NCBI GenBank assembly: GCA_965242865.1
Contig: CBDETK010000013.1
Coordinates: 2,720,001 to 2,784,000, forward strand
Direction of reading: 5' to 3'
Source: Candidatus Latescibacterota bacterium
GTDB lineage: Bacteria > Latescibacterota > UBA2968 > UBA8231
Length of the DNA: 64,000 bases
Both the position numbers and the translations under genes were made by a program. Position 1 is the stretch's first letter. Each line of letters opens with the position of its first letter. Below are positions 1 through 64,000 of the stretch, piece by piece. A model generated the notes under the pieces. It worked only from the letters and a program-made list of their open reading frames with translations. It did not search any database and had not been told where the DNA came from.

Positions 1-1
1 G

Positions 2-1264
2 CATTTACTCTCGTCCGGTGCTCGCCTCGCCTATGGTGGCGATCTGCGGAAGGACGGATTTACGGAATGGTTGTTTGAACTGGTGCGTCGCTACCGGCGC
101 GAGACGAGTGAAACCCAGATTGGCGTGACCAATTACCTCGCATGGCCGAACCATATAAGCATGTCCGCGGACGAACTCGAAAAAATTTCTAACAGCTTTA
201 ACGACACTGGAGAATTGGTCTGCCTAACGCAGGATGGCCGCTTTTTGGAACCGCGGAAATGGCGCAAACGTGTATTGCACCAGCCAAGCACTGAGGAATG
301 GGCCATCGGATTGACCGCCATGCGGCGCGTCATGCGCGAGGCGACCCAAGCGAGAGTCGTATTAGGTGGGAAAGTCGCCGGTTACAAAGGCACTATGCCC
401 GGCATTGCGGAGGAAGCCCTGCTGTCGCTCCAGAAACGTCAGCCGCTGTTCCTGTTGGGTGGCTTCGGCGGCTGTACCCGGGACATTGCCGAGACCCTCG
501 GGCTGGTTGAGCGTTGGGCAGGCTCCCGCTCTGCTTGGCCGGGCCGCCAGAAATTCGCGGCGTTCTCGCCCGATACTGGCTTGAGCAATGGGCTTTCGGA
601 GGATGAAAACGCCACCCTCGCCCATACACCGCATATAGATCAAGCAACCATACTGGTCATGCAGGGGCTACACCGACTTGGACTCCAAAAGGAGAAAGAT
701 ATGAGCCAAACGAATAGGCACAAAGTATTCGTCAGTTTCCATCACGAAGATCAAGAGTACAAGGACCTGTTCGTCCGCATGATGGGAGACGATATGGTGG
801 ATAGATCGGTTGAAGATGGCGACATAGGTGACCTCAATATCAAAACGGAAACTCTGCGCCAAAAAATCCGCGACGACTTCATTGCCGACGCAACTGTAAC
901 GATTGTGTTGATTGGCCCTTGCACTTGGAAACGGAAGCATGTGGATTGGGAGATCGGATCCAGCTTGAGGAAAACGGATAATAACCCCCGCTGCGGTCTG
1001 TTGGGGATTCTGTTGCCCAATCACCCAGATTTTGGGACGGGAAAGTACCATCCTCACCTGATACCGCCGAGGCTGGCGGATAACTGCGGAGACGATGCCC
1101 CCTACGCCTGCATTTACAATTGGCCCGGCCAGCAGGCGACGGGTCAGATTCGCCAATGGATTCACAAGGCATTTCTAAGAAAAGATGGAACGCCGCCCGA
1201 CAACAGTCGGGATCTGTTTGGAAAAAACAGGGGCGGCGATTGTTCAGAGGGCTGGGTGGACTAG
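2..1264 (+). CDS. SLOG (cluster-2-like) domain fused in frame to a ThsB/MTH538-like TIR domain; 5'-partial
   Basis: The frame is open from base 2 (HLLSSGARLAYGGDLRKDGFTE). SLOG motifs: YGGDLR, ARVVLGGK..GY.G.MPGIAEE, LLGGFGG. C-terminal TIR motifs: HKVFVSFHHED, VTIVLIG..T..RKHVDWEI. An internal AAGGAG precedes an in-frame ATG at 701. Confidence 0.8.
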   Translation, partial: HLLSSGARLAYGGDLRKDGFTEWLFELVRRYRRETSETQIGVTNYLAWPNHISMSADELEKISNSFNDTGELVCLTQDGRFLEPRKWRKRVLHQPSTEEWAIGLTAMRRVMREATQARVVLGGKVAGYKGTMPGIAEEALLSLQKRQPLFLLGGFGGCTRDIAETLGLVERWAGSRSAWPGRQKFAAFSPDTGLSNGLSEDENATLAHTPHIDQATILVMQGLHRLGLQKEKDMSQTNRHKVFVSFHHEDQEYKDLFVRMMGDDMVDRSVEDGDIGDLNIKTETLRQKIRDDFIADATVTIVLIGPCTWKRKHVDWEIGSSLRKTDNNPRCGLLGILLPNHPDFGTGKYHPHLIPPRLADNCGDDAPYACIYNWPGQQATGQIRQWIHKAFLRKDGTPPDNSRDLFGKNRGGDCSEGWVD

Positions 1265-1318
1265 ATCGGCGTGTGGGCGTTGGGCGATAAATCATTAGTT
1301 GTGACTCGGGATGGTGGA

Positions 1319-2716
1319 ATGGCTACAAACCTGAAACCCTACCCCTCCTACAAGCCCTCCGGCGTCGAGTGGCTCGGCGAGGTGCCCGCGCATTGGGAGG
1401 TGCGACGAGTCAAGCACGCATTTAGACGAATCGTCGGAGGATCAACGCCATTGAGCAACGAGATGGCCTACTGGGATGGCACGATTATTTGGGTCACGCC
1501 AACCGACATCGGCAGAGTGACACGGTTGCGGGACTCTCTGCGTCGGATTACGAGAAAGGGGTTTGACTCTTGCTCCGCTACATTAGTGCCTGTTGGAAGT
1601 TTAGTGGTCACGTCGAGAGCACCCGTAGGAAACGTGGCTCTTGCAGAAGTCCCGCTCTGTACCAATCAAGGTTGCAAAGCCTTGGTTCCAGATAGCCAAG
1701 TCATTGCTTCTGCCTATGGCTATCAAGTGTTTGGGATACTCAAAGATGAGCTTCAGAGCTTGGCCAATGGCACTACATTTACCGAAATTTCAACCAACGC
1801 TCTCGGAAATGTTTTATTGCCCATCCCGCCCCTCCCCGAGCAAGCCGCCATCGTCCGCTATCTCGACCACACCGACGGACGCATTCGCCGCTACCTCCGC
1901 AGCCGGAAACGGCTCATCGAGTTGCTCAAAGAGTATCGACAGGCCGTCGTCCACGAGGCGGTCACACGCGGGCTTGACCCGGACGTGTCCCTCAAGCCCT
2001 CCGGCGTCGAGTGGCTCGGCGACGTACCGACGCATTGGGAGGTGCGACGACTGCGATACGCTGTTAAAATGAAGGTGAGTAACGTTGATAAACACAGCAA
2101 AGACGAAGAGCTTCCCGTCCGACTTTGCAATTATGTTGACGTGTACAAAAACGACCGCATTACCGAGAGGGTGCCGTTTATGAGAGCCACGGCAAAGGTG
2201 GATGAAATGGATCGCTTCCGGTTAGAAATAGGCGACGTTCTGATTACCAAAGATTCGGAAGTATGGAACGACATTGGGGTGCCTGCGTTTGTTGAGTATT
2301 CGGCAAGAGATTTGGTTTGCGGGTATCATTTGGCCTTGTTGCGTTCAATGAAGAGTGTGCTCAATGGTGCGTATCTATTCTATTCTTTACAGAGTTCGGC
2401 GATTGCTTCTCAGTTCCATATCGCGGCCAACGGGGTAACTCGCTATGGCTTGTCTCATCATGCCATCAAATCCGCGCTTTTGCCCATTCCATCCCTCGCC
2501 GAGCAAGCCGCCATCGTCCGCTATCTCGACAAACAGACCGCCGCCATCGACGCTGCCATGGCTCGCGCCCAGCAGGAGATCGAATTGTTGAGCGAATACC
2601 GTATCCGTCTGATTGCCGACGTGGTCACCGGCCAAGTGGATGTGCGCGAGGCAGCCGAACTATCTTATCTCGGACAAGGTGATAGCACCAAAGGCGATGG
2701 TGGAGAAGGTAGCTAG
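1319..2716 (+). CDS. hsdS: Type I restriction-modification specificity subunit
   Basis: Two-TRD architecture with repeated KPSGVEWLG.VP.HW and P.L.EQAAIVRYLD blocks; C-terminal EYR.RLIADVVTGQVDVR. Start placed at ATG 1319. Confidence 0.95.
   Translation: MATNLKPYPSYKPSGVEWLGEVPAHWEVRRVKHAFRRIVGGSTPLSNEMAYWDGTIIWVTPTDIGRVTRLRDSLRRITRKGFDSCSATLVPVGSLVVTSRAPVGNVALAEVPLCTNQGCKALVPDSQVIASAYGYQVFGILKDELQSLANGTTFTEISTNALGNVLLPIPPLPEQAAIVRYLDHTDGRIRRYLRSRKRLIELLKEYRQAVVHEAVTRGLDPDVSLKPSGVEWLGDVPTHWEVRRLRYAVKMKVSNVDKHSKDEELPVRLCNYVDVYKNDRITERVPFMRATAKVDEMDRFRLEIGDVLITKDSEVWNDIGVPAFVEYSARDLVCGYHLALLRSMKSVLNGAYLFYSLQSSAIASQFHIAANGVTRYGLSHHAIKSALLPIPSLAEQAAIVRYLDKQTAAIDAAMARAQQEIELLSEYRIRLIADVVTGQVDVREAAELSYLGQGDSTKGDGGEGS
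1333..1376 (+). repeat. 44-bp direct repeat, copy 1 (hsdS 5' conserved block); copy 2 at 13520-13563
   Basis: gaaaccctacccctcctacaagccctccggcgtcgagtggctcg versus gaaaccctacccatcctacaagtcctccggcggcgagtggctcg; 41/44 identical by manual alignment. Confidence 0.95.
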
Positions 2717-2743
2717 CACTGGAAAACTCAGGAGGAGTGCAAA

Positions 2744-4834
2744 ATGAAATTGACCATAAAGCAGTTTCGAGTTCTGAATTACCGCAACATTGACGATAGC
2801 GGCTGGATCCCACTCGAGCGCGTGACGGCTTTTGTTGGCCGGAACGAATCCGGCAAGACTACTCTGCTAAAGGCCCTGCACAAGTTCAATCCGGCAACCA
2901 CTGAGCCTTACAACGCGCAATGGGATTTTCCGCGTGACCGATTCACGGCTGAGTATCGAGATGGTAGCAAATGGCCGGTTTGTGAGGTAGAATTTGAACT
3001 TTCGGCTGAATTTCAACAGGAACTTAGGGAACAGTTGAACGGTTCTGAGATACCGAATAAGGCGATTTTGACGCGATTCTATGACGGGTCTCTAAAGTTC
3101 AAATACGACATAGAGATTCCGCTGGACCTGATTGATCCTGATGAGTTACAAGAGACGCTGAATGTATTCGCGAAAGAGGCACGGCGGCTTTCGTCCCCAG
3201 ACTATCAAGAGCATGAAATGCAAGGGATCAGGACAAATCTGGCGAATTGGGCTGATGAAAAGAAAGACGCTATTGCGGGATTCCAAGATTTGCGAACCGA
3301 TGAAGGTGTTAGACTGTTGCGCCAAGTGAGGGAAGAAGTGAACAGATTTGCACATCCTACAACGGCCGATCTCATTGAGGTTCTAAATGAGAAGGTCAAT
3401 TGTCTGCTCAGCCAAGCTGAAAAGCCCTCAATTCCAGAACAGCTTGATAAAGCTGTCGAGAGTGAGCTGCCTGTTTTTATTTATTTTGAGAACTATGGAA
3501 TCCTTGACAGCGCGGTGTACTTGCCGCGATTCTTGGAGGATTTGAGGTCGAAACAGCAAGTTTCGCGTATTCGGACTATCAATGCGATGTTCAAACATGT
3601 TAATCTCACTGCCAAAGAAATTGCAGATTTAGGCGATGGAGAGACAAGACAAGCACGCAGATATGGTTCTCAAGTTACCGAAGGTATGATTCAAAATGAT
3701 CAGGAGCAGGTGGCTCTGCGAAGTATCAAGTTAAACTCGGCATCTAATGATATTTCAAAAAAATTTAGCCAGTGGTTTGGTCAGAGGCGACACAAAATCA
3801 GCTATCAGGCTGACGGCGATTATTTTCGTATATGGGTATCTGACGATCGAAGACCAAATGTGGATATAGAATTGGAAAGTCGTAGCAAAGGCTTTCAATG
3901 GTTCTTCTCGTTTTACTTGCTGTTTTTGGTGGAATCAGAGGAAGGGCACAAGGACGCTGTCTTACTATTAGACGAGCCGGGGTTACACTTGCACCCAACC
4001 GCACAGCAAGAACTACTATCGTTTTTTGAAAAATTGTCGGAAGATAATCCGCTTATCTACACCACGCACTCTCCGTTCTTGATAGATGGCGAGTATATAC
4101 ACCGCGTTCGGCCTGTAACCGAAGATGAAACCGGACATTCGCGCATCAGTATCGATGGCTGGCCGAAAGACAGGGAAACGATTTTCCCTCTGCAAGCGGC
4201 GGCGGGTTACGCAATGGTACGCGGGCTTTTCCAGCATAAAAAGAACGTGTTGGTGGAAGGGATGGCGGATTACCTTTATCTCCACAGTCTGAATCTTCAT
4301 TGTCGTGCTCTCAGGCGTCAGAGTTTATCTGACGATATCTACATAACGCCGTGTGGAGGAACCAAAAACGTTGGTCATATCGCGTCGTTGTTCCTTGGGC
4401 AGAAAGTGCGTCCGGTGATCTTGCTTGATGGCGACACTGCTGGGAGGGCACGGCGAGATTCCCTGATGAAGGAATTGTATGCGGGCAATGAAAAGGCAGT
4501 ATTGATGTTGGGAGATGTGTTAGACCAAGAGGAGTGCGAGGTTGAGGATATCATTGGTGAGGAGACAATTCTGGCAGCACTGAGTGAGTTCGTTGACAAG
4601 ACAGTAAGTCTGAACCAAGATGATCGTAACCGAGGTAGCCTCGTTGACCAAATCAGGTGTGCTACTGATCGAGATAACATAGAGTTGCCAGAAGGCTGGA
4701 AGCCAGAGGTTGCGCGCCAGATCGTCTTATCGTGGTCGACGGCTAAGTCAACAGAAATACCGGAAGACATTTTGGATAGGGCAGAGAGACTATTCAAGGA
4801 ATTGACGAGGCGTTTTGAAGATATAGATCTGTAA
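2744..4834 (+). CDS. OLD-family ATP-dependent nuclease (ABC/AAA_15-type ATPase plus TOPRIM)
   Basis: Walker A GRNESGKT, signature SKG, Walker B LLLDEPGLHLHP, H-loop TTHSP, TOPRIM LVEG..D and LLDGD..G. RBS AGGAGG; lower GC than the flanks. Confidence 0.85.
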   Translation: MKLTIKQFRVLNYRNIDDSGWIPLERVTAFVGRNESGKTTLLKALHKFNPATTEPYNAQWDFPRDRFTAEYRDGSKWPVCEVEFELSAEFQQELREQLNGSEIPNKAILTRFYDGSLKFKYDIEIPLDLIDPDELQETLNVFAKEARRLSSPDYQEHEMQGIRTNLANWADEKKDAIAGFQDLRTDEGVRLLRQVREEVNRFAHPTTADLIEVLNEKVNCLLSQAEKPSIPEQLDKAVESELPVFIYFENYGILDSAVYLPRFLEDLRSKQQVSRIRTINAMFKHVNLTAKEIADLGDGETRQARRYGSQVTEGMIQNDQEQVALRSIKLNSASNDISKKFSQWFGQRRHKISYQADGDYFRIWVSDDRRPNVDIELESRSKGFQWFFSFYLLFLVESEEGHKDAVLLLDEPGLHLHPTAQQELLSFFEKLSEDNPLIYTTHSPFLIDGEYIHRVRPVTEDETGHSRISIDGWPKDRETIFPLQAAAGYAMVRGLFQHKKNVLVEGMADYLYLHSLNLHCRALRRQSLSDDIYITPCGGTKNVGHIASLFLGQKVRPVILLDGDTAGRARRDSLMKELYAGNEKAVLMLGDVLDQEECEVEDIIGEETILAALSEFVDKTVSLNQDDRNRGSLVDQIRCATDRDNIELPEGWKPEVARQIVLSWSTAKSTEIPEDILDRAERLFKELTRRFEDIDL

Positions 4835-4870
4835 ATTAAGGACGTTCCGTGTAGGGAAGGCAAACCGACC

Positions 4871-5929
4871 ATGATCAAATACAAGACCGGCGACATTCTC
4901 GCGGAAGATGCCGAAGCTCTGGTCAACACCGTCAACTGCGTCGGGGTCATGGGGCGTGGCATCGCGCTACAGTTCAAGCGTGCCTTTCCCGAAAATTTCA
5001 AAGCCTACGCCGCACGGTGCAAGCGCGGCGCAATGCAACCGGGACAGGTGTTCGTCTTCGAGACCGGGCAACTTATCCATCCCCATTACATCATCAACTT
5101 TCCCACCAAACGGCACTGGCGGGGCAAAAGCCGCTTGGAGGATATCGAATCCGGCTTGGTGTCGCTCGCAACAGAAATACGAACGCGGGGCATCCGCTCC
5201 ATTGCCATCCCCCCGCTTGGCAGCGGGCTGGGTGGCTTGGAGTGGTCGGAAGTACGCCGGCGTGTGCAGGCGGCTTTGGAGAAATTTGACGATGTGAAGG
5301 TCGTCGTATTTGAGCCTAGCGGCCCGGTGGATCAAAGGGCCAATCGTTCGCGCGAGGTCCCGGAAATGACAGCAGGACGGGCCGCGCTTATCGGGCTAAT
5401 GGACCGCTACCTACGCGGTCTGCTGGATCCATTCATTACCCTGCTCGAAGTACACAAGCTCATGTACTTCATGCAGACCGCTGGCGAGCCGTTGAGGCTG
5501 CGATTCGCCAAAGGTCCTTACGGTCCTTACGCCGATAACCTCCGGCACGTCTTGCATGCCATGGAAGGACACTTTGTGTCCGGTTACGCAGACGGGGGCG
5601 ATGCTCCCCACAAAGAATTGGAACTGGTGCCGGGTGCGCTTGAGGATGCACGCACCTTTCTCGCGAACACGCCGCAAACGCCCGCCCGCTTTGAAAAGGT
5701 GGCCGCCCTCGTTGAGGGGTTTGAGTCGTCCTTTGGCTTGGAATTGCTGGCCACCGTCCATTGGGTCGTCCGCGAAGAGCAGGCATCGACCCTTGCCGAG
5801 GTCGTCGAGCGAACCTATATGTGGAACGAGCGAAAGAGACAGTTCACCCGCCGACAACTCGGCATTGCCCTCGATGTGCTCGCCGAGAAGAACTGGATAG
5901 AAGGCCCCCGCGCACCCCACACCCCATGA
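4871..5929 (+). CDS. darG: DarG-type macrodomain ADP-ribosylglycohydrolase (antitoxin); no adjacent darT
   Basis: N-terminal macrodomain GDIL...ALVNTVNCVGVMGRGIALQFK, IINFPTK.HW, SIAIPPLG.G.GGL.W. C-terminal domain LLEVHKLMYFMQ, GPYGPY, GFES.FGLELLATVHW. Confidence 0.9.
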   Translation: MIKYKTGDILAEDAEALVNTVNCVGVMGRGIALQFKRAFPENFKAYAARCKRGAMQPGQVFVFETGQLIHPHYIINFPTKRHWRGKSRLEDIESGLVSLATEIRTRGIRSIAIPPLGSGLGGLEWSEVRRRVQAALEKFDDVKVVVFEPSGPVDQRANRSREVPEMTAGRAALIGLMDRYLRGLLDPFITLLEVHKLMYFMQTAGEPLRLRFAKGPYGPYADNLRHVLHAMEGHFVSGYADGGDAPHKELELVPGALEDARTFLANTPQTPARFEKVAALVEGFESSFGLELLATVHWVVREEQASTLAEVVERTYMWNERKRQFTRRQLGIALDVLAEKNWIEGPRAPHTP

Positions 5930-5930
5930 C

Positions 5931-6000
5931 CGCCGCCATGGCCCGCGCCCAGCGGGAGATCGAATTGCTGAGCGAATACCGGACGCGCCTGATCGCCGAT
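5931..6000 (+). repeat. Diverged copy of the hsdS 3' conserved segment (2551-2620)
   Basis: 60/70 nt identical by manual alignment; encodes AAMARAQREIELLSEYRTRLIAD versus AAMARAQQEIELLSEYRIRLIAD in hsdS. Confidence 0.92.
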
Positions 6001-6002
6001 AA

Positions 6003-6176
6003 GTGGGCGAAAAGCATAAGCATCGGTGGTCCGAACGGTATCGGGACAAGGAAGCCTATATTCCGAATGACATCACCGCGTCGATTGCGGAACCCGCGGA
6101 TGTTTGGAAGCAATTTTGTGGAGAAGCGGGTATTGAACACAATGGTAGGATGAACCCACCGGAGATATTCCAATGA
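6003..6176 (+). pseudogene. 3' half of a small DUF6978-like gene, the usual upstream partner of DUF1828; 5'-truncated
   Basis: Reads VGEKHKHRWSERYRDKEAYIPNDIT...VWKQFCGEAGIEH..., is preceded by an in-frame TAA at the junction with the hsdS fragment, and ends in an ATGA overlap with the next gene. Family recalled from memory. Confidence 0.6.
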
Positions 6177-6937
6177 ACCATAGAGATATACAGGACGAAA
6201 TCGGCGCGTTGTTCACGTGTACGGAGCACGGCGACTATCAGCGGATTCGCACGCCGTATTTGTATCCCGATGGCGACAATATCGACCTGTTCTGCGCGGT
6301 CGATGGCGATGCGATAACCGTAACCGATCTCGCCGAGACCACGGGCTGGCTTTGGATGCAGTCGCTGTCGTTGCGGCGTTCTCCCAAGCAGAACCGCCTC
6401 ATTGAAGACACTTGTGTTACGCACGGGGTTGAGTTCTATCGCGGTATGCTCCAAGCGCGGTGTCGGCCCGGCGACTCGTTGGCCGCGGCGGTTACGCGCG
6501 TGGCGCAAGCGGCCCTGCGGGTCTCTGACCTGTGGTTCACGTTCCGAACTCGCGCCTTTGAATCAGTCACCGATGAAGTGGCTGCCTACCTGACCGAACG
6601 CGCATTGCCCTTTGATCGAGCCGAAAAATTAGTCGGTCGCTCAGGGCGCGATTGGACCATAGACTTCCGCATTCGCACCGGCGAGCGTAGTGCGCTAGTC
6701 TATGTGTTGAGCACCGGAAATCGATCCTCGGCACCTAAAGTCACCGAGCACGTACTGGCCGCTTGGCACGATCTATACCATCTCGCAACGGGTGCTGAAG
6801 CACTGCATTTCGTTTCCCTTTTTGACGACACCGCCGATGTTTGGGCAACGGCAGACTTCCATCTCGTCGAATCGCTGTCCACCGTGTCGCGCTGGTCAAA
6901 GCCGGATGAGTTCGCCGAAGTGTTGACGGAGGCTTGA
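6173..6937 (+). CDS. DUF1828/DUF1829-like protein
   Basis: IRTPYLYPDGDNIDLF and ITVTDLAET N-terminal pattern; C-terminal L.GRSG..W.IDF restriction-endonuclease-like segment. Confidence 0.7.
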   Translation: MNHRDIQDEIGALFTCTEHGDYQRIRTPYLYPDGDNIDLFCAVDGDAITVTDLAETTGWLWMQSLSLRRSPKQNRLIEDTCVTHGVEFYRGMLQARCRPGDSLAAAVTRVAQAALRVSDLWFTFRTRAFESVTDEVAAYLTERALPFDRAEKLVGRSGRDWTIDFRIRTGERSALVYVLSTGNRSSAPKVTEHVLAAWHDLYHLATGAEALHFVSLFDDTADVWATADFHLVESLSTVSRWSKPDEFAEVLTEA

Positions 6938-7014
6938 GATGCTCCCCACAAAGAATTGGAACTGGTGCCGGGTGCGCTTGAGGATGCACGCACCTTTCTC
7001 GCGAACACGCCGCA
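6938..7014 (+). repeat. Exact 77-bp copy of internal darG sequence 5600-5676
   Basis: gatgctccccacaaagaattgg...gcgaacacgccgca is identical at both positions and starts immediately after the DUF1828 stop codon. Confidence 0.97.
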
Positions 7015-7132
7015 TCCACAAACCATCTTCGGTCATAACGGATATCATTGCCCTTTTCGCGCCTTTCGCGTATTTCGTAGTAGAGTGCAACCGCTACGAT
7101 AGAAGAACCGCCCAACGAGGATAACCGGAACC

Positions 7133-8290
7133 ATGGGGAGCCGACGCTTGCAGATAACCTTGCAACCAGCCGTGTTGCAGTGGGCGCGAGAACGTGCGGG
7201 CATTAGCTTGGAGGAATTGGCCTGCAAAGCAAAGGTCAGCCAAGAGCGCGTACTAGAGTGGGAACGTTCCGGCAAAATCAGCATTGCCCAAGCCGACCGG
7301 CTCGCCGATTGCACCCATACGCCCCTCGGCCTTCTGTATTTGACCTATCCACCTGCCGAGCCCCTTCCAATAGCGGATTTCAGGACGCGGACCGATGACC
7401 CGCCCCCGCACTCAAGTCCCGACTTGCTCGAGACGGTCTATCTCATGCAGCGGCGCCAGTCTTGGATGCGCGACGAACTCATTGAGAGCGGCACGGAGCC
7501 GCTGGCCTACATCGGTGCTTATGAGCTAGATGAGTCGCCCTTACAAATGGCGGCAGCGATGCGCCAGTTGCTGAAACTCGCCGACGGTTGGGCGGCGGTG
7601 GAAGGCTCTTGGACCAATGCGCTGGGACTTATGCGAGATCGGGCTGAAGCGGCTGGCGTGTTGGTGGTTTTCAATGGCATCGTGGGCAACAATACGCGCC
7701 GCAAACTGGACCCGGACGAGTTCCAAGGTTTTGCCCTCGTGGATGCGTATGCCCCGCTCATTTTTGTCAATGGGGCCGACGTCAAAGCCGCGCAGATATT
7801 TACCCTAGCTCACGAGTTGGCGCATCTCTTCGTCGGAGAATCTGGTTTATCCAAGTTCGTCGACCTCGATCCAGGACACCATGCAATCGAACAGTTCTGC
7901 AACGAGGCGGCTGCCGAATTTCTGGTCCCGGAGCAGGACTTACGCGCTTTTTGGCCCACAGCCAAGTCGTCTGCCGACCCCTATCAAACCCTTGCCCGGC
8001 ACTTCAAGGTGAGCTCTATCGTAGGTGCTCGCCGCGCTCTGGATATCAGTTTGATCAGCCGAGACGCCTTCCATCAATTTTATCGCGCCTATCAGGAAGA
8101 CCAGCACCAACGAAGATCAGGCGGCGATTTTTGGAATCTTCCCAAATGGCGCATCGGCCCCAAGTTTGCCGCCGCCGTGATTCGTGCGACCAAGGCGGGT
8201 CGCTTGTCCTATCGCGATGCGTATGCGCTCACTGGGTTAAAAGGGACCAGCTTTGAAAAGCTAACCGATAAGATGGGTATTCAGCTATAA
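7133..8290 (+). CDS. XRE-HTH plus ImmA/IrrE (COG2856-like) Zn metallopeptidase; probable antitoxin or regulator
   Basis: N-terminal HTH (LQWARERAGISLEELA...WE.SG), FQGFALVD..APLIFVN, FTLAHELAH (HExxH), EQFCNEAAAEFLVP. Confidence 0.9.
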   Translation: MGSRRLQITLQPAVLQWARERAGISLEELACKAKVSQERVLEWERSGKISIAQADRLADCTHTPLGLLYLTYPPAEPLPIADFRTRTDDPPPHSSPDLLETVYLMQRRQSWMRDELIESGTEPLAYIGAYELDESPLQMAAAMRQLLKLADGWAAVEGSWTNALGLMRDRAEAAGVLVVFNGIVGNNTRRKLDPDEFQGFALVDAYAPLIFVNGADVKAAQIFTLAHELAHLFVGESGLSKFVDLDPGHHAIEQFCNEAAAEFLVPEQDLRAFWPTAKSSADPYQTLARHFKVSSIVGARRALDISLISRDAFHQFYRAYQEDQHQRRSGGDFWNLPKWRIGPKFAAAVIRATKAGRLSYRDAYALTGLKGTSFEKLTDKMGIQL

Positions 8291-8412
8291 TGAGTTGGTA
8301 TCAATCTTTGCGCGTACTCGATGCCAATGTCTGCCGTCAGTTCGGCGTCCGTTATCAGGATACCTATGCCATGCTGAGCGACCTCAACGTTCAATTCGAG
8401 TGGAAGCGATGA
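8290..8412 (+). pseudogene. DUF4411-like PIN-domain gene collapsed to 40 codons by an internal in-frame deletion
   Basis: MSWYQSLRVLDANV|CRQFGVRYQDTYAMLSDLNVQFEWKR joins a PIN-type N-terminus (LDANV) to a DUF4411-type C-terminus. It overlaps the upstream stop (TAATG) and the hsdR start (ATGA). Confidence 0.7.
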
Positions 8413-11390
8413 CCACCGACACCACCGAACGCGGCCTAGAGCAGCGCGTCTGCGAGCTGCTGACCCACCGGGCCGACGCGCCGGACGCCGCTGAGGTGCG
8501 GGAACGCCCGGCCACTTATGACATCGGCTGGCTCAACGGGCACTCCGACGACTACGACCGCGAACACTGCATAGACTTGGCCCAGTTGACCGCCTTCCTC
8601 AAGGCAACGCAGCCGCACCTCGTCGCCGCGCTAGCTTTGGACGCGGACAGCCCGGTGCGCCGCAAGTTCCTCGCCCGCCTGAAAAACGAAGTCGGCAAGC
8701 GCGGCATCGTCGAAGTCCTCCGCAACGGCGTTAAGCACGGGCCGCACACCATCGCGCTCTTGTACGGCACTCCCTCGCCGGGCAACCCGCAGGCCGCAAC
8801 CCGCTACGAGCAGAACCGCTTTTCGGTGACGCGCCAGTTGTCGTACAGCAACGCCAACAAGCGGCGGACCCTCGACCTCGCGCTGTTCATCAACGGCCTG
8901 CCGGTGGCGACCTTTGAGTTGAAAAACAGCCTCACCAAACAGACCGCGGCCGATGCCGCAGAGCAATACAAACGCGACCGCGATCCCAAAGAGGAGCTCT
9001 TCCGCCTCGGCCGCTGCTTGGTCCACTTTGCCGTGGATGATCTCGAAGTGCGGTTCTGCACCCACCTCAACGGCAAGGCGTCGTGGTTCCTGCCGTTCAA
9101 CCAGGGTTGGAACGACGGCGCGGGCAACCCGCCCAACCCCAACGGCATCAAGACCGATTACCTGTGGCGTGAGGTGCTGACTCGGCAAAGCCTGACCGAC
9201 ATCGTGGAGAACTACGCCCTGCTGATCGAATCCACGGACCCCGAGACCGGGCGCAAAGCCAAGGCGCAAATCTGGCCGCGCTATCACCAGTTGGACGTGG
9301 TGCGGAAACTGTTGGCCTCGGTCGCCGAGCACGGCGTCGGGCAACGCTATCTCATCCAGCACTCGGCCGGCAGCGGCAAGTCCAACTCCATTGCGTGGTT
9401 GGCGCACCGGCTCATCGGCTTGGAAAAGGGCGGCCGGCCGGTCTTTGATTCCATCATCGTCGTAACGGACCGCAAAATCTTGGACCGGCAGATCAACGAC
9501 ACCATCCGGCAGTTCGCGCAAGTGGGGGCGACCGTGGGCCACGCGGAAAATGCCGGCGATTTGCGCCGCTTTATCGCCGCCGGCAAGAAAATCATCATCT
9601 CCACCGTGCAAAAGTTCCCGTTCATCTTGGACGAGATCGACAACGATCATCCAAGCCGCCGCTTTGCCATCGTCATCGACGAAGCCCACTCCAGCCAAGG
9701 CGGGCGCACGGCCTCGGCCATGGCGAGCGTCTTGGGGGATCCCGCCGCGGATGCGGACGACACGGTTGAGGATCAAATCAACCGCATCATTGAACAGCGG
9801 CGTTTGCTGGCCAACGCCAGTTATTTCGCCTTCACCGCCACGCCCAAGAACAAGACGCTGGAATTGTTCGGCGCGCCCGCGCCGCAACCCGACAGCGCGA
9901 TCCAGCATCGGCCCTTCCACAGCTACGCCATGAAGCAGGCCATCCAAGAGGGGTTCATCTTGGACGTGCTCGGGCACTACACGCCGGTGACGAGCTACTA
10001 CCGCCTCGCCAAAACCACGACCGACGACCCTAAGTTCGACGCCAACAAGGCGCACAAAAAGCTCATCCGCTATGTGGAAACCCACAGCCGAGCCATTCGC
10101 CTCAAAGCCGAGATCATCGTCGATCACTTCCACGAGCAGGTGCTGGCCCCGCGCAAAATCGACGGACAGGCGCGAGCCATGGTCGTCACCAGCGGCATTG
10201 AGATGGCCATAGCTTACTATCGCGCCATCCGCGACTACCTCGCCGAGCGCGGCAGCCCGCACAAAGCCATCGTCGCCTTTTCCGGCGAGGTCGAGTACGG
10301 CGGCGAGCAAGTGAGCGAAGCGCGGTTGAACGGGTTTCCGTCGTCGCAGCTCGCCCGCAACATTCAGCGCGACCCCTATCGGTTTCTCGTCTGCGCGGAC
10401 AAGTTCCAGACCGGCTACGACGAGCCGCTGTTGCACACCATGTACGTCGATAAGGTTTTGTCCGGCATCCGGGCGGTGCAGACCTTGTCGCGCCTCAACC
10501 GCGCCCACCCGGGCAAGCGCGATACGTTTGTGCTTGATTTCCACAACGACGCCGACGCCATCAAAGACGCGTTTGCCGCGTACTACCGCACCACCATCTT
10601 GGCGGACGAAACCGACCCGAACAAATTGCACGACCTCAAGGCCGCACTGGACGACCGGCAGGTCTATTCCGCCGAGCAAATCGATGCGCTGGTGGCGGCC
10701 TATTTGAGCGGCGACGACCGCGCTGTTCTCGACCCCATCTTGGACGAGTGCGTGACCATCTATCGCCGCGATCTCGACGAAGACGAGCAGGTCGATTTCA
10801 AGGGCCATGCCAAAGCCTTCACCCGCACCTACAACTTCCTGTCGCAGGTGTTGCCCTACGAGAATGCCGATTGGGAAAAGCTGTCCATCGTTCTGACCCT
10901 GCTCATTCCCAAGCTGCCGACGCCCGCGGCCGAGGACAGGGCGCTCGGCATTGAGAATGCCATCGACATGGACAGCTACCGCGCCGAGAAACAGGCGACC
11001 CTGCACATCCTGCTGCCCGACGAGGACGCCGAAATCGAGCCGGTGCCGGCCAGCCGCGGCGGGTACCAGCCTGAGCCTGCAATGGATCGGCTCTCCAACA
11101 TTCTGCGGGAATTCAACGATTTGTTCGGCGATATTCCGTGGACGAGTGCGGATCGCATCCGCCGGATGATCACCGAGGATGTGCCGCAACTGGTCGAGGC
11201 GGACCATGCCTATCGCAACGCCCGGCAACACGCGGACGCGCAGAACACCCGCATTGAGCACGACCGGGCCTTGGCAAAGGCGATCACCGCCCTGCTCGCC
11301 GACGACGCCGAACTCTACAAGCAATACTCGGACAACGCAGCATTCAAACGCTGGCTGGCCAATAGCGTGTTTGAACTGACCTACCGATAG
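8409..11390 (+). CDS. hsdR: Type I restriction endonuclease subunit R
   Basis: DLALFINGLPVATFELKN nuclease motif, QHSAGSGKS Walker A, DEAH, FTATP, KFQTGYDEP, QTLSRLNR. Start at ATG 8409. Confidence 0.96.
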   Translation: MTTDTTERGLEQRVCELLTHRADAPDAAEVRERPATYDIGWLNGHSDDYDREHCIDLAQLTAFLKATQPHLVAALALDADSPVRRKFLARLKNEVGKRGIVEVLRNGVKHGPHTIALLYGTPSPGNPQAATRYEQNRFSVTRQLSYSNANKRRTLDLALFINGLPVATFELKNSLTKQTAADAAEQYKRDRDPKEELFRLGRCLVHFAVDDLEVRFCTHLNGKASWFLPFNQGWNDGAGNPPNPNGIKTDYLWREVLTRQSLTDIVENYALLIESTDPETGRKAKAQIWPRYHQLDVVRKLLASVAEHGVGQRYLIQHSAGSGKSNSIAWLAHRLIGLEKGGRPVFDSIIVVTDRKILDRQINDTIRQFAQVGATVGHAENAGDLRRFIAAGKKIIISTVQKFPFILDEIDNDHPSRRFAIVIDEAHSSQGGRTASAMASVLGDPAADADDTVEDQINRIIEQRRLLANASYFAFTATPKNKTLELFGAPAPQPDSAIQHRPFHSYAMKQAIQEGFILDVLGHYTPVTSYYRLAKTTTDDPKFDANKAHKKLIRYVETHSRAIRLKAEIIVDHFHEQVLAPRKIDGQARAMVVTSGIEMAIAYYRAIRDYLAERGSPHKAIVAFSGEVEYGGEQVSEARLNGFPSSQLARNIQRDPYRFLVCADKFQTGYDEPLLHTMYVDKVLSGIRAVQTLSRLNRAHPGKRDTFVLDFHNDADAIKDAFAAYYRTTILADETDPNKLHDLKAALDDRQVYSAEQIDALVAAYLSGDDRAVLDPILDECVTIYRRDLDEDEQVDFKGHAKAFTRTYNFLSQVLPYENADWEKLSIVLTLLIPKLPTPAAEDRALGIENAIDMDSYRAEKQATLHILLPDEDAEIEPVPASRGGYQPEPAMDRLSNILREFNDLFGDIPWTSADRIRRMITEDVPQLVEADHAYRNARQHADAQNTRIEHDRALAKAITALLADDAELYKQYSDNAAFKRWLANSVFELTYR

Positions 11391-11409
11391 CACCCCCCAA
11401 GGACGACCC

Positions 11410-13509
11410 ATGCAAGACAGCCAACTCAATCGCATTCCCAACTTTATATGGGGCATTGCCGACGATGTGCTGCGCGACCTGTACGTGCGCGGCAAGTACC
11501 GCGACATCATTTTGCCCATGACGGTGATTCGGCGGCTGGACGCGGTGCTCGAACCGACCAAACAAGCCGTGCTCGCCATGCAGGCCCGGCTCAACGACCA
11601 AGGCATTGTCGAACAGGAAGCAGCCCTCAAGCAGGCCGCTGGCCATGCCTTTTACAATGCGTCCCAATTCACGTTGCGCGACCTCCGCGCCCGGGCCACT
11701 CGGCAGCAGCTCCGGGCGGACTTTGAGATTTACTTGGACGGGTTTTCGTCCAATGTGCAGGACATCTTGAAGAACTTTGAGTTTCGCAACCAGATTCCGC
11801 GCCTGTCCGACGCCGATGTGCTCGGCGCGCTCATCGAGAAATTCCTGTCGCCGGAGATCAACCTCAGTCCCTATCCGGTCGAAAGGCATCCCGGCCTCGA
11901 CAACCACGCCATGGGCACGATTTTCGAGGAACTGGTGCGGCGGTTCAACGAGGAAAACAATGAGGAGGCCGGCGAACACTGGACCCCGCGCGACGCGGTC
12001 AAGCTGATGGCCAATCTCATCTTCCTGCCGGTGGCCGACGCGATCGAGTCGAGCACCTACCTGCTCTACGATGGCGCGCTCGGCACCGGCGGCATGCTGA
12101 CCGTAGCCGAGGAAACCCTGCAGGAACTCGCCCGCGCCCGCGGCAAGCACGTATCCACCCATCTCTACGGCCAAGAGATCAACGCCGAGACCTACGCGAT
12201 CTGCAAGGCCGACCTGCTGCTCAAGGGCGAGGGCAGTGCGGCGGACAACATCGTCGGCGGGCCGGAACACTCCACCCTCGCCAACGACGCTTTCCCGGCT
12301 CACAAATTCGATTTCATGCTCAGCAATCCGCCCTACGGCAAGAGCTGGAAGCAAGACCTCGACCGCTTGGGCGGCAAGCGCGGCGTGGCGGACCCGCGCT
12401 TCATCATCGCGCACGCTGGCGACCCAAACTATTCCCTGCTCACCCGCTCCAGCGACGGACAGATGCTGTTCCTCGCCAACATGCTGAGCAAGATGAAGCG
12501 CGACACCGCGCTCGGCAGCCGCATCGCGGAGGTCCACAACGGCAGTTCCCTGTTCACCGGCGACGCCGGGCAGGGCGAGAGCAACATTCGCCGCTGGATC
12601 ATCGAAAACGACTATCTCGAAGCCATTGTCGCCCTGCCGCTCAACATGTTCTACAACACCGGCATCGCCACCTATATCTGGGTGCTGACCAATCGCAAGC
12701 CGGCGCATCGGCAGGGCAAGGTGCAGCTCATCGACGCCACCGAGTGGTTCAGTCCGTTGCGTAAGAATCTCGGCAATAAGAACTGCGCGTTGTCCGAGGC
12801 TGACATCGGCCGCGTCTGCGATGCGTTTCTCGCCTTTGAGGAAAGCGAGCACTCAAAAATTTTCCCCAACCGGGCCTTCGGCTACTATCGCGTGACGATT
12901 GAGCGCCCCTTGCGGCTTGCTGTCGAGCTATCGTCGGAGCATCTCGAACGGTTCCGCGCCGCCTGTGCGGAAGTGGGCGAAGAACCGCTCGCCGAGGCCG
13001 TTGAGCGGATAGCGACCACCATCGGCGACGGGCCGCACCGCGACTTCAACCTGTTTGTGGATGTGGTCAGACGCGACACCAACCTGACGGCCAAGCGCAA
13101 GAAGCTGCTGCAAACGGCGCTGGCGTTCCGCGACGAGGCCGCCGCGCCGGTCGTCAAAAAGACTCACCGGCCGGGCAAGATGGAGCCGGCTCCGCTTTGC
13201 GGCTTGGTCGAACGGCCGGGGTGCGTGGTCGAATACGAGCCGGACGGCGAGTTGCGCGACAGCGAACAGGTGCCGTTGCTCGCCGAGGGCGGCGTTGAGG
13301 GCTACCTGCGCCGCGAGGTGCTGCCCTACGCGCCGGACGCTTGGTACGACCCAACGAGCGTCAAGACCGGCTACGAGATCAGCTTCACCCGGCATTTTTA
13401 CAAGCCGCAACCGCTGCGCTCCCGAAGCGAAATCCGCGCCGACATCTTGGCGTTGGAGCGCGAGAATGAAGCGGTGCTGGCGGAGATCGTCGGGGCCAGC
13501 GGCGAATGA
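11410..13509 (+). CDS. hsdM: Type I restriction-modification methyltransferase subunit M
   Basis: FIWGIADDVLRD N-terminus, GEHWTPRD, YD.A.GTGGML motif I, NPPY motif IV, FYNTGIATYIW. Confidence 0.96.
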   Translation: MQDSQLNRIPNFIWGIADDVLRDLYVRGKYRDIILPMTVIRRLDAVLEPTKQAVLAMQARLNDQGIVEQEAALKQAAGHAFYNASQFTLRDLRARATRQQLRADFEIYLDGFSSNVQDILKNFEFRNQIPRLSDADVLGALIEKFLSPEINLSPYPVERHPGLDNHAMGTIFEELVRRFNEENNEEAGEHWTPRDAVKLMANLIFLPVADAIESSTYLLYDGALGTGGMLTVAEETLQELARARGKHVSTHLYGQEINAETYAICKADLLLKGEGSAADNIVGGPEHSTLANDAFPAHKFDFMLSNPPYGKSWKQDLDRLGGKRGVADPRFIIAHAGDPNYSLLTRSSDGQMLFLANMLSKMKRDTALGSRIAEVHNGSSLFTGDAGQGESNIRRWIIENDYLEAIVALPLNMFYNTGIATYIWVLTNRKPAHRQGKVQLIDATEWFSPLRKNLGNKNCALSEADIGRVCDAFLAFEESEHSKIFPNRAFGYYRVTIERPLRLAVELSSEHLERFRAACAEVGEEPLAEAVERIATTIGDGPHRDFNLFVDVVRRDTNLTAKRKKLLQTALAFRDEAAAPVVKKTHRPGKMEPAPLCGLVERPGCVVEYEPDGELRDSEQVPLLAEGGVEGYLRREVLPYAPDAWYDPTSVKTGYEISFTRHFYKPQPLRSRSEIRADILALERENEAVLAEIVGASGE

Positions 13510-13574
13510 TCGGCGATCGGAAACCCTACCCATCCTACAAGTCCTCCGGCGGCGAGTGGCTCGTTGCCCATTGA
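13506..13574 (+). pseudogene. hsdS: hsdS 5' stub (22 codons) translationally coupled to hsdM; contains copy 2 of the 44-bp repeat
   Basis: ATGA overlap with the hsdM stop; MIGDRKPYPSYKSSGGEWLVAH* matches the start of the full hsdS (LKPYPSYKPSGVEWL). Confidence 0.88.
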
Positions 13575-13622
13575 GCATCGCCCGCGAGATCACGGACAAG
13601 AGGTATCAGGGAGACTCAAACC

Positions 13623-15194
13623 ATGCGCTTTTTCACCACTGCCGGTCCCATCAAGCCGGCCAGGCACTATTGCATCCCGCCGCTGGAACGCTTGGACCTC
13701 GCCGCGGTACTCGCCCTGATTCGGGACGAGAAGTATTTCGTCCTACACGCGCCCCGGCAGACGGGCAAGACCTCTATCCTGCTGGCCTTGCGCGACCTGC
13801 TCAACGCCGAGGGCATCTATCGTTGTGTGTACGTCAATGTCGAAGGGGGGCAAGCCGCCCGCGAAGATGTGGAACAAGTGACGCGCACCATGTTGGGCGA
13901 GTTGGCATCTCGGGCGCGTTTAATCGGCGACGAACTTCTAGACGAGATTTGGTTCGACATCTTGACCAAGTACGGTCCACACGCTGCTTTGCGCGAGGCG
14001 TTGACGCGCTGGGCCTCGGCGTCCCCCAAGCCGCTGGTGCTGCTCATCGACGAGATCGACGCGCTGATCGGCGACGCGCTCCTGTCCGTGTTGCGGCAGT
14101 TGCGGGCGGGCTACGACCTGCGACCAGCAGGGTTTCCGCAAAGCGTGGTGCTATGCGGGGTGCGCGACGTGCGCGACTACCGCATCCATTCTAGTTCGGC
14201 CAATGCCACCATCGCCGGAGGGAGCGCGTTCAACATCAAATCGCGCTCGTTGCGCTTGGGCGACTTTTCGCCCGACGAGGTGCAAGCTCTGCTCGCACAG
14301 CACACTGCGGAGACCGGGCAGGCGTTTACCGCCGACGCCTTGGAGACGATCTGGACGCAGACCCAAGGGCAGCCGTGGTTGGTCAATGCCTTGGCCGATC
14401 AGACCTGCTTCCGCGATGGCGGGGCTGACCGGCGCGAGCCAATCACGGCTGCCGTTATCATTGAAGCGAAAGAGCACCTCATCCTGCGTCGCGAAACCCA
14501 CCTCGACCAATTGGCGGACAAGCTCCAAGAGGAGCGCGTGCGGCGCATCGTGGAGCCGCTGTTGAGCGGAGCTGAAAAGAGCGACTTTTCGGCCCGCGAT
14601 CTCGAATACATCCGCGACTTGGGCTTGATCGCCCAGCACGACCCGCTCCGCATCGCCAATCCCATTTACGCGGAAATCGTGCCGCGCGAACTGACCTATT
14701 CCACCCAATCCGGGCTCGTCCAAGACCCGGCCTGGTACGTCCATGCCGATGGTCGCTTGGACGTGGTCAAACTGCTGACCGCATTCCAGACGTTCTTCCG
14801 CGAACACTCCGAGCATTGGGTCAAGCGATTTCAATATCAAGAGGCCGGTCCGCAGTTGCTGCTGCAGGCGTTTTTGCAACGGATCGTCAACAGCGGTGGG
14901 CGCATCGAGCGCGAGTATGGCTTGGGTCGCATGCGCACCGATCTGCTCCTCGTCTGGCCGCAGGGCGAGCGCACGCGCCAGTTCGTGATCGAATGCAAAG
15001 TGCTCCACAAGAGCTTGGAGCAAACTATCGCCGAGGGGGTGGCGCAGACTGCCGAGTACATGGATCGCTGCGCGGCCGAGGCGGGTCATCTGGTGATTTT
15101 TGACCGGCGCGAGGGCCGGCGTTGGGAGGACAAGGTGTTTCGAGATCGCCGAGTGTCGGATGGTGGGGTCGCGATCGACATCTGGGGCTTATGA
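13623..15194 (+). CDS. AAA-like P-loop ATPase with C-terminal PD-(D/E)xK nuclease domain
   Basis: HAPRQTGKTS Walker A, LLIDEID Walker B, TQGQPWLVN, C-terminal EREYGLG..RTDL...VIECK. Confidence 0.85.
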   Translation: MRFFTTAGPIKPARHYCIPPLERLDLAAVLALIRDEKYFVLHAPRQTGKTSILLALRDLLNAEGIYRCVYVNVEGGQAAREDVEQVTRTMLGELASRARLIGDELLDEIWFDILTKYGPHAALREALTRWASASPKPLVLLIDEIDALIGDALLSVLRQLRAGYDLRPAGFPQSVVLCGVRDVRDYRIHSSSANATIAGGSAFNIKSRSLRLGDFSPDEVQALLAQHTAETGQAFTADALETIWTQTQGQPWLVNALADQTCFRDGGADRREPITAAVIIEAKEHLILRRETHLDQLADKLQEERVRRIVEPLLSGAEKSDFSARDLEYIRDLGLIAQHDPLRIANPIYAEIVPRELTYSTQSGLVQDPAWYVHADGRLDVVKLLTAFQTFFREHSEHWVKRFQYQEAGPQLLLQAFLQRIVNSGGRIEREYGLGRMRTDLLLVWPQGERTRQFVIECKVLHKSLEQTIAEGVAQTAEYMDRCAAEAGHLVIFDRREGRRWEDKVFRDRRVSDGGVAIDIWGL

Positions 15195-15377
15195 GGAAGG
15201 CGGCGGTCAGCGGCCACGGCGAAAGACGCGAGTTAGCGAAGAATGCCGTCGCGCTTGTTAAACGTAGTCTTTAACATGGCCGAATAAGGGCTGTATATTA
15301 TTAACCTCTGCATTTTTAATGGAATAGTTTATATTCATTTACGCTCCTCATAGATTATATCTCCTACATGCGGATAG

Positions 15378-16646
15378 TCACCTCTTCGCCACCGGCTTTT
15401 CCTCTTCCCCAAAAGAAGGCAGCGCAAAAACGGCCCGCCAGCCCAGCCCGTTTAGACGCAAGTAATAAGAAGCCGTTAGCACACCCCACAACGCATAGGC
15501 AATCGAAGTAGATAAGGCGGCACCGCGCAGCCCTAGCTTGGGGATCAACAATAGGTTCAGGCCCACGTTGGCCGCTAAGGCGATGCCCGGTGCCCACAGG
15601 GTTATGGAGGGATAGCCCTCGCCCATTAGCTTGGCGTTGAACACGGCTCCACAACCCAAAAACAACATGCCGGGCAGCAGCCAAATAAGAGGCGCGTAGG
15701 CATCGGGATACAAGGGGAAGAAAACGCTCAGAAGCAGGCGTCCACCGAAGATCAAAACGACCGCCGAAAGCAGGGAAAAGACAAAGATACCTTGAGCCAC
15801 CCCCAAAGAGAGCCGCGTGTCGTCTTGCCCGCGCACGATTTTGGCGAGCAGGATGACCGAAGCAATGTTGGCGACGCGCTGCATCATGTCCGTAAAGTTC
15901 GTCGCCACTCCGTACACGCCCACCTCCTCCTCGCCTAAAAATCGCTCTATCAAAAAGAGGTCGCTTTTGAGTAACAAAAAGATGAGCACTAAGCAGACCT
16001 CGCCGCGCGAACCAATGCGAAGCATTTGTCCGAGTACGCGTCGCCCGCCCCACCGAAAGCGGAATCCCCGGGACGAGAACGGGACAAAAGCCGCCAAGGC
16101 CGTCGTCCCTACCGCCCCTACCCACACCCCCATCACCCGTTCTAACTCGAGATGCCCTAGCTGGGAAAGGACTAGATTGCCGCCGAGATAGATGGCGATG
16201 AAAACTACGGGCAGCAGTGCGTAGGGCTTGAGCCGATCTTCGCCTAACAAGATGAACAACCCCGCCCTTTGTAGCGCGGTGAACGCAATCACACAAACGC
16301 CCAAGACCCATTGGACTAAGGTAATACTGGGCATGAACACCTTTGCGAGGGCCAAGCTAAAGGGAGCCGTCGGCAACAGGAAGGCCCCCAAGACGAGGCA
16401 GTAAAGCAAAGTGTGGTTGATCGCGTCCTCCCGCGCTCGCTCGCGTCCCACGACGTAGATGTTCCCCTTGCTGAGCCACTCCCCGAAGAACAAGACGCCC
16501 AACATGACGAGCGCGGTCCACAGCTTTAAGGTGCCATAGTGCTCCGGCCCTAGCCGATCCGCGAGTAAGACCGCGTTGACAAAGCCCAACGAAAATACCA
16601 AGAAGGAGCAGGTGGTGTTGAGCGAGAAGCTGCGAAAAAAGTTCAT
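15378..16646 (-). CDS. Oligosaccharide flippase (Wzx/MATE-like)
   Basis: Many hydrophobic helices; LGPEHYG, EEVGVYGVA, LNLLLIPKLGLRGAALSTSIAY. Start at MNFFRS; the longer 5' ORF extension overlaps another gene. Confidence 0.85.
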   Translation of the reverse strand: MNFFRSFSLNTTCSFLVFSLGFVNAVLLADRLGPEHYGTLKLWTALVMLGVLFFGEWLSKGNIYVVGRERAREDAINHTLLYCLVLGAFLLPTAPFSLALAKVFMPSITLVQWVLGVCVIAFTALQRAGLFILLGEDRLKPYALLPVVFIAIYLGGNLVLSQLGHLELERVMGVWVGAVGTTALAAFVPFSSRGFRFRWGGRRVLGQMLRIGSRGEVCLVLIFLLLKSDLFLIERFLGEEEVGVYGVATNFTDMMQRVANIASVILLAKIVRGQDDTRLSLGVAQGIFVFSLLSAVVLIFGGRLLLSVFFPLYPDAYAPLIWLLPGMLFLGCGAVFNAKLMGEGYPSITLWAPGIALAANVGLNLLLIPKLGLRGAALSTSIAYALWGVLTASYYLRLNGLGWRAVFALPSFGEEEKPVAKR

Positions 16647-16725
16647 TGCAATGGACGGAGGAGATTGGTGGTCGGAGAATCGGTCTCGGTGGAAGGATTC
16701 TAGACCGCTACTTAGGCGTACAACA

Positions 16726-17556
16726 TCAAGACCAGACGTAAATCTCGTCGTCGTCCGGGGACATGGCAAAGAAGATGGCCAGCACCGCTCGGGGCTGGTC
16801 GCCGACGATGGCGGGCACCTCGTGGATGTTTTCGCTAAAGAAAAAGTAGAGGTCGCCGGGTTCGAGCTGCACTTGGACGCGCTCGATGCGCTTGCGGGCG
16901 ACGTAAGCGGCGAATTGCTCGCGTCCCAGATGCGCGGCGAGCGCGGGGCGAAAGGGACAGTTGTACAGATATGGCTCGCCGGTGCCGCCTTCCTTGGTGC
17001 TGTTCTGAAAGCAGAGGACCCCGGCAAACTGGTATTTGAAACGCGCAATTTGGTACTCGAAAGCCCGAGTGCGCTTGGCGACCGAGTCGTAGTGCGGGCC
17101 GTGGCCGGTTTCTCGGTGATAGACGCGGAAGATGGCCGGGCCGTAGAGACGGCCGTCCGGCTCGCGGGCGGTCTGGACCGCTTTGCCGGGCGCCAACTGG
17201 GCGAGGGCGTCGTACAGGGTGCGGACCGGATCGTCATAGCCGCTGAAGAGGGTCTCGAACAACGCCAGCGTCGTGGCCGAGTGGGCGTGGAATGTGTCGC
17301 GGTCGCGGTGGTGATGGCCAAAACTAGTGCCAATGTCAACGCGACGCGCTTGGCCATCGCCGACTGCGTGGGGGTCGTAGAGCAGGCTGCGCTCGTAGAA
17401 GCGCCGCATCAGTGCTCGGCAATGGGCGGGGTTGTAGTGCTGGCGCAGCACAAAGGCCGGCACCTCGCCCCGCGCTAGGGCCATCAGCGGCTCGGGATAC
17501 TGGGCGAGGATTTGCTCGGTCGAGGCTTCGACCGGGATCCAAGGGGCAGAAGTCAT
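16726..17556 (-). CDS. 2OG-Fe(II) oxygenase superfamily protein
   Basis: HYD (HxD), GG.L segment, L.PGDLYFF, distal H in NIHEV, followed by R. Confidence 0.7.
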   Translation of the reverse strand: MTSAPWIPVEASTEQILAQYPEPLMALARGEVPAFVLRQHYNPAHCRALMRRFYERSLLYDPHAVGDGQARRVDIGTSFGHHHRDRDTFHAHSATTLALFETLFSGYDDPVRTLYDALAQLAPGKAVQTAREPDGRLYGPAIFRVYHRETGHGPHYDSVAKRTRAFEYQIARFKYQFAGVLCFQNSTKEGGTGEPYLYNCPFRPALAAHLGREQFAAYVARKRIERVQVQLEPGDLYFFFSENIHEVPAIVGDQPRAVLAIFFAMSPDDDEIYVWS

Positions 17557-19208
17557 GGCGGCAAATTTAAGGGCCGCGTTGGGCCGTGTCCACGCGCCGC
17601 CCCCGCGTCGAGGGCCTCTAGGGCAAAAGCCGCCGCGAACAGCGCCCGCGTATAAGCGGCCTGCGGCGCGGTGAAAATCCGCTGCGCCGGTCCCTGCTCA
17701 ACCACTTGCCCGTCCTTCATCACAATCAGCTCGCTGGCTAGGGCGCGGACCACCTTCAAGTCGTGGCTGATGAACAGGTACGCCAAGCCGTGGCGCTGCT
17801 GGAGCTGGAGCAGCAGCTCGACGATCTGCGCCTGCACCGTTTTGTCCAACGCACTAGTCGGCTCGTCGAGGACGACGAAGCGCGGCTTGAGCACCATGGC
17901 GCGGGCAATGGCGATGCGCTGGCGTTGGCCGCCGGAAAACTCGTGCGGGTAGCGGTCCATCGTGGCCGGGTCCAAGCCGACCTCGGCCATGGCGTCGGCC
18001 ACGAGGTGGCGCCGCTCGGCATACGTCGGACCGATGGCGTGGACCAGCAGCCCCTCTTCGATGATTTGGAACGCTGAAAGCCGCGGGCTTAACGAGGCAA
18101 ACGGGTCTTGGAAAACGATCTGCATCTGCCGGCGCAACGGGCGAATCTCCTTTTGGGACCAGCCCTGTATATCGCGGCCATCGAAGGCGATGGTGCCTTC
18201 GCTGGGTACCAGCCGCAAGAGGGCCTGCCCCAGCGTCGTCTTGCCCGAACCCGATTCGCCGACCACGCCGACCGTCTGCCCGGCGCGTACGCTCAAGGAG
18301 AGGCCATCAACGGCTTTGACGTGTCCCACAGTGCGGCGCAGGAGGCCGCGCTTGATCGCGAAGTGGACTCGGACCTCCTCGGCGTGGACGACAGCGGGCG
18401 CGGTCGCATCAATCTGGGGCGGATCGCCCTGCGGCTCGGCCGCTAGCAGGGTGCGCGTATAGGGGTGCTGGGGGGCGGTGAAGAGGGCCTCCGTGGCGTT
18501 GTGCTCGACGATCTGGCCGGTGCTCATCACATAGACGCGGTCGGCCATCTGGCGGACGATCCCGAGGTCGTGGGTGATCAGCAAAATCGCCATGCCGAAA
18601 CGGGCTTGAAGTGCTCGGAGGAGGGCGAGGATCTGGGCCTGAATGGTCACGTCGAGGGCCGTAGTCGGTTCGTCGGCAATCAGCAGGTCGGGCTCGTTGG
18701 CCAAGGCCATGGCGATCATCACCCGCTGGCGCTGGCCGCCCGAAAGCTGGTGCGGCCAAGCGTCTAGACGCTTCTCAGCGTCGGAAAGCCCGACCAGTTC
18801 CAGCAGCTCTATGGCGCGGGTGCGTGCGGCCGCACGGCTCAGGCCCCGGTGCAGGATGAGCGTCTCGCCCAATTGCTTTTCGATGGAGTGCAGCGGGTTG
18901 AGCGAGGTCATCGGCTCTTGGAAAACCATTGCGACGCGATTGCCGCGCAGCTTTTGCAACCGCGCCGACGCAGCCCCCAACAGCTCCTCGCCATCGAGGC
19001 GGACGCTGCCGTGAGGATGGCTGGCGCGTGGGTAGGGCAACAGTTGCAGCACCGAGAGCGCTGTCGCGGACTTGCCCGAGCCGGATTCGCCGACCAGCGC
19101 CACGGTCTCGCCGCGTTCAATGTGCAGCGAAGCACTGTGTACGGCCTCGACATGGGCACCGGCGACGTGGAAGCGCACGCCCAAGTTTTCGATTGTCAGC
19201 AGGCTCAT
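17553..19208 (-). CDS. yejF: ABC transporter ATP-binding protein with two ABC domains (YejF-like)
   Basis: Two GESGSGK Walker A, SGGQRQR signature and DEPT Walker B sets; start MSLLTIENL. Confidence 0.9.
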   Translation of the reverse strand: MSLLTIENLGVRFHVAGAHVEAVHSASLHIERGETVALVGESGSGKSATALSVLQLLPYPRASHPHGSVRLDGEELLGAASARLQKLRGNRVAMVFQEPMTSLNPLHSIEKQLGETLILHRGLSRAAARTRAIELLELVGLSDAEKRLDAWPHQLSGGQRQRVMIAMALANEPDLLIADEPTTALDVTIQAQILALLRALQARFGMAILLITHDLGIVRQMADRVYVMSTGQIVEHNATEALFTAPQHPYTRTLLAAEPQGDPPQIDATAPAVVHAEEVRVHFAIKRGLLRRTVGHVKAVDGLSLSVRAGQTVGVVGESGSGKTTLGQALLRLVPSEGTIAFDGRDIQGWSQKEIRPLRRQMQIVFQDPFASLSPRLSAFQIIEEGLLVHAIGPTYAERRHLVADAMAEVGLDPATMDRYPHEFSGGQRQRIAIARAMVLKPRFVVLDEPTSALDKTVQAQIVELLLQLQQRHGLAYLFISHDLKVVRALASELIVMKDGQVVEQGPAQRIFTAPQAAYTRALFAAAFALEALDAGAARGHGPTRPLNLPP

Positions 19209-20293
19209 CGGCCTTCCTCGCCAGCGTAGGTCTTGCGCGGGTCGAACGCGTCGCGGACCGCCTCGCCAATAAAGACCAACAGGGAGAGCATCACCGCCAG
19301 CGCGAAAAAGGCCGTAAAGCCCAGCCACGGCGCTTGGAGGTTGCGCTTGCCCTGATTGAGCAGCTCGCCCAGCGATGGCGAGCCGGGCGGCAGGCCAAAG
19401 CCGAGGAAGTCGAGCGAGGTCAGGACCGCGACCGAGCCGGTGAGCACGAAGGGCAAAAAGGTCAGGGTGGAGACCATGGCGTTGGGCAGCACGTGCCGCC
19501 AGATGATGCGGCGGTTGCTCTGGCCGAGTGCGCGGGCCGCTCTGACGAAGTCGAAATTGCGGGCGCGCAAGAATTCGGCGCGCACAACGCCGACCAAGCC
19601 CATCCAGCGAAACAGCAGCAACAGGCCGAGCAGCCACCAGAAATTCGGCTCCACGACGCTGGCGAGGATGATCAGCAAGTACAGCAGCGGCAAGCCCTGC
19701 CAGATTTCGATAAAGCGCTGAAACAGAAGATCCACCCAGCCGCCGAAATACCCTTGGACCGCGCCGGCGGCAATGCCGATTGCCGCGCTAAAGAGCGTCA
19801 GCAGCAGGCCGAAGAGCACGGAGATGCGGTAGCCGTAGATCATCCGCGCCACCACGTCGCGTGCTTGGTCGTCCGTGCCGAGCCAGTTTTCGGCGTCCGG
19901 TGGGGAAGGGGCCGGATGCTTGAGATCGTAGTTGACCGTGTCGTAGCTGTAGGACACCAGCGGCCACACGATCCAGCCCTTTGCCTCAATTAGCTCCTCG
20001 ACAAAGGGGTCGCGGTATTCGGCCTCGGTTGCGAAGTCGCCGCCAAAGGTCGTTTCGGGGTACGTCGCAAAGACCGGGAAGTAGTAGGTCCCGTCGAAGT
20101 GAACGACCAGCGGGCGGTCGTTGGCGATGAACTCAGCCGGCAAGCTCAGGGCGAAAAGGCCCCAAAAGAGCCAGAAACTCCAAAAGCCGCGGCGGTTGCG
20201 GCGAAAATTGGCAAGTCGGCGTTGATTGAGCCGCGAGATCTGCAAGCCCAGCAAGCGCGGCGGCGGCGACGGAGGGGCGGATACCGCACTCAC
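19205..20293 (-). CDS. yejE: Peptide ABC transporter permease (YejE-like)
   Basis: [53 protein letters not shown]. Confidence 0.9.
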
Positions 20294-21393
20294 GACTCGC
20301 GGCTTTCAAAGTCGATTCGGCGGTCGACCAGCGTGTAAGTCAGATCGCCCACCAACTGCATCAGCATCGCCAGCAACGTGAAGAAGTACAGGGTGGCGAA
20401 CATCACCGGGTAATCGCGGCCAATGGCTGCCTCGTAGCCCAACAAACCCAACCCATCCAACGAGAAGATGATTTCCGTCAACAAGGCGCCGGTGAAGAAG
20501 ATATCGACAAACGCACTGGGGAAGCCGGCGATGACGATCAGCATGGCGTTGCGGAAGACGTGCCCGTAGAGCACCCGGTTTTCGCTCAGACCCTTGGCCC
20601 GGGCGGTGGTGACGTAGAGCTTGTTGATCTCGTCTAGGAAGGAGTTTTTGGTCAGCAAGGTCAGCCCGGCAAAGCCGCCGATGACCATGGCCGCGACCGG
20701 CAACGCCAGATGCCAGAAGTAGTCGGCGACCTTGGCGAGCGGGGTCAGTTCGTCCCAGTTGGCCGAGGTCAGGCCGCGCAGCGGAAACCAGTCGAAGTAC
20801 TGGCCGCCGGCAAAGACCACGATCAGCAGGATGGCAAAGAGGAAGCTGGGGATGGCGTAGCCGACGATGACCAGCCCCGAGGTCCAGACATCGAACCGCG
20901 AGCCATCGCGCACGGCCTTGGCGATCCCGAGGGGAATGGAGACAAAATAGACCAGCAACGTGGTCCACAGCCCCAGCGAAATCGACACCGGCATCTTCTC
21001 TTTGACTAGGTCGATGACCCGCTGATCGCGGTAAAAGCTCTCGCCGAATTCAAAGCGCACATACTGGCCGATCATCTGCAAGAAACGCTCGGGAGCTGGC
21101 TTGTCGAAACCGTACATGCGCTCTAGCTCGGCGATCAATTCGGGATCGAGCCCTTGGGCCCCTCGGTATTTGCTATGGAGCTCGCCGCCCTGCACCGCGT
21201 CGATGTCGAGGGTTTCTCCAGCGTCCGAGCCGCTGACCCGCTCGGTAGCGTCCGTCCCAAAGCCCTGAAGCACCGCGATCGTGCGCTCGACCGGCCCGCC
21301 CGGTGCCGCTTGAATGATGAGGAAGTTGATGGTCATAATGCCCAAGATGGTCGGCACCATCAGCAGCAAGCGGCGGAGAATGTACGTGCCCAT
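20290..21393 (-). CDS. yejB: Peptide ABC transporter permease (YejB-like)
   Basis: [50 protein letters not shown]. Confidence 0.9.
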
Positions 21394-21403
21394 AAAAGGT
21401 GGG

Positions 21404-23236
21404 CTAACGGTCCTGTTCGAGCCGTGCGGCCTTTGCTGCGTCGTACCACCAAGTGTCGGGAAAGCCCAGCCCATTGGGGGCCGGCTTTGGCAGCCGACCG
21501 AACTTGTTCCAGTAGGCCAAGCGATAGGAGCGGCTGTGCGAGTTGGGGATTACGTAGTGCCCCCAGAGCAAGATGCGGTCGAGGGCATGGGTTATTGCGA
21601 CTTGGGTCGGGCGGTCGGGCGCGGCGATTTGGTGCTCGATTAGCTCGTCGATGACCGGATCGGCGATGCCCGCGTAGTTGCGGCTGCCCGCAGATTGCGC
21701 GGCCGTACTCGACCAGAAGTTGCGCTGCTCGTTGCCCGGACTCAAGGTCTGACGCCACGAGGCCGCGATGATGTCGAAATCGAAGTCTTGGACGCGATTT
21801 TGGTATTGGGCCGCGTCCACGGTGCGGATGGTCGCCTCAATGCCGAGGCGTTTGAGGTTTTGCACGAGTGGGCTGAGGACGCGCTCGTACGACGAGGAGC
21901 CGAGCAGGAATTCAAAGCGCATTCTCTCGCCCGTCTCCGCGTGGACCAGCTTCCCAGCGACGACGGTCCAACCGGCTTCGGCGAGCAGTTTTTTGGCCGT
22001 GCGTAGGTTTTGGCGGAGCTGGCCCGAGCCGTTGGTCGCTGGCGGCGCGTAGGCCGCGGTGAACACCTCGTCGGGGATCCGCCCCCGGTACTCCGCCAAA
22101 ATTTTCAACTCCCGCCCCGCCGGCCGCCCCGACGCCCCAAGGTCCGAGTTCCCCCAATAGCTGGTGCTGCGGGTGAGCAGGCCGTAGAACAGGTTCTTGT
22201 TGGTCCATTCAAAGTCGTAGGCGTAGGCGAGTGCCTGCCGCACCTTGGGGTCCTTGAACTTGGCGCGCCGGGTGTTGAACGCAAAGCCCGACATGCCGCG
22301 GATGAGTTGGTGTGGAAGCTGCACCCGGATCACGCGCCCCTCGCCGATCGGCGCGAAATTTTCGTAGGCGGTGGCCCACTCCTTGGTATTGCCCACCAGG
22401 CGACAGTCGTACGCTCCCGTCTTAAAGGCTTCGATGGCCACCGTTTGGTCTCGGTAGTAATCGTAGCGGATGCGGTCGAAGTTGTGCCGGCCCTTGTGAA
22501 CGGGCAGGTCGCGGCCCCAGTAGGAAGCGACGCGCTCATAAGTAATTGAGCGGCCCGGCTCAAATTCGACGATCTGGTACGGCCCGCTGCCCAGCGGCGG
22601 CTCGAGCGTGGTGGCCGCGAATTCGCGCCCTTCCCAATAGTGCTTGGGCAATACGCGCAACTGGCCGATGATCAGCGGCATTTCGCGGTTGGTGCCCTGT
22701 TTGAACGCGAACTTCACCCGACGCTCGTCGAGCGCGAAGACGGTGTCGACGTCGGCGTAGAAGGTGCGAAAGAACGGGATGCCCTTAGTGGTGAGGATTT
22801 CAAAGCTGAAGACCACGTCGGCCGCGGTCACCGGGACGCCATCGTGCCAGTGCGCTTCGGGATGGAGCTCAAAGACGACCCAAGAGCGGTCTTCCGGTAG
22901 CTGGATCTGCGCGGCGAGTTGGCCGTATTCGGTGAACGGCTCGTCCTGGGACTTGGTGCAGAGCCGGTTGTAGAGCATCAGCGAACCGGCCGCGGCGACC
23001 CCCTTGAGGGTAAAGGGGTTGAGGTTGTCGTAGGTGCCGATAGCGGCGAGGCGGATTTCGCCGCCTTTGAGGGCGTCGGGATTGACGTAGTCGAAGTGGG
23101 TAAAATCAGGGCCGTATTTGGGGTCGCCGTAGAGCGTGATGGCGTGGGTGCGGGAAACGGGGCTGTCGGTGGCGTCTGCAACCGAGGCGAGAGTAACGCA
23201 GAGAACCAGTGAGCGCACGGTCCACATGAAAATCAT
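21404..23236 (-). CDS. yejA: Peptide ABC transporter substrate-binding protein (YejA-like)
   Basis: Signal peptide; [38 protein letters not shown]. Confidence 0.9.
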
Positions 23237-23506
23237 CCGTCTAGTGTGAGGGTGATAAAACGGAAAATCGAGTGAAATTAGGCCCACAAAATTAACCAGA
23301 AAAGGCATTTACGGCCACCGACGCCGATTGGCCGGAGCGCGGGCCTTGTCTATCTTGACGCGGAGAGGCGGCTTAGGCGTTGACGGGGTTCTACCATGCC
23401 GCTAGCTTCGGATTCGCCCTTTGGGCTGTCCACTGCCAACGCAACTCAATGTATCAATTCGGGGACTGAGGAACTCTCCTTCCCAACAAAGTGAAGTGAG
23501 AAATAC

Positions 23507-24265
23507 ATGAACGCGAGCCAGCCAGAGCTTGATTTTGGCATGAGCGAGAGCAGGACCCCGTCTGGCCGAAAAAGCCCAGCCGGAAACGCCACGACAAACC
23601 TAGTCTTCTCCGCGTACGTCGGAAATAACGCGGATGTGTTCCCGGTTGTTTTAAGGCTGCACATTGAGGAGGGGGCCAAAATCGCCGATGTGACATTTGG
23701 CAAGGGCGTCTTCTGGCGCAACATCGACACTTCAAAGTACGACTTGCATCCATCGGATATTGCCGATGGCACAGACTGTCGCAATCTCCCATACAAAAGC
23801 GAGTCATTCGATGCACTCGTCCTCGACCCGCCCTACATGGAAGGGTTCTTCCGCAGCGGTAACGCGATCAAAGCAGGCGCGGGGACGCACAATGCCTTCA
23901 GAGACCACTATTCCAACGGACATGAGGCCCCAAAGCGTGGCGGCGGGCGGTGGCATGCTGCGGTTGTAGAACTCTACGAGGAGAGCGGTCGCGAGGCCCA
24001 CCGAGTGTTGCGCGACCGAGGCGTATTGATCGTAAAGTGCCAAGATGAAGTCAGCGCGAATCGCCAGAACCTGACCCACGTTGAGATCATCAACGCCTAC
24101 GCCGCGCTCGGGTTCTTCTGCAAAGACCTATTCGTTGTCGTTCGCCCAAACAAGCCTGGAATGAGTCGCGTTCTCAAACAGGTCCACGCGAGAAAGAACC
24201 ATTCCTACTTTCTCGTATTCGTAAAAGTTCCCAAAGGAAAGACCGCGGATCAGCTGCGCTTCTGA
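23507..24265 (+). CDS. Amino-type (m6A/m4C) DNA methyltransferase
   Basis: [15 protein letters not shown]-binding motif followed by VLDPPY catalytic motif; RVL...G.LIVKCQD. Confidence 0.8.
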
Positions 24266-24843
24266 ATGATTTCGTTCATAAGCGTGAACGGCTCGTCGTG
24301 GAATGGCGGTCTCGGGGGCCAATGGACGGTTACGAGGGTCGCCAAAAGGTGCTGGCGTTGGTATGGGCTATACCGCCGATAACCTGACGTGGGAAGATCA
24401 GAGTTTTTGGCGAAGACAAACCGCCACTTCTCTTCAAACGCAAATACGTTGACCGCGAGAATATCGAACTCCCCCTTTCGCAGACAAGTGGTCGTTACGC
24501 GGCTGTTGTCTGGAAGCACTATCTCCCGACGATCACTTGCATCGACTTGGGCCTTTCCTACCCATTCTTCTTGGAGTTTCTCAATCGTCGCGCTTTGAAG
24601 CGATTTCGATTCAAAAATGAACTCCTGTCCCTTGTACCGGATAACTCGGTCGCCCTTCTTCTTTCTATCGTGATCATCGTACTTGGTGACTTCTGAAACG
24701 TCGTCGCCCGACAGCCAGAGCTTTTCGAGCTTGAGTTCTGCCAAGTACCCCAGAATCATGCCGCGAAGACTAGGATTGTCCTCTACCAGCTTCGTAAGCT
24801 CCTCTGGGGTCATATCCCATCTGTCGAGAATCGTTGCGGGCAT
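24250..24843 (-). CDS. Putative type II restriction endonuclease (PD-(D/E)xK)
   Basis: Convergent with the MTase and overlapping its 3' end; G.LAE helix, then GD...FESK catalytic pattern; lower GC. Confidence 0.65.
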
Positions 24844-24859
24844 ATTGTCGCGGAAAGCG

Positions 24860-25942
24860 CTAGACCGAAGGCAATTTCGGCGCGACTTGGTTGGCGAGTA
24901 GGTCCATTGAGCGCTCCCAGAGCGGGCGGTCGTCCCAGTCGTGGGCGATCATCAGCAGCGTGTCGAAGCCGCCGGTCGTCTCCCACAAGAGCTCTAGCTG
25001 GCTTACGCACGACGGTACGTCGCCTATGACGCACAGATTCTCGATCAGATACTTGGGCGTGACCTCCTCGTCGGGAACCGCTGGGTCGTGCTTGGTAATG
25101 TGGAGCATTTTGGCACCGCTGAGCACGGCAATCAGGTATTCAAAGGCGCGGTAGAAAGCACTGCTCTCGTCGAGGGCGTAGTCCCAAGCACGCGCTGGGT
25201 CATCGGCGACGAGGATGCTGCGCGAGATGCGCCAGCGGGTGCGCTCGGGTGCCGGTAGCCCGGCCTCGGTGGCACCCGCGCTGTAGGTCTGCCAGTGCTG
25301 GGTCAACGTCGAAGGCGCGACGAGGTTGGTGCTAATGGGCAGATAGCCCCGCTGGCCGGCCATGGTCGCGGCCATGGAGTCGCCTTTTATCACGCTCATA
25401 CCAATGGGCGGGTGCGGGTGCTGATAGGGCTTGAGCAGTTGGCCGATGCCGAGCTCGGGTTGCGGCTCCTCAATTTTGATGCGGTAGAAATTCCCGGCAA
25501 AGTCAAAAGGGGCCTCCGCCTGCCAGAGCTTGAGGACCAGGTCGATACTCTCAATGGTCATCAGCCCTTGCGTCTTGGGATCGGGCAGATCAAAAAGGCC
25601 CCAATCGGTCGCGACGCCACCTTGGCCAAAGCCGCAGTTGAAGCGGCCCTTAGACAGGTGGTCGAGAAAGGCCAAGCGCACGGCCACATTGACCGGGTGG
25701 TGCTGCGGCATGATGGAGACGCCGGTGCCTAAACGGATGGTTTGCGTCAGGGGCAAAACGTGGGCGATGAAGAGATCGTTGGACGGGATCGGCTCCCAAG
25801 CCACGGTGTGATGCTGGCCGACCCAAGCTTCGGTGAAGCCGAGCCGATCGGCGCGGACGACGAACTCGACGTCCTCGGCAAAGCATTCGGTGCGGTCCTT
25901 TTCCGGCGGATGCAAGGGCATCATAAAGGTGCCGAGTTTCAT
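24860..25942 (-). CDS. LLM-class flavin-dependent monooxygenase
   Basis: MKLGTFMMPLHP, LGFTEAWVGQHH, IRLGTGV, LDHLSKGR, KPYQ.PHPPI; AAGGAG RBS. Confidence 0.9.
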   Translation of the reverse strand: MKLGTFMMPLHPPEKDRTECFAEDVEFVVRADRLGFTEAWVGQHHTVAWEPIPSNDLFIAHVLPLTQTIRLGTGVSIMPQHHPVNVAVRLAFLDHLSKGRFNCGFGQGGVATDWGLFDLPDPKTQGLMTIESIDLVLKLWQAEAPFDFAGNFYRIKIEEPQPELGIGQLLKPYQHPHPPIGMSVIKGDSMAATMAGQRGYLPISTNLVAPSTLTQHWQTYSAGATEAGLPAPERTRWRISRSILVADDPARAWDYALDESSAFYRAFEYLIAVLSGAKMLHITKHDPAVPDEEVTPKYLIENLCVIGDVPSCVSQLELLWETTGGFDTLLMIAHDWDDRPLWERSMDLLANQVAPKLPSV

Positions 25943-25985
25943 GGTCATTCTCCTTATCGGGCCATGTAAGCGCGGTTTTTTTCGA

Positions 25986-27320
25986 TCAATATCCCAATTC
26001 CCGCTCCACTTCTCCAACCACGTCCGCGATCACTTGGGCGATTTCTTCGACCTGTTCTTCGCCAATGATAAAGGGCGGACTAATGGCAATGTGGTCGCCG
26101 CTGACGCCGTCGATTAACCCGGGCGACCCGGGCATGATGAGTACGCCTTTGGCAAAGGCGCGATTGACGACCGCGGCCGACACGCCCTGCGCGGGATCGA
26201 AGGGAGTGTGAGTTGCCTTGTCCTTGGCGAACTCTACGCCGGTGAGCAAGCCCTTGCCGCGCACGGCGCTGACAATGGGCGAGTCCATTAGCGGCAGCAT
26301 CTTTTTCAGCATTAGGTCGCCCATCTGGGCGCAGCGAGCGACTAAGTCGTGGGCTTGGATGTAGTCCTGCACGGCGAGCGCAACGGCGCAAGAAAGCGGA
26401 TTGCCGCCGTAGGTGTGCCCGTGGACATAGTGGTTTTGTCGTTTATAGATTCCATCGTAGATCTCGTCGCGGACTAGGGTCGCGGCAATCGGGGTGTACC
26501 CGCTGCTGAGGCCCTTGCCGGTGGCCATGATGTCTGGAACAGCGTCCCAGTGCTCAATGCCAAAGTTGAGGCCCGTGCGCCCGTAGCCGGTGACGACCTC
26601 GTCGATGATCATCAGGATGTTGTAGCGGTCGCATATCGCGCGGATGGTGGGGAAGTAGTCGGGCGGCGGCATGAGGCCGCAGCAAGAAGTGCCCGAGATG
26701 GGTTCGGCGATGAAGGCGGCGATGTACTCGCTGCCCTCCTGTTGGATGACCCGCTCCAGTTCTTGGGCGCAGGCGAGCGTACAGGCGGGGCGATCGCGGC
26801 AGTACGGGCAGTGGTTGGGGTGGGGGAAGGCGATGTGCGGAAAGTTGAGCAGATAGGGCACGTAATCCTCGCGCCACGTGGAACGGCCCGACATGGAAAG
26901 CGCGCCGATGGTATTGCCGTGCCAGCTCTGCCAGCGGGTGATGACTTTGTACTTTTTTGGGTGGCCGGTCTCGACGTGGTACTTGCGGGCGATCTTGAGC
27001 GCGGCCTCCGTGGCTTCGGAGCCGCCGGAGACGAAGAAGACGCGGTTGAGATCGCCGGGGGCCATGGCGGCGATTTTGTCGGCGAGGTCGATTTGCGGTT
27101 GGGTGAGGAAGCGGGCGTAGGTAAAGCAGACCTTGTTGGCCTGCTCCTGCATGACCTCGGCGATCTCCGGGACGCCGTGCCCGATGGAAACCACGTGGAC
27201 GCCAGCGCAGGCGTCGAGGTACGCGCGGCCGTCTTCGGCGTAGAGATAGCAGGCTTTGCCGTGGGAGATTTGCGGCCAGTTGTCGGTAATGACGCGGTGG
27301 AAAATGCGGTCGGTAGTCAT
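25986..27320 (-). CDS. Class-III PLP aminotransferase
   Basis: SGGSEATEAALK, AFIAEP, IDEVVTGYGRTG, PDIMATGKGLSSGY, HGHTYGGNP. Confidence 0.93.
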   Translation of the reverse strand: MTTDRIFHRVITDNWPQISHGKACYLYAEDGRAYLDACAGVHVVSIGHGVPEIAEVMQEQANKVCFTYARFLTQPQIDLADKIAAMAPGDLNRVFFVSGGSEATEAALKIARKYHVETGHPKKYKVITRWQSWHGNTIGALSMSGRSTWREDYVPYLLNFPHIAFPHPNHCPYCRDRPACTLACAQELERVIQQEGSEYIAAFIAEPISGTSCCGLMPPPDYFPTIRAICDRYNILMIIDEVVTGYGRTGLNFGIEHWDAVPDIMATGKGLSSGYTPIAATLVRDEIYDGIYKRQNHYVHGHTYGGNPLSCAVALAVQDYIQAHDLVARCAQMGDLMLKKMLPLMDSPIVSAVRGKGLLTGVEFAKDKATHTPFDPAQGVSAAVVNRAFAKGVLIMPGSPGLIDGVSGDHIAISPPFIIGEEQVEEIAQVIADVVGEVERELGY

Positions 27321-27480
27321 GCGTGGTCGTCCTTTTGCTTGGCAGTGAATACGGCAGAGACGCTTTTGGTTGGGGGGCAAGTATAACGACGGTGGACTTT
27401 GCAAACAACGCCGATTGCTCTAATTCTTGGTTCCAAGCAGATTAAAGCCGATGACCTAAGTGCGCGACCCGTACTTTGCG

Positions 27481-27516
27481 TCCGGGGTCGAGGGCGGGAC
27501 GCCCTCGACCCGTGGA
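27481..27516. repeat. GC-rich REP-like palindrome
   Basis: 12-bp stem gggtcgagggcg / cgccctcgaccc with a gga loop, in a divergent intergenic region. Confidence 0.7.
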
Positions 27517-27560
27517 ACGCTAGAGTTGGTGTCGTGTAGTCCTGTGAGGGGGAGCAAAAA

Positions 27561-29708
27561 ATGGGGCTAGTGCTGGCGGCGTGGCTGCTGTGGGCTGGGT
27601 CGGCTCTGGCCGCGACCCTGAGCGGCTTTGTCACCGATGCCGACCGCGGCCAAGCCCTGCGCTCGGCCACAGTCGCGGTGGAGGGGCTGCCGCTCGAAGC
27701 GGTCAGCAACAACAGCGGCTACTACGCCGTCAAGCAAGTGCCGGCTGGCGCCCACGTGGTGAGCACGGCGCACGCGAGCTACCAGACCCAGCGCGACACC
27801 CTGCGGCTGAACGCCGACGAGGCCGGGCGGCTCGACGTGGTGCTGACGCCCAAGCCGGAGGGCCCGGGCGCAGAGGTCGCGGTGGAGGCCGGGCGCATTC
27901 GCCTCCGCGCCCAGCCGTTGCAGCAAGTACCCGCCCTCGGCGAGGCCGACTTTTTGCGCGGCTTACAACTGCTGCCGGGCGTCCAAGCGACTTCGGACAT
28001 CAGCAGTGCCCTGTACGTGCGCGGCAGCGGCCCCGGCCAGACCGCCACCGTACTCGACCACACCCCCCTGTACAATCCCACGCACCTTTTCGGCCTCTTC
28101 TCGACCTTTAACCCAGACGCCATCGAGGAGGTCGATCTGTACAAGGGGGCTTACCCGGCACAGTACGGCCGGGCACTCGGGGCGGTGTTGGACGCGAGCA
28201 CCCGCGAGGGCAACCGCAAGCGAACGAGCGGCCGCGGCGGCGTCAGCCTGATTTCGGGCCGTTTGCTCGCCGAGGGGCCGGTCGGACGAGGGTCGTGGAT
28301 GCTGGCCGGTCGCCGCACCTACTTAGATGGCGTGTTGAATGCCCTCCGCGCCCGCGGCGAGGACATCCCCCTGAACTATTTCTTCTACGACTTCAATGGC
28401 ACAGTCAATCAGCGGCGCGGCGACGACACCTACGCCGCGAGCGCATACTGGGGCCAAGACGACCTGCGGGTGGATTTTGAAAACGACCGAGAGTCTTTCG
28501 TCGATCTGCGCTGGGGAAACCGCGCCCTGACCGCGCACTGGACGCGCGTTTTTTCGCCGGCCCTGTTCGGGCATTTCACGGCCGCCAGCTCGTCGTACGC
28601 AAGCGTCATCGCGCTCCGTTTTCTCGACGCGCCCGTCCGCATTGCCAACCGCGTCCGCGATGTGTCGCTCAAGGGCGATTTGGATTATTTCGCCAACCGC
28701 AATCACGCGCTTTCTTTGGGCTTTTTGGCCACCCTGTTTGAGTTTCAATTTACCCGCTCGTTCAACGAGCGGACTCAGCTCGACTTGCGCCCCGAGCCGG
28801 TGCTGTTGGAAGGCTACGTGCAGGACGAGTGGCGGCTCGGGCCGGCCACGTGGGTGCGGCTGGGCGGGCGCGGGACGTACTTCAGTGCCGGCAACCGCTG
28901 GCATTTCGCGCCGCGACTGGCCTTGAGCCGGGCGTTGAGCGACAAAATCCGGGTCACGGCCGCCGGCGGGGTATATCGCCAATACCTGCAATTGATCACC
29001 ACCGAAGCCTTCAGCGGCGGCGACTTCTGGGTGCCGTTGGACCGCACGGTCGAGCCGGGGCGATCCTATCAGGCCGTCACCGGCGTCGCGTGGACCCCTT
29101 CGCCGCGCTACCAGCTTTCCGCGGAGGCTTACTACACGGACCTCGCCAATTTGGTGGTGGAGGATACCGAAGTGGCCATTGACAACGAAGACACGCGCTC
29201 AGAAGCTGTGTTCAAAAGCGGCGGCCGGGGCTGGGCGAGTGGGCTGGAGGTGTTGTGGCAGCGGCGCACCGGCGCGCTCACCGGCTGGGTGGGCTACGCG
29301 CTGAGTTGGACGCGGCGGACATTTCCCGAGCTCAATGCCGGCCGGTCCTTTCCCCCCAAGCACGACCGCCGCCACGACCTGTCTTTTGTCGCCTCCTACA
29401 ACGCGGGAACGTGGCGGCTCGGCGCGAGTTGGGTACATGCCACCGGGCAGGCGTTTACGCCTCCTTCCGCGTCCCCTGCTGGGCGCAACAGTGCTCGCCT
29501 GCCGCCCTATCACCGCCTCGATGTCAACACCTGCTGGCCGTTTGAGTTGTGGGGCGCCGACAGCGAATTCTACGTGCAGGTATTCAATGTGTACAGCCGC
29601 CGCAACGAGGGGTTCGTACAGCTCGATTCGGTCGAACCCGAAGTGGAGCCGCAAAAGATCAAACAAGTGCCCATGGTTCCCACGCTGGGCTTTAACTTTG
29701 CTTTTTAG
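27561..29708 (+). CDS. TonB-dependent receptor, paralog 1 (shorter copy)
   Basis: Signal peptide, carboxypeptidase-regulatory-like domain, plug (LQLLPGVQ, YVRG, FSTFNPDAI, YKGAYPA.YG), C-terminal F; near-collinear with 35107-37371. Confidence 0.9.
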   Translation: MGLVLAAWLLWAGSALAATLSGFVTDADRGQALRSATVAVEGLPLEAVSNNSGYYAVKQVPAGAHVVSTAHASYQTQRDTLRLNADEAGRLDVVLTPKPEGPGAEVAVEAGRIRLRAQPLQQVPALGEADFLRGLQLLPGVQATSDISSALYVRGSGPGQTATVLDHTPLYNPTHLFGLFSTFNPDAIEEVDLYKGAYPAQYGRALGAVLDASTREGNRKRTSGRGGVSLISGRLLAEGPVGRGSWMLAGRRTYLDGVLNALRARGEDIPLNYFFYDFNGTVNQRRGDDTYAASAYWGQDDLRVDFENDRESFVDLRWGNRALTAHWTRVFSPALFGHFTAASSSYASVIALRFLDAPVRIANRVRDVSLKGDLDYFANRNHALSLGFLATLFEFQFTRSFNERTQLDLRPEPVLLEGYVQDEWRLGPATWVRLGGRGTYFSAGNRWHFAPRLALSRALSDKIRVTAAGGVYRQYLQLITTEAFSGGDFWVPLDRTVEPGRSYQAVTGVAWTPSPRYQLSAEAYYTDLANLVVEDTEVAIDNEDTRSEAVFKSGGRGWASGLEVLWQRRTGALTGWVGYALSWTRRTFPELNAGRSFPPKHDRRHDLSFVASYNAGTWRLGASWVHATGQAFTPPSASPAGRNSARLPPYHRLDVNTCWPFELWGADSEFYVQVFNVYSRRNEGFVQLDSVEPEVEPQKIKQVPMVPTLGFNFAF

Positions 29709-29756
29709 AATTGGGAGGGGTCGGGTCGGCGATTGTGCCGTTAGATCGACCGCTTC

Positions 29757-30608
29757 TCAACGGTTGGCGCTGCGGAAGTAGATGCCCTCTGCCAATACCT
29801 CGGCATGCGCCCGAATGGCCGAGCGGCACTCGGCGAACGCATCCTCCAGCAGCCGGACGTTCTCTGCGGTTAGAATTACCTCCCACTCGTCTTCGGGGAG
29901 CGGCACGAAGAGCAGTCGGTCCAAGTGCTCGGAGTCTTTGAGGTATTGCAGCAGTCTTCTCAGCCCCAAAGAGCGCAATAGGGTGGCCCCTGACGTGGCC
30001 AAGGTGGAGAGGACTAGGTTGCGGTGGCGAACCGATCGATTGGTGATTCGCGTCTCGATGTGCTCCGGGATGGATACGCCACAGCGGAGGCTCAAGTGGC
30101 GGAACACCTGCGCCGGGTTTTCTACGATTGTAGAGAACTCAATCGAGAGCACGTCAACGCCGAGGCGGTGTATATTTTCAAGCTGCTTGGGGGTCAGCCG
30201 GTCGCGCACCACGGACTGCTCCAGCCGGTTTGCCCCCAACCATGCCGAGAGGTGCCCCCGGCTCCTTCTGTACCGGGCCATGGAGCAGGCCCTAGCGCAA
30301 TGCTCTCGCAGCAGGACGACGATCAGGACTCGGACGCCCCGGCCCTTTAGGGCGCTCACCCCAGGGCCAAGCAAACGGTCCCTGTACGCCAAGTTTGAGA
30401 TGTCGGCCAAGATGCGGCCTTCCCCGCCGAGCAGGCGTCCGTGCTCTTTCTCAAACCGCCGCGGCGACTGGTAGTAGCCTGCCTCCTTGATCTCTGGAAA
30501 CGCAAACTGGGGGTGCTGTCTGAGGTTTGCGTAGAGGAAATCGGTCCCGGAGCGGCCCGGGCCGACCACCAACAGATAGTCATAGTTGGGGTGTTGGTCT
30601 TTATTCAC
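29757..30608 (-). CDS. Sulfotransferase-family protein
   Basis: VVGPGRSGT..LY..L.QHP PAPS-binding loop, KE..YY, and IVVLLR....RA.S motif. Confidence 0.75.
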   Translation of the reverse strand: MNKDQHPNYDYLLVVGPGRSGTDFLYANLRQHPQFAFPEIKEAGYYQSPRRFEKEHGRLLGGEGRILADISNLAYRDRLLGPGVSALKGRGVRVLIVVLLREHCARACSMARYRRSRGHLSAWLGANRLEQSVVRDRLTPKQLENIHRLGVDVLSIEFSTIVENPAQVFRHLSLRCGVSIPEHIETRITNRSVRHRNLVLSTLATSGATLLRSLGLRRLLQYLKDSEHLDRLLFVPLPEDEWEVILTAENVRLLEDAFAECRSAIRAHAEVLAEGIYFRSANR

Positions 30609-30697
30609 GTTTCATACCGTTTTCGTCGGGTGACGAGCAGGGGGCGGTCCGCCACAGACTCGGTTGTCTGGCGGAGGCAAAGGCCCGGAGATATTTT

Positions 30698-30729
30698 TAA
30701 GTGCGCCCCGCCCGGTACTTCCGCACTTA
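30698..30729. promoter_or_regulatory. 8-bp inverted repeat (taagtgcg-N16-cgcactta), candidate operator in a divergent promoter
   Basis: Perfect arms between the divergent sulfotransferase and flippase genes; function is inferred only. Confidence 0.35.
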
Positions 30730-30742
30730 GAAACCTTCAAAG

Positions 30743-32164
30743 ATGGGGTTTATACGGTTGAAAGCCAACCCTTTTCATGGATTGCGCCGAATAACTCAAC
30801 AGCTTATCAAGGAAGAAACGCTCATTACCCCGGACACCACCCTGCCGCAACCCAATGCCTCTGGCCGACAGGAAGTAGCAATTCTGTTGGTTTCCCAAGC
30901 ATTGTACATCGCCGTAGGCGTATTGACCAAAAGTCTCCTCGCCTACAGCCTCTTGCCCGAAGGGCTAGGGTCCTACTTCGTCTGCGTCCTCTTTGGGGCC
31001 TTGGCCGGCACCATCGGTACGCTGGCCACCGAGCGCGGGGTCCAGTACTTCGTAGCGGCCAAGCGCATGAGCGTTTCCGAGGGCATGTCCATCGCCTTTG
31101 CCATCTGCCTCATCGGCAGTGCCGTGGTCGCCACGGCTGCGTTGCCATTGATCCACAGCGGTTTCAGCTTCTTTCTCAAAGCCGATAAGCACTCGTTTTA
31201 CCTTGCTCTCCTGTTGGTTCCCTCCTCGTCCCTCATGTTTGCCGCTCGCCTGCAACTGCAGGGACTGCGGCGGTTCACCCAACTTGCGATAATCTCCTTG
31301 ATTCAGGCGGCCGTCGGCGTCGTCTCCATTCTGACGCTGGTGTGGGGATTGGGCCTCGGCGTCAACGGCGCCATTCTGTCGTTGTTCCTAGGGCACCTAG
31401 TGCTAATCGTGGCCGCGGTCGCAGACCTCCGGCGGCATTGCGGGCTCGTCTTAGCGTTCCCCTCGCGGGAGGGGATAAAACGGGTGTTCATTTACGGCCT
31501 CAAGGAGTACGTCGCTAGAATCGGCCAAACCCTAGACCCTCGGGTCGGCAGTCTGCTGCTGGGCATCGTGGCCAGCCGCGCCGACATCGGGCTGTTTACA
31601 GCGAGCAACGCCCTAATAACGCGGGTCCTCATTCTCCCGACCGCAGTCGCCACCTATCTGCTGCCCCGGGTAGCCGGCAACGACAGCGGGCAGCCCGAGC
31701 TAGCTGCTTTTTGCGCCCGCGTCACTTGGTGGACCGTTGGGGGCCTGCTCCTCATCTGGTTCGCCGTCAGCACGCCCTTGGTGCCCTTGCTCCTTTCGGA
31801 ATCCTTTACTCCGGTCGTTCGCCTAACTTGGATAATGTCCATCGGCGTGTTCGCCTATGCTGGTACGGAGATATTCGTGGCGTACTTCCGGGGCGTCAAT
31901 CGCCCCCAAGTCTTCTCCCATGCGATGTGGCTAAGTCTGTCCGCCAACGTCGTCTTGTTCTTTGGCCTGTACCCGGCTTGGGGCCTGACGGGCGCGGCAT
32001 GGTCCTTGACCGGCGGCCTGCTCTGCCGCAGCTTTTTTCTGTGGCTGATGTTCCAGAGAGCCACCGGATTGCCCCTGTATTCCACCCTTATTCTTCGACG
32101 CAGTGACGTCGCGTACTTGTGGTCCGCTGGCGCGAGCCTAGTCCGTCTTATGGCAGCGCGATGA
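30743..32164 (+). CDS. Oligosaccharide flippase (Wzx-like)
   Basis: Many TM helices; LAY.L.PEG.G.Y, LGLGVNGA, DIGLF, LYPAWGLTGAA. Start uncertain. Confidence 0.85.
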   Translation: MGFIRLKANPFHGLRRITQQLIKEETLITPDTTLPQPNASGRQEVAILLVSQALYIAVGVLTKSLLAYSLLPEGLGSYFVCVLFGALAGTIGTLATERGVQYFVAAKRMSVSEGMSIAFAICLIGSAVVATAALPLIHSGFSFFLKADKHSFYLALLLVPSSSLMFAARLQLQGLRRFTQLAIISLIQAAVGVVSILTLVWGLGLGVNGAILSLFLGHLVLIVAAVADLRRHCGLVLAFPSREGIKRVFIYGLKEYVARIGQTLDPRVGSLLLGIVASRADIGLFTASNALITRVLILPTAVATYLLPRVAGNDSGQPELAAFCARVTWWTVGGLLLIWFAVSTPLVPLLLSESFTPVVRLTWIMSIGVFAYAGTEIFVAYFRGVNRPQVFSHAMWLSLSANVVLFFGLYPAWGLTGAAWSLTGGLLCRSFFLWLMFQRATGLPLYSTLILRRSDVAYLWSAGASLVRLMAAR

Positions 32165-33288
32165 GCATTAAAATTCTCTGCATCCTTCCCACCTTGACCG
32201 ACACCCGCATCGCCCGTCGCATTGACATGCTCAACCGAGGCGGATTTGCCGTCGAGGCGGTCGCTTTTGAACGACGCCAGCGTTCGGGACGTCGGCCAGA
32301 CTGCCCCATCCAGCGGTTGGGGCCGATTCCCCCCCGGAGATATGCCGCCAGAATAGGCAAGCTCCTCGCGGCAGTGCCCACGGTGAGGCGAGCGATTCGC
32401 CGCAACGACGTCGTTTATGCTTTCAACTCGGACCTCGCGTTCCTCGCGGCTATTGCCGGCGCGGGATTCAACCGTCCCTTGGTGTTAGAGGTCGCAGACA
32501 TTAAGGAGGTGCAGGTGGCTGGCGATTGGAGCGGCCGGGCGGTGCGGGTGCTGGAGAAGCTCGCCGTGGACCGCTGTAGTTTGTTGGTGCTTACAACGAG
32601 CAGTTATCTGCCTTACTACCGGTGCTGGTTGGGCGCGAAAACCCCCAGCATGGTCATCGAAAACAAGCTGGACCCAGAGTTCGTCAAGTCAATACCTAAG
32701 ATTGATCCGCCCGCCCCTGCCGCGATGGCCCGGCCCCTTCGGATCGGCTGGTTTGGCCGGCTGAGAGATGAGTGGACGATGCGGGTTCTGGAGGAGTTGA
32801 CGAAGGCGGGGCCGCACCAGTACACAGCCGTTCTCGCCGGTACGCCCTCGCCGTTTTTGGAGGGTTTTTCCGCCCGAGTTGACAACAGCCCAAACATCGA
32901 ATACCGCGGCGGGTACAGCTATCCCGAAGACCTGCCTGCTCTGTACCACAGCGTCGATCTAGTAATGGCGTGTTATCCGCCCGAGATTCCGCACGGCTGG
33001 TCCCAGTCGAGCCGGTACTATGAAGCCTGCTTATTCCGCAAGCCACTCATCGTGCGCGCCGGTTGTGCGGACGCCAGCGGTGTGCGAAAGCACGACATCG
33101 GCCTAGTTCTCGACGCGGTTGCCGTTGAGGAGGCCACCGCCGCCATCGGCGAAGTGCCACTGGAGGATTGGCGGCGGTGGCGAGATAATGCCGCTGCGGT
33201 GCCGCCGCCCGTCTATCTTTCTATCGGCGAAGTGGATGTCTTGGCGAGGGCCTTCGCCAACCTGCCGCCGAAGTCCGCAGGCCGCTGA
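32161..33288 (+). CDS. GT-B glycosyltransferase (ExoL-like)
   Basis: D.RI.RRI.ML..GGF.V...AFER, LEVADI, IGWFG.LR, G.Y.YPEDL..LY..VD, SRYYEA; ATGA overlap with the flippase. Confidence 0.8.
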   Translation: MSIKILCILPTLTDTRIARRIDMLNRGGFAVEAVAFERRQRSGRRPDCPIQRLGPIPPRRYAARIGKLLAAVPTVRRAIRRNDVVYAFNSDLAFLAAIAGAGFNRPLVLEVADIKEVQVAGDWSGRAVRVLEKLAVDRCSLLVLTTSSYLPYYRCWLGAKTPSMVIENKLDPEFVKSIPKIDPPAPAAMARPLRIGWFGRLRDEWTMRVLEELTKAGPHQYTAVLAGTPSPFLEGFSARVDNSPNIEYRGGYSYPEDLPALYHSVDLVMACYPPEIPHGWSQSSRYYEACLFRKPLIVRAGCADASGVRKHDIGLVLDAVAVEEATAAIGEVPLEDWRRWRDNAAAVPPPVYLSIGEVDVLARAFANLPPKSAGR

Positions 33289-33306
33289 TTGCGGTACAGG
33301 CGGAAT

Positions 33307-34848
33307 TCATGCTGCCCGCTCAATCTCCAACCCTCGCTTGAAGCTGAAACGCACGGACCACTCCCGGAGGCCGCGCTCCTTCGCGTAGATGCCAACGAGG
33401 GAGCCAGAGGCCGCCCACCAAATAGCGGTGTACTGAAAAGACCCGATGAGGGCATTGGGTTCCAACATCGCAGCCGTAAGGCCCGATAGTACGACGAGTC
33501 CCAACAGGGCAGCAACAAATCGGTTTTCCGAGGGGTCGTCGCGGTTTGCAACCAGCCTAAAAGCGATGAGCAGGATGAGTCCTGCCATAATCGTAAACCA
33601 AATCGGGGCGAGGACTCCGCAGTATGTCGTCCACTTGATCCACAGGTTGTGAATCTCGATTTCGGGCTTGCGATGTCCCCTGAGCAACACCTGCTCGAAT
33701 CCATATCCAAGAAAGGGCCGCTCGGCAATCCGTCCGAGGCCGATTTTGTACCCCTCAAACCGCGTGGTGCCGAGAGTGTCCAAGTTGGCTAAGAAACGGG
33801 GCAGTACGGAGGGTCTGGGTCGCTCTACGGCGGCGGGCTTGGGGCGGTCTGTGTCGGTCGGTCTGGGTCTGTCTGTCTCTATATGGACGGGTCTAGGTCT
33901 ATCCACGTCAGCGGGTCTGGGCTTATCTACGGCGGCTGGCTTGTGTGTGTCTGGGTCGGTCGATCTAAGTCTGTCTATATCGACTAGGGCCAAGAGGCGG
34001 TCCAGCCCTACGTGGCTGGAGCATGCTGGGTTTTGGCTAGAGACGATGATCCCACCGATCACTATTCCGGTGAGAATACCTGAGTAGGCCAACCATCTCG
34101 ACTGCCGCGGGAAGGCCAATATGGCGATTGAAACCGCTGAGATTAAAAAACCAGTGCGTCCGCCGGTCATAAATTGGCTGACAAAGAGGATGCTCGCCAA
34201 CGCGGCCCCCAGCATAGCCCGGTGCTCTTGCTTTAGTCTCCAATGCGTCCCCTCGCCCATCAGCAAGCCTATGCAGGGCAATAAGAGAATCAGGCTGATT
34301 GACCATTGCGTTGGGCTCGAGCCGAACCCTATGCTGTACGCCGGCCGCCAAAACTGGTCGCAGGGATTCGTCCAATTCGGTATCTTGGCGAGCGCACTCA
34401 CCAGCGCAAATGCGGCCAAGGGCAAAATTATCACTAGGGCGCGGGTGAGGATGACGGAGATGTTTTCGCCCTGACGCGCCAGATAGAAGAAGCACCACAT
34501 TAGCCCGGCGGCGTACCCGATGTCCATGACGAACATGACGTTTAGGACCACCGCTGGGGCTTGGACCACCCCGGGGGCCGACAGGAGGATCAGGGCCAAA
34601 AACCCCAGCGGCCCCAGGGCCCGCGCCGGCAGCCGGAGCTTGCCCGACAGCAGCGGTGGGATCAACACAACCGCTACCGCCGCTACCGCGAGCACGGCCT
34701 TGAACAGGTGCAGGTACTTGTCGCCAATCAAGTGATAGACCGGTGCCAAGCCCAGATACAGGCTGAGCAGCCAACTATTTCGGTGGTGGTTCACAGACAA
34801 CGGGAGGTGGCGGCTCACGAACAACGGGAGGCGGGGTAGCACTTGCAC
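33307..34848 (-). CDS. O-antigen ligase/polymerase (Wzy_C) family membrane protein
   Basis: Many TM helices; TGGRTG, R......IAERPFLGYG, HNLWI.....G motifs. Confidence 0.8.
   Translation of the reverse strand: MQVLPRLPLFVSRHLPLSVNHHRNSWLLSLYLGLAPVYHLIGDKYLHLFKAVLAVAAVAVVLIPPLLSGKLRLPARALGPLGFLALILLSAPGVVQAPAVVLNVMFVMDIGYAAGLMWCFFYLARQGENISVILTRALVIILPLAAFALVSALAKIPNWTNPCDQFWRPAYSIGFGSSPTQWSISLILLLPCIGLLMGEGTHWRLKQEHRAMLGAALASILFVSQFMTGGRTGFLISAVSIAILAFPRQSRWLAYSGILTGIVIGGIIVSSQNPACSSHVGLDRLLALVDIDRLRSTDPDTHKPAAVDKPRPADVDRPRPVHIETDRPRPTDTDRPKPAAVERPRPSVLPRFLANLDTLGTTRFEGYKIGLGRIAERPFLGYGFEQVLLRGHRKPEIEIHNLWIKWTTYCGVLAPIWFTIMAGLILLIAFRLVANRDDPSENRFVAALLGLVVLSGLTAAMLEPNALIGSFQYTAIWWAASGSLVGIYAKERGLREWSVRFSFKRGLEIERAA
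33811..33984 (-). repeat. Degenerate ~24-nt coding tandem repeat (xxxD(R/K)PRP) inside the ligase loop
   Basis: Protein shows AAVDKPRP ADVDRPRP ...TDRPRP TDTDRPKP AAVERPRP. Confidence 0.85.
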
Positions 34849-35106
34849 TGAATAGAACCGGTCTCAGAAGGAATTGCGACTACGAGAAAGCACCGCTACG
34901 CCGGCCAGCGGCGTCATTTGAATGATGTAGGCTTGCCATATCTGTAATTTTCGTTCAACAAATAATTACATACTCTTAGACCTAACAGTCAAGAACCCAA
35001 GTGCGCGCCCCCTACTGGAAAACGGCGTCCGTTCGGGTCGTTTTGCAAAAGTCCACCTCGCTCGATATGTTCTTCTAAATCCCGACTCTAAGCAGATTCG
35101 AGCAAT

Positions 35107-37371
35107 ATGACGAAAATTCGCAAGACCGTGCAGAGCTTGCTGGCAGCGTGGCTTCTCTGGGCCGGGTCGGCTCCGGCCGCGACCCTGAGCGGCTTTGTCA
35201 CCGATGCCGACAACGGCGAAGCCCTGAGCTTGGCCACGATCGTGGTGGAGGGGCTGCAACTCGGGGCGGTCAGCAACAACAGCGGCTACTACGCCGTCAA
35301 GCAAGTGCCGGCTGGCACCCACGTGGTGAGCACATCGCACATAGGCTACCAGACCCAGCGGGACACGTTGCGCTTTGGTGCCGACGAGGCCATGCGGCTC
35401 GATGTGGCGCTGGTGCCCAAGCCGGTGGATATTGGCGACGAGGTCTTAGTGGAGGCCGAGCGCAGCGAAGAGCTGGAGCAGGCCACCCAGAGCAGTTTTA
35501 TCTCTCTACAGGTCGAGCCGTTGCAGCAAATGCCGGCCATTGGCGAGGCCGATCTCCTCCGCAGCTTACAACTGCTGCCGGGCATCCAATCGGCTTCGGA
35601 TCTCAGCAGCGGCCTGTACGTGCGCGGCGGCGGCCCGGACCAAACGGCCATCCTGCTCGACAACATTCCCCTGTACAACCCCTCCCACCTCTTCGGCTTC
35701 TTCTCGACCTTCAACCCAGACGCCATCAAGGACGTCCAGCTATACAAAGGGGCCTACCCGGCCGCGTACGGCCGCACGCTCGGGGCGGTGCTCGACGTGA
35801 GCAATCGCGAGGGCAACCGACAGCGCTTCAGCGGCCGGGGCGGCGTCAGCCTAATCGCGAGCCGCTTGCTGGCCGAAGGCCCGGTGGGCCAAGGCTCGTG
35901 GATGATGGCCGGCCGCCGCACGTACCTAGAGCCTGTGCTCAGTGCCGTGCGCGCACGCGGAGTGGATATTCCGCTGAACTACTACTTCTACGACTTCAAC
36001 GGCAAAGTCAACCAGCGGTGGGGGGACGACACCTTTTCGGTCAGCACGTACTGGGGCCAAGACGATCTGCGGTTCGATTTCGCCGATACCGGCGAGGCGA
36101 CGGAAGAGGCTTTCGTCGATCTGCGCTGGGGCAACCGCGCCCTAACAACGCACTGGAAGCGGGTATTCTCGCCGGCCCTGTTCGGCCACTTTATGGCGGC
36201 TGGCTCGTCGTACGAAAGCATCCTCTCGTTCAGTTTCTTCGACACCCCCTTCCGCATCACCAACAGCATCCGCGATTTATCGCTCAAGGGGGACATCGAC
36301 TACTTCGCCCACCGCGACCACACCTTGTCCCTCGGGTTTTTGGCCACCCTCTTTGAGTTCCGCTTTGCCCAGTCCTTCAACCAACAAGACCAGTCCGATT
36401 TGCGCCAAGAGCCGGTGCTGCTTTCGGCATACATGCAGGACGAATGGCAGGCTGGGCCGCTCACGCGGCTGCGCCTCGGCGGGCGGGGAACGTACTTCAG
36501 CGTCGGCGACCGCCTACACTTCATGCCGCGGTTCTCCCTGAGCCGGATGCTCAGCGAAAAGGTCCGGCTCAAGGCCGCGGCCGGGATGTACCGCCAGTAC
36601 CTACAGTTGGTCACCACCGAAGCCTTTAGCGGCGGCGATTTTTGGGTGCCGCTCGACAGCACTGTGGAGCCGGGCCGCTCGTACCAGGGCGTGGTGGGGG
36701 CCGAGTGGACCCCGGTGCGGCGCTACCAACTCTCAGTGGAGGCGTACTACACGGACTTGGCCAACTTAGTGGTGCTAGACAACGCCGTGGCCGCGGACAG
36801 CGAGGATACGCGCTCGGACGACCTATTCAAGAGCGGGGGTAGCGGCTGGGCTGGCGGCCTAGAGGTCTTCTTGCAGCGCCGCACCGGGGCCCTCACCGGC
36901 TGGGTGGGCTATACCCTCGGCTGGACGCGGCGCACCTTCCCCGAATTGAACGAAGGGCGCACCTTCCCCCCCAAGTACGACCGCCGCCACGACCTATCCT
37001 TTGTGGTCTCTTATAAGGCGGGGAACTGGCGTTTGGGCTCGAACCTCGTATATGCCACCGGGCAGGCGTTCACGCCGGCCGCGGCCCGCTATACGCTGCG
37101 CGTGCCGACCACCGGCGTGGAGGAGGACTATGTGCTGCCGGCCCGGCGCAACAGCGCCCGCCTGCTGCCCTACCACCGCCTCGACGTCAGCTTCAGCCGC
37201 CAGTTCGGCTTGTGGGGGACCGACAGCGAGTTCTTCGTGCAGATATTCAATCTGTATAGCCGGCGCAACGAGTGGTTCGTGCAGTACGATGCGAACAATC
37301 CCGGCACCGAGCCGCAAGTGGTCCGGCAATTGCCCATCGTCCCCACGCTGGGCTTCAATTTCGCGTTTTGA
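35107..37371 (+). CDS. TonB-dependent receptor, paralog 2 (full-length copy)
   Basis: Same architecture as paralog 1; GEADLLRSLQLLPGI, VRGGGPDQ, C-terminal F. Confidence 0.93.
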   Translation: MTKIRKTVQSLLAAWLLWAGSAPAATLSGFVTDADNGEALSLATIVVEGLQLGAVSNNSGYYAVKQVPAGTHVVSTSHIGYQTQRDTLRFGADEAMRLDVALVPKPVDIGDEVLVEAERSEELEQATQSSFISLQVEPLQQMPAIGEADLLRSLQLLPGIQSASDLSSGLYVRGGGPDQTAILLDNIPLYNPSHLFGFFSTFNPDAIKDVQLYKGAYPAAYGRTLGAVLDVSNREGNRQRFSGRGGVSLIASRLLAEGPVGQGSWMMAGRRTYLEPVLSAVRARGVDIPLNYYFYDFNGKVNQRWGDDTFSVSTYWGQDDLRFDFADTGEATEEAFVDLRWGNRALTTHWKRVFSPALFGHFMAAGSSYESILSFSFFDTPFRITNSIRDLSLKGDIDYFAHRDHTLSLGFLATLFEFRFAQSFNQQDQSDLRQEPVLLSAYMQDEWQAGPLTRLRLGGRGTYFSVGDRLHFMPRFSLSRMLSEKVRLKAAAGMYRQYLQLVTTEAFSGGDFWVPLDSTVEPGRSYQGVVGAEWTPVRRYQLSVEAYYTDLANLVVLDNAVAADSEDTRSDDLFKSGGSGWAGGLEVFLQRRTGALTGWVGYTLGWTRRTFPELNEGRTFPPKYDRRHDLSFVVSYKAGNWRLGSNLVYATGQAFTPAAARYTLRVPTTGVEEDYVLPARRNSARLLPYHRLDVSFSRQFGLWGTDSEFFVQIFNLYSRRNEWFVQYDANNPGTEPQVVRQLPIVPTLGFNFAF

Positions 37372-37401
37372 ATTGGATTCCCAACGGATAGGAGGACGAC
37401 C

Positions 37402-38334
37402 ATGCGCTATTTCTTTATCGCCCTGTGCCTAACGGCCTGCTCGGCCGAACGCCAGCCGGGGGATTTCTTCGGCGCGGTGGATGAGGACAGCGCGTGGGTG
37501 GTAGATGGGGTGCTGCTCGTGGACCAACCCCTGCCGCCCGTATTCGTGCGGCGCGTCCTACCGGCAAGCCAGCTCTATCGCCAGACTGCGGCCGGGGTGG
37601 CCGACGCCCGGGTGCAGGTTACGCAAGGGGCCCAGGTCTTTGAGTACGCGGCCGACGAGGATTGGCCCGGCCGCTATGTGCCCCCGCCAGCGGCCGCGCA
37701 GGTGGAGGCTCAGACCGAGTACCGGCTGGAAGTGGAGGTGGAGGGAAAGAAGGTGCAGGCCCAGACCACCACGCCGGACCGAGTGCGGGTGCGGGAGATG
37801 GTGTTGGTAGATGAGGAGACGCTAGAGACCCTGCGTGCGCTCAAGACCTTTGCCGCGGCCGGGGACGAGGTGTACACTGCGCCGGAGAATCAGCTCGTTT
37901 ATCGCGAGGACTTGCTCGAAATCCGCCTAGAGACCGCGGCCGTGGACGCGTACCAACTGGGCATGTTCGCCCTAGAACCCAATTTGAAATCCCTTGACGA
38001 CGATATACTGGACTTCTTCGACGAGAACGACCCCGAGGTCCTGCGCGCCAACCCGTCGCCGCCCCTAAGCGTGAGCGACGGCATCGTGCGGATGCCATGG
38101 CTCGCCGTGCTCTTTGCCGGGCGCACCATGGTAAAGGTGTACGCGCTCGACCACAACTGGTTCGAGTATGCCCGCTCCAGTTCCGACCGGCAGGAGCAGG
38201 GGGGCTTTGCCGGGGGGCTGGCCGGCGAAAATTTCGAGCGACCCTTCTTTGAGGTTGAGGGCGGCATCGGCCTGTTTGGTTCGGCGTCGGTGGATTCGGT
38301 GGGGTTTTCCGTCGTGCCGCGGTCGGACCTATAA
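37402..38334 (+). CDS. DUF4249-like lipoprotein
   Basis: Lipobox LTAC; VVDG.L, A.V.V, Y.L.V, C-terminal VEGGIGLFGS; follows a TonB-dependent receptor. Confidence 0.75.
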   Translation: MRYFFIALCLTACSAERQPGDFFGAVDEDSAWVVDGVLLVDQPLPPVFVRRVLPASQLYRQTAAGVADARVQVTQGAQVFEYAADEDWPGRYVPPPAAAQVEAQTEYRLEVEVEGKKVQAQTTTPDRVRVREMVLVDEETLETLRALKTFAAAGDEVYTAPENQLVYREDLLEIRLETAAVDAYQLGMFALEPNLKSLDDDILDFFDENDPEVLRANPSPPLSVSDGIVRMPWLAVLFAGRTMVKVYALDHNWFEYARSSSDRQEQGGFAGGLAGENFERPFFEVEGGIGLFGSASVDSVGFSVVPRSDL

Positions 38335-38335
38335 A

Positions 38336-38851
38336 TCAAGCAGGGCCTTCTTCTTCGGCCTGCGGCTTCCTCCCCGCTAGATCCCGATCCATCAGAAAGA
38401 GGCCGTCGCGGCTTTCGATGATCAGCTCCATATCGCTGACGATGTTGCGGACGATGGCCTCCTCCTCCACCTGCTCGTTGACGAACCACTGCATAAAGGT
38501 ATGCGTTGCGTGGTCGCGCTCGGCCAGGGCCTCATCTACGACCGCATAGATTCTCTTGCTCAAAGCCTGCTCGCTTGCGAGGGCGTATTTGAAGGCGTCC
38601 AGCGGCGAGTCCCACTCGTTGCGCGGCACCGCTAGGGCCTGCAAGCACACGCGGCCATCGCGGTCGTTGATAAAGGCGTAGATCCGTTCCGCGTGCATCA
38701 GCTCCTCTTGGTACTGAATTTTCATCCAGTGAGCGAACCCGTTGAGCTCTAGATCTTCGAAATAGGCCGCCAGCGACAAGTACGCATAGGCCGAGGCAAA
38801 CTCGGAGTTGAGCTGATTGTTGAGGGCTTGTTGTATTTTTTCGCTAAGCAT
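38336..38851 (-). CDS. ftnA: Non-haem ferritin
   Basis: ALN.Q.N.E..SAY.Y, GFAHW...Q..EE..HA, DHAT..FMQWFV.EQVEEE. Confidence 0.93.
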   Translation of the reverse strand: MLSEKIQQALNNQLNSEFASAYAYLSLAAYFEDLELNGFAHWMKIQYQEELMHAERIYAFINDRDGRVCLQALAVPRNEWDSPLDAFKYALASEQALSKRIYAVVDEALAERDHATHTFMQWFVNEQVEEEAIVRNIVSDMELIIESRDGLFLMDRDLAGRKPQAEEEGPA

Positions 38852-38865
38852 GGTTTGGTCCTTTC

Positions 38866-41214
38866 TCAGCGGTTTTCGGCCGCTTGTTTAAGTGCTCGAC
38901 TGCGCTCGTAGAATTCGGCTAAGTCCATTTCCTTGAGGAAGACGAGCCCCCGGGTGGCGCGAATTAGGGGGCTGGGGTGTTCGTGGAACCACTTGTGCCC
39001 GAGGCAGGTTTTGATCTTCTGGTACTGACTGACCTGTACCTGTTGCGCCAGCTCGGAAAAGGGGCCGTCGTGCTCGTAGCTGGGGAACGAGGCGTCGCGC
39101 TGGGAGATAAAGGTATTCATAAAAGCACTGTGCATGACCGAGAACATATTGAGCGAAACCGGCACGAAGATATTGGCTTCGCTCGGATCAAAGCGATACC
39201 ACACGTTGCGGTAGCCCCAGACCTTGATACCCGAGCGTCCGCTTTGCCGCTCGTAGCGGCGGAGGGCTTCGGTGATCACTTGTAGCACCTTGTAGTGCGT
39301 GTCCGGCCCGCTGGCCTCTGGGTCTAGGGCTACGCCGACCACGTCGGGTTCTACTTGCTTGAGGAGCGCGAGGACGGGCGGCACATCGCCTTCGAGCGTT
39401 GGCTCTTGCGTGAAGATGTCGCCGGTGTAAAAGCCGAGGCTCAGGTGTTTGACGCTGGCGCAGTCCCAGCCAAAATACCCCCAAAGACATTCGGCTTCCC
39501 ACTCGCGGCATTTGCCTTTGAGCATCTGGACCTCGGGCGCATCCTTTTGCCCCGGATAGCGGCTGGCAAAGTAAGCCTCCAGCTCCGCCAACCGGGCCTC
39601 AATGCCCGCGAGGTCCTCAACTCCGTACAGCGCGACGAGGTTCCGCAAAAAGCGCCGGGCCGCCCCCTCGTCGCACAAGAGCGGGTCGGCCGCGGCAATC
39701 CCGTCGAGGTACTGCCAAACATCGCGGTTGCGGCCGTTTTCGCAACGGGGATCAAAGTAGCCCTGCGCCCACAACGCAACGCACTCTGCGGTGGACAAAA
39801 AGTGCCGCAGCCGTTGCAAGTGATCCTCGATAAAGCGGTTGGTCACCGCCGTAAAACCGCCCGTAAAGCAGGCGAAGTAATGCACATTGGTCGCGTCGCG
39901 CACGTGGCGGACGATATAGGACAGGTAGCCCAGCATTAGGTCGTCGTGGTGCGGCTCGGTGTGCAGGAAGCGCGTAGCGGAAAGGGTCTGGGTGCCCCGC
40001 TCGATTTTGCCGACCAAGCGGTCGCGCACCATCCGCGTCAAGGCGTCAACCTGTTGGGGGCGTCGCTGCAAAAGCACCGCGCCCAACGCATCCCGCGCCA
40101 AGTCCTCCTCCGTCAGATCGACGACCTTTTTGCCCAAGCTACAGGCTAAGTCGATGACGATCTGCTCCACCATCTCGTCGTCCATGGCGGCCCGCTGCTG
40201 CCCGAGCACGAGCCGCCTCGCCCTGAGCGCCTTGGCCGCTCCCCGGGTGACGTAAAACCGCGCCATGGGCAGGCGGTGCAGCGCCGTGGCCGGGTAGCGC
40301 ACGTCGGGTGCTTGCTCAACCGCCGCGGCGACAATACCGGCCTTGGTCTCGCCCGCGGCAATGATCAGGGCACAGCAATCGGCATTGCCAACGATCGTGC
40401 CGAGGCCGATGGTGATGACCAGCCGCTGGCGCGCCACCTCAATGCCGCCCAAGTCGCTGGCGGCCGCGGCCTGCGTTTCGTAGTTGGTCGCCGTCAGCCG
40501 AGTCGTCGAAAAATGGTCTGAGCCGCGCACGTTAAAGCCGATGTGCCCGTCCGGGCCGATGCCGCCCAAGAAAAAGCCAATGCCCCCGAGGGCGCGGATT
40601 TGCTCCTCGTACTCTTGGCACCACTGGTCGATCCGGCGCAATGCGTCCTGCTGCACGCGCTCGAGCGAGGTGCGGGCGGCCCGATAGCGCAGCGAGAGAT
40701 CCACGGTGCCGTCGGGCCACACCTCGTCTAAGGTTTGGCCGGCTTGCAGGCCGATCGCGGCGCAGTTGATTCGCCGGGCCTTGGCCGGGTCCAAGCCAAA
40801 ACCATCGATGTAAAAGCGGTTTACATAAGCGTAGAAGCTGTTGTCCTGCCGAGGGTCAATCGGGTAAAATTCGTCAATTTGCACGAAGTGCAGGCTGCGC
40901 AGGTCCGGCTTGCGCAGGGGGTCAATGCCGGCCTCTTCGAGCTGGCAGCGGACCTCGGCCGAGTCCCAATGCCTCAGCAGCCGCTCGACCCAGCGGATAA
41001 AGTGCTCGGGGGTTTTGCCCGTCGGCAGCGAGACTACGCCGCCGGGGTGGTCTTGGGCCCATTCGATAAAGCGCATCGCCGCTAGCTTGCCGAGGGCCGG
41101 GAAGTGCTCGACCACAATGGTTTTGATGCGTTCGGTCGGGGGGTAGTGTGCCGCAAAAGGCGAGGCCGCGACGGCCCTGCGCTCGACCGCAGTCAGCGCT
41201 CCGGTATCGGTCAT
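38866..41214 (-). CDS. nagB: Glucosamine-6-phosphate deaminase fused to a PIG-L/LmbE deacetylase-like domain
   Basis: SLPTGKTP, QIDEFY, GGIGPDGHIGFN in the N-terminal half; EPHHDD, DPEASGPDTH in the C-terminal half. Confidence 0.85.
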   Translation of the reverse strand: MTDTGALTAVERRAVAASPFAAHYPPTERIKTIVVEHFPALGKLAAMRFIEWAQDHPGGVVSLPTGKTPEHFIRWVERLLRHWDSAEVRCQLEEAGIDPLRKPDLRSLHFVQIDEFYPIDPRQDNSFYAYVNRFYIDGFGLDPAKARRINCAAIGLQAGQTLDEVWPDGTVDLSLRYRAARTSLERVQQDALRRIDQWCQEYEEQIRALGGIGFFLGGIGPDGHIGFNVRGSDHFSTTRLTATNYETQAAAASDLGGIEVARQRLVITIGLGTIVGNADCCALIIAAGETKAGIVAAAVEQAPDVRYPATALHRLPMARFYVTRGAAKALRARRLVLGQQRAAMDDEMVEQIVIDLACSLGKKVVDLTEEDLARDALGAVLLQRRPQQVDALTRMVRDRLVGKIERGTQTLSATRFLHTEPHHDDLMLGYLSYIVRHVRDATNVHYFACFTGGFTAVTNRFIEDHLQRLRHFLSTAECVALWAQGYFDPRCENGRNRDVWQYLDGIAAADPLLCDEGAARRFLRNLVALYGVEDLAGIEARLAELEAYFASRYPGQKDAPEVQMLKGKCREWEAECLWGYFGWDCASVKHLSLGFYTGDIFTQEPTLEGDVPPVLALLKQVEPDVVGVALDPEASGPDTHYKVLQVITEALRRYERQSGRSGIKVWGYRNVWYRFDPSEANIFVPVSLNMFSVMHSAFMNTFISQRDASFPSYEHDGPFSELAQQVQVSQYQKIKTCLGHKWFHEHPSPLIRATRGLVFLKEMDLAEFYERSRALKQAAENR

Positions 41215-41266
41215 TGCTTCGCTCCTTCGGCGCGGCCGCGCCTCCAACCTGTGAACGTGAGAAAAC

Positions 41267-42982
41267 CTACCACAACACCACAAAAAGCAGTACGCTGGCC
41301 ACGGCCAAATAGACCCCGATCCACACCCCCGGCCGCAAATACCACTTAGGACCATCCGCGCCGACCGCAAACGGATACTCCGGCCGGATGGGTGCTTCCA
41401 GCAGGGTTTTCTGCAACCAAGTGCAAGAGCCTTCCAGTTCCGCGATCCGCCGGGCCATTAGCGGGCGCAGTGCGGCCGGATCCTCGTGGCGGACGTAAAT
41501 CAGCCCGCGCAGCTCTTCGTCGCGCACGGGACCGCGCCGCCAGTCGATCAGCTTGGAAGCGATGAGCATGCTCGCCGCTGGCAGCACCAAGTTCCACAGG
41601 TAAGTCCACCACGTGTTCTGATACCACACCGGCAGGGGCCACTCGTAGAAGTCGGCCAAGAGCGCCGACAGCCCGTAGCCAAGCCCCACCAGCAAGCCGA
41701 CGATCCCGGTCTCGCGATGTACGCGCGTGAAAACCCCCATCAGAATGACCGTCATCAGGGGCACAGCAATGGCCCCAGCCAGCCGCAGGTAGAACAGCAG
41801 CATCCCCTTCTCGCCCAAAAAGGGCACATAGACAAAGCCCATCGCCAGAATAATTGGCACCAAGATCCGGCCTACCTTGGTGTAGTGGGCGTCCGTGGCG
41901 TCCTTGACCATGGTGCGCGCGTACACATTGCGGACAAAGAGCGAGGAAATGCCAATGCTAATGGAGTCAAAGGTCGAGTACCCAGCCGCCACCAGCCCGG
42001 CGACCACCAGCCCGACCAACCCGGCGGGCAGGTACTCTTTGATCATCAGTGGATAGGCTTGATCGACGATTTCCAAGCCGGGAAACTGCGCCCGCGCCAT
42101 CGGCCCCAAGCTGACGTTGAAAAACAGGCATATCGCCGTGGCGATGCTGGCCACCAGCGCGGCCATTTTGAAGTCCCACTCCGAGCGCGCGCCGAGGAAG
42201 CGGAGCGCCTCGTACTGGTTGACGACCGCGTACGTGGTCAACACCACTAAAAAGCCGAATATCACGATGAGAGGCGGCACCCCAGGGGGCGAATACCCCC
42301 CCACATGCAGCAGCGTATCCGCCAGCCCTTCTTCCACGGCCTCCAGCCGCGCCGTCACCCCTTCCCAGCCGCCCAGTCCCGAATAGACGAATCCCCAGAG
42401 TACAAAAGAGGCCACGAGCATTGCCGCGCTTTGCAACGCGTCGGTCAGCACCCCAGCGCGCAAGCCGCCGCGCACGATGTAGAGCGCCGAGCTGAGTGCC
42501 GCGCCCACCACCACCACCCAGCAAGTCGTCTCCTCGATTCCAGCGACGACGTTGAGGACTAAGAACATGGAAAAGAAGATGTTGCCCAGCACGTTGGTGC
42601 GCGATTGGACGTTGATCAAGACCGCTAGCAGGCGGGTCGCTGGCCCAAAGCGGAACTCCAGCCACTCGGCGTTGGTGAAAACCCCAGAGCGGTACATCGG
42701 CACGATGACGAAGAAGCTGAGTACGGTCCAGCCCACGGCAATGCCCAACCACCACTGCGCCAGTTGCGACAGCCCCAACTGATACGACCCGCCGACAATG
42801 CCGACGTAATCGCCGCTATCGACGGCCGTGCCAAACGCCGACAGCCCGATCACCCACCAAGGCATGGATTTGGCCGCGAGATACCAGTCAAAACTCTCCC
42901 CCTTGTTGCGGAAGGCAATCAGGCTGTAGGCGACGATGCCGCCGTTGAGGACCAGGACGACGGCCCAGTCTAAAGGGGTCAT
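41267..42982 (-). CDS. Sodium:solute symporter
   Basis: Y.LA.KSMPWW.IGLS, EWLE.RFG, GGLRA.V.TD.LQ, GLVGL..AGL.AA..ST.DS. Confidence 0.9.
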   Translation of the reverse strand: MTPLDWAVVLVLNGGIVAYSLIAFRNKGESFDWYLAAKSMPWWVIGLSAFGTAVDSGDYVGIVGGSYQLGLSQLAQWWLGIAVGWTVLSFFVIVPMYRSGVFTNAEWLEFRFGPATRLLAVLINVQSRTNVLGNIFFSMFLVLNVVAGIEETTCWVVVVGAALSSALYIVRGGLRAGVLTDALQSAAMLVASFVLWGFVYSGLGGWEGVTARLEAVEEGLADTLLHVGGYSPPGVPPLIVIFGFLVVLTTYAVVNQYEALRFLGARSEWDFKMAALVASIATAICLFFNVSLGPMARAQFPGLEIVDQAYPLMIKEYLPAGLVGLVVAGLVAAGYSTFDSISIGISSLFVRNVYARTMVKDATDAHYTKVGRILVPIILAMGFVYVPFLGEKGMLLFYLRLAGAIAVPLMTVILMGVFTRVHRETGIVGLLVGLGYGLSALLADFYEWPLPVWYQNTWWTYLWNLVLPAASMLIASKLIDWRRGPVRDEELRGLIYVRHEDPAALRPLMARRIAELEGSCTWLQKTLLEAPIRPEYPFAVGADGPKWYLRPGVWIGVYLAVASVLLFVVLW

Positions 42983-42986
42983 CGCA

Positions 42987-44024
42987 TCACGGAGCCGGCA
43001 GGTGGTAGCCGTCCTTGCCGACCTTTATCTTGGCCAAGATGCCCGGATTGTCGGGCGGGTCGCCCCCTCCGTAAGTGACGTAAAGCGTCTTGCTCTCCGC
43101 GCCGCGGCCAAACGCCACATTGGTCGGGACTTCGGGCGTGGGGATATAGGCCCGTTCGTCGCCCTGCGGCGAATACACGACAATGCCCGGGCGCGTCACA
43201 TCCCGCACCGCCACGTACAGATTGCCATCGATGTCGGCTACTAAGCCGTCCGGCCCGTCTTCGGGATAGTAATCGACCAGCACTTCGCGGAAGGTGGCCG
43301 TGCCATCGGCATGCAGGTCGTACGCCAACAGAGCCATGCGGCCCTTGTGCGCGGGAGTGCCTTCCAAGCGGAAGATCCCGGTATTGCCGTTGTCGTTGCT
43401 CACCACGTAGAGCGACTGTTGGTCCGGGGACACGCAAACGCCGTTGGGCTTGCCGGCGTCCGTGATGATCCGCTCGATGGTGCCGTCTGGGTCAATCCGG
43501 TACACCGCCATCACCGGCTGGTCGAGCGGCTCGTGCCCGAGGTAGCGCGGGTCGCTGAAGTAGATGCGGCCCTTTTCGTCGATGGAAATGTCGTTGGGAG
43601 CGTTAAAGGGCCGGCCCTCGTACAGCCCAGCGATGATCTCGGCCTTTCCGGTGGCCAAGTCAGTGCGCGTCACGCGCTGCCCCCCAAAGTCGGCACCCTC
43701 AGCGGCGATGAGCCGCCCCAGCGCGTCGAACTTGAGTCCGTTGGACATGCCGCTGGGCGAGCGGTAGATGGCGGTCTGGCCGGTCTGGGGATCGTAGCGC
43801 CAGATGTGCCCGGCCTGCATCCCCGAATCCTGAGAAAAGGTAATGTCGCTGAAGTAAACCGAGCCGTCTAGGGCCACGGCCGGCCCCTCGGAAAAGAAGG
43901 CGCCGTCGAAGAGCACTTCGAGTTCGGCCCCTGCGGGTATAATCGACGGATCGCCCGTCGGCTCTTGGGCGAAGGCCGTGCTGGCCACTAGAGCCAGCAC
44001 CATTGTGACGAGACGTTGCAGCAT
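42987..44024 (-). CDS. SMP-30/gluconolactonase family protein (secreted)
   Basis: SEGP, YFSDI, SNGL, FNAPND, KPNG, GPDG, PTNVAFG; signal peptide. Confidence 0.92.
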   Translation of the reverse strand: MLQRLVTMVLALVASTAFAQEPTGDPSIIPAGAELEVLFDGAFFSEGPAVALDGSVYFSDITFSQDSGMQAGHIWRYDPQTGQTAIYRSPSGMSNGLKFDALGRLIAAEGADFGGQRVTRTDLATGKAEIIAGLYEGRPFNAPNDISIDEKGRIYFSDPRYLGHEPLDQPVMAVYRIDPDGTIERIITDAGKPNGVCVSPDQQSLYVVSNDNGNTGIFRLEGTPAHKGRMALLAYDLHADGTATFREVLVDYYPEDGPDGLVADIDGNLYVAVRDVTRPGIVVYSPQGDERAYIPTPEVPTNVAFGRGAESKTLYVTYGGGDPPDNPGILAKIKVGKDGYHLPAP

Positions 44025-44045
44025 GGTAGCTCTCCTTGGAAGTGG

Positions 44046-45578
44046 TTATTGGCCGCCAACCACGGCGTCGTACAGCCGCCGGACGCCTTGGAGATGCCCC
44101 GCCAAGACCGCCTCCAGCGGCTCGTCTAGTTCCATCAATTCGGCTAGAGTCTGGCGGGTGTCGGCCTCTTCGGGCACCGCATACACCGGCTGGGCCTCCT
44201 GAATTTGCAGCAAGTTTTCTAGCTGCCGCAAAAAGCGGTAGGCATCCGTTAGGGTGTGGGCGTCCTCTGCCGCGAGCAGGCCGGCCCGGCGCAAGCGCTC
44301 AAGCGCCATCAGGGTATTGTGGGCGCGGATTTGGGGATGGATATGGCCGTTGAGTAGCTGCAGGCACTGGACGATGAACTCGATGTCGCGGATGCCCCCG
44401 GGTTGTAGCTTGATGTTGTTTTCGCCGGCCCTAATCGCTATTTCGTCTTCGATGCGTTGCTTGACGCGGGCAATCTCTTGGCGCGGGTCCTCTGCGAAAT
44501 GGCTCGGAAAGACAAAAGGGGCCAGCATTTGGCGAAACTGTCGCCATATTTGGGTGGAGCCCGCGGCGCGCCGGGCCTTAATCAACATCTGGCGCTCCCA
44601 CAGCTCGCCCCGCTCCTCGTAGTAACTCAAGTAGCTGGCCAAGGGTTGCACTAAGGCCCCGTCGATGCCGTCGGGCCGCAGCCGCATGTCAACGCGATAA
44701 AAAAATCCCTCCTCGGTCATCGCGGTCAATAGCTGGATGAGCCGCTCGCCCAAGCGCCGGAAAAACTGGCCGTTATCAACGGAATAGCCATCGTGCGGCG
44801 CGCGCGTTTCGCCTTCTTCGTCGTAGATGAACAATAAATCGATATCCGAGCTGTAGTTGAGTTCTTGGCCGCCGTATTTGCCCAAGCCCACCACGCAAAA
44901 CTTGGCCGGCCGGCCGTGCTTGCCCAGCGGCCGCCCCCAGCGCTCCAGCAGCTCTTCCCAAGCCCATGTTAGGGCCTGATCTACGATCCCGTCGGCCAAG
45001 TCGGCCAGCTCGCGGCCGACCTGCCGCACATCTTTCACGCCCAGCACTTGGGCCGCGCCCAACCGCAGCAGTTCGCGCTGCTGGAATCGGTACAAGTCCG
45101 TTAGGGGATCGTCGCTGTCCGTCTCTTGGATTAGGGTGCGGCGCAGGGCGGACAGGGCCAGCGGCTGGCTCAGGTAGGGCGTCTCGTCGAGCAGCCAATA
45201 GAGGTGTGCCGGGGAGCGCATCAGTACGTCGGTCAAAAAGCCGCTGTACCCCAAGACTTGAGCCAACTGCTGCCCCAAGGCGGGGACGTCGTTGGTCCGG
45301 TGATGTAAGGCCGTTATCCCGCCCGTTCGCTCCAAGAATCGCTCCAGCCGCCGCAGGGCTTGGTCGGGCTGGACGGACCGGCTCACCGCCGCCAGCAGCG
45401 ACACCGGCGGATCTAAGGCATGGACTGGGCCGGCCAGATCGACCAACAGGTCCAGCCGCCGCAGGGCTTGATAGGGCTGATCAAAGCCCAGTTGGGCTAG
45501 GGTATGGCACGCTGGCCCGCTCGTTTCTTCAAAGACCCGGTGGGCTAGGCGTAGCGTATCTTGGAGCGCAGACATCAA
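44046..45578 (-). CDS. GlnE-like nucleotidyltransferase with only one catalytic domain
   Basis: GLGKYGGQELNYSSDIDL, YRVDMRLRPDG, WERQMLIKAR, NIKL.PGGIRDIEF; 510 aa, about half the length of a canonical GlnE. Confidence 0.85.
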   Translation of the reverse strand: MMSALQDTLRLAHRVFEETSGPACHTLAQLGFDQPYQALRRLDLLVDLAGPVHALDPPVSLLAAVSRSVQPDQALRRLERFLERTGGITALHHRTNDVPALGQQLAQVLGYSGFLTDVLMRSPAHLYWLLDETPYLSQPLALSALRRTLIQETDSDDPLTDLYRFQQRELLRLGAAQVLGVKDVRQVGRELADLADGIVDQALTWAWEELLERWGRPLGKHGRPAKFCVVGLGKYGGQELNYSSDIDLLFIYDEEGETRAPHDGYSVDNGQFFRRLGERLIQLLTAMTEEGFFYRVDMRLRPDGIDGALVQPLASYLSYYEERGELWERQMLIKARRAAGSTQIWRQFRQMLAPFVFPSHFAEDPRQEIARVKQRIEDEIAIRAGENNIKLQPGGIRDIEFIVQCLQLLNGHIHPQIRAHNTLMALERLRRAGLLAAEDAHTLTDAYRFLRQLENLLQIQEAQPVYAVPEEADTRQTLAELMELDEPLEAVLAGHLQGVRRLYDAVVGGQ

Positions 45579-45594
45579 AAACCTCCTTTAATGG

Positions 45595-46794
45595 TTACGT
45601 GCTGGGCGGCCACGGGTCTAGGCAAGCTCCGGTTGGGCGCGGCCCGGTGGGGCGCCATCTGAACGCATCGTAGGACTGGTATTCCACGGCCAACTGCGGC
45701 GTCTTCAGCCGCTTGTGGCCCTCATAGCGCGACGTCAGCGCCGCTTCGAGAATGCCGCTGGTCAGCAGGGTGCGCTCGACCGGATACTGGGCCTCGCCGC
45801 TCAGGAACATCTCTTCGACGTTGAGCGACAGATAGCTAAAATGGGCATGCGCCCCTTCCGGCCCGCCGTGCCCTTGAGCGTAGAACTCGCAGGCTTGAAC
45901 CTGTCCGCCGACCCGCGCCGCGTACGCCAAGTCGTGGACGTAGCCGTTGAGCAGCAACGCGGCCCCCCGCAGCCCGTCGCTGTATTCCACCACAAAAAGC
46001 GCGGGATTTTGGCAGTGTTCCTCCATCGTCCCCTCGGGCTTGTCGGCAATCGTCGCGCAGGCGGCCTCTGCCAGGTCCCGCGACCACAATCCCGCCTCGG
46101 CGGCCCGCCACACGGCCTCTCCCTCCAAACAGGTCACCGCGGCCACACCCGTCTCGCCGCCTCGCCGCCGCTCAACCATGCACTGGAGCACTTCAAGGGT
46201 GTGGAACCCGTAGATATCTAGCCCGGAAAACCCAATCGCCACGGCCTCCTCCACAGGGGTTTCCAACTCGTGCTCAACCCAAGGCTGCCGCCAACACACC
46301 GGCAGCGAAGACCCGCCCATAAACGCCGCCCCCACTGCCTGCGCCCGTTGGTACATCCACAGCGCATCGGCCCAGCTGTAGGACAAGTGCTTGTCGTTGA
46401 ACACCGGCACTCCCCGCTTCGACGTCGCCATCACCCCGCAGATTTGCTCCATAAAGTAGCGGCGCGGATAGAGCTGCTGCTCCTTCTCGTTCCAAGCGTA
46501 GTCGCCGTGCTCGCCAATGGACAGCACCCCATCCACCGCTAGCTCTCGCCCGCCCAAACACAGGGCCGCCGCAATGCTGTTAAAAATCGGCACCCCGTGT
46601 TCTTGGGCCATCGCCCGCCCGATGTCGTTTTCGGGGAATTGGTCGATGTACATAGACGCGATCGCAACCCTCGGCGCGAACAAGCCCTGGTCCGTGGGAA
46701 ATCCCTTGAGGAATTTGGAGACGATCACGTCGGCGTGCGATCGGGGGCGGTATTCCGTGATGATCGCCGCGATTTTCTTTTGGTCTGTCTTCAT
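45595..46794 (-). CDS. Conserved protein with a probable degenerate Gfo/Idh/MocA-like fold
   Basis: Clean 399-aa ORF within an operon; VDGVL.IGEHG.Y, PVFNDKHL, GGSSLP, YGFH.LE. Confidence 0.6.
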   Translation of the reverse strand: MKTDQKKIAAIITEYRPRSHADVIVSKFLKGFPTDQGLFAPRVAIASMYIDQFPENDIGRAMAQEHGVPIFNSIAAALCLGGRELAVDGVLSIGEHGDYAWNEKEQQLYPRRYFMEQICGVMATSKRGVPVFNDKHLSYSWADALWMYQRAQAVGAAFMGGSSLPVCWRQPWVEHELETPVEEAVAIGFSGLDIYGFHTLEVLQCMVERRRGGETGVAAVTCLEGEAVWRAAEAGLWSRDLAEAACATIADKPEGTMEEHCQNPALFVVEYSDGLRGAALLLNGYVHDLAYAARVGGQVQACEFYAQGHGGPEGAHAHFSYLSLNVEEMFLSGEAQYPVERTLLTSGILEAALTSRYEGHKRLKTPQLAVEYQSYDAFRWRPTGPRPTGACLDPWPPST

Positions 46795-46798
46795 TCCG

Positions 46799-47761
46799 CT
46801 ACTTGGTCGCGGCCAACGCGGCCAACAACGCCTTGATGTACCCCACCGAATAAGCCAACCCCCGCGTCAAGGCCCCTTCGTCCCCTTCTAGCGCTGGAAT
46901 GTGGTCGGGATTGATGCACCCGTCGAAACCCACCCGCTCCAGTTCCAGTAGAATTTTGGCCATGTTCATGTCGCCGTCGTCGAGCAGGGTCTCCTCAAAT
47001 CCTCCGGCCGTGGCCAAGCTCCCGCGCACATTGCGCAAATGCACCATGAAGATCCGGCCCTTGCGCCCGTAGTTGTGAACCTCGTCGAGCACTAAGGGCA
47101 GGCCCCCAGCCTCGGCGCGGGTGCCGCAGCAGTAGAGATACCCAACTTGGCGGCTGGGAAAGGCGTCGATGACCTTGTGAAAGCCCAAGCCGCCCAGCGG
47201 CGTATCCGGCAGCGGCGAGTCCGAAGGATGGATCGCCAGCTTGATGTCGCGCTCTTCGGCAATGGGCACCAACCGCTCGTACACCGTGCAAAAGCGCGTC
47301 CACCATCTGTCGAGTGCCTCGGGCGAGGGCGGCCCTTGATCGCTTTCGGCCAAGCCGCGGCTCTCGGCCCGGTAGTGGTAGCCACCGCGGCGCGGCGAGT
47401 TCCAGCGGTGGAGCATCCAAGGGAATACGTCGCCGTGAAACCGCTGCCGTGCAATAGGCACCCCGGCCTCGGCAAAAACCGCCAACGCCGCGGCCGCGTT
47501 TTCCAGTTCCTGCTCGCCCTTGTCCTGCCCGGACATGAACGTTTCGGTTATATCCGGTAGGGTCACGCGGTTGATGTCTAGGCCCCAAGAGCGGATTTTT
47601 TTTCTTATCTTTAGCACGGCGTCCAAGTCGGGATAGCCCTGCTCTTTGACCCCGGGGAAGTAGTCGCCCGAGCCAAAGTCCAAACAATCGACCCCGAGCT
47701 GGGTGACGTAGCGCAGGTATGACTCCGACAAATCGCCGTGCCAAACGGATATTTTTAACAT
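46799..47761 (-). CDS. Mannonate dehydratase (UxuA)-like protein
   Basis: L.PIAEE.DIKLAIHP.D.P, CCGT, VHLRNV, F.ET..DDGDM.M, PDHIP; AGGAGG RBS. Confidence 0.8.
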   Translation of the reverse strand: MLKISVWHGDLSESYLRYVTQLGVDCLDFGSGDYFPGVKEQGYPDLDAVLKIRKKIRSWGLDINRVTLPDITETFMSGQDKGEQELENAAAALAVFAEAGVPIARQRFHGDVFPWMLHRWNSPRRGGYHYRAESRGLAESDQGPPSPEALDRWWTRFCTVYERLVPIAEERDIKLAIHPSDSPLPDTPLGGLGFHKVIDAFPSRQVGYLYCCGTRAEAGGLPLVLDEVHNYGRKGRIFMVHLRNVRGSLATAGGFEETLLDDGDMNMAKILLELERVGFDGCINPDHIPALEGDEGALTRGLAYSVGYIKALLAALAATK

Positions 47762-47865
47762 CGCTCGCCTCCTTTTGCGGGCACAAAATAGCCAAGTCCC
47801 CCCAATCCAACAAGCAGCACCGCCGCACCGCCGCACCGCCGCGCTTGCCCATAGGACCATAGAAC

Positions 47866-48276
47866 ATGCCAGCACCGCCTCCCGACTTCGCGCTCACCCT
47901 ATCCGTCCGCGACTACGAATGCGACCTGCAAGGCGTCGTCAACAACGCCGTGTACCAGAACTACCTCGAACACGCCCGCCACCAGTACTTGCACAGCCTC
48001 GGCCTCAGCTTTGCCCGATTCCACCAGCAGGGCCACGACTTGGTTCTCACCCGCGCAGAAATCGACTACAAGACGCCCCTCAGAAGCGGCGACCGCTTCA
48101 CGGTCGAGCTGCGCTTGGAGCGGGAGAGCCGCCTGCGCTTCTGCTTTGTGCAAGATATTTTCAGAGAAGCCGACAGCGCACACGTGCTGCACGGCCGCCT
48201 CATCGGCACCAGCCTCAACCGCGATGGGCAGCGCGGCTTTCCGCCTGAGCTAGAGGAACTTTTGGTGAACTGCTGA
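47866..48276 (+). CDS. Acyl-CoA thioesterase (YbgC/FadM-like hotdog fold)
   Basis: VRDYECDLQGVVNNAVYQNYLEHAR. Confidence 0.9.
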   Translation: MPAPPPDFALTLSVRDYECDLQGVVNNAVYQNYLEHARHQYLHSLGLSFARFHQQGHDLVLTRAEIDYKTPLRSGDRFTVELRLERESRLRFCFVQDIFREADSAHVLHGRLIGTSLNRDGQRGFPPELEELLVNC

Positions 48277-48299
48277 ACTCCCTTAAAACGCCGAGCGGC

Positions 48300-48866
48300 G
48301 ATGTTCGGCTGAGCCAACAGGCCGGTCCGCCGGTGTTGGCGGCGGGACCAGCGGGGCTGCTGGCATTGGCACCGTTGATGCAGCCGGCCCCCGGACAGGC
48401 CGCCGAGGCGTGGCTGCGTCAATGCGTACAAGCGGTGCAAGCGCTGCCGCTGGCGGAGCCGGCGCGGGGCAATTTGGTCGGCGGCCTGTCGGTGCTTAGC
48501 GGGTTGATATACGCGCCCGAAACCATTGCAGCAATTCTTTCTCAGGAGGGGATCATGGACCTTATCCGCGAATCATCGTTTGCCCAACTTCTCACCCAAC
48601 AAGCCCGTGAGCAAGGGCTTGAGCAAGGCCGAGAAGAAGGGCTTGAGCAAGGGCTTGAGCAAGGGCTTGAGCAAGGGGGGCGAGAACGCGCCATTGAAGC
48701 TCTGCTCGATGTGCTGGAGATACGCTTTGCGCTCGGCGAGGCGGAACCGTTGGTCGCTCGCATACGAGACATCAGGGATTTGCAGCGTCTCAAGCAGTTG
48801 CATCGGGCAGCCATCCAGGTGCCCAGTCTTGAAGCCTTTGGACGCCTGTTAGACGGAGCCGAGTAG
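48300..48866 (+). pseudogene. 5'-truncated Rpn-family (recombination-promoting nuclease/putative transposase) gene
   Basis: GLLALAPLM, then E(Q/E)G repeats and LEIRF...L.QL...A C-terminus; an in-frame stop at 48246 leaves no room for the N-terminal nuclease domain. Confidence 0.7.
48555..48866 (+). CDS. Small internally initiated C-terminal Rpn product (RpnS-like, 103 aa)
   Basis: AGGAGG at 48544-48549 precedes an in-frame ATG at 48555 (MDLIRESS...); contains 12-nt repeats gagcaagggctt. Confidence 0.65.
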   Translation: MDLIRESSFAQLLTQQAREQGLEQGREEGLEQGLEQGLEQGGRERAIEALLDVLEIRFALGEAEPLVARIRDIRDLQRLKQLHRAAIQVPSLEAFGRLLDGAE

Positions 48867-48937
48867 GGGTGTGCCGCGTAATCTCATACTGAAGAAAGGA
48901 ATTGACCTTATGAAGTTGTTTAGACGCTGACGTGCAG

Positions 48938-48977
48938 GAAATACGGGTGCACGGCATCCGCTCAATTGCCATCCCCC
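48938..48977 (+). repeat. 40-bp darG-like fragment similar to 5174-5213
   Basis: 34/40 nt identical by manual alignment; encodes EIRVHGIRSIAIP versus EIRTRGIRSIAIP in DarG. Confidence 0.8.
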
Positions 48978-49002
48978 GAAACCCTAGTTTTAAGAACGCC
49001 CC

Positions 49003-51558
49003 CTACCCCCTCGCCCAGTGGACCAACCCCATTTCCAAGGGATTTTGCAAGTCGGGATGCGACGGCACCACGCGCAGGGTATAGCCATACGAGCCAGCCA
49101 CGGCGCACGTGAAGGTGCCGGCGAAATGGTAGGTGCCGTCGCCGTTGCGCCCAGCCAATTCTAGCGGGTACACCTCGGTCTGGGCGAATTCGTGCTGGGC
49201 GTTGAGGCGGCCGGCGTAAATCTCAACGCGGACATCCTCGGGCGCGAGCTCGCCCAAGGCCACGGCGGCGCGCAACGGCACCTGCATCCCCACCTTGAGC
49301 AGCCGCGGAAATTCAGCATCCACCGCGCCGATCTGGACTTGCGCCCACTTGGAGCGCACGTGCGACTTCCAATGCGTCAGCCGCTGGACTCGCTCTCGGT
49401 CGGCCGCCAATTCCCCAAAGCGAGCCTGCCCGGGCAAGTAGAACCGCTCGACGTATTCGCGCACCATGCGGTGCGTGTTGTACTGCGGCGCGAGCTGGGC
49501 GATGGTCTCCTTCATGCGGGCGATCCAACCGCCGGGCAATCCGTCCGCCCCGCGCTGGTAAAAGAGGGGGATCACCTCGGTCTCTAGCAGATCGTAGAGC
49601 GAGTTGGACTCGACCTCGTCTTGGTAGTGGTCGTCGTCGTAGTCCTCGCCACGGCCAATGGTCCAGCCCGCGTGCCGGTCGCAGGCTTCGTCCCACCAGC
49701 CATCGAATACGCTGACGTTGAGCACGCCGTTGATCGCGGCCTTCATGCCAGACGTGCCCGAAGCCTCCAAGGGACGGCGGGGGTTGTTGAGCCAGACATC
49801 GCACCCTTGCACCAAGTAGCGGGCGAGGTTCATGTCGTAGTCTTGCAAAAAGAAAATCCGGCCATTAAAGGGGGCTTGCCGTGCGAGATGAACGACTTGG
49901 CGGATTAGCTCCTTGCCCGCGTCGTCGTGGGGGTGGGCCTTGCCGGCGAAGAGAATCTGCAAGGGCCGCTGCGCGTCGGAAAACAGGGCCTTGAGCCGCT
50001 CGAGCTGGCGGAAAATCAGGTTGCCGCGCTTGTACGTGGCAAAGCGGCGAGCAAAGCCAATGGTCAGCACCGCGGGGTCGAGCCGCACGAGGGCCTGTTC
50101 AATTTTGGCGGCTGGTGCCCCTTGGCCCAGCATCTGCTGGCGCAGGTGCTGGCGCGTCACGTCGATCAGCCGCTTGCGCCGGTGCTGGTGCGTGTCCCAC
50201 AACGCGCGGTCCGGGATGCGATAGACTGGGGCCCAGTCCCGCTCGTCGGCTGCGACAAGGCGCCAGACGTCGCCGAGATGGCGGTCCAACAGCTCGGCCA
50301 TTTCCAGCGAAACCCACGTGTGGAGATGGACGCCGTTGGTGACGTGGCCGATGGGAATTTCGTGCGCTGAAAAGTCGGGCCACAGGCCCTGCCATATCCG
50401 GCGGCTAACCGCGCCGTGCAGGCGGCTGACGCCATTGGCCCGGCCCGACAACCGGAGCGCCAAAACCGTCATGCAGAAGTCGGCGTGGAGGTCGCGGGGG
50501 TCCACCCGGCCCAAGCCGATAAATTCCTCGTGCGACAGGCCGAGCCACTCGCGGAAGTAGCCCAAGTGCGCCTCGACCAAGTCCGCGGGAAACCAGTCGT
50601 TGCCCGCCGCGACCGGGGTGTGCGTGGTGAACACATTGCCCACGATGCTGGCCTCGCGCGCCGTGGCAAACGAATAACCGTGCTCGGCCATGAGCCGACG
50701 AATCCGCTCCAGAGCCAAAAAGGCCGAGTGCCCCTCGTTGATGTGGCAGACGGTGGGTTCGACGCCCACGGCTTGGAGGGCGCGCAGGCCGCCGATGCCG
50801 AGGAGGATCTCCTGCCGGATGCGCATGGCTGCGTCGCCGCCGTAGAGGCGGGCGGTAATGTCGCGGTCGGCCGGGGCGTTTTCGTCGAGGTTGGTGTCGA
50901 GCAAATAGAGCCGCACTCGGCCCACCTGCACCTGCCAGAGCTGCGCCTGCACCAAGCCGTGGGCAAAGGGCACCTCAATGGTCAGGTGCGCTCCGTCGCG
51001 GGCGTGGACCGGCTGGACGGGCATCTGGAAGAAGTCGTTTTCCGGGTTTTGCTCTATCTGCCAGCCATCGGCGTTGAGGGCTTGGCGGAAATAGCCCTCG
51101 CGGTAGAGCAAGCCGACCCCGACGAGGGGGACGCCTAGGTCGCTCGCGGCCTTGAGGTGGTCGCCGGCGAGCACGCCCAAGCCACCGGAATAGATGCGGA
51201 GGCTCTCGGTCAGGCCGAATTCCGCCGAGAAGTACGCAACCTGTAACGGGCTCCCGCCGTGCGTCTGGCCAAACCACGTCGGTTGGGCCAAGTAGCTCTC
51301 GAACTGCTCGACGACGCGCTCGACGCGGCCCCGCAAGTGCTCGTCATCAACGAGGGCGTCGAGCTGGTCCGGCCGCAGGGAGGCCCAAAAGCGCAGGGGA
51401 TCGCGCTGGCTTTCGGTCCACGTTTTGGGGTCGATCTGGTAGAGGGTGCGGATGGTTTCCTTGCTCCAAGTCCACCAGAGGTTGTGCCCCAGTTCCCACA
51501 GCGGCGTCAGTGGCTCGGGCAGGGACGGAACGATGTTGAGGCGATATAGAGGTTTCAT
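49003..51558 (-). CDS. glgP: Alpha-glucan (glycogen) phosphorylase
   Basis: NLWWTW, AYFSAEFG, YSGGLGVLAGDHLK, FARRFATYKR, EASGTSGMK (PLP lysine). Confidence 0.96.
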   Translation of the reverse strand: MKPLYRLNIVPSLPEPLTPLWELGHNLWWTWSKETIRTLYQIDPKTWTESQRDPLRFWASLRPDQLDALVDDEHLRGRVERVVEQFESYLAQPTWFGQTHGGSPLQVAYFSAEFGLTESLRIYSGGLGVLAGDHLKAASDLGVPLVGVGLLYREGYFRQALNADGWQIEQNPENDFFQMPVQPVHARDGAHLTIEVPFAHGLVQAQLWQVQVGRVRLYLLDTNLDENAPADRDITARLYGGDAAMRIRQEILLGIGGLRALQAVGVEPTVCHINEGHSAFLALERIRRLMAEHGYSFATAREASIVGNVFTTHTPVAAGNDWFPADLVEAHLGYFREWLGLSHEEFIGLGRVDPRDLHADFCMTVLALRLSGRANGVSRLHGAVSRRIWQGLWPDFSAHEIPIGHVTNGVHLHTWVSLEMAELLDRHLGDVWRLVAADERDWAPVYRIPDRALWDTHQHRRKRLIDVTRQHLRQQMLGQGAPAAKIEQALVRLDPAVLTIGFARRFATYKRGNLIFRQLERLKALFSDAQRPLQILFAGKAHPHDDAGKELIRQVVHLARQAPFNGRIFFLQDYDMNLARYLVQGCDVWLNNPRRPLEASGTSGMKAAINGVLNVSVFDGWWDEACDRHAGWTIGRGEDYDDDHYQDEVESNSLYDLLETEVIPLFYQRGADGLPGGWIARMKETIAQLAPQYNTHRMVREYVERFYLPGQARFGELAADRERVQRLTHWKSHVRSKWAQVQIGAVDAEFPRLLKVGMQVPLRAAVALGELAPEDVRVEIYAGRLNAQHEFAQTEVYPLELAGRNGDGTYHFAGTFTCAVAGSYGYTLRVVPSHPDLQNPLEMGLVHWARG

Positions 51559-51573
51559 AGTTTAGTGTTGTTT

Positions 51574-52218
51574 TTATTTGCGATGGCCACGCTTGGATTG
51601 TAGATGAAAGTGGTACAACAGAAATAGAAAGAGTAAGGGCAAAAATAATAGCTTCAATTCTAATTCGGTTGGTTGGCGGTTGGCGACCTTGCGAGCCAGT
51701 TCGTAGCCGATGGTAGCTTCGACTTCGGCTTCGACAGAAGATAGCCACCATGTTACAAGCCCGAACATCAGTAGTACACCAAGCCCGCCGCCGAGAAGAA
51801 GTCCCCAAGCTACCCAACTAAAGTAGAAAGGAAGCGGAGTACGTTCATACATATTGACCACAGGGATTCCTATGGTTAATGAAAGGCCGATGATAGTAGA
51901 ACACAGTATCAGAACGAGGGCAGTAGAGAGCAACTTGTCCCGAAAATTATCTGCGGGAGGTACGTCATCGCGTAGTTCAGCTCCGGCCTTTTGGGCAACG
52001 CATCTTGCGTACCCTTGCAGACGCTTTGCTACAAAATAGATCAAAGCTAAAACGCTCTCGCGCGATAGCCATAACGACACATACAAAATGACTGCCGTTG
52101 CAGCCCAGTCGTCTAGGGGATATTCTACTAGCCAAAATGCGAACATCCACAGCGTGGTATGTGCGATGGCTAGCTTGAAATCTCTGACGGGAAGAAGGTT
52201 CTTTTTCATGGTATTCAC
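51574..52218 (-). CDS. Hypothetical membrane protein (~4 TM), AT-rich
   Basis: 214-aa ORF with several hydrophobic stretches; GTGA overlap with the upstream ORF; AAGGGAG upstream. Confidence 0.6.
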   Translation of the reverse strand: MNTMKKNLLPVRDFKLAIAHTTLWMFAFWLVEYPLDDWAATAVILYVSLWLSRESVLALIYFVAKRLQGYARCVAQKAGAELRDDVPPADNFRDKLLSTALVLILCSTIIGLSLTIGIPVVNMYERTPLPFYFSWVAWGLLLGGGLGVLLMFGLVTWWLSSVEAEVEATIGYELARKVANRQPTELELKLLFLPLLFLFLLYHFHLQSKRGHRK

Positions 52219-52547
52219 TCTCCCTTCTCATGGCCCGGTTCACTAATGGAAGACTTGCGTAGGCTAGCGAGTATCAAGTCCCAAATATCCTTCAGGCTTG
52301 TTAATGCTGTTGCAACGGCCAATACGAGAATGGGCACAAGGACGACCGTCGAAGAAATACTTTTAACTGTTTCAGAGGCACCGAAAGATCCTAGTGCTGA
52401 GTCTATCAGCCAACTGAGACCTATATTGACGGCTAACAGAGCACCCCAAGACAGTGCCATGATAACTATGCGGACAATAATGTTAAAACACAACTGACCT
52501 AGCAGGATCGTCGAAGGATACAGTTTGACGAGAGAATGCCAGTCCAT
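52215..52547 (-). CDS. Hypothetical membrane protein (2 TM), AT-rich
   Basis: 110-aa ORF with two long hydrophobic segments; AAGGA upstream. Confidence 0.6.
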   Translation of the reverse strand: MDWHSLVKLYPSTILLGQLCFNIIVRIVIMALSWGALLAVNIGLSWLIDSALGSFGASETVKSISSTVVLVPILVLAVATALTSLKDIWDLILASLRKSSISEPGHEKGE

Positions 52548-52804
52548 TTATCGCAGCGTCCTTATTCCATCTCGAGACAGGACTCGCCCCGGCTCGAAGC
52601 TGGTGTCAGGTATCCTGCTGTGGCAGGCACCAGCCGCGAGGGGTTGGCTTCTTTAGGTTATTACTGAGCCTCTTAAAATAAAAAAGGAGCGCATCGCCCG
52701 TGTCAATCGCCGGAGTGTCGCCGCCACAATGTCCGTTCGGCGGGCAAACATTGCGCTAAATTTCTTCAAATCATAGACTTAGATAACTTTTTCAGGAGGA
52801 TTCT

Positions 52805-53815
52805 ATGGACGGTAAACCCCGTGTTCTCATCAGCGGCTTTGCCGACGAGGGGCCGGCCGACAAAAAGGCCGAAGCCCAGTTAGCCATGCTCGCGACGCTG
52901 GGCATGTCGCACTACAGCTTGCGCTTTGTGGATGTGGGGCAGGGCGTCAAAAACGCAATGCAGCTAACGCAGCCCGAAATCGCACGGCTGCGACAACTCC
53001 ACGGCGAATTTGGGATTGCAGTGGCCTCAATCGGCTCGCCGATTGGCAAGGTCAAGCTGCTCGATGGGGAAGACGGCTCGGCCAATGCCTATATCCCGTT
53101 TGACCAATACTTGCAACAGGATGTGCAGCGGGCCGTGGATCTGGCCGGCGAGTTTGAGACGCGGCTGATCCGCGGGTTCTCGTTTTACCCCCCCCGAGGC
53201 GAAGATCCAGCCGATTACGTGGAGCCGGCGGCCGAGCGGGTGGCGCGAATCGCCGAGGTTTGCCGTCGAGGCGGGGTCCTTTTTGGCCTAGAGGTCGAAG
53301 CCAACCTCGTCGGCCAAAACGGGCGGCTCCTCTACGAGCTCTACGAGCAGGTGGCCCACCCCAACCTGTGCCTGATTTTCGACGGCGGCAACCTGTCGAG
53401 CCAAAACTTCACCGCGGTTGAGACCCTAGCCGAGTATCGGGCGATGCGCGCGGGGATTGGCTGGATGCACATCAAGGATTACAAGATCGACCCGACCCTC
53501 CAATGGGAGGGCGTCGTGGACGAGGAACGGCTCAAAAACTTTGTGCCCGCCGACCGAGGAGACTCCGGGCACGAGGCCATATTGCGCGACTTCCGCACCC
53601 GCATCCCGGCCCTAGAGCGCGAGCTAAAGCAGAAGGGGGTGCCCGGCGTGTTCCTCGACCTAGAGCCGCACCTAAGAGGCGGCGGGCAGTTTGGCGGCGT
53701 CAGCGGCGTCGATGGGTTTGGGGTCGCGCTACGGGCGCTGCTCAACCTGCTCGACTACGTGGGCATCGGCTACGCGCTGACGGACTACGCGGCCATCGCC
53801 CGGCAGCGGGGCTAA
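52805..53815 (+). CDS. Xylose-isomerase-like TIM barrel (sugar-phosphate isomerase/epimerase)
   Basis: ISGFADE, SIGSPIGKV, IRGFSFY, IFDGGN, HIKD, LEPHL; AGGAGG RBS. Confidence 0.85.
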   Translation: MDGKPRVLISGFADEGPADKKAEAQLAMLATLGMSHYSLRFVDVGQGVKNAMQLTQPEIARLRQLHGEFGIAVASIGSPIGKVKLLDGEDGSANAYIPFDQYLQQDVQRAVDLAGEFETRLIRGFSFYPPRGEDPADYVEPAAERVARIAEVCRRGGVLFGLEVEANLVGQNGRLLYELYEQVAHPNLCLIFDGGNLSSQNFTAVETLAEYRAMRAGIGWMHIKDYKIDPTLQWEGVVDEERLKNFVPADRGDSGHEAILRDFRTRIPALERELKQKGVPGVFLDLEPHLRGGGQFGGVSGVDGFGVALRALLNLLDYVGIGYALTDYAAIARQRG

Positions 53816-55041
53816 CGCCCTTGCGCCACCAGCTCCGCATGCCGCTTTTGGAAGGCCGCGCTGTTGTCGTCCTCAACCACCTGCAAGTCAACGCCCGGCT
53901 CAAACCCGGGAATGTTGCCCGCGTAGAAGGCCCGCTGATAGTGGGCTTCCGCGGTAAATTCCCACTCCCGCGTTTTGTAGCCACTCGGCCAAAACACGCG
54001 GAGAATGCGCTTTTGGGCCAAGTAGCGGTGCTTGGGCGTAGGCTCTGCGGGATTTACTCGGTAGGTTTCAATGGCCTCTTCATCCACAGAGACGCCCAAG
54101 CCGGGGCTGTCTGGCACCGGCATATAGCCATCGCGGACCTCGATAGGCTCTTGCAGCAGGTCGTCCTCCCATAGCTCGTGGCAGGTGATATAGGGCAGTT
54201 GGGCGTGTGAGAGCACCGCGCCGAGGTGAGCCGCATAAGCGGTGGTTAGGCCCGCGCCGACGAGCTGGAGCCAAAAGGGCTTGTTGTGGGCGGCCGCGAG
54301 GGTGGCGGTCCGCCGGGTCTCGGTCGCGCCGCTGCCGATGACGAAACCATCGCAGCAGTTGTTGCGCAGATACTGGTCTTGGTAGTGCTCGACAATGGGT
54401 TTGCGCACCCGCTCGCGCAAAATCCGCGCGCCATCTACGTCCGAGTGCAGGTAAAACGGGCTTTCGTACATGCCGACATTGGGGTTTTCGTCGAGTTTTT
54501 GCAGGATGAGCTCGGCCTTGGCTTGGTTGAGCAAGAAGCCGTTGAAATCGACGTCGAATTTGTAGTCGGCCGGGACGACCGTGGCGACCGCCTCGGTTTG
54601 ATCGATGATGTCGCGCCAAGGGCGGGCCTTCATCTTAAAGCAGGTGTACCCGCGCCTCAGCGATTCCTCGGCCTCGGCGACCCAGTCTTGCGGCGGCATA
54701 TCTATATCCCACCAAGATATGGGGCAGCGGTCGCGGAGCTTGACGCCGAGGAGCTCGTGGACGGGTACGCCGTTGTCTTGGGCCACTAGGTCGAGACAGG
54801 CCACTTGCGGGCCAAAGCCGATCTCGTCGCGGTGGATCAGGCTGGCCGGATTTTGCCCGACGAGGCCGTCGACCGACGGCTGGCCGTGGCTGTCGGCCCA
54901 GCCGACGAGGTCCTCGTCCGTCTCCAAGCGCACCATCCACACCCGCTCGTCGTGGGTGGAGGCGCGGTGCATGGCGCGGGTGACGTGCTCGGCGTAGAAG
55001 GGGATGTTGAGGGCAATGACTTCAGCGCGGGTGATCTTCAT
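53812..55041 (-). CDS. Mandelate racemase/muconate lactonizing enzyme family protein
   Basis: VRLETD...GW, GVPVHELLG, GY..FKMK (KxK), VDFN, ESP, G.MPVP..PGLGV.VDE. Confidence 0.85.
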   Translation of the reverse strand: MKITRAEVIALNIPFYAEHVTRAMHRASTHDERVWMVRLETDEDLVGWADSHGQPSVDGLVGQNPASLIHRDEIGFGPQVACLDLVAQDNGVPVHELLGVKLRDRCPISWWDIDMPPQDWVAEAEESLRRGYTCFKMKARPWRDIIDQTEAVATVVPADYKFDVDFNGFLLNQAKAELILQKLDENPNVGMYESPFYLHSDVDGARILRERVRKPIVEHYQDQYLRNNCCDGFVIGSGATETRRTATLAAAHNKPFWLQLVGAGLTTAYAAHLGAVLSHAQLPYITCHELWEDDLLQEPIEVRDGYMPVPDSPGLGVSVDEEAIETYRVNPAEPTPKHRYLAQKRILRVFWPSGYKTREWEFTAEAHYQRAFYAGNIPGFEPGVDLQVVEDDNSAAFQKRHAELVAQGR

Positions 55042-55152
55042 GGGGGCCTCCGAGGGTGATGGGTCATGGGCTGATGGACAGAAAGACACGTAAAAATTCG
55101 CTGGCGAGCAACCGCTAATTTAATCTAACGCAACGCAAGGAAAGGTAACGCC

Positions 55153-56652
55153 ATGAACGAGACGTATAAAGCCTTTGTAGAACGCCTCCACGAGTTGGCC
55201 GACCTAGGCCACGCGCAGGGGCTGATGCACTGGGACCAAGAGACGTACATGCCGCGGCGCGGCGCGGCCATGCGGGCCAGAGCGCTGGGCACCTTGGCCG
55301 GTCTGTGCCACGAGCGGCTCACGGCCCCAGCGTTGGTCGCGCTCGTCGCCGAGCTCAAGGACGCGGACCTAACGGGTGACGCGGCCGTCAACGTCCGCGA
55401 AATCGACCGCCAGCAGAGCCGCTCGCTCAAGCTGCCCAAGGAGCTGGTCGTCGAACTGAGCCAGACCGAGTCTTTGGGGCACGAGGCTTGGATTGAGGCG
55501 CGCAAAAAATCGGACTTCGCGCTCTTCCGGCCTTGGCTGGAGAAAATCGTCGCGCTCAAAAAGGAGGTGGCCGAGCGAGTCGGGTACGAAGGCTCGATGT
55601 ACAACGCGCTGCTCGACGAGTACGAGCCTTATGCGCGGGCCGAGGAGATCGCCCCGGTCTTTGACCAGCTCAAAGCGCAGCTCGTGCCGCTCGTCGAGCA
55701 GATCGTCGCCGCCGGGCAGCATCCGGCGCGGGGCGTGCTCGACCAAGCATACCCCATTGAGCAACAGGAGCTTTTGGGACGGCAGGTGTTAGCGGACCTG
55801 GGCTTTGACTTACAGGCCGGGCGGCTCGACTTGGCGGTGCATCCCTTTTGCTCGGGCACGTCCCGCGACGATGTGCGGCTGACGACGCGCTACAATGCCG
55901 ATTGGCTGCCCGGCGCACTCTTTGGCACCATCCACGAGGCCGGGCACGGGCTGTACGAACAGGGCCTGCCCGCCGACGCCAGCGGCACCCCGGCCGGCCA
56001 GAGCGTCTCGTTGGGGATTCACGAGTCGCAATCGCGGTTGTGGGAAAACATGGTCGGCCGCAGCAAAGCCTTTTGGACGCATTACCTGCCCAAGCTGCGT
56101 ACGCTTTTTCCCCAGCAGCTCAGCGCAGTCGATTTGGACGCCTTTTACGCCGAGGTCAACCAAGTGGAGCCATCCCTGATTCGGGTCGAGGCCGACGAGG
56201 TGACGTACAACCTCCACATCCTGCTGCGCTTTGAACTGGAGTGCGACCTAATTGAGGGGCGGGTTGCCGTGGCCGAGCTGCCGGCCGCGTGGAACGAGCG
56301 GATGGAGCAATACTTGGGCATCCGCCCGGGCGACGATGCCAGCGGTGTGCTCCAAGACACGCACTGGTCCTGCGGCCTGCTGGGCTATTTTCCGACCTAC
56401 GCGCTGGGCAACCTGTACGCGGCCCAGTTTTTTCACCAAGCCCACCAAGACTTGCCCGACCTCGAAGCGCAGATCGCGCAGGGTACTTTCGGGCCGCTCA
56501 AGACTTGGCTCAACGAAAAAATTCACGCCCGCGGCGCACGGGTGACGGCCAGCGAATTGGTCGAGGAGGTGACGGGCGCGAAGCTAAGTGCCGATTGCTT
56601 CATCGCCTATTTGCAGGAGAAGTTCGGTGCGCTCTACGGCCTCAGCCGATGA
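55153..56652 (+). CDS. Carboxypeptidase M32 (Taq-type)
   Basis: WDQETYMP, HPF, DVRLTTRY, HEAGH, HESQS, IRVEADE, GYFPTYALGN. Confidence 0.96.
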   Translation: MNETYKAFVERLHELADLGHAQGLMHWDQETYMPRRGAAMRARALGTLAGLCHERLTAPALVALVAELKDADLTGDAAVNVREIDRQQSRSLKLPKELVVELSQTESLGHEAWIEARKKSDFALFRPWLEKIVALKKEVAERVGYEGSMYNALLDEYEPYARAEEIAPVFDQLKAQLVPLVEQIVAAGQHPARGVLDQAYPIEQQELLGRQVLADLGFDLQAGRLDLAVHPFCSGTSRDDVRLTTRYNADWLPGALFGTIHEAGHGLYEQGLPADASGTPAGQSVSLGIHESQSRLWENMVGRSKAFWTHYLPKLRTLFPQQLSAVDLDAFYAEVNQVEPSLIRVEADEVTYNLHILLRFELECDLIEGRVAVAELPAAWNERMEQYLGIRPGDDASGVLQDTHWSCGLLGYFPTYALGNLYAAQFFHQAHQDLPDLEAQIAQGTFGPLKTWLNEKIHARGARVTASELVEEVTGAKLSADCFIAYLQEKFGALYGLSR

Positions 56653-57682
56653 CCTGCCACAGGAGCCGGAGCTGGTTCGCGCCGAGAATTTTGCGGATCT
56701 CGGCTTCGGCGTAGCCGCGGGCGGCCAAGCCCACCGCAATGTCCGGGAGGCAGGTCGCGTCTTTCAAGAGCAAGCCGCCGCCGTCAAAGTCCGACCCCAA
56801 GCCGACGTGGTCGATGCCGGCGACCGCGACCGCGTGGTCAATGTGGTCGAGCAGGCCAGCGAAGGTGGGGGTGTGCGCGTCGATGAAGTCCGGGACAAAG
56901 GTGATGCTCACGACCCCGCCGTTTTCGGCGAGGGCGCGCAATTGCTCGTCGCGGAGGTTGCGCGGGTGCTCGCAGAGGGCGCGGCAGCAGCTATGGGTGG
57001 CCACAAAGGGAGCTTGGGCCGCTCGAACCACGTCCCAAAAGCCCGGCTCGTTGAGGTGGGAGACATCAACGATCATGCCTAGCGCGTTCATCTGCGCGAG
57101 TAGCTGGCGGCCAAAGCCGGTCAGACCGCCTCCGCCTGCGACCTCGCAGCCGTCGCCAGCCCACGAGCGGGTGCTGTGGGTGAGGGTCATGGCGCGGACG
57201 CCCAGCCGATAGAGCAGCGGCAGAACGTGGGGGCTTTGCTCCAGCGCATCGCTGTTTTCCACCGCCAGGATGGCCGCCAACTGGCCCTCGGCGCGGGCGC
57301 GCTCCACGTCAGCCGCGCAGTGGGCCACGACAATGCCCCCGCTGTGCTCTTCCACTTCTCGCAGAAAATAGCCCAAGGCGTCCATGCAGTAGAGCAAGTG
57401 ATTGCTCCAAGGGCGGGTGCAGTCCACCGCGAAAAACGCCGCGTCTAGCCCGCCCTCCCGCGCCTTGGGCAAGTCGAGCTGGACGCCGTCGCCCAGCGGC
57501 TGGTACTGGCGCAAGTACGCGACCGCCCCCTCGCGCTGGCGGAAGTCAACGCGCTGGGTGCCGCCTAAAGACATGCCCCGGCGGATCAGGGCGACGATGC
57601 TGTCGTTGTGCGCGTCGATGACGAAAGAGTCGCGGTGGAGGCGACGGGCGGTTTGTTCGTCCATTGGCATTGTTGCGTTCAC
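56642..57682 (-). CDS. Membrane dipeptidase (M19)
   Basis: IDAHND, GLT.FG, GMIVDVSH, ATHS, HPRNL.D, DHVGLGSDFDG. Confidence 0.93.
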   Translation of the reverse strand: MNATMPMDEQTARRLHRDSFVIDAHNDSIVALIRRGMSLGGTQRVDFRQREGAVAYLRQYQPLGDGVQLDLPKAREGGLDAAFFAVDCTRPWSNHLLYCMDALGYFLREVEEHSGGIVVAHCAADVERARAEGQLAAILAVENSDALEQSPHVLPLLYRLGVRAMTLTHSTRSWAGDGCEVAGGGGLTGFGRQLLAQMNALGMIVDVSHLNEPGFWDVVRAAQAPFVATHSCCRALCEHPRNLRDEQLRALAENGGVVSITFVPDFIDAHTPTFAGLLDHIDHAVAVAGIDHVGLGSDFDGGGLLLKDATCLPDIAVGLAARGYAEAEIRKILGANQLRLLWQVIG

Positions 57683-58359
57683 CTCTTATTTAGCGTCTCC
57701 AGCCGACAAAGCCATGCGGCGAAATGCGTACACTTCAATCGCAAGGTAGGCAATCCGATCTTCTCCGCAACAATAGGTGCCGCAGATACTTTCATTCGCT
57801 CGTATTCCGGTATCGCGCCGATAATTCGCTTGGATGGGGCTGTGTTTTCTCCGTCGTTGATGAGCTCTGGCGAATCAAAACGTGCGACCATATCGACAAG
57901 TCGCTGTATTCCAGTGCTGTTGTCAAACTGTGAGTCGAGTTTCTGAGGATCGGACAGGAGTAAAGCCTCGAACTCGTGAAGCTGAAAATGCGGGATAAAG
58001 CGCCGATCAGAAATGTCTGCTGCCAGAGCGTTCTCCAATACCTCAACCCGTCCGTAGGGGTTGGATGTCTGCTGCGCGTCTTTGTAGCCCGGAAAATTCG
58101 TCGGCAGACCGTACACGTCGAACATGGTTGTGAAACGCACATCCGAATTCCGATCTTCCCTTATCCAAGCATTGATATCATTCCTCGCCTTCTCATAATT
58201 CTTAATCCCTCCACGATGCTTAATGTTGCGCCTCCGACTCGTCAGGACACAGCGAGCCCGCGCCCAGACCTCACGCCCGGCTAGATACGGACTTAGGATC
58301 TGTTTCACAAACGCTTCTTCGGTCTGCCCTTCAACAATGAAATTCAGTCTGATAGCCAC
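57679..58359 (-). CDS. DUF4276-family (TOPRIM-like) protein
   Basis: RLNFIVEGQTEE.FV, TTMFD.Y.LP..FPG, LHEFEALL.SD, PELIND...TAPSKRI; GTG start overlaps the ATPase stop. Confidence 0.82.
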   Translation of the reverse strand: MAIRLNFIVEGQTEEAFVKQILSPYLAGREVWARARCVLTSRRRNIKHRGGIKNYEKARNDINAWIREDRNSDVRFTTMFDVYGLPTNFPGYKDAQQTSNPYGRVEVLENALAADISDRRFIPHFQLHEFEALLLSDPQKLDSQFDNSTGIQRLVDMVARFDSPELINDGENTAPSKRIIGAIPEYERMKVSAAPIVAEKIGLPTLRLKCTHFAAWLCRLETLNKR

Positions 58360-59465
58360 TATGGTCGCCCTCCGAGCACGTTCTTTTCCCACAACTCGGA
58401 AAGCGAATAGTCTTCGATCCACTCTTCAAGGGCCTCGGCGTCTAGCTGCCTGAAAGTAGAACTGCGGCCTTCGCGCTCGACGACGACGATATCCTCCGGC
58501 TCAAAGCAATCGACTAGTGCCGTGGATTGCGTTGCGACGATGACTTGGACCTTGGTCGATGCAGCACGTATCAAACCGCTGACGATGTTAATAGCGTAGG
58601 GATGCAATCCGAGTTCTGGCTCATCAAGGAGCAAAACGTCCGGCAAATCCCGTTCTGGCTGCAACAGAAGGGTGACTAGCGATATGACCCGCAACATGCC
58701 ATCCGACGCCTGCGACACACTGAACACCTGATCGCTGTTGCGCTCGCGCCAGTTCAGGAGAAGACGATTGTACTGTGGTTCTAACGCGAAATTAGAAAAG
58801 AAAGGCAGGATCAACCGAATGGTATCTACGATCCGCTGATAGCACCTGTTGTCGTACTCCTGCAAGCGAAACAGGACAGGCGCGATATTGGCAGCGTCCT
58901 CCTTTAACCATCGGTTATCATCCATATACCACTTCTCGCGTATGCGAGCCGTGTCCGACGTGTTGTGGAATTGGTACACGACGATTTTTTGCAGGAGATC
59001 TCGAATGAAGCGAGCAGTCACGTCTTGGTTGGCCTTAACGAGAAGTTGTGGAGCGAGATGTCCGGCCCCTGTTTCGCGCCATGGCGCAAGAGTAGAGTAA
59101 TTATTGCTAGAGAATCGGTATCGCTCGTCCGCGAAAACCAACGTATCGCCTGCCGCATAAAACAGCCGAAACGCGTACTGATTCGCGCCCGAATCGGTCT
59201 CAATCGTCAGCTCGGTCTCAATCTCTCGAGTTTTAGCTGGGCCATCGTGCAAAAAGGTGCTGGCACCGCCTTGCTGACCCACGTAAAGCTGAAGATGGTC
59301 CGGGTCTGATAACGCCCAACTTATCATGCGAAAGAAGGAGATAAAGTTGGATTTTCCAGCACCGTTGGGGCCAATGAGCACGGTCAAGGGACGCGGCTTG
59401 AACTCCTTCAGTTCTCGAATGGTCTTGAACCCTTTGAGGGTTATCGCATCAAGCCTGTTTCTCAT
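58359..59465 (-). CDS. ABC/AAA_21-type ATPase
   Basis: LKGFKTI, GPNGAGKSN, SDG.LR, LLDEPELGLHP, ATQS. Confidence 0.9.
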   Translation of the reverse strand: MRNRLDAITLKGFKTIRELKEFKPRPLTVLIGPNGAGKSNFISFFRMISWALSDPDHLQLYVGQQGGASTFLHDGPAKTREIETELTIETDSGANQYAFRLFYAAGDTLVFADERYRFSSNNYSTLAPWRETGAGHLAPQLLVKANQDVTARFIRDLLQKIVVYQFHNTSDTARIREKWYMDDNRWLKEDAANIAPVLFRLQEYDNRCYQRIVDTIRLILPFFSNFALEPQYNRLLLNWRERNSDQVFSVSQASDGMLRVISLVTLLLQPERDLPDVLLLDEPELGLHPYAINIVSGLIRAASTKVQVIVATQSTALVDCFEPEDIVVVEREGRSSTFRQLDAEALEEWIEDYSLSELWEKNVLGGRP

Positions 59466-59524
59466 AGTCTATTCCAGCGAAATTTGTCGGGCACATCTTC
59501 GTAGGCTTGGACTTTTGCCGAGAA

Positions 59525-59577
59525 GTCGTTCCCGCGAAAGAACGTCACTCCGTGCCCCGACACGGGGCAGGAATCCC
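59525..59577. repeat. REP-like nested palindrome
   Basis: gtcgttcccgcgaaag...tgccccg-aca-cggggca-ggaatcc: an inner 7-bp stem inside ttcc/ggaa arms. Confidence 0.6.
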
Positions 59578-59578
59578 G

Positions 59579-60574
59579 TTATAGAGCAGCGGCCATGTAC
59601 TCGTCGAAGTCGAGTACAACGCCTTGCTCTGACGAGGTGCCCAAGGCGTTGATCAGGCCCACAGTAGCTAAATTGCGCGAGCCTGAGAAGGGCGGCTCCA
59701 CGCCGTGGAGCACAAAGTCGCGGAAGCCGTCTAAGAGGACTTCTTCGGGATGAGGGTTTTCGTCCATGGGGATGATCTCGTCGCGGTCGGCACCGGGCCG
59801 ACGGATCGCCAAGCCGCCAGAGACTTCTTCGACCGTGCCCTGCTCGCAGTCGAGCCGCCAGCTCGAGCCGCCTTTGTGGGTGGCGAAGGTGCATTGGAAG
59901 TTGAACGTGGTGCCGTTGTGGAACTCGATCCAGCCGTCAATAGCCGCGCCGCCGCTATACGGACTCCAAGGCGGGTTGAAGCTGTGGCAGAACAGCCGCC
60001 GCGGCTCAGCGTCGAGCAGGTGGCGCAATTGATCGAAGTCGTGGATGCCGCGCTCCCACAAATAGGCGTGCTGGTCCGCCCCCGAATGATGCACCCGCGG
60101 ACGCCAGCCGTATTTGGTCATCAAGCCAAAGGAAGGCCGGCCCAACTCGCCGCTTTGCAGCAAGCGGCGGATGGTGAGGACCGGCGGATAGTAGCGGGCG
60201 TTTTGGGTAACGGCGACCTTGAGGTCGCGCTCGGTTGCCTCGGCGACGATTTGCCGCGCTTGGCCGAGGCCTTTGGTAAAAGGCTTTTCGACCAGTACGT
60301 GCTTGCCAGCGCGCACTGCCTCCAAGCACTGGCCGGCGTGCAGGTCGGGCGGCGTAATGACCACTACGGCGTCCGCGTCAACAGCTTGCAGGGCGTGGGC
60401 GAGCGTAGAAAAACACGCTTCTTCGCCTAGGCCGGTCGTCTGGCGCGCCGCGGCGAGGTTCTCTGCGCTAACATCAACTAAGGCGACGGCCTTAAAGTCC
60501 GTGCGGTCGCGGAAGCGGTTTAGGGGCCAGCGGCCGCGGCCACCGGCTCCTAGGTGGATCGTGCGAATCGTCAT
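59579..60574 (-). CDS. Gfo/Idh/MocA oxidoreductase
   Basis: GAGGRG, DAVVVITPP.LH, GKHVLVEKP, GIH.FD. Confidence 0.92.
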   Translation of the reverse strand: MTIRTIHLGAGGRGRWPLNRFRDRTDFKAVALVDVSAENLAAARQTTGLGEEACFSTLAHALQAVDADAVVVITPPDLHAGQCLEAVRAGKHVLVEKPFTKGLGQARQIVAEATERDLKVAVTQNARYYPPVLTIRRLLQSGELGRPSFGLMTKYGWRPRVHHSGADQHAYLWERGIHDFDQLRHLLDAEPRRLFCHSFNPPWSPYSGGAAIDGWIEFHNGTTFNFQCTFATHKGGSSWRLDCEQGTVEEVSGGLAIRRPGADRDEIIPMDENPHPEEVLLDGFRDFVLHGVEPPFSGSRNLATVGLINALGTSSEQGVVLDFDEYMAAAL

Positions 60575-62058
60575 GATGGGCTCCAGTCGAGGGCAAGTTG
60601 GGTCAACAAGCGCACGCCAATGCCAACGCCGCCGCGCGGCACGTAAGGTTTGGCCTTTTCGCACCAAGCGGTCCCGGCGATGTCGAGGTGCGCCCACGAG
60701 TACGAGGCAAATTCGGCCAACAGCGCTGCGGCCGTACTGGCACCGGCTGGCCGACCGCCTGAATTTTTCATGTCGGCGATGTCGCTGTCGATCTGATCGC
60801 GGTGCTCGGGCCACACCGGCAGCCGCCAGAGCCGCTCGCCAGTGTGCTCGCCGGCGGCGAGCAGCCGCTCGGCTAAGGCGTCGTCGTTGGCAAACAGGCC
60901 CGAAGCATGGGGGCCCAGCGCGGCGACACAAGAGCCGGTGAGGGTGGCCAGATCGACGACCGCGGCCGGCTCGTAGCGGGTGGCGTACGCGAGCGCATCG
61001 GCCAAGACGAGGCGGCCCTCGGCGTCTGTGCTGACGATCTCAATGGTCTTGCCCGCGAGGGTTTGCAGCACGTCGTCTGGACGAAAGGCGGTGCTGGAGG
61101 GCATGTTCTCTGCGGCGGCGATTAGGCCGACGACCCGCCGCTTGAGCCCGAGTGCGGCCACCGCCTGCATCGCGCCCAAAACGGCCGCGGCCCCGGACAT
61201 GTCGGTTTTCATCGTGCGGATGCCCTCGACGGTCTTGAGCGATAGGCCGCCGCTGTCAAAGGTGATGCCCTTGCCGACAAACACCAGCGGTTCCCCCTTG
61301 GGGGGGCCGTGTTCGAGGACGATGAACCGCGGCTTGTTGGCACTGCCTTGGCCAACGGCCAACAGGGCACCCATCCCCAGCCGAGCCAAGCCTTTCGCGC
61401 CGAAAACCCGACAGCGCAGGTCGTGGGTTTTGGCTAGGCGGCGGGCCGTGTGGGCCAAGTAGGCCGGGGTGACCTCGCGGCCGGGGTGGTTCACCAAGTC
61501 GCGGGCGAAGCAGGTGGCCTCTGCCAAGGCGCGGCCGCGCCGCACTCCGCGCCGCGCCTCTTTGAGCTTCGCCGAGTCGAACTCTACGATGTGCAGCTTG
61601 GCCAGCGACTGCGGGTGGGGTTGCGAGCGGTACTCGTCAAAGCGATAGGCTGCCAACAGCGATGCTTCGGCCACTGCTTGCGCGGCCGGCTCAACGGGCA
61701 GGTTGCCCGCGCCCGTGCCGTGGAGAATGGTGGCCGCGCTTTGGCCGCCCAAGCGACCGAGGGTGCCGATGGCCATGCCCGCGGCGCGGCGCGCCCTTTC
61801 GAGGTCAAAGCCCTCTCGCTCGCCCAAGCCGACGACGAGGACGCGCCGGGCTGGGATTTGGCCATGCGAGTACAGCAGCAGGGTTTGTCCGGCCTTGCCC
61901 TCAAAGTCGCCCAAGTCAATGGCCGCTGAGATTTGGCCGCCGAGGGCTTGGTCAACCGCACCCGTAGCCCCGCCGGGACGCGCTCCGGCAAAGAGATTGA
62001 CTACGAGGACGTCCGCGTCCTGTTTCTGAATGGCCCCCTGTATTACTTTAATATCCAT
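60571..62058 (-). CDS. pepA: Leucyl aminopeptidase (M17)
   Basis: VGKGITFDSGG, MK.DMSGAA, STDAEGRL, DLATLTG, HLDIAG. Confidence 0.95.
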   Translation of the reverse strand: MDIKVIQGAIQKQDADVLVVNLFAGARPGGATGAVDQALGGQISAAIDLGDFEGKAGQTLLLYSHGQIPARRVLVVGLGEREGFDLERARRAAGMAIGTLGRLGGQSAATILHGTGAGNLPVEPAAQAVAEASLLAAYRFDEYRSQPHPQSLAKLHIVEFDSAKLKEARRGVRRGRALAEATCFARDLVNHPGREVTPAYLAHTARRLAKTHDLRCRVFGAKGLARLGMGALLAVGQGSANKPRFIVLEHGPPKGEPLVFVGKGITFDSGGLSLKTVEGIRTMKTDMSGAAAVLGAMQAVAALGLKRRVVGLIAAAENMPSSTAFRPDDVLQTLAGKTIEIVSTDAEGRLVLADALAYATRYEPAAVVDLATLTGSCVAALGPHASGLFANDDALAERLLAAGEHTGERLWRLPVWPEHRDQIDSDIADMKNSGGRPAGASTAAALLAEFASYSWAHLDIAGTAWCEKAKPYVPRGGVGIGVRLLTQLALDWSPS

Positions 62059-62210
62059 ACCATTAACGTTTAGTTCGTGGTGGGAAGTACGTGGTCATTA
62101 ACCACTAACCACTATCCGTACTACTGTCAAGAATGGATCACGCCGCCCTGTAGGCGATCTCAGCACCTTCCTGCGCCACGCCTACGCGCTAAAACCCACG
62201 GAGGAACCCA

Positions 62211-62555
62211 ATGCAGCACTTCGGCCTAACCATTGAGCTAAAGGACGATCCCGAACTGATCGCCCAGTACAAGGCATACCACGCCGACCCTTGGCCCGAG
62301 CCGCTTCAGGGCCTAGCCGAGATCGGCATCACCGACATGAAAATTTTTCTCTTGGGGCAGCGAATGTTCATGTACATGACCGCCACCGACGAATTCGATC
62401 CCGTCCGCGACTTTCCGCGCTATGTCGAGCAGAACCCCAAGGCGAAGGAGTGGGACGAGCTGATGCGGACCTTTCAGCAGCCGGTGCCCGAGGCTACAGA
62501 GGGGGAGTGGTGGGCCAACATGGAACTCGTGTTTGACTTGCAATTGCACGTCTGA
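62211..62555 (+). CDS. L-rhamnose mutarotase-like protein
   Basis: Y..YH...WPE, GI.DM.IF, W..LM..FQ, W..ME.VFDL; GGAGG RBS. Confidence 0.85.
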   Translation: MQHFGLTIELKDDPELIAQYKAYHADPWPEPLQGLAEIGITDMKIFLLGQRMFMYMTATDEFDPVRDFPRYVEQNPKAKEWDELMRTFQQPVPEATEGEWWANMELVFDLQLHV

Positions 62556-62652
62556 GAGGCCGTGAGACATGTTGGCTGGCGTGCGGTGCCATAGCAATTG
62601 AGCACTTCAAACGCGCTTTGTAAAAACGCAAATTTCGCACAGGAGATTTTCT

Positions 62653-63408
62653 ATGACCAAGGGACGAGTCGCCGGCAAGGCGGCCATTGTAACGGGCGCG
62701 GCTTCGGGAATTGGCGAAGCTACCGCGCAGGTTCTGGCGCGCGAAGGTGCGTCCGTGTGCGTCGCGGATGTCAACGCCGAGGGCGGCCAGCAGGTCGTCG
62801 ATGCAATCAAGGCCAGCGGCGGCGAGGCCATCTTCGCACGCACCGACGTGGGCGAGGCCGCCGAGGTTATTGAGATGTTTGAGCGGACTCAAGCCGCCTT
62901 TGGCCGCGTGGACATCGTCCACAACAACGCAATATGGTTCCGCCACGGCCCGGCGACCGAGCTCGACGAAAGGGATTGGGACGGGACCTTAAACATCGGC
63001 TTGAAGGCGATTTTCCTCGCCGCCAAATACGGCATCCCGGTCATGCGCAAAACCGGGGGCGGAGTGATTATCAACACCGGCTCGGTACATTCGCTGGTCA
63101 GCTTTGCCACGGCCACGGCCTACGACGCGGCCAAGGCCGGCGTGTTGGGCCTGACGCGGACCCTCGCGATTGACTACGGGCCGGACATCCGCGTCTGCGC
63201 CGTGCTGCCCGGGGCCATTCTGACGCCCTTGTGGAAGGGAGTCTCCGAGCGAGAACAGCAGCACTATGCCAACATGGTCCCCGCCAAGCGGCTAGGCACT
63301 GGCGAGGACATCGCCAACGCCGTGCTGTTCCTCGCCTCGGACGAGGCGTCCTTTATCACCGGAACCGCCCTGACCGTAGATGGCGGGATGCTGGCGAGGA
63401 CCGAGTAG
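62653..63408 (+). CDS. SDR-family oxidoreductase
   Basis: TGAASGIG, NNA, YDAAK, ITG..L.VDGG. Confidence 0.95.
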   Translation: MTKGRVAGKAAIVTGAASGIGEATAQVLAREGASVCVADVNAEGGQQVVDAIKASGGEAIFARTDVGEAAEVIEMFERTQAAFGRVDIVHNNAIWFRHGPATELDERDWDGTLNIGLKAIFLAAKYGIPVMRKTGGGVIINTGSVHSLVSFATATAYDAAKAGVLGLTRTLAIDYGPDIRVCAVLPGAILTPLWKGVSEREQQHYANMVPAKRLGTGEDIANAVLFLASDEASFITGTALTVDGGMLARTE

Positions 63409-64000
63409 ATGGCCAAGCCAGCCGTCAAACCGCAAAACCCCTGCTTTTCCTCGGGTCCGTGCGCCAAGCGTCCCAAGTGGAGCTGGGCCGCGTTGGCCGA
63501 CGCCGCCCTCGGGCGCTCGCACCGCTCGGCGCAAGGGCGGGCCAAGCTACAGGAGGTCATCGAGCGGTCGCGGGTGCTACTGGGGGTGCCGGCCGATTAC
63601 CGCATCGGGGTGGTGCCGGGTTCGGATACCGGGGCCGTGGAGATGTGCCTGTGGTCGCTGTTGGGTGCCCGAGGCGTTGATGTGCTGGCTTGGGAAAGCT
63701 TCAGCCGGGGATGGGCGACGGATATTGTCCAACACTTGCGGCTAGAGGATGTGCGCGTCTTTGACGCCGATTTCGGAGAACTGCCCGACTTGTCCGCGAT
63801 CGATGGCGACCGCGACGTGGTTTTTGCGTGGAACGGCACGACCTCTGGGGTGAAGGTGCCCGATGGCGCGTGGATCGCCGCCGACCGCGCCGGCCTGACC
63901 ATCTGCGATGCAACGTCCGCGGTCTTTGCCGTGGACCTGCCGTGGGAAAAGCTCGACGTAGTCACGTACTCTTGGCAAAAGGTCCTAGGCGGCGAGGCCG
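63409..64000 (+). CDS. serC: Phosphoserine aminotransferase (Methanosarcina-type), 3'-partial
   Basis: Manual translation: [62 protein letters not shown]. Confidence 0.92.

Follow-up and report, generated by a model that had tools for sequence, protein, structure and literature searches.

Three two-gene modules embedded in one restriction-modification (R-M) operon of a Candidatus Latescibacterota bacterium, a host whose DNA is known from sponge metagenomes, have each kept one gene intact and lost the other; the three modules were probably disarmed by decay that removes the toxin first (toxin-first decay), within a defence island that undergoes recombination. The modules were found in the window (the whole stretch of 64,000 nucleotides that was analyzed) between hsdS and hsdR-hsdM of a single R-M system, which was assigned to type I as hsdR, hsdM, and hsdS were all present and open in profile searches. 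The features of the locus are as follows.

1271–2716, + strand: hsdS, type I specificity subunit, intact (Methylase_S twice; PADLOC Specificity_I, E 5e-105)
2744–4834, + strand: OLD-family ATPase-TOPRIM nuclease gene (AAA_15, AAA_21, OLD-like TOPRIM)
4871–5929, + strand: darG, intact orphan (NF048014 positions 1–338 of 338, E 5e-138)
5600–5676, + strand: 77-bp segment within darG with an exact copy at 6938–7014 (repeat family D2, 100% identity)
5931–6000, + strand: remnant of an hsdS 3' tail, a recombination scar (84–87% identical to 2544–2619)
6003–6176, + strand: 3' remnant of DUF6978/PDC-M24A, 57 codons (PDLC04533 positions 90–143 of 151, E 1e-25)
6173–6937, + strand: DUF1828/PDC-M24B, intact (PDLC04540 positions 6–254 of 256, E 6e-103)
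6938–7014, + strand: exact 77-bp copy of darG 5600–5676 (repeat family D2)
7133–8290, + strand: XRE-HTH and ImmA/IrrE (M78) peptidase gene, intact (HTH_3, Peptidase_M78, RmrA-type PADLOC matches)
8290–8412, + strand: DUF4411 (PIN-like) remnant, 40 codons (alignment to the relative G032; weak Pfam match)
8412–11390, + strand: hsdR (HSDR_N, SWI2_SNF2, ResIII; TIGR00348)
11410–13509, + strand: hsdM (HsdM_N, N6_Mtase; PADLOC MTase_I, E 1e-245)
13520–13563, + strand: remnant of an hsdS 5' head, directly 3' of hsdM (93% identical to 1333–1376, family D1)

The hsdS gene is displaced to approximately 5.7 kb upstream of hsdR, and hsdM is followed only by the hsdS head remnant and by no full hsdS. The hsdS-tail scar is 95.7% identical to the hsdS tail of G110 and matches PADLOC Specificity_I at positions 409–431 (E 0.012); the similarity reaches back to approximately position 5924, over the darG stop codon, and the scar abuts the 3' flank of darG. 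A classic gene embedded in a type I R-M locus is prrC, and defence and toxin–antitoxin (TA) cassettes are likewise nested amid the hsd genes here. PIN-like TA modules adjoining hsdM/hsdS were noted earlier (PMC5499597). The present locus differs from such loci and from defence islands in general in that its cassette borders bear remnants of hsdS (tail and head) and of the hsdR head, and in that near-identical cassettes recur in different families.

The darG product (352 aa) scored 460 bits against NCBIfam antitoxin_DarG (NF048014; cut-off 250) and E 4e-137 against PADLOC DarG. It is a full-length family member, with the macrodomain (residues 1–151; PDB 5m3i/5m31) and the C-terminal DarT-binding domain (residues 166–336; 7yk3_B) both matching known structures. 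Residue 80 is a lysine within a PTK(R/K)HW stretch conserved in the alignment with 5m31, and we take it to be the position of the catalytic K80 of Thermus DarG. The gene is 94.6% identical in nucleotides to darG of G110, which has an intact darT, and in relatives, loci of this type contain a canonical darT-darG pair. In contrast, only 36 bp (4835–4870) separate the OLD gene and darG here, and DarT was absent from the 6.0-Mb genome, with no match in the PF14487 profile search and a best E of 1.8 in tblastn with G110 DarT. As the PF14487 search detected DarT in the relatives, the method works, and the gene encodes an orphan DarG rather than part of a DarTG system. The OLD gene was considered as a partner of darG and rejected as belonging to a separate defence cassette: in G019, its 90% identical copy precedes an hsdS tail and a Schlafen/AlbA_2 gene rather than darG, the OLD gene of G032 precedes an IS transposase, and the closest darG (G110) comes after darT.

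The second survivor, DUF1828, shares 91–94% amino-acid identity with its counterparts in G032 and G025 and has 1729 homologues. In PADLOC, it is the M24B component of the candidate system PDC-M24; it is full length here and is coupled to the upstream M24A (DUF6978) frame by an ATGA overlap. Unlike in PDC-M24, the M24A frame is limited to the C-terminal profile positions listed above (90–132 of 133 in the DUF6978 profile), corresponding to approximately the last 40% of the gene. Alignment with G025 and G032 located approximately 347 missing bp, and the most conserved motif (DHHNPQC) is deleted. No second DUF6978 was found in the genome, and a literature search on DUF1828 gave no paper on PDC-M24. 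In a region of the structural model that has low confidence, the C-terminal half of DUF1828 bears a weak likeness to the folds of restriction endonucleases (BstEII, Z 8.2; Bax1, Z 8.1), from which DUF1828 itself could be an effector. In relatives, the DUF1828 domain is also fused to proteins of approximately 1200 aa.

The third survivor encodes a fused HTH (HTH_3, E 4e-5) and M78 peptidase (Peptidase_M78, E 8e-16) with a HELAH motif (approximately 7809–7823) of the HExxH type, and is 86% identical in amino acids to the G032 protein. Its partner carries an in-frame internal deletion of approximately 380 bp (approximately 126 codons) relative to the intact 149-aa DUF4411 gene of G032, with both deletion ends at the 7-bp microhomology CCAATGT; in Pfam, the remnant weakly matched positions 135–159 of DUF4411 (E 0.023). 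The remnant still overlaps the ImmA stop codon with its start (TAATG) and the hsdR start codon with its stop (ATGA). An HTH-ImmA/IrrE (COG2856) gene followed by a DUF4411 frame is the arrangement of Rosmer-type (RmrA) modules, and the same order was described for the putative toxin DUF4411.1 (PMC5499597). The present module departs from this type, as its DUF4411 is a 40-codon remnant instead of an intact toxin of approximately 150 aa and its PADLOC RmrA matches are partial (residues 195–319). Four acidic active-site residues are given for the DUF4411 family (PMC5499597), and most of them must presumably be lost because approximately 126 codons are deleted. One other DUF4411 was found in the genome, on contig C8, where it is cut by the contig end and stands beside its own ImmA, which is 26% identical to that of the window.

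The preliminary description, made from the letters of the window, had reported an intact darG with 36 bp upstream and no darT, and an intact XRE-ImmA/IrrE gene with a PIN-like partner of 40 codons; the former agrees with the NCBIfam and PADLOC profiles, PF14487, and tblastn, and the latter with the profiles and the G032 alignment. Its account of an intact DUF1828 with a truncated, coupled upstream partner also held, whereas the "3' half" ascribed to that partner was slightly too much. Intact toxins elsewhere in the genome, a search for which it had proposed, were not found for DarT or DUF6978; for DUF4411, there is the copy cut by the end of contig C8.

Intact cassettes in relatives were 88–95% identical in nucleotides, also between different families, and each breakpoint could therefore be placed. 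The cassette order was hsdS-darT-darG in G110, hsdS-DUF6978-DUF1828-darT' in G025, and darT-darG-ImmA-DUF4411-hsdR in G031, and G032 carries ImmA, the 149-aa DUF4411, and hsdS. The scars are of three types, namely the hsdS-tail remnant, the exact copy of 77 bp of darG, and microhomology deletions (6–7 bp), and remnants of hsdS tails, hsdS heads, and hsdR heads were observed at cassette borders in four genomes. In G025 and G032, the start of darT comes after DUF1828, and the 6-bp GATGCT is common to the first bases of darT and the beginning of the 77-bp repeat. The copy at 6938–7014 is what is left of a second darG, or else a templated patch, in the place occupied by darT in the relatives. Coincidence of ORF calling was rejected as a source of the three losses, which are real lesions.

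In public assemblies, the losses vary among strains. A contig (X5) from an independent study, approximately 98% identical to the window, has 380 extra nucleotides at the DUF4411 deletion site, corresponding to an intact-length DUF4411. In a sister strain (contig X4; no differences over 1797 nt), position 5599 is joined to 6938: a deletion of 1338 bp between the two 77-bp repeats has removed the 3' part of darG and DUF1828, and two of the three survivors are therefore dispensable. Decay of the modules is still continuing in the population. The stepwise disarming raised in the preliminary description is thus substantiated by identifiable deletions, of which one is polymorphic among near-identical strains, and by a sister strain that has decayed further.

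Pairwise dN/dS of the survivors, which had been proposed as a check, was 0.17–0.21 and no higher than for paired relatives: 0.17 for darG between the window and G019 (0.17–0.19 over three pairs), 0.19–0.21 for DUF1828, and 0.21 for ImmA, about equal to the comparison genes hsdR (0.17–0.25) and OLD (0.22). On the terminal branches of darG, nonsynonymous/synonymous changes numbered 7/12 (window) and 14/23 (G019) for orphans and 6/11 (G110) and 15/26 (G076) for paired genes; orphan darG is as constrained as paired darG, at small counts. Such constraint would fit continued function after toxin loss and also a very recent toxin loss. By dN/dS, the survivors are unlike decaying genes, which is a point against a reading of plain decay.

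The direction of loss was compared across species-representative genomes of the phylum; as these are kin, the counts are not of independent events, though the lesions differ between genomes. An intact DarT was missing (broken or absent) beside five of 18 full-length DarG, with a different lesion in each, and all 14 full-length canonical DarT adjoined a DarG-type macro gene. Beside seven of 14 intact PDC-M24B, M24A carried a nonsense mutation or a frameshift, was reduced to a remnant, or was absent, and none of 11 intact M24A lacked an open DUF1828-bearing neighbor. An adjacent intact DUF4411 was missing at 13 of 27 ImmA orthologues, three with visible remnants and 10 without any DUF4411. The converse loss, a toxin-side gene without its partner, was not seen for DarTG or PDC-M24 in these genomes. 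From the asymmetry of seven to zero, DUF6978 is predicted as the toxic or effector partner of PDC-M24, a choice that the folds do not settle. Because each type of loss is common in the phylum, the co-occurrence of three losses is not very improbable; the product of the three rates is approximately 0.07 if the losses are independent. The darT remnant of G032 keeps both gene ends. In-frame internal toxin deletions that keep both ends, and hence operon coupling, were observed for DUF4411 in the window and for darT in G019.

Under toxin-first decay, the type I R-M operon (hsdS ... hsdR-hsdM) has gathered cassettes (OLD nuclease, DarTG, DUF6978/DUF1828, and ImmA/DUF4411), which are swapped between operons and bacterial families by recombination at conserved hsd heads and tails, with the remnants marking the joints. 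Each of the three two-gene cassettes in this lineage has lost its toxin-side gene by deletion: darT wholly, DUF6978 in its 5' 60%, and DUF4411 in approximately 126 internal codons at the 7-bp microhomology. For a TA pair, toxin-first loss is the only survivable order of decay, and we infer that this viability filter is the reason why the antitoxin-side genes are still intact. The restriction operon is left undisturbed because the DUF4411 deletion retains the stop/start overlaps joining ImmA, the remnant, and hsdR, and the retained translational coupling may itself be of selective value. Recombination between the two 77-bp darG repeats, as in the sister strain, represents a later stage.

Retention of the orphans as a selected antitoxin bank, i.e., an anti-addiction or immunity array neutralizing incoming DarT, DUF4411-type nucleases, and DUF6978 on phages, plasmids, or new cassettes, is possible but unlikely. 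It would accord with the intact genes and motifs (both DarG domains with the lysine at residue 80, and HELAH of ImmA), a dN/dS of approximately 0.2 with terminal-branch constraint equal to that of paired genes, and a genome without intact cognate DarT or DUF6978, and the 88–95% identity of cassettes between families makes exposure to incoming copies plausible. Orphan antitoxin-like enzymes neutralizing DarT are documented in phages, where the orphan DarG1-like AdfN neutralizes DarT1, and that source discusses the anti-addiction idea and calls its experimental support limited (PMC11257639). The window likewise contains antitoxin genes without toxins; here, however, they visibly arose by deletion in situ rather than by separate acquisition. 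Against a bank, a single deletion in the sister strain removed DUF1828 and the 3' part of darG, the same pattern is expected from the viability filter alone, and G031, G025, and G032 show the same cassette order with toxins present, such that the three orphans are adjacent because their cassettes adjoined before the losses. ImmA-type antitoxins are, moreover, usually partner-specific, and the genome's other ImmA/DUF4411 pair is only 26% identical. A broader version is quite doubtful, in which defence cassettes would move between type I R-M operons of different families of this sponge-associated phylum, toxin genes would be repeatedly removed by non-polar lesions, hsd heads and tails would serve as cassette joints, and orphan DarG, DUF1828, and ImmA would be held by purifying selection as a community-level anti-addiction layer against the same toxins on new cassettes, phages, and plasmids.

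New jobs of the survivors within the operon, such as regulation of hsdR-hsdM transcription by ImmA or pairing of DarG with the OLD nuclease, are very improbable. The overlapping codons linking ImmA, the remnant, and hsdR, an OLD-darG junction common to the approximately 98% identical X5 strain, the 10 of 27 ImmA orthologues without adjoining DUF4411, and G059, in which darT-darG follows ImmA, would be in keeping with such roles, but the OLD-darG adjacency is not conserved in G019, G032, or G110. Chimeric joining in the metagenome assembly, as a source of the exact repeat and the unusual junctions, is scarcely credible: the repeat has abrupt ends and is exactly 77 bp, a common assembler k-mer size, and the genome is of metagenomic origin (completeness 93.6%, contamination 6.8%), but the contig of the window is 5.6 Mb long, X1 and X5 contigs end at the repeat borders as expected with both contexts (one X5 unitig being the repeat itself), and the layout is not an artefact because independent X5 contigs carry each junction (OLD-darG, tail-DUF6978'-DUF1828, and DUF1828-repeat).

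Read as toxin-first decay, the locus shows with good resolution how TA-type defence cassettes decay in nature, toxin first, by small deletions, within a recombining R-M island; intermediate and later stages can still be seen in sister strains and in the genomes of relatives. For PDC-M24, it adds a comparative hint, as DUF6978 was never kept alone and DUF1828 was often alone. Should protection by the orphans against incoming toxins be demonstrated, the locus would become a rare chromosomal instance of anti-addiction, an idea proposed long ago.

Three adjacent toxin-antitoxin (TA)-type cassettes, each left with one intact gene, were found within a single type I restriction-modification (R-M) operon, as the gene order of the plus strand (1-15200) demonstrates; its hsdS lies 5.7 kb upstream of hsdR. 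The contig (C13) spans 5.6 Mb of a 6.0-Mb genome in 13 contigs (completeness 93.6%, contamination 6.8%).

Genes of the operon and its borders
2-1264, plus strand: SLOG-TIR gene (annotation of the window)
1271-2716, plus strand: hsdS
2744-4834, plus strand: OLD-family ATPase-TOPRIM gene
4871-5929, plus strand: darG (NCBIfam DarG model, PDB domains)
6173-6937, plus strand: DUF1828, PDC-M24B (PADLOC)
7133-8290, plus strand: XRE-ImmA (HTH_3 and Peptidase_M78)
8412-11390, plus strand: hsdR
11410-13509, plus strand: hsdM
13623-15194, plus strand: multi-copy AAA_22 gene

A promoter/terminator scan of 2600-8600 returned three promoter-like sites against 3.9 expected, none of them on the plus strand. 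The gene directly upstream of hsdS is a fusion of SLOG (LD_cluster2) and a ThsB-like TIR; its copy in the related genome G032 is 88% identical and adjoins more TIR genes and an Nmad2 gene. The AAA_22/AAA_35 gene (523 aa, with a weak PDDEXK_9 tail) recurs at G000:C13:2717236-2718837 and at 10 or more other sites of the genome. Its copies, in this genome and in relatives, have diverged (69-89% identity); two flank the entire hsd island and, after hsdM, one splits hsdS. In this it resembles a mobile or proliferating gene.

The darG product matched the NCBIfam DarG model over positions 1-338 of 338 (E = 5e-138, profile search), with residues 1-151 matching PDB 5m3i/5m31 and residues 166-336 matching 7yk3_B. 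Its gene had been described as intact, with a short upstream gap and no darT, and this was borne out: 36 bp separate it from the OLD stop codon, and a search of the whole genome for the toxin DarT gave zero PF14487 matches and a best tblastn E value of 1.8 with a relative's DarT. As a positive control, PF14487 found DarT in 37 of 131 other genomes of the class. DUF1828 matched PDC-M24B of the PADLOC candidate system PDC-M24 (E = 6e-103). The truncation of its coupled upstream partner, DUF6978 (PDC-M24A), was confirmed, as the 57-codon frame at 6003-6176, whose 3' end overlaps the DUF1828 start (ATGA), matches only positions 90-143 of 151 in PDC-M24A (E = 1e-25) and 90-132 of 133 in DUF6978. 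The XRE-ImmA protein has HTH_3 and Peptidase_M78 domains and an HELAH motif. Its PIN-like partner, recorded as reduced to 40 codons, is indeed DUF4411 without its middle, in an ORF (8290-8412) that overlaps the ImmA stop codon at one end (TAATG) and the hsdR start codon at the other (ATGA). Elsewhere in the assembly, the 154-kb contig C8 starts within a DUF4411 gene after its own ImmA, 26% identical to that of the window (G000:C8:1-1350), and encodes a 294-aa macrodomain protein matching the DarG N-terminal half only (G000:C8:41870-42325); the GC content of C8 is 62.6% vs. 60.6%, and it may or may not come from the same organism.

Three scars, absent from the preliminary description, were also present.

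Scars
5931-6000, directly after darG: hsdS 3' tail remnant, 84-87% identical to 2544-2619 and 95.7% to the hsdS tail of G110
6938-7014, directly after the DUF1828 stop: exact 77-bp copy of darG 5600-5676
13520-13563, after hsdM: hsdS 5' head remnant, 93% identical to 1333-1376

Because the hsdS head repeats (1333-1376 and 13520-13563, in direct orientation) bracket the hsdS-cassettes-hsdR-hsdM unit, the operon looks circularly permuted, as would result from integration of a circular hsdR-hsdM-hsdS via hsdS or from trimming of a tandem copy. The DUF4411 deletion removed approximately 380 bp between two CCAATGT repeats and kept the frame, thus fusing the first ~14 and last ~26 codons. The DUF6978 deletion (~347 bp) runs from inside the hsdS tail to codon ~90, and between the OLD 3' flank (to 4852) and darG (from 4867) lie 14 unmatched bases. 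In relatives, DUF1828 is followed by the start of darT, whose first bases share GATGCT with the start of the 77-bp darG piece; darT, together with the initial 243 codons of a darG copy, would be lost if a deletion occurred at this 6-bp microhomology. The 77-bp piece may be what is left of a second copy of darG, or it may be a templated patch copied in during rearrangement. Its far end joins 103 bp (7015-7117) that precede the ImmA leader and had no match to the darG-ImmA spacers of G031, G034, or G059. A foreign origin of the last 10 codons of darG, suggested by comparison with G019, was rejected: the closer G110 copy matches through nt 5942, and the 3' end is therefore native. At cassette borders without a following hsdR, stretches of ~30-110 bp that repeat the hsdR 5' head (87-89% identity to 8409-8517) also occur, in loci L016, L019, L040, and L050 of G032, G031, and G059; in G032, for example, one is fused to a Schlafen/AlbA_2 start.

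A DNA search of 40 related genomes retrieved pieces of the locus at 88-92% identity, across several loci and two families. G025 carries hsdS, full DUF6978, DUF1828, the first 43 profile positions of darT, and an hsdS tail. G032 carries ImmA, a 149-aa DUF4411, hsdS, DUF6978 with a nonsense codon, DUF1828, a darT remnant retaining the first 12 codons and the 3' end, and a Schlafen-like gene. G019, of the same genus, has OLD, an hsdS tail, a Schlafen-like gene, and hsdR-hsdM (92% identical) at one locus, and SIR2-HerA, hsdS, a 110-codon darT remnant, and darG (91% identical) at another 10 kb away. G110, also of the same genus, has hsdS, intact darT, and darG, the last with 94.6% nucleotide and 93.8% amino-acid identity to the window's over all 352 residues. 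G031 has darT-darG-ImmA-DUF4411-hsdR in one row. It follows that the three cassettes adjoined one another, toxins included, before the losses, and that the window order is a rearranged, trimmed form of arrays found elsewhere. OLD-DarG was rejected as a conserved new pair, its adjacency not being seen in G019, G032, or G110.

Other arrangements of the DarTG domains were also observed. A full DarT domain and a DarG-like macrodomain share one ~400-aa open frame, which may encode a fused protein, at G025:C1:1359786-1360892 and G032:C1:1045706-1046893, the latter with stop codons within the macro part. ORFs of ~200-250 aa matching the DarG C-terminal domain only (profile ~158-338) were found in G037, G038, G061, G072, G080, G079, G036, and G002, several of them in type I R-M loci, where ImmA, DUF6978, or hsdR follows closely downstream. 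They represent either recurrent darG 3' remnants or an independent family akin to that domain.

The lesions were compared among public metagenome assemblies at the level of assembled contigs. X1, possibly the source of the window, matches it exactly. X5, from another study and labelled as a sponge metagenome, is ~98% identical; its contigs span OLD-darG (4600-5628), the darG 3' end, hsdS tail, DUF6978 remnant, and DUF1828 (5647-6780), and the DUF1828-repeat junction, where it has an additional C that G025 also shows. A further X5 contig has 380 extra nucleotides exactly at the DUF4411 deletion site; thus, the DUF4411 deletion arose recently and is polymorphic, and the rearrangements predate it. 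In X4, a 1797-nt contig without differences from the window passes from 5105-5599 to 6938-8239. This form is the recombination product of the two 77-bp repeats and lacks the darG 3' part, hsdS tail, DUF6978 remnant, and DUF1828. The DUF4411 deletion is shared by X4, which makes this strain a close sister of the window's and its repeat-to-repeat deletion derived. A contig of X8 joins 6937 back to 5600 at a depth of 3.8 and may be a low-coverage path through the repeat; both this contig and the stretches of X4 and X8 without contig cover were left out as evidence. The 22 public runs listed included no RNA dataset. An assembler artefact (77 being a k-mer size) was rejected given the 5.6-Mb contig and the presence of the junctions in independent contigs.

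Loss of the partner recurred among related genomes, with DarTG counted in 132 species-representative genomes of the class and PDC-M24 in 168 genomes of the phylum. Intact DarT was adjacent to 13 of 18 full-length canonical DarG genes; in the other five, darT was absent (the window and G054), reduced to positions 1-91 (G019) or 1-47 (G051), or frameshifted with stops (G001). All 14 full-length canonical DarT genes had an adjacent DarG-type macro gene, that of G007 being a macrodomain only. Among 15 full-length PDC-M24B loci, M24A was intact in seven and broken or missing in seven: G011 and G032 each have a nonsense codon (TAG and TGA, respectively), G057 is frameshifted, G090 and the window retain remnants, and no M24A was found in G106 or G092. 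In the remaining locus, that of G008, both genes contain stops. Every one of the 11 intact M24A genes had an open DUF1828-bearing neighbour, which in four was a ~1200-aa protein with DUF1828 at its N-terminus. Such proteins (1188-1239 aa) occur in G077, G073, G079, G022, and G020, four of the five adjoined by intact DUF6978, and look like a larger PDC-M24 variant with a different C-terminal part. Of the ImmA orthologues considered (27 near-full-length sequences, identity at least 58%), 14 were adjoined by full DUF4411, three had remnants (the window; G035, positions 121-159; G009, positions 1-51), and 10 had none adjacent, including G059, in which ImmA is followed by darT-darG. The lesions differ between genomes and are therefore separate events. 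The product of the three loss rates, taken among kin genomes of which many are metagenome-assembled, is ~0.07, so the co-occurrence of all three losses is not extraordinary.

The locus is best read as showing toxin-first decay of three neighbouring TA-type cassettes in a type I R-M-anchored defence island. Such an island would swap cassettes via recombination at the hsd heads and tails, and antitoxin-side genes would outlast the toxins because a cell losing its antitoxin first would not survive. In-frame deletions retaining both gene ends (DUF4411 in the window, darT in G019) suggest that only lesions sparing the downstream genes persist. DUF4411 beside HTH-DUF955 proteins has been described as a putative toxin (PMC5499597).

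The alternative of an antitoxin bank, in which the survivors are kept against incoming toxins, is less likely. The point in its favour is that the survivors are intact and under constraint. Among the survivors, pairwise dN/dS (NG86) was 0.165 (darG, window vs. G019), 0.19-0.21 (DUF1828), and 0.21 (ImmA), with OLD (0.22) and hsdR (0.17-0.25) as comparison genes. Changes unique to each terminal branch (nonsynonymous/synonymous) numbered 7/12 in the window and 14/23 in G019, both orphan, and 6/11 in G110 and 15/26 in G076, both paired; with four sequences, small counts, and an undated toxin loss, these branches gave no sign of relaxation in orphan darG. The G019 darT remnant had 14/6 vs. 9/8 and 14/8 in intact genes, too few to date the loss. 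The case for a bank is weakened by the sister-strain deletion. In phages, a role against DarT has been proven for orphan antitoxin-like enzymes, and experimental support for the anti-addiction idea is described as limited (both in PMC11257639). Of the preliminary interpretation, stepwise toxin loss was upheld by the deletions, breakpoints, and polymorphism, and the bank is the less likely part.

Within PDC-M24, the asymmetry of partner loss (7/14 vs. 0/11) makes DUF6978 the probable partner unable to stand alone. Its alignment has a strongly conserved stretch (DHHNPQC...GEKHKH), the first part of which is lacking from the window remnant. The DUF6978 model (pLDDT 83) gave no convincing fold match (Foldseek E no better than 0.09, best VIA Z 5.6). 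In the DUF1828 model (pLDDT 68), the N-domain resembles YbjN and type III secretion chaperones (Z 8-10.8); such a fold binds proteins and would be in keeping with an antitoxin role. The C-domain, modelled with low confidence, has a weak likeness that is ambiguous between restriction-endonuclease-like and Rossmann/receiver-like alpha/beta folds, and no (D/E)xK motif was seen by eye on the expected strand in alignment A1. ESM Atlas matches were limited to DUF6978 and DUF1828/DUF1829 clusters. As DUF1828 pairs an N-domain that would fit an antitoxin with a C-domain that also weakly resembles endonucleases, the assignment of DUF6978 as the toxin is probable and not settled. Orphan antitoxins after TA decay in a defence island are an already known phenomenon, of which this locus is a new, well-documented case, and it offers as a testable by-product the assignment of the toxin within PDC-M24.
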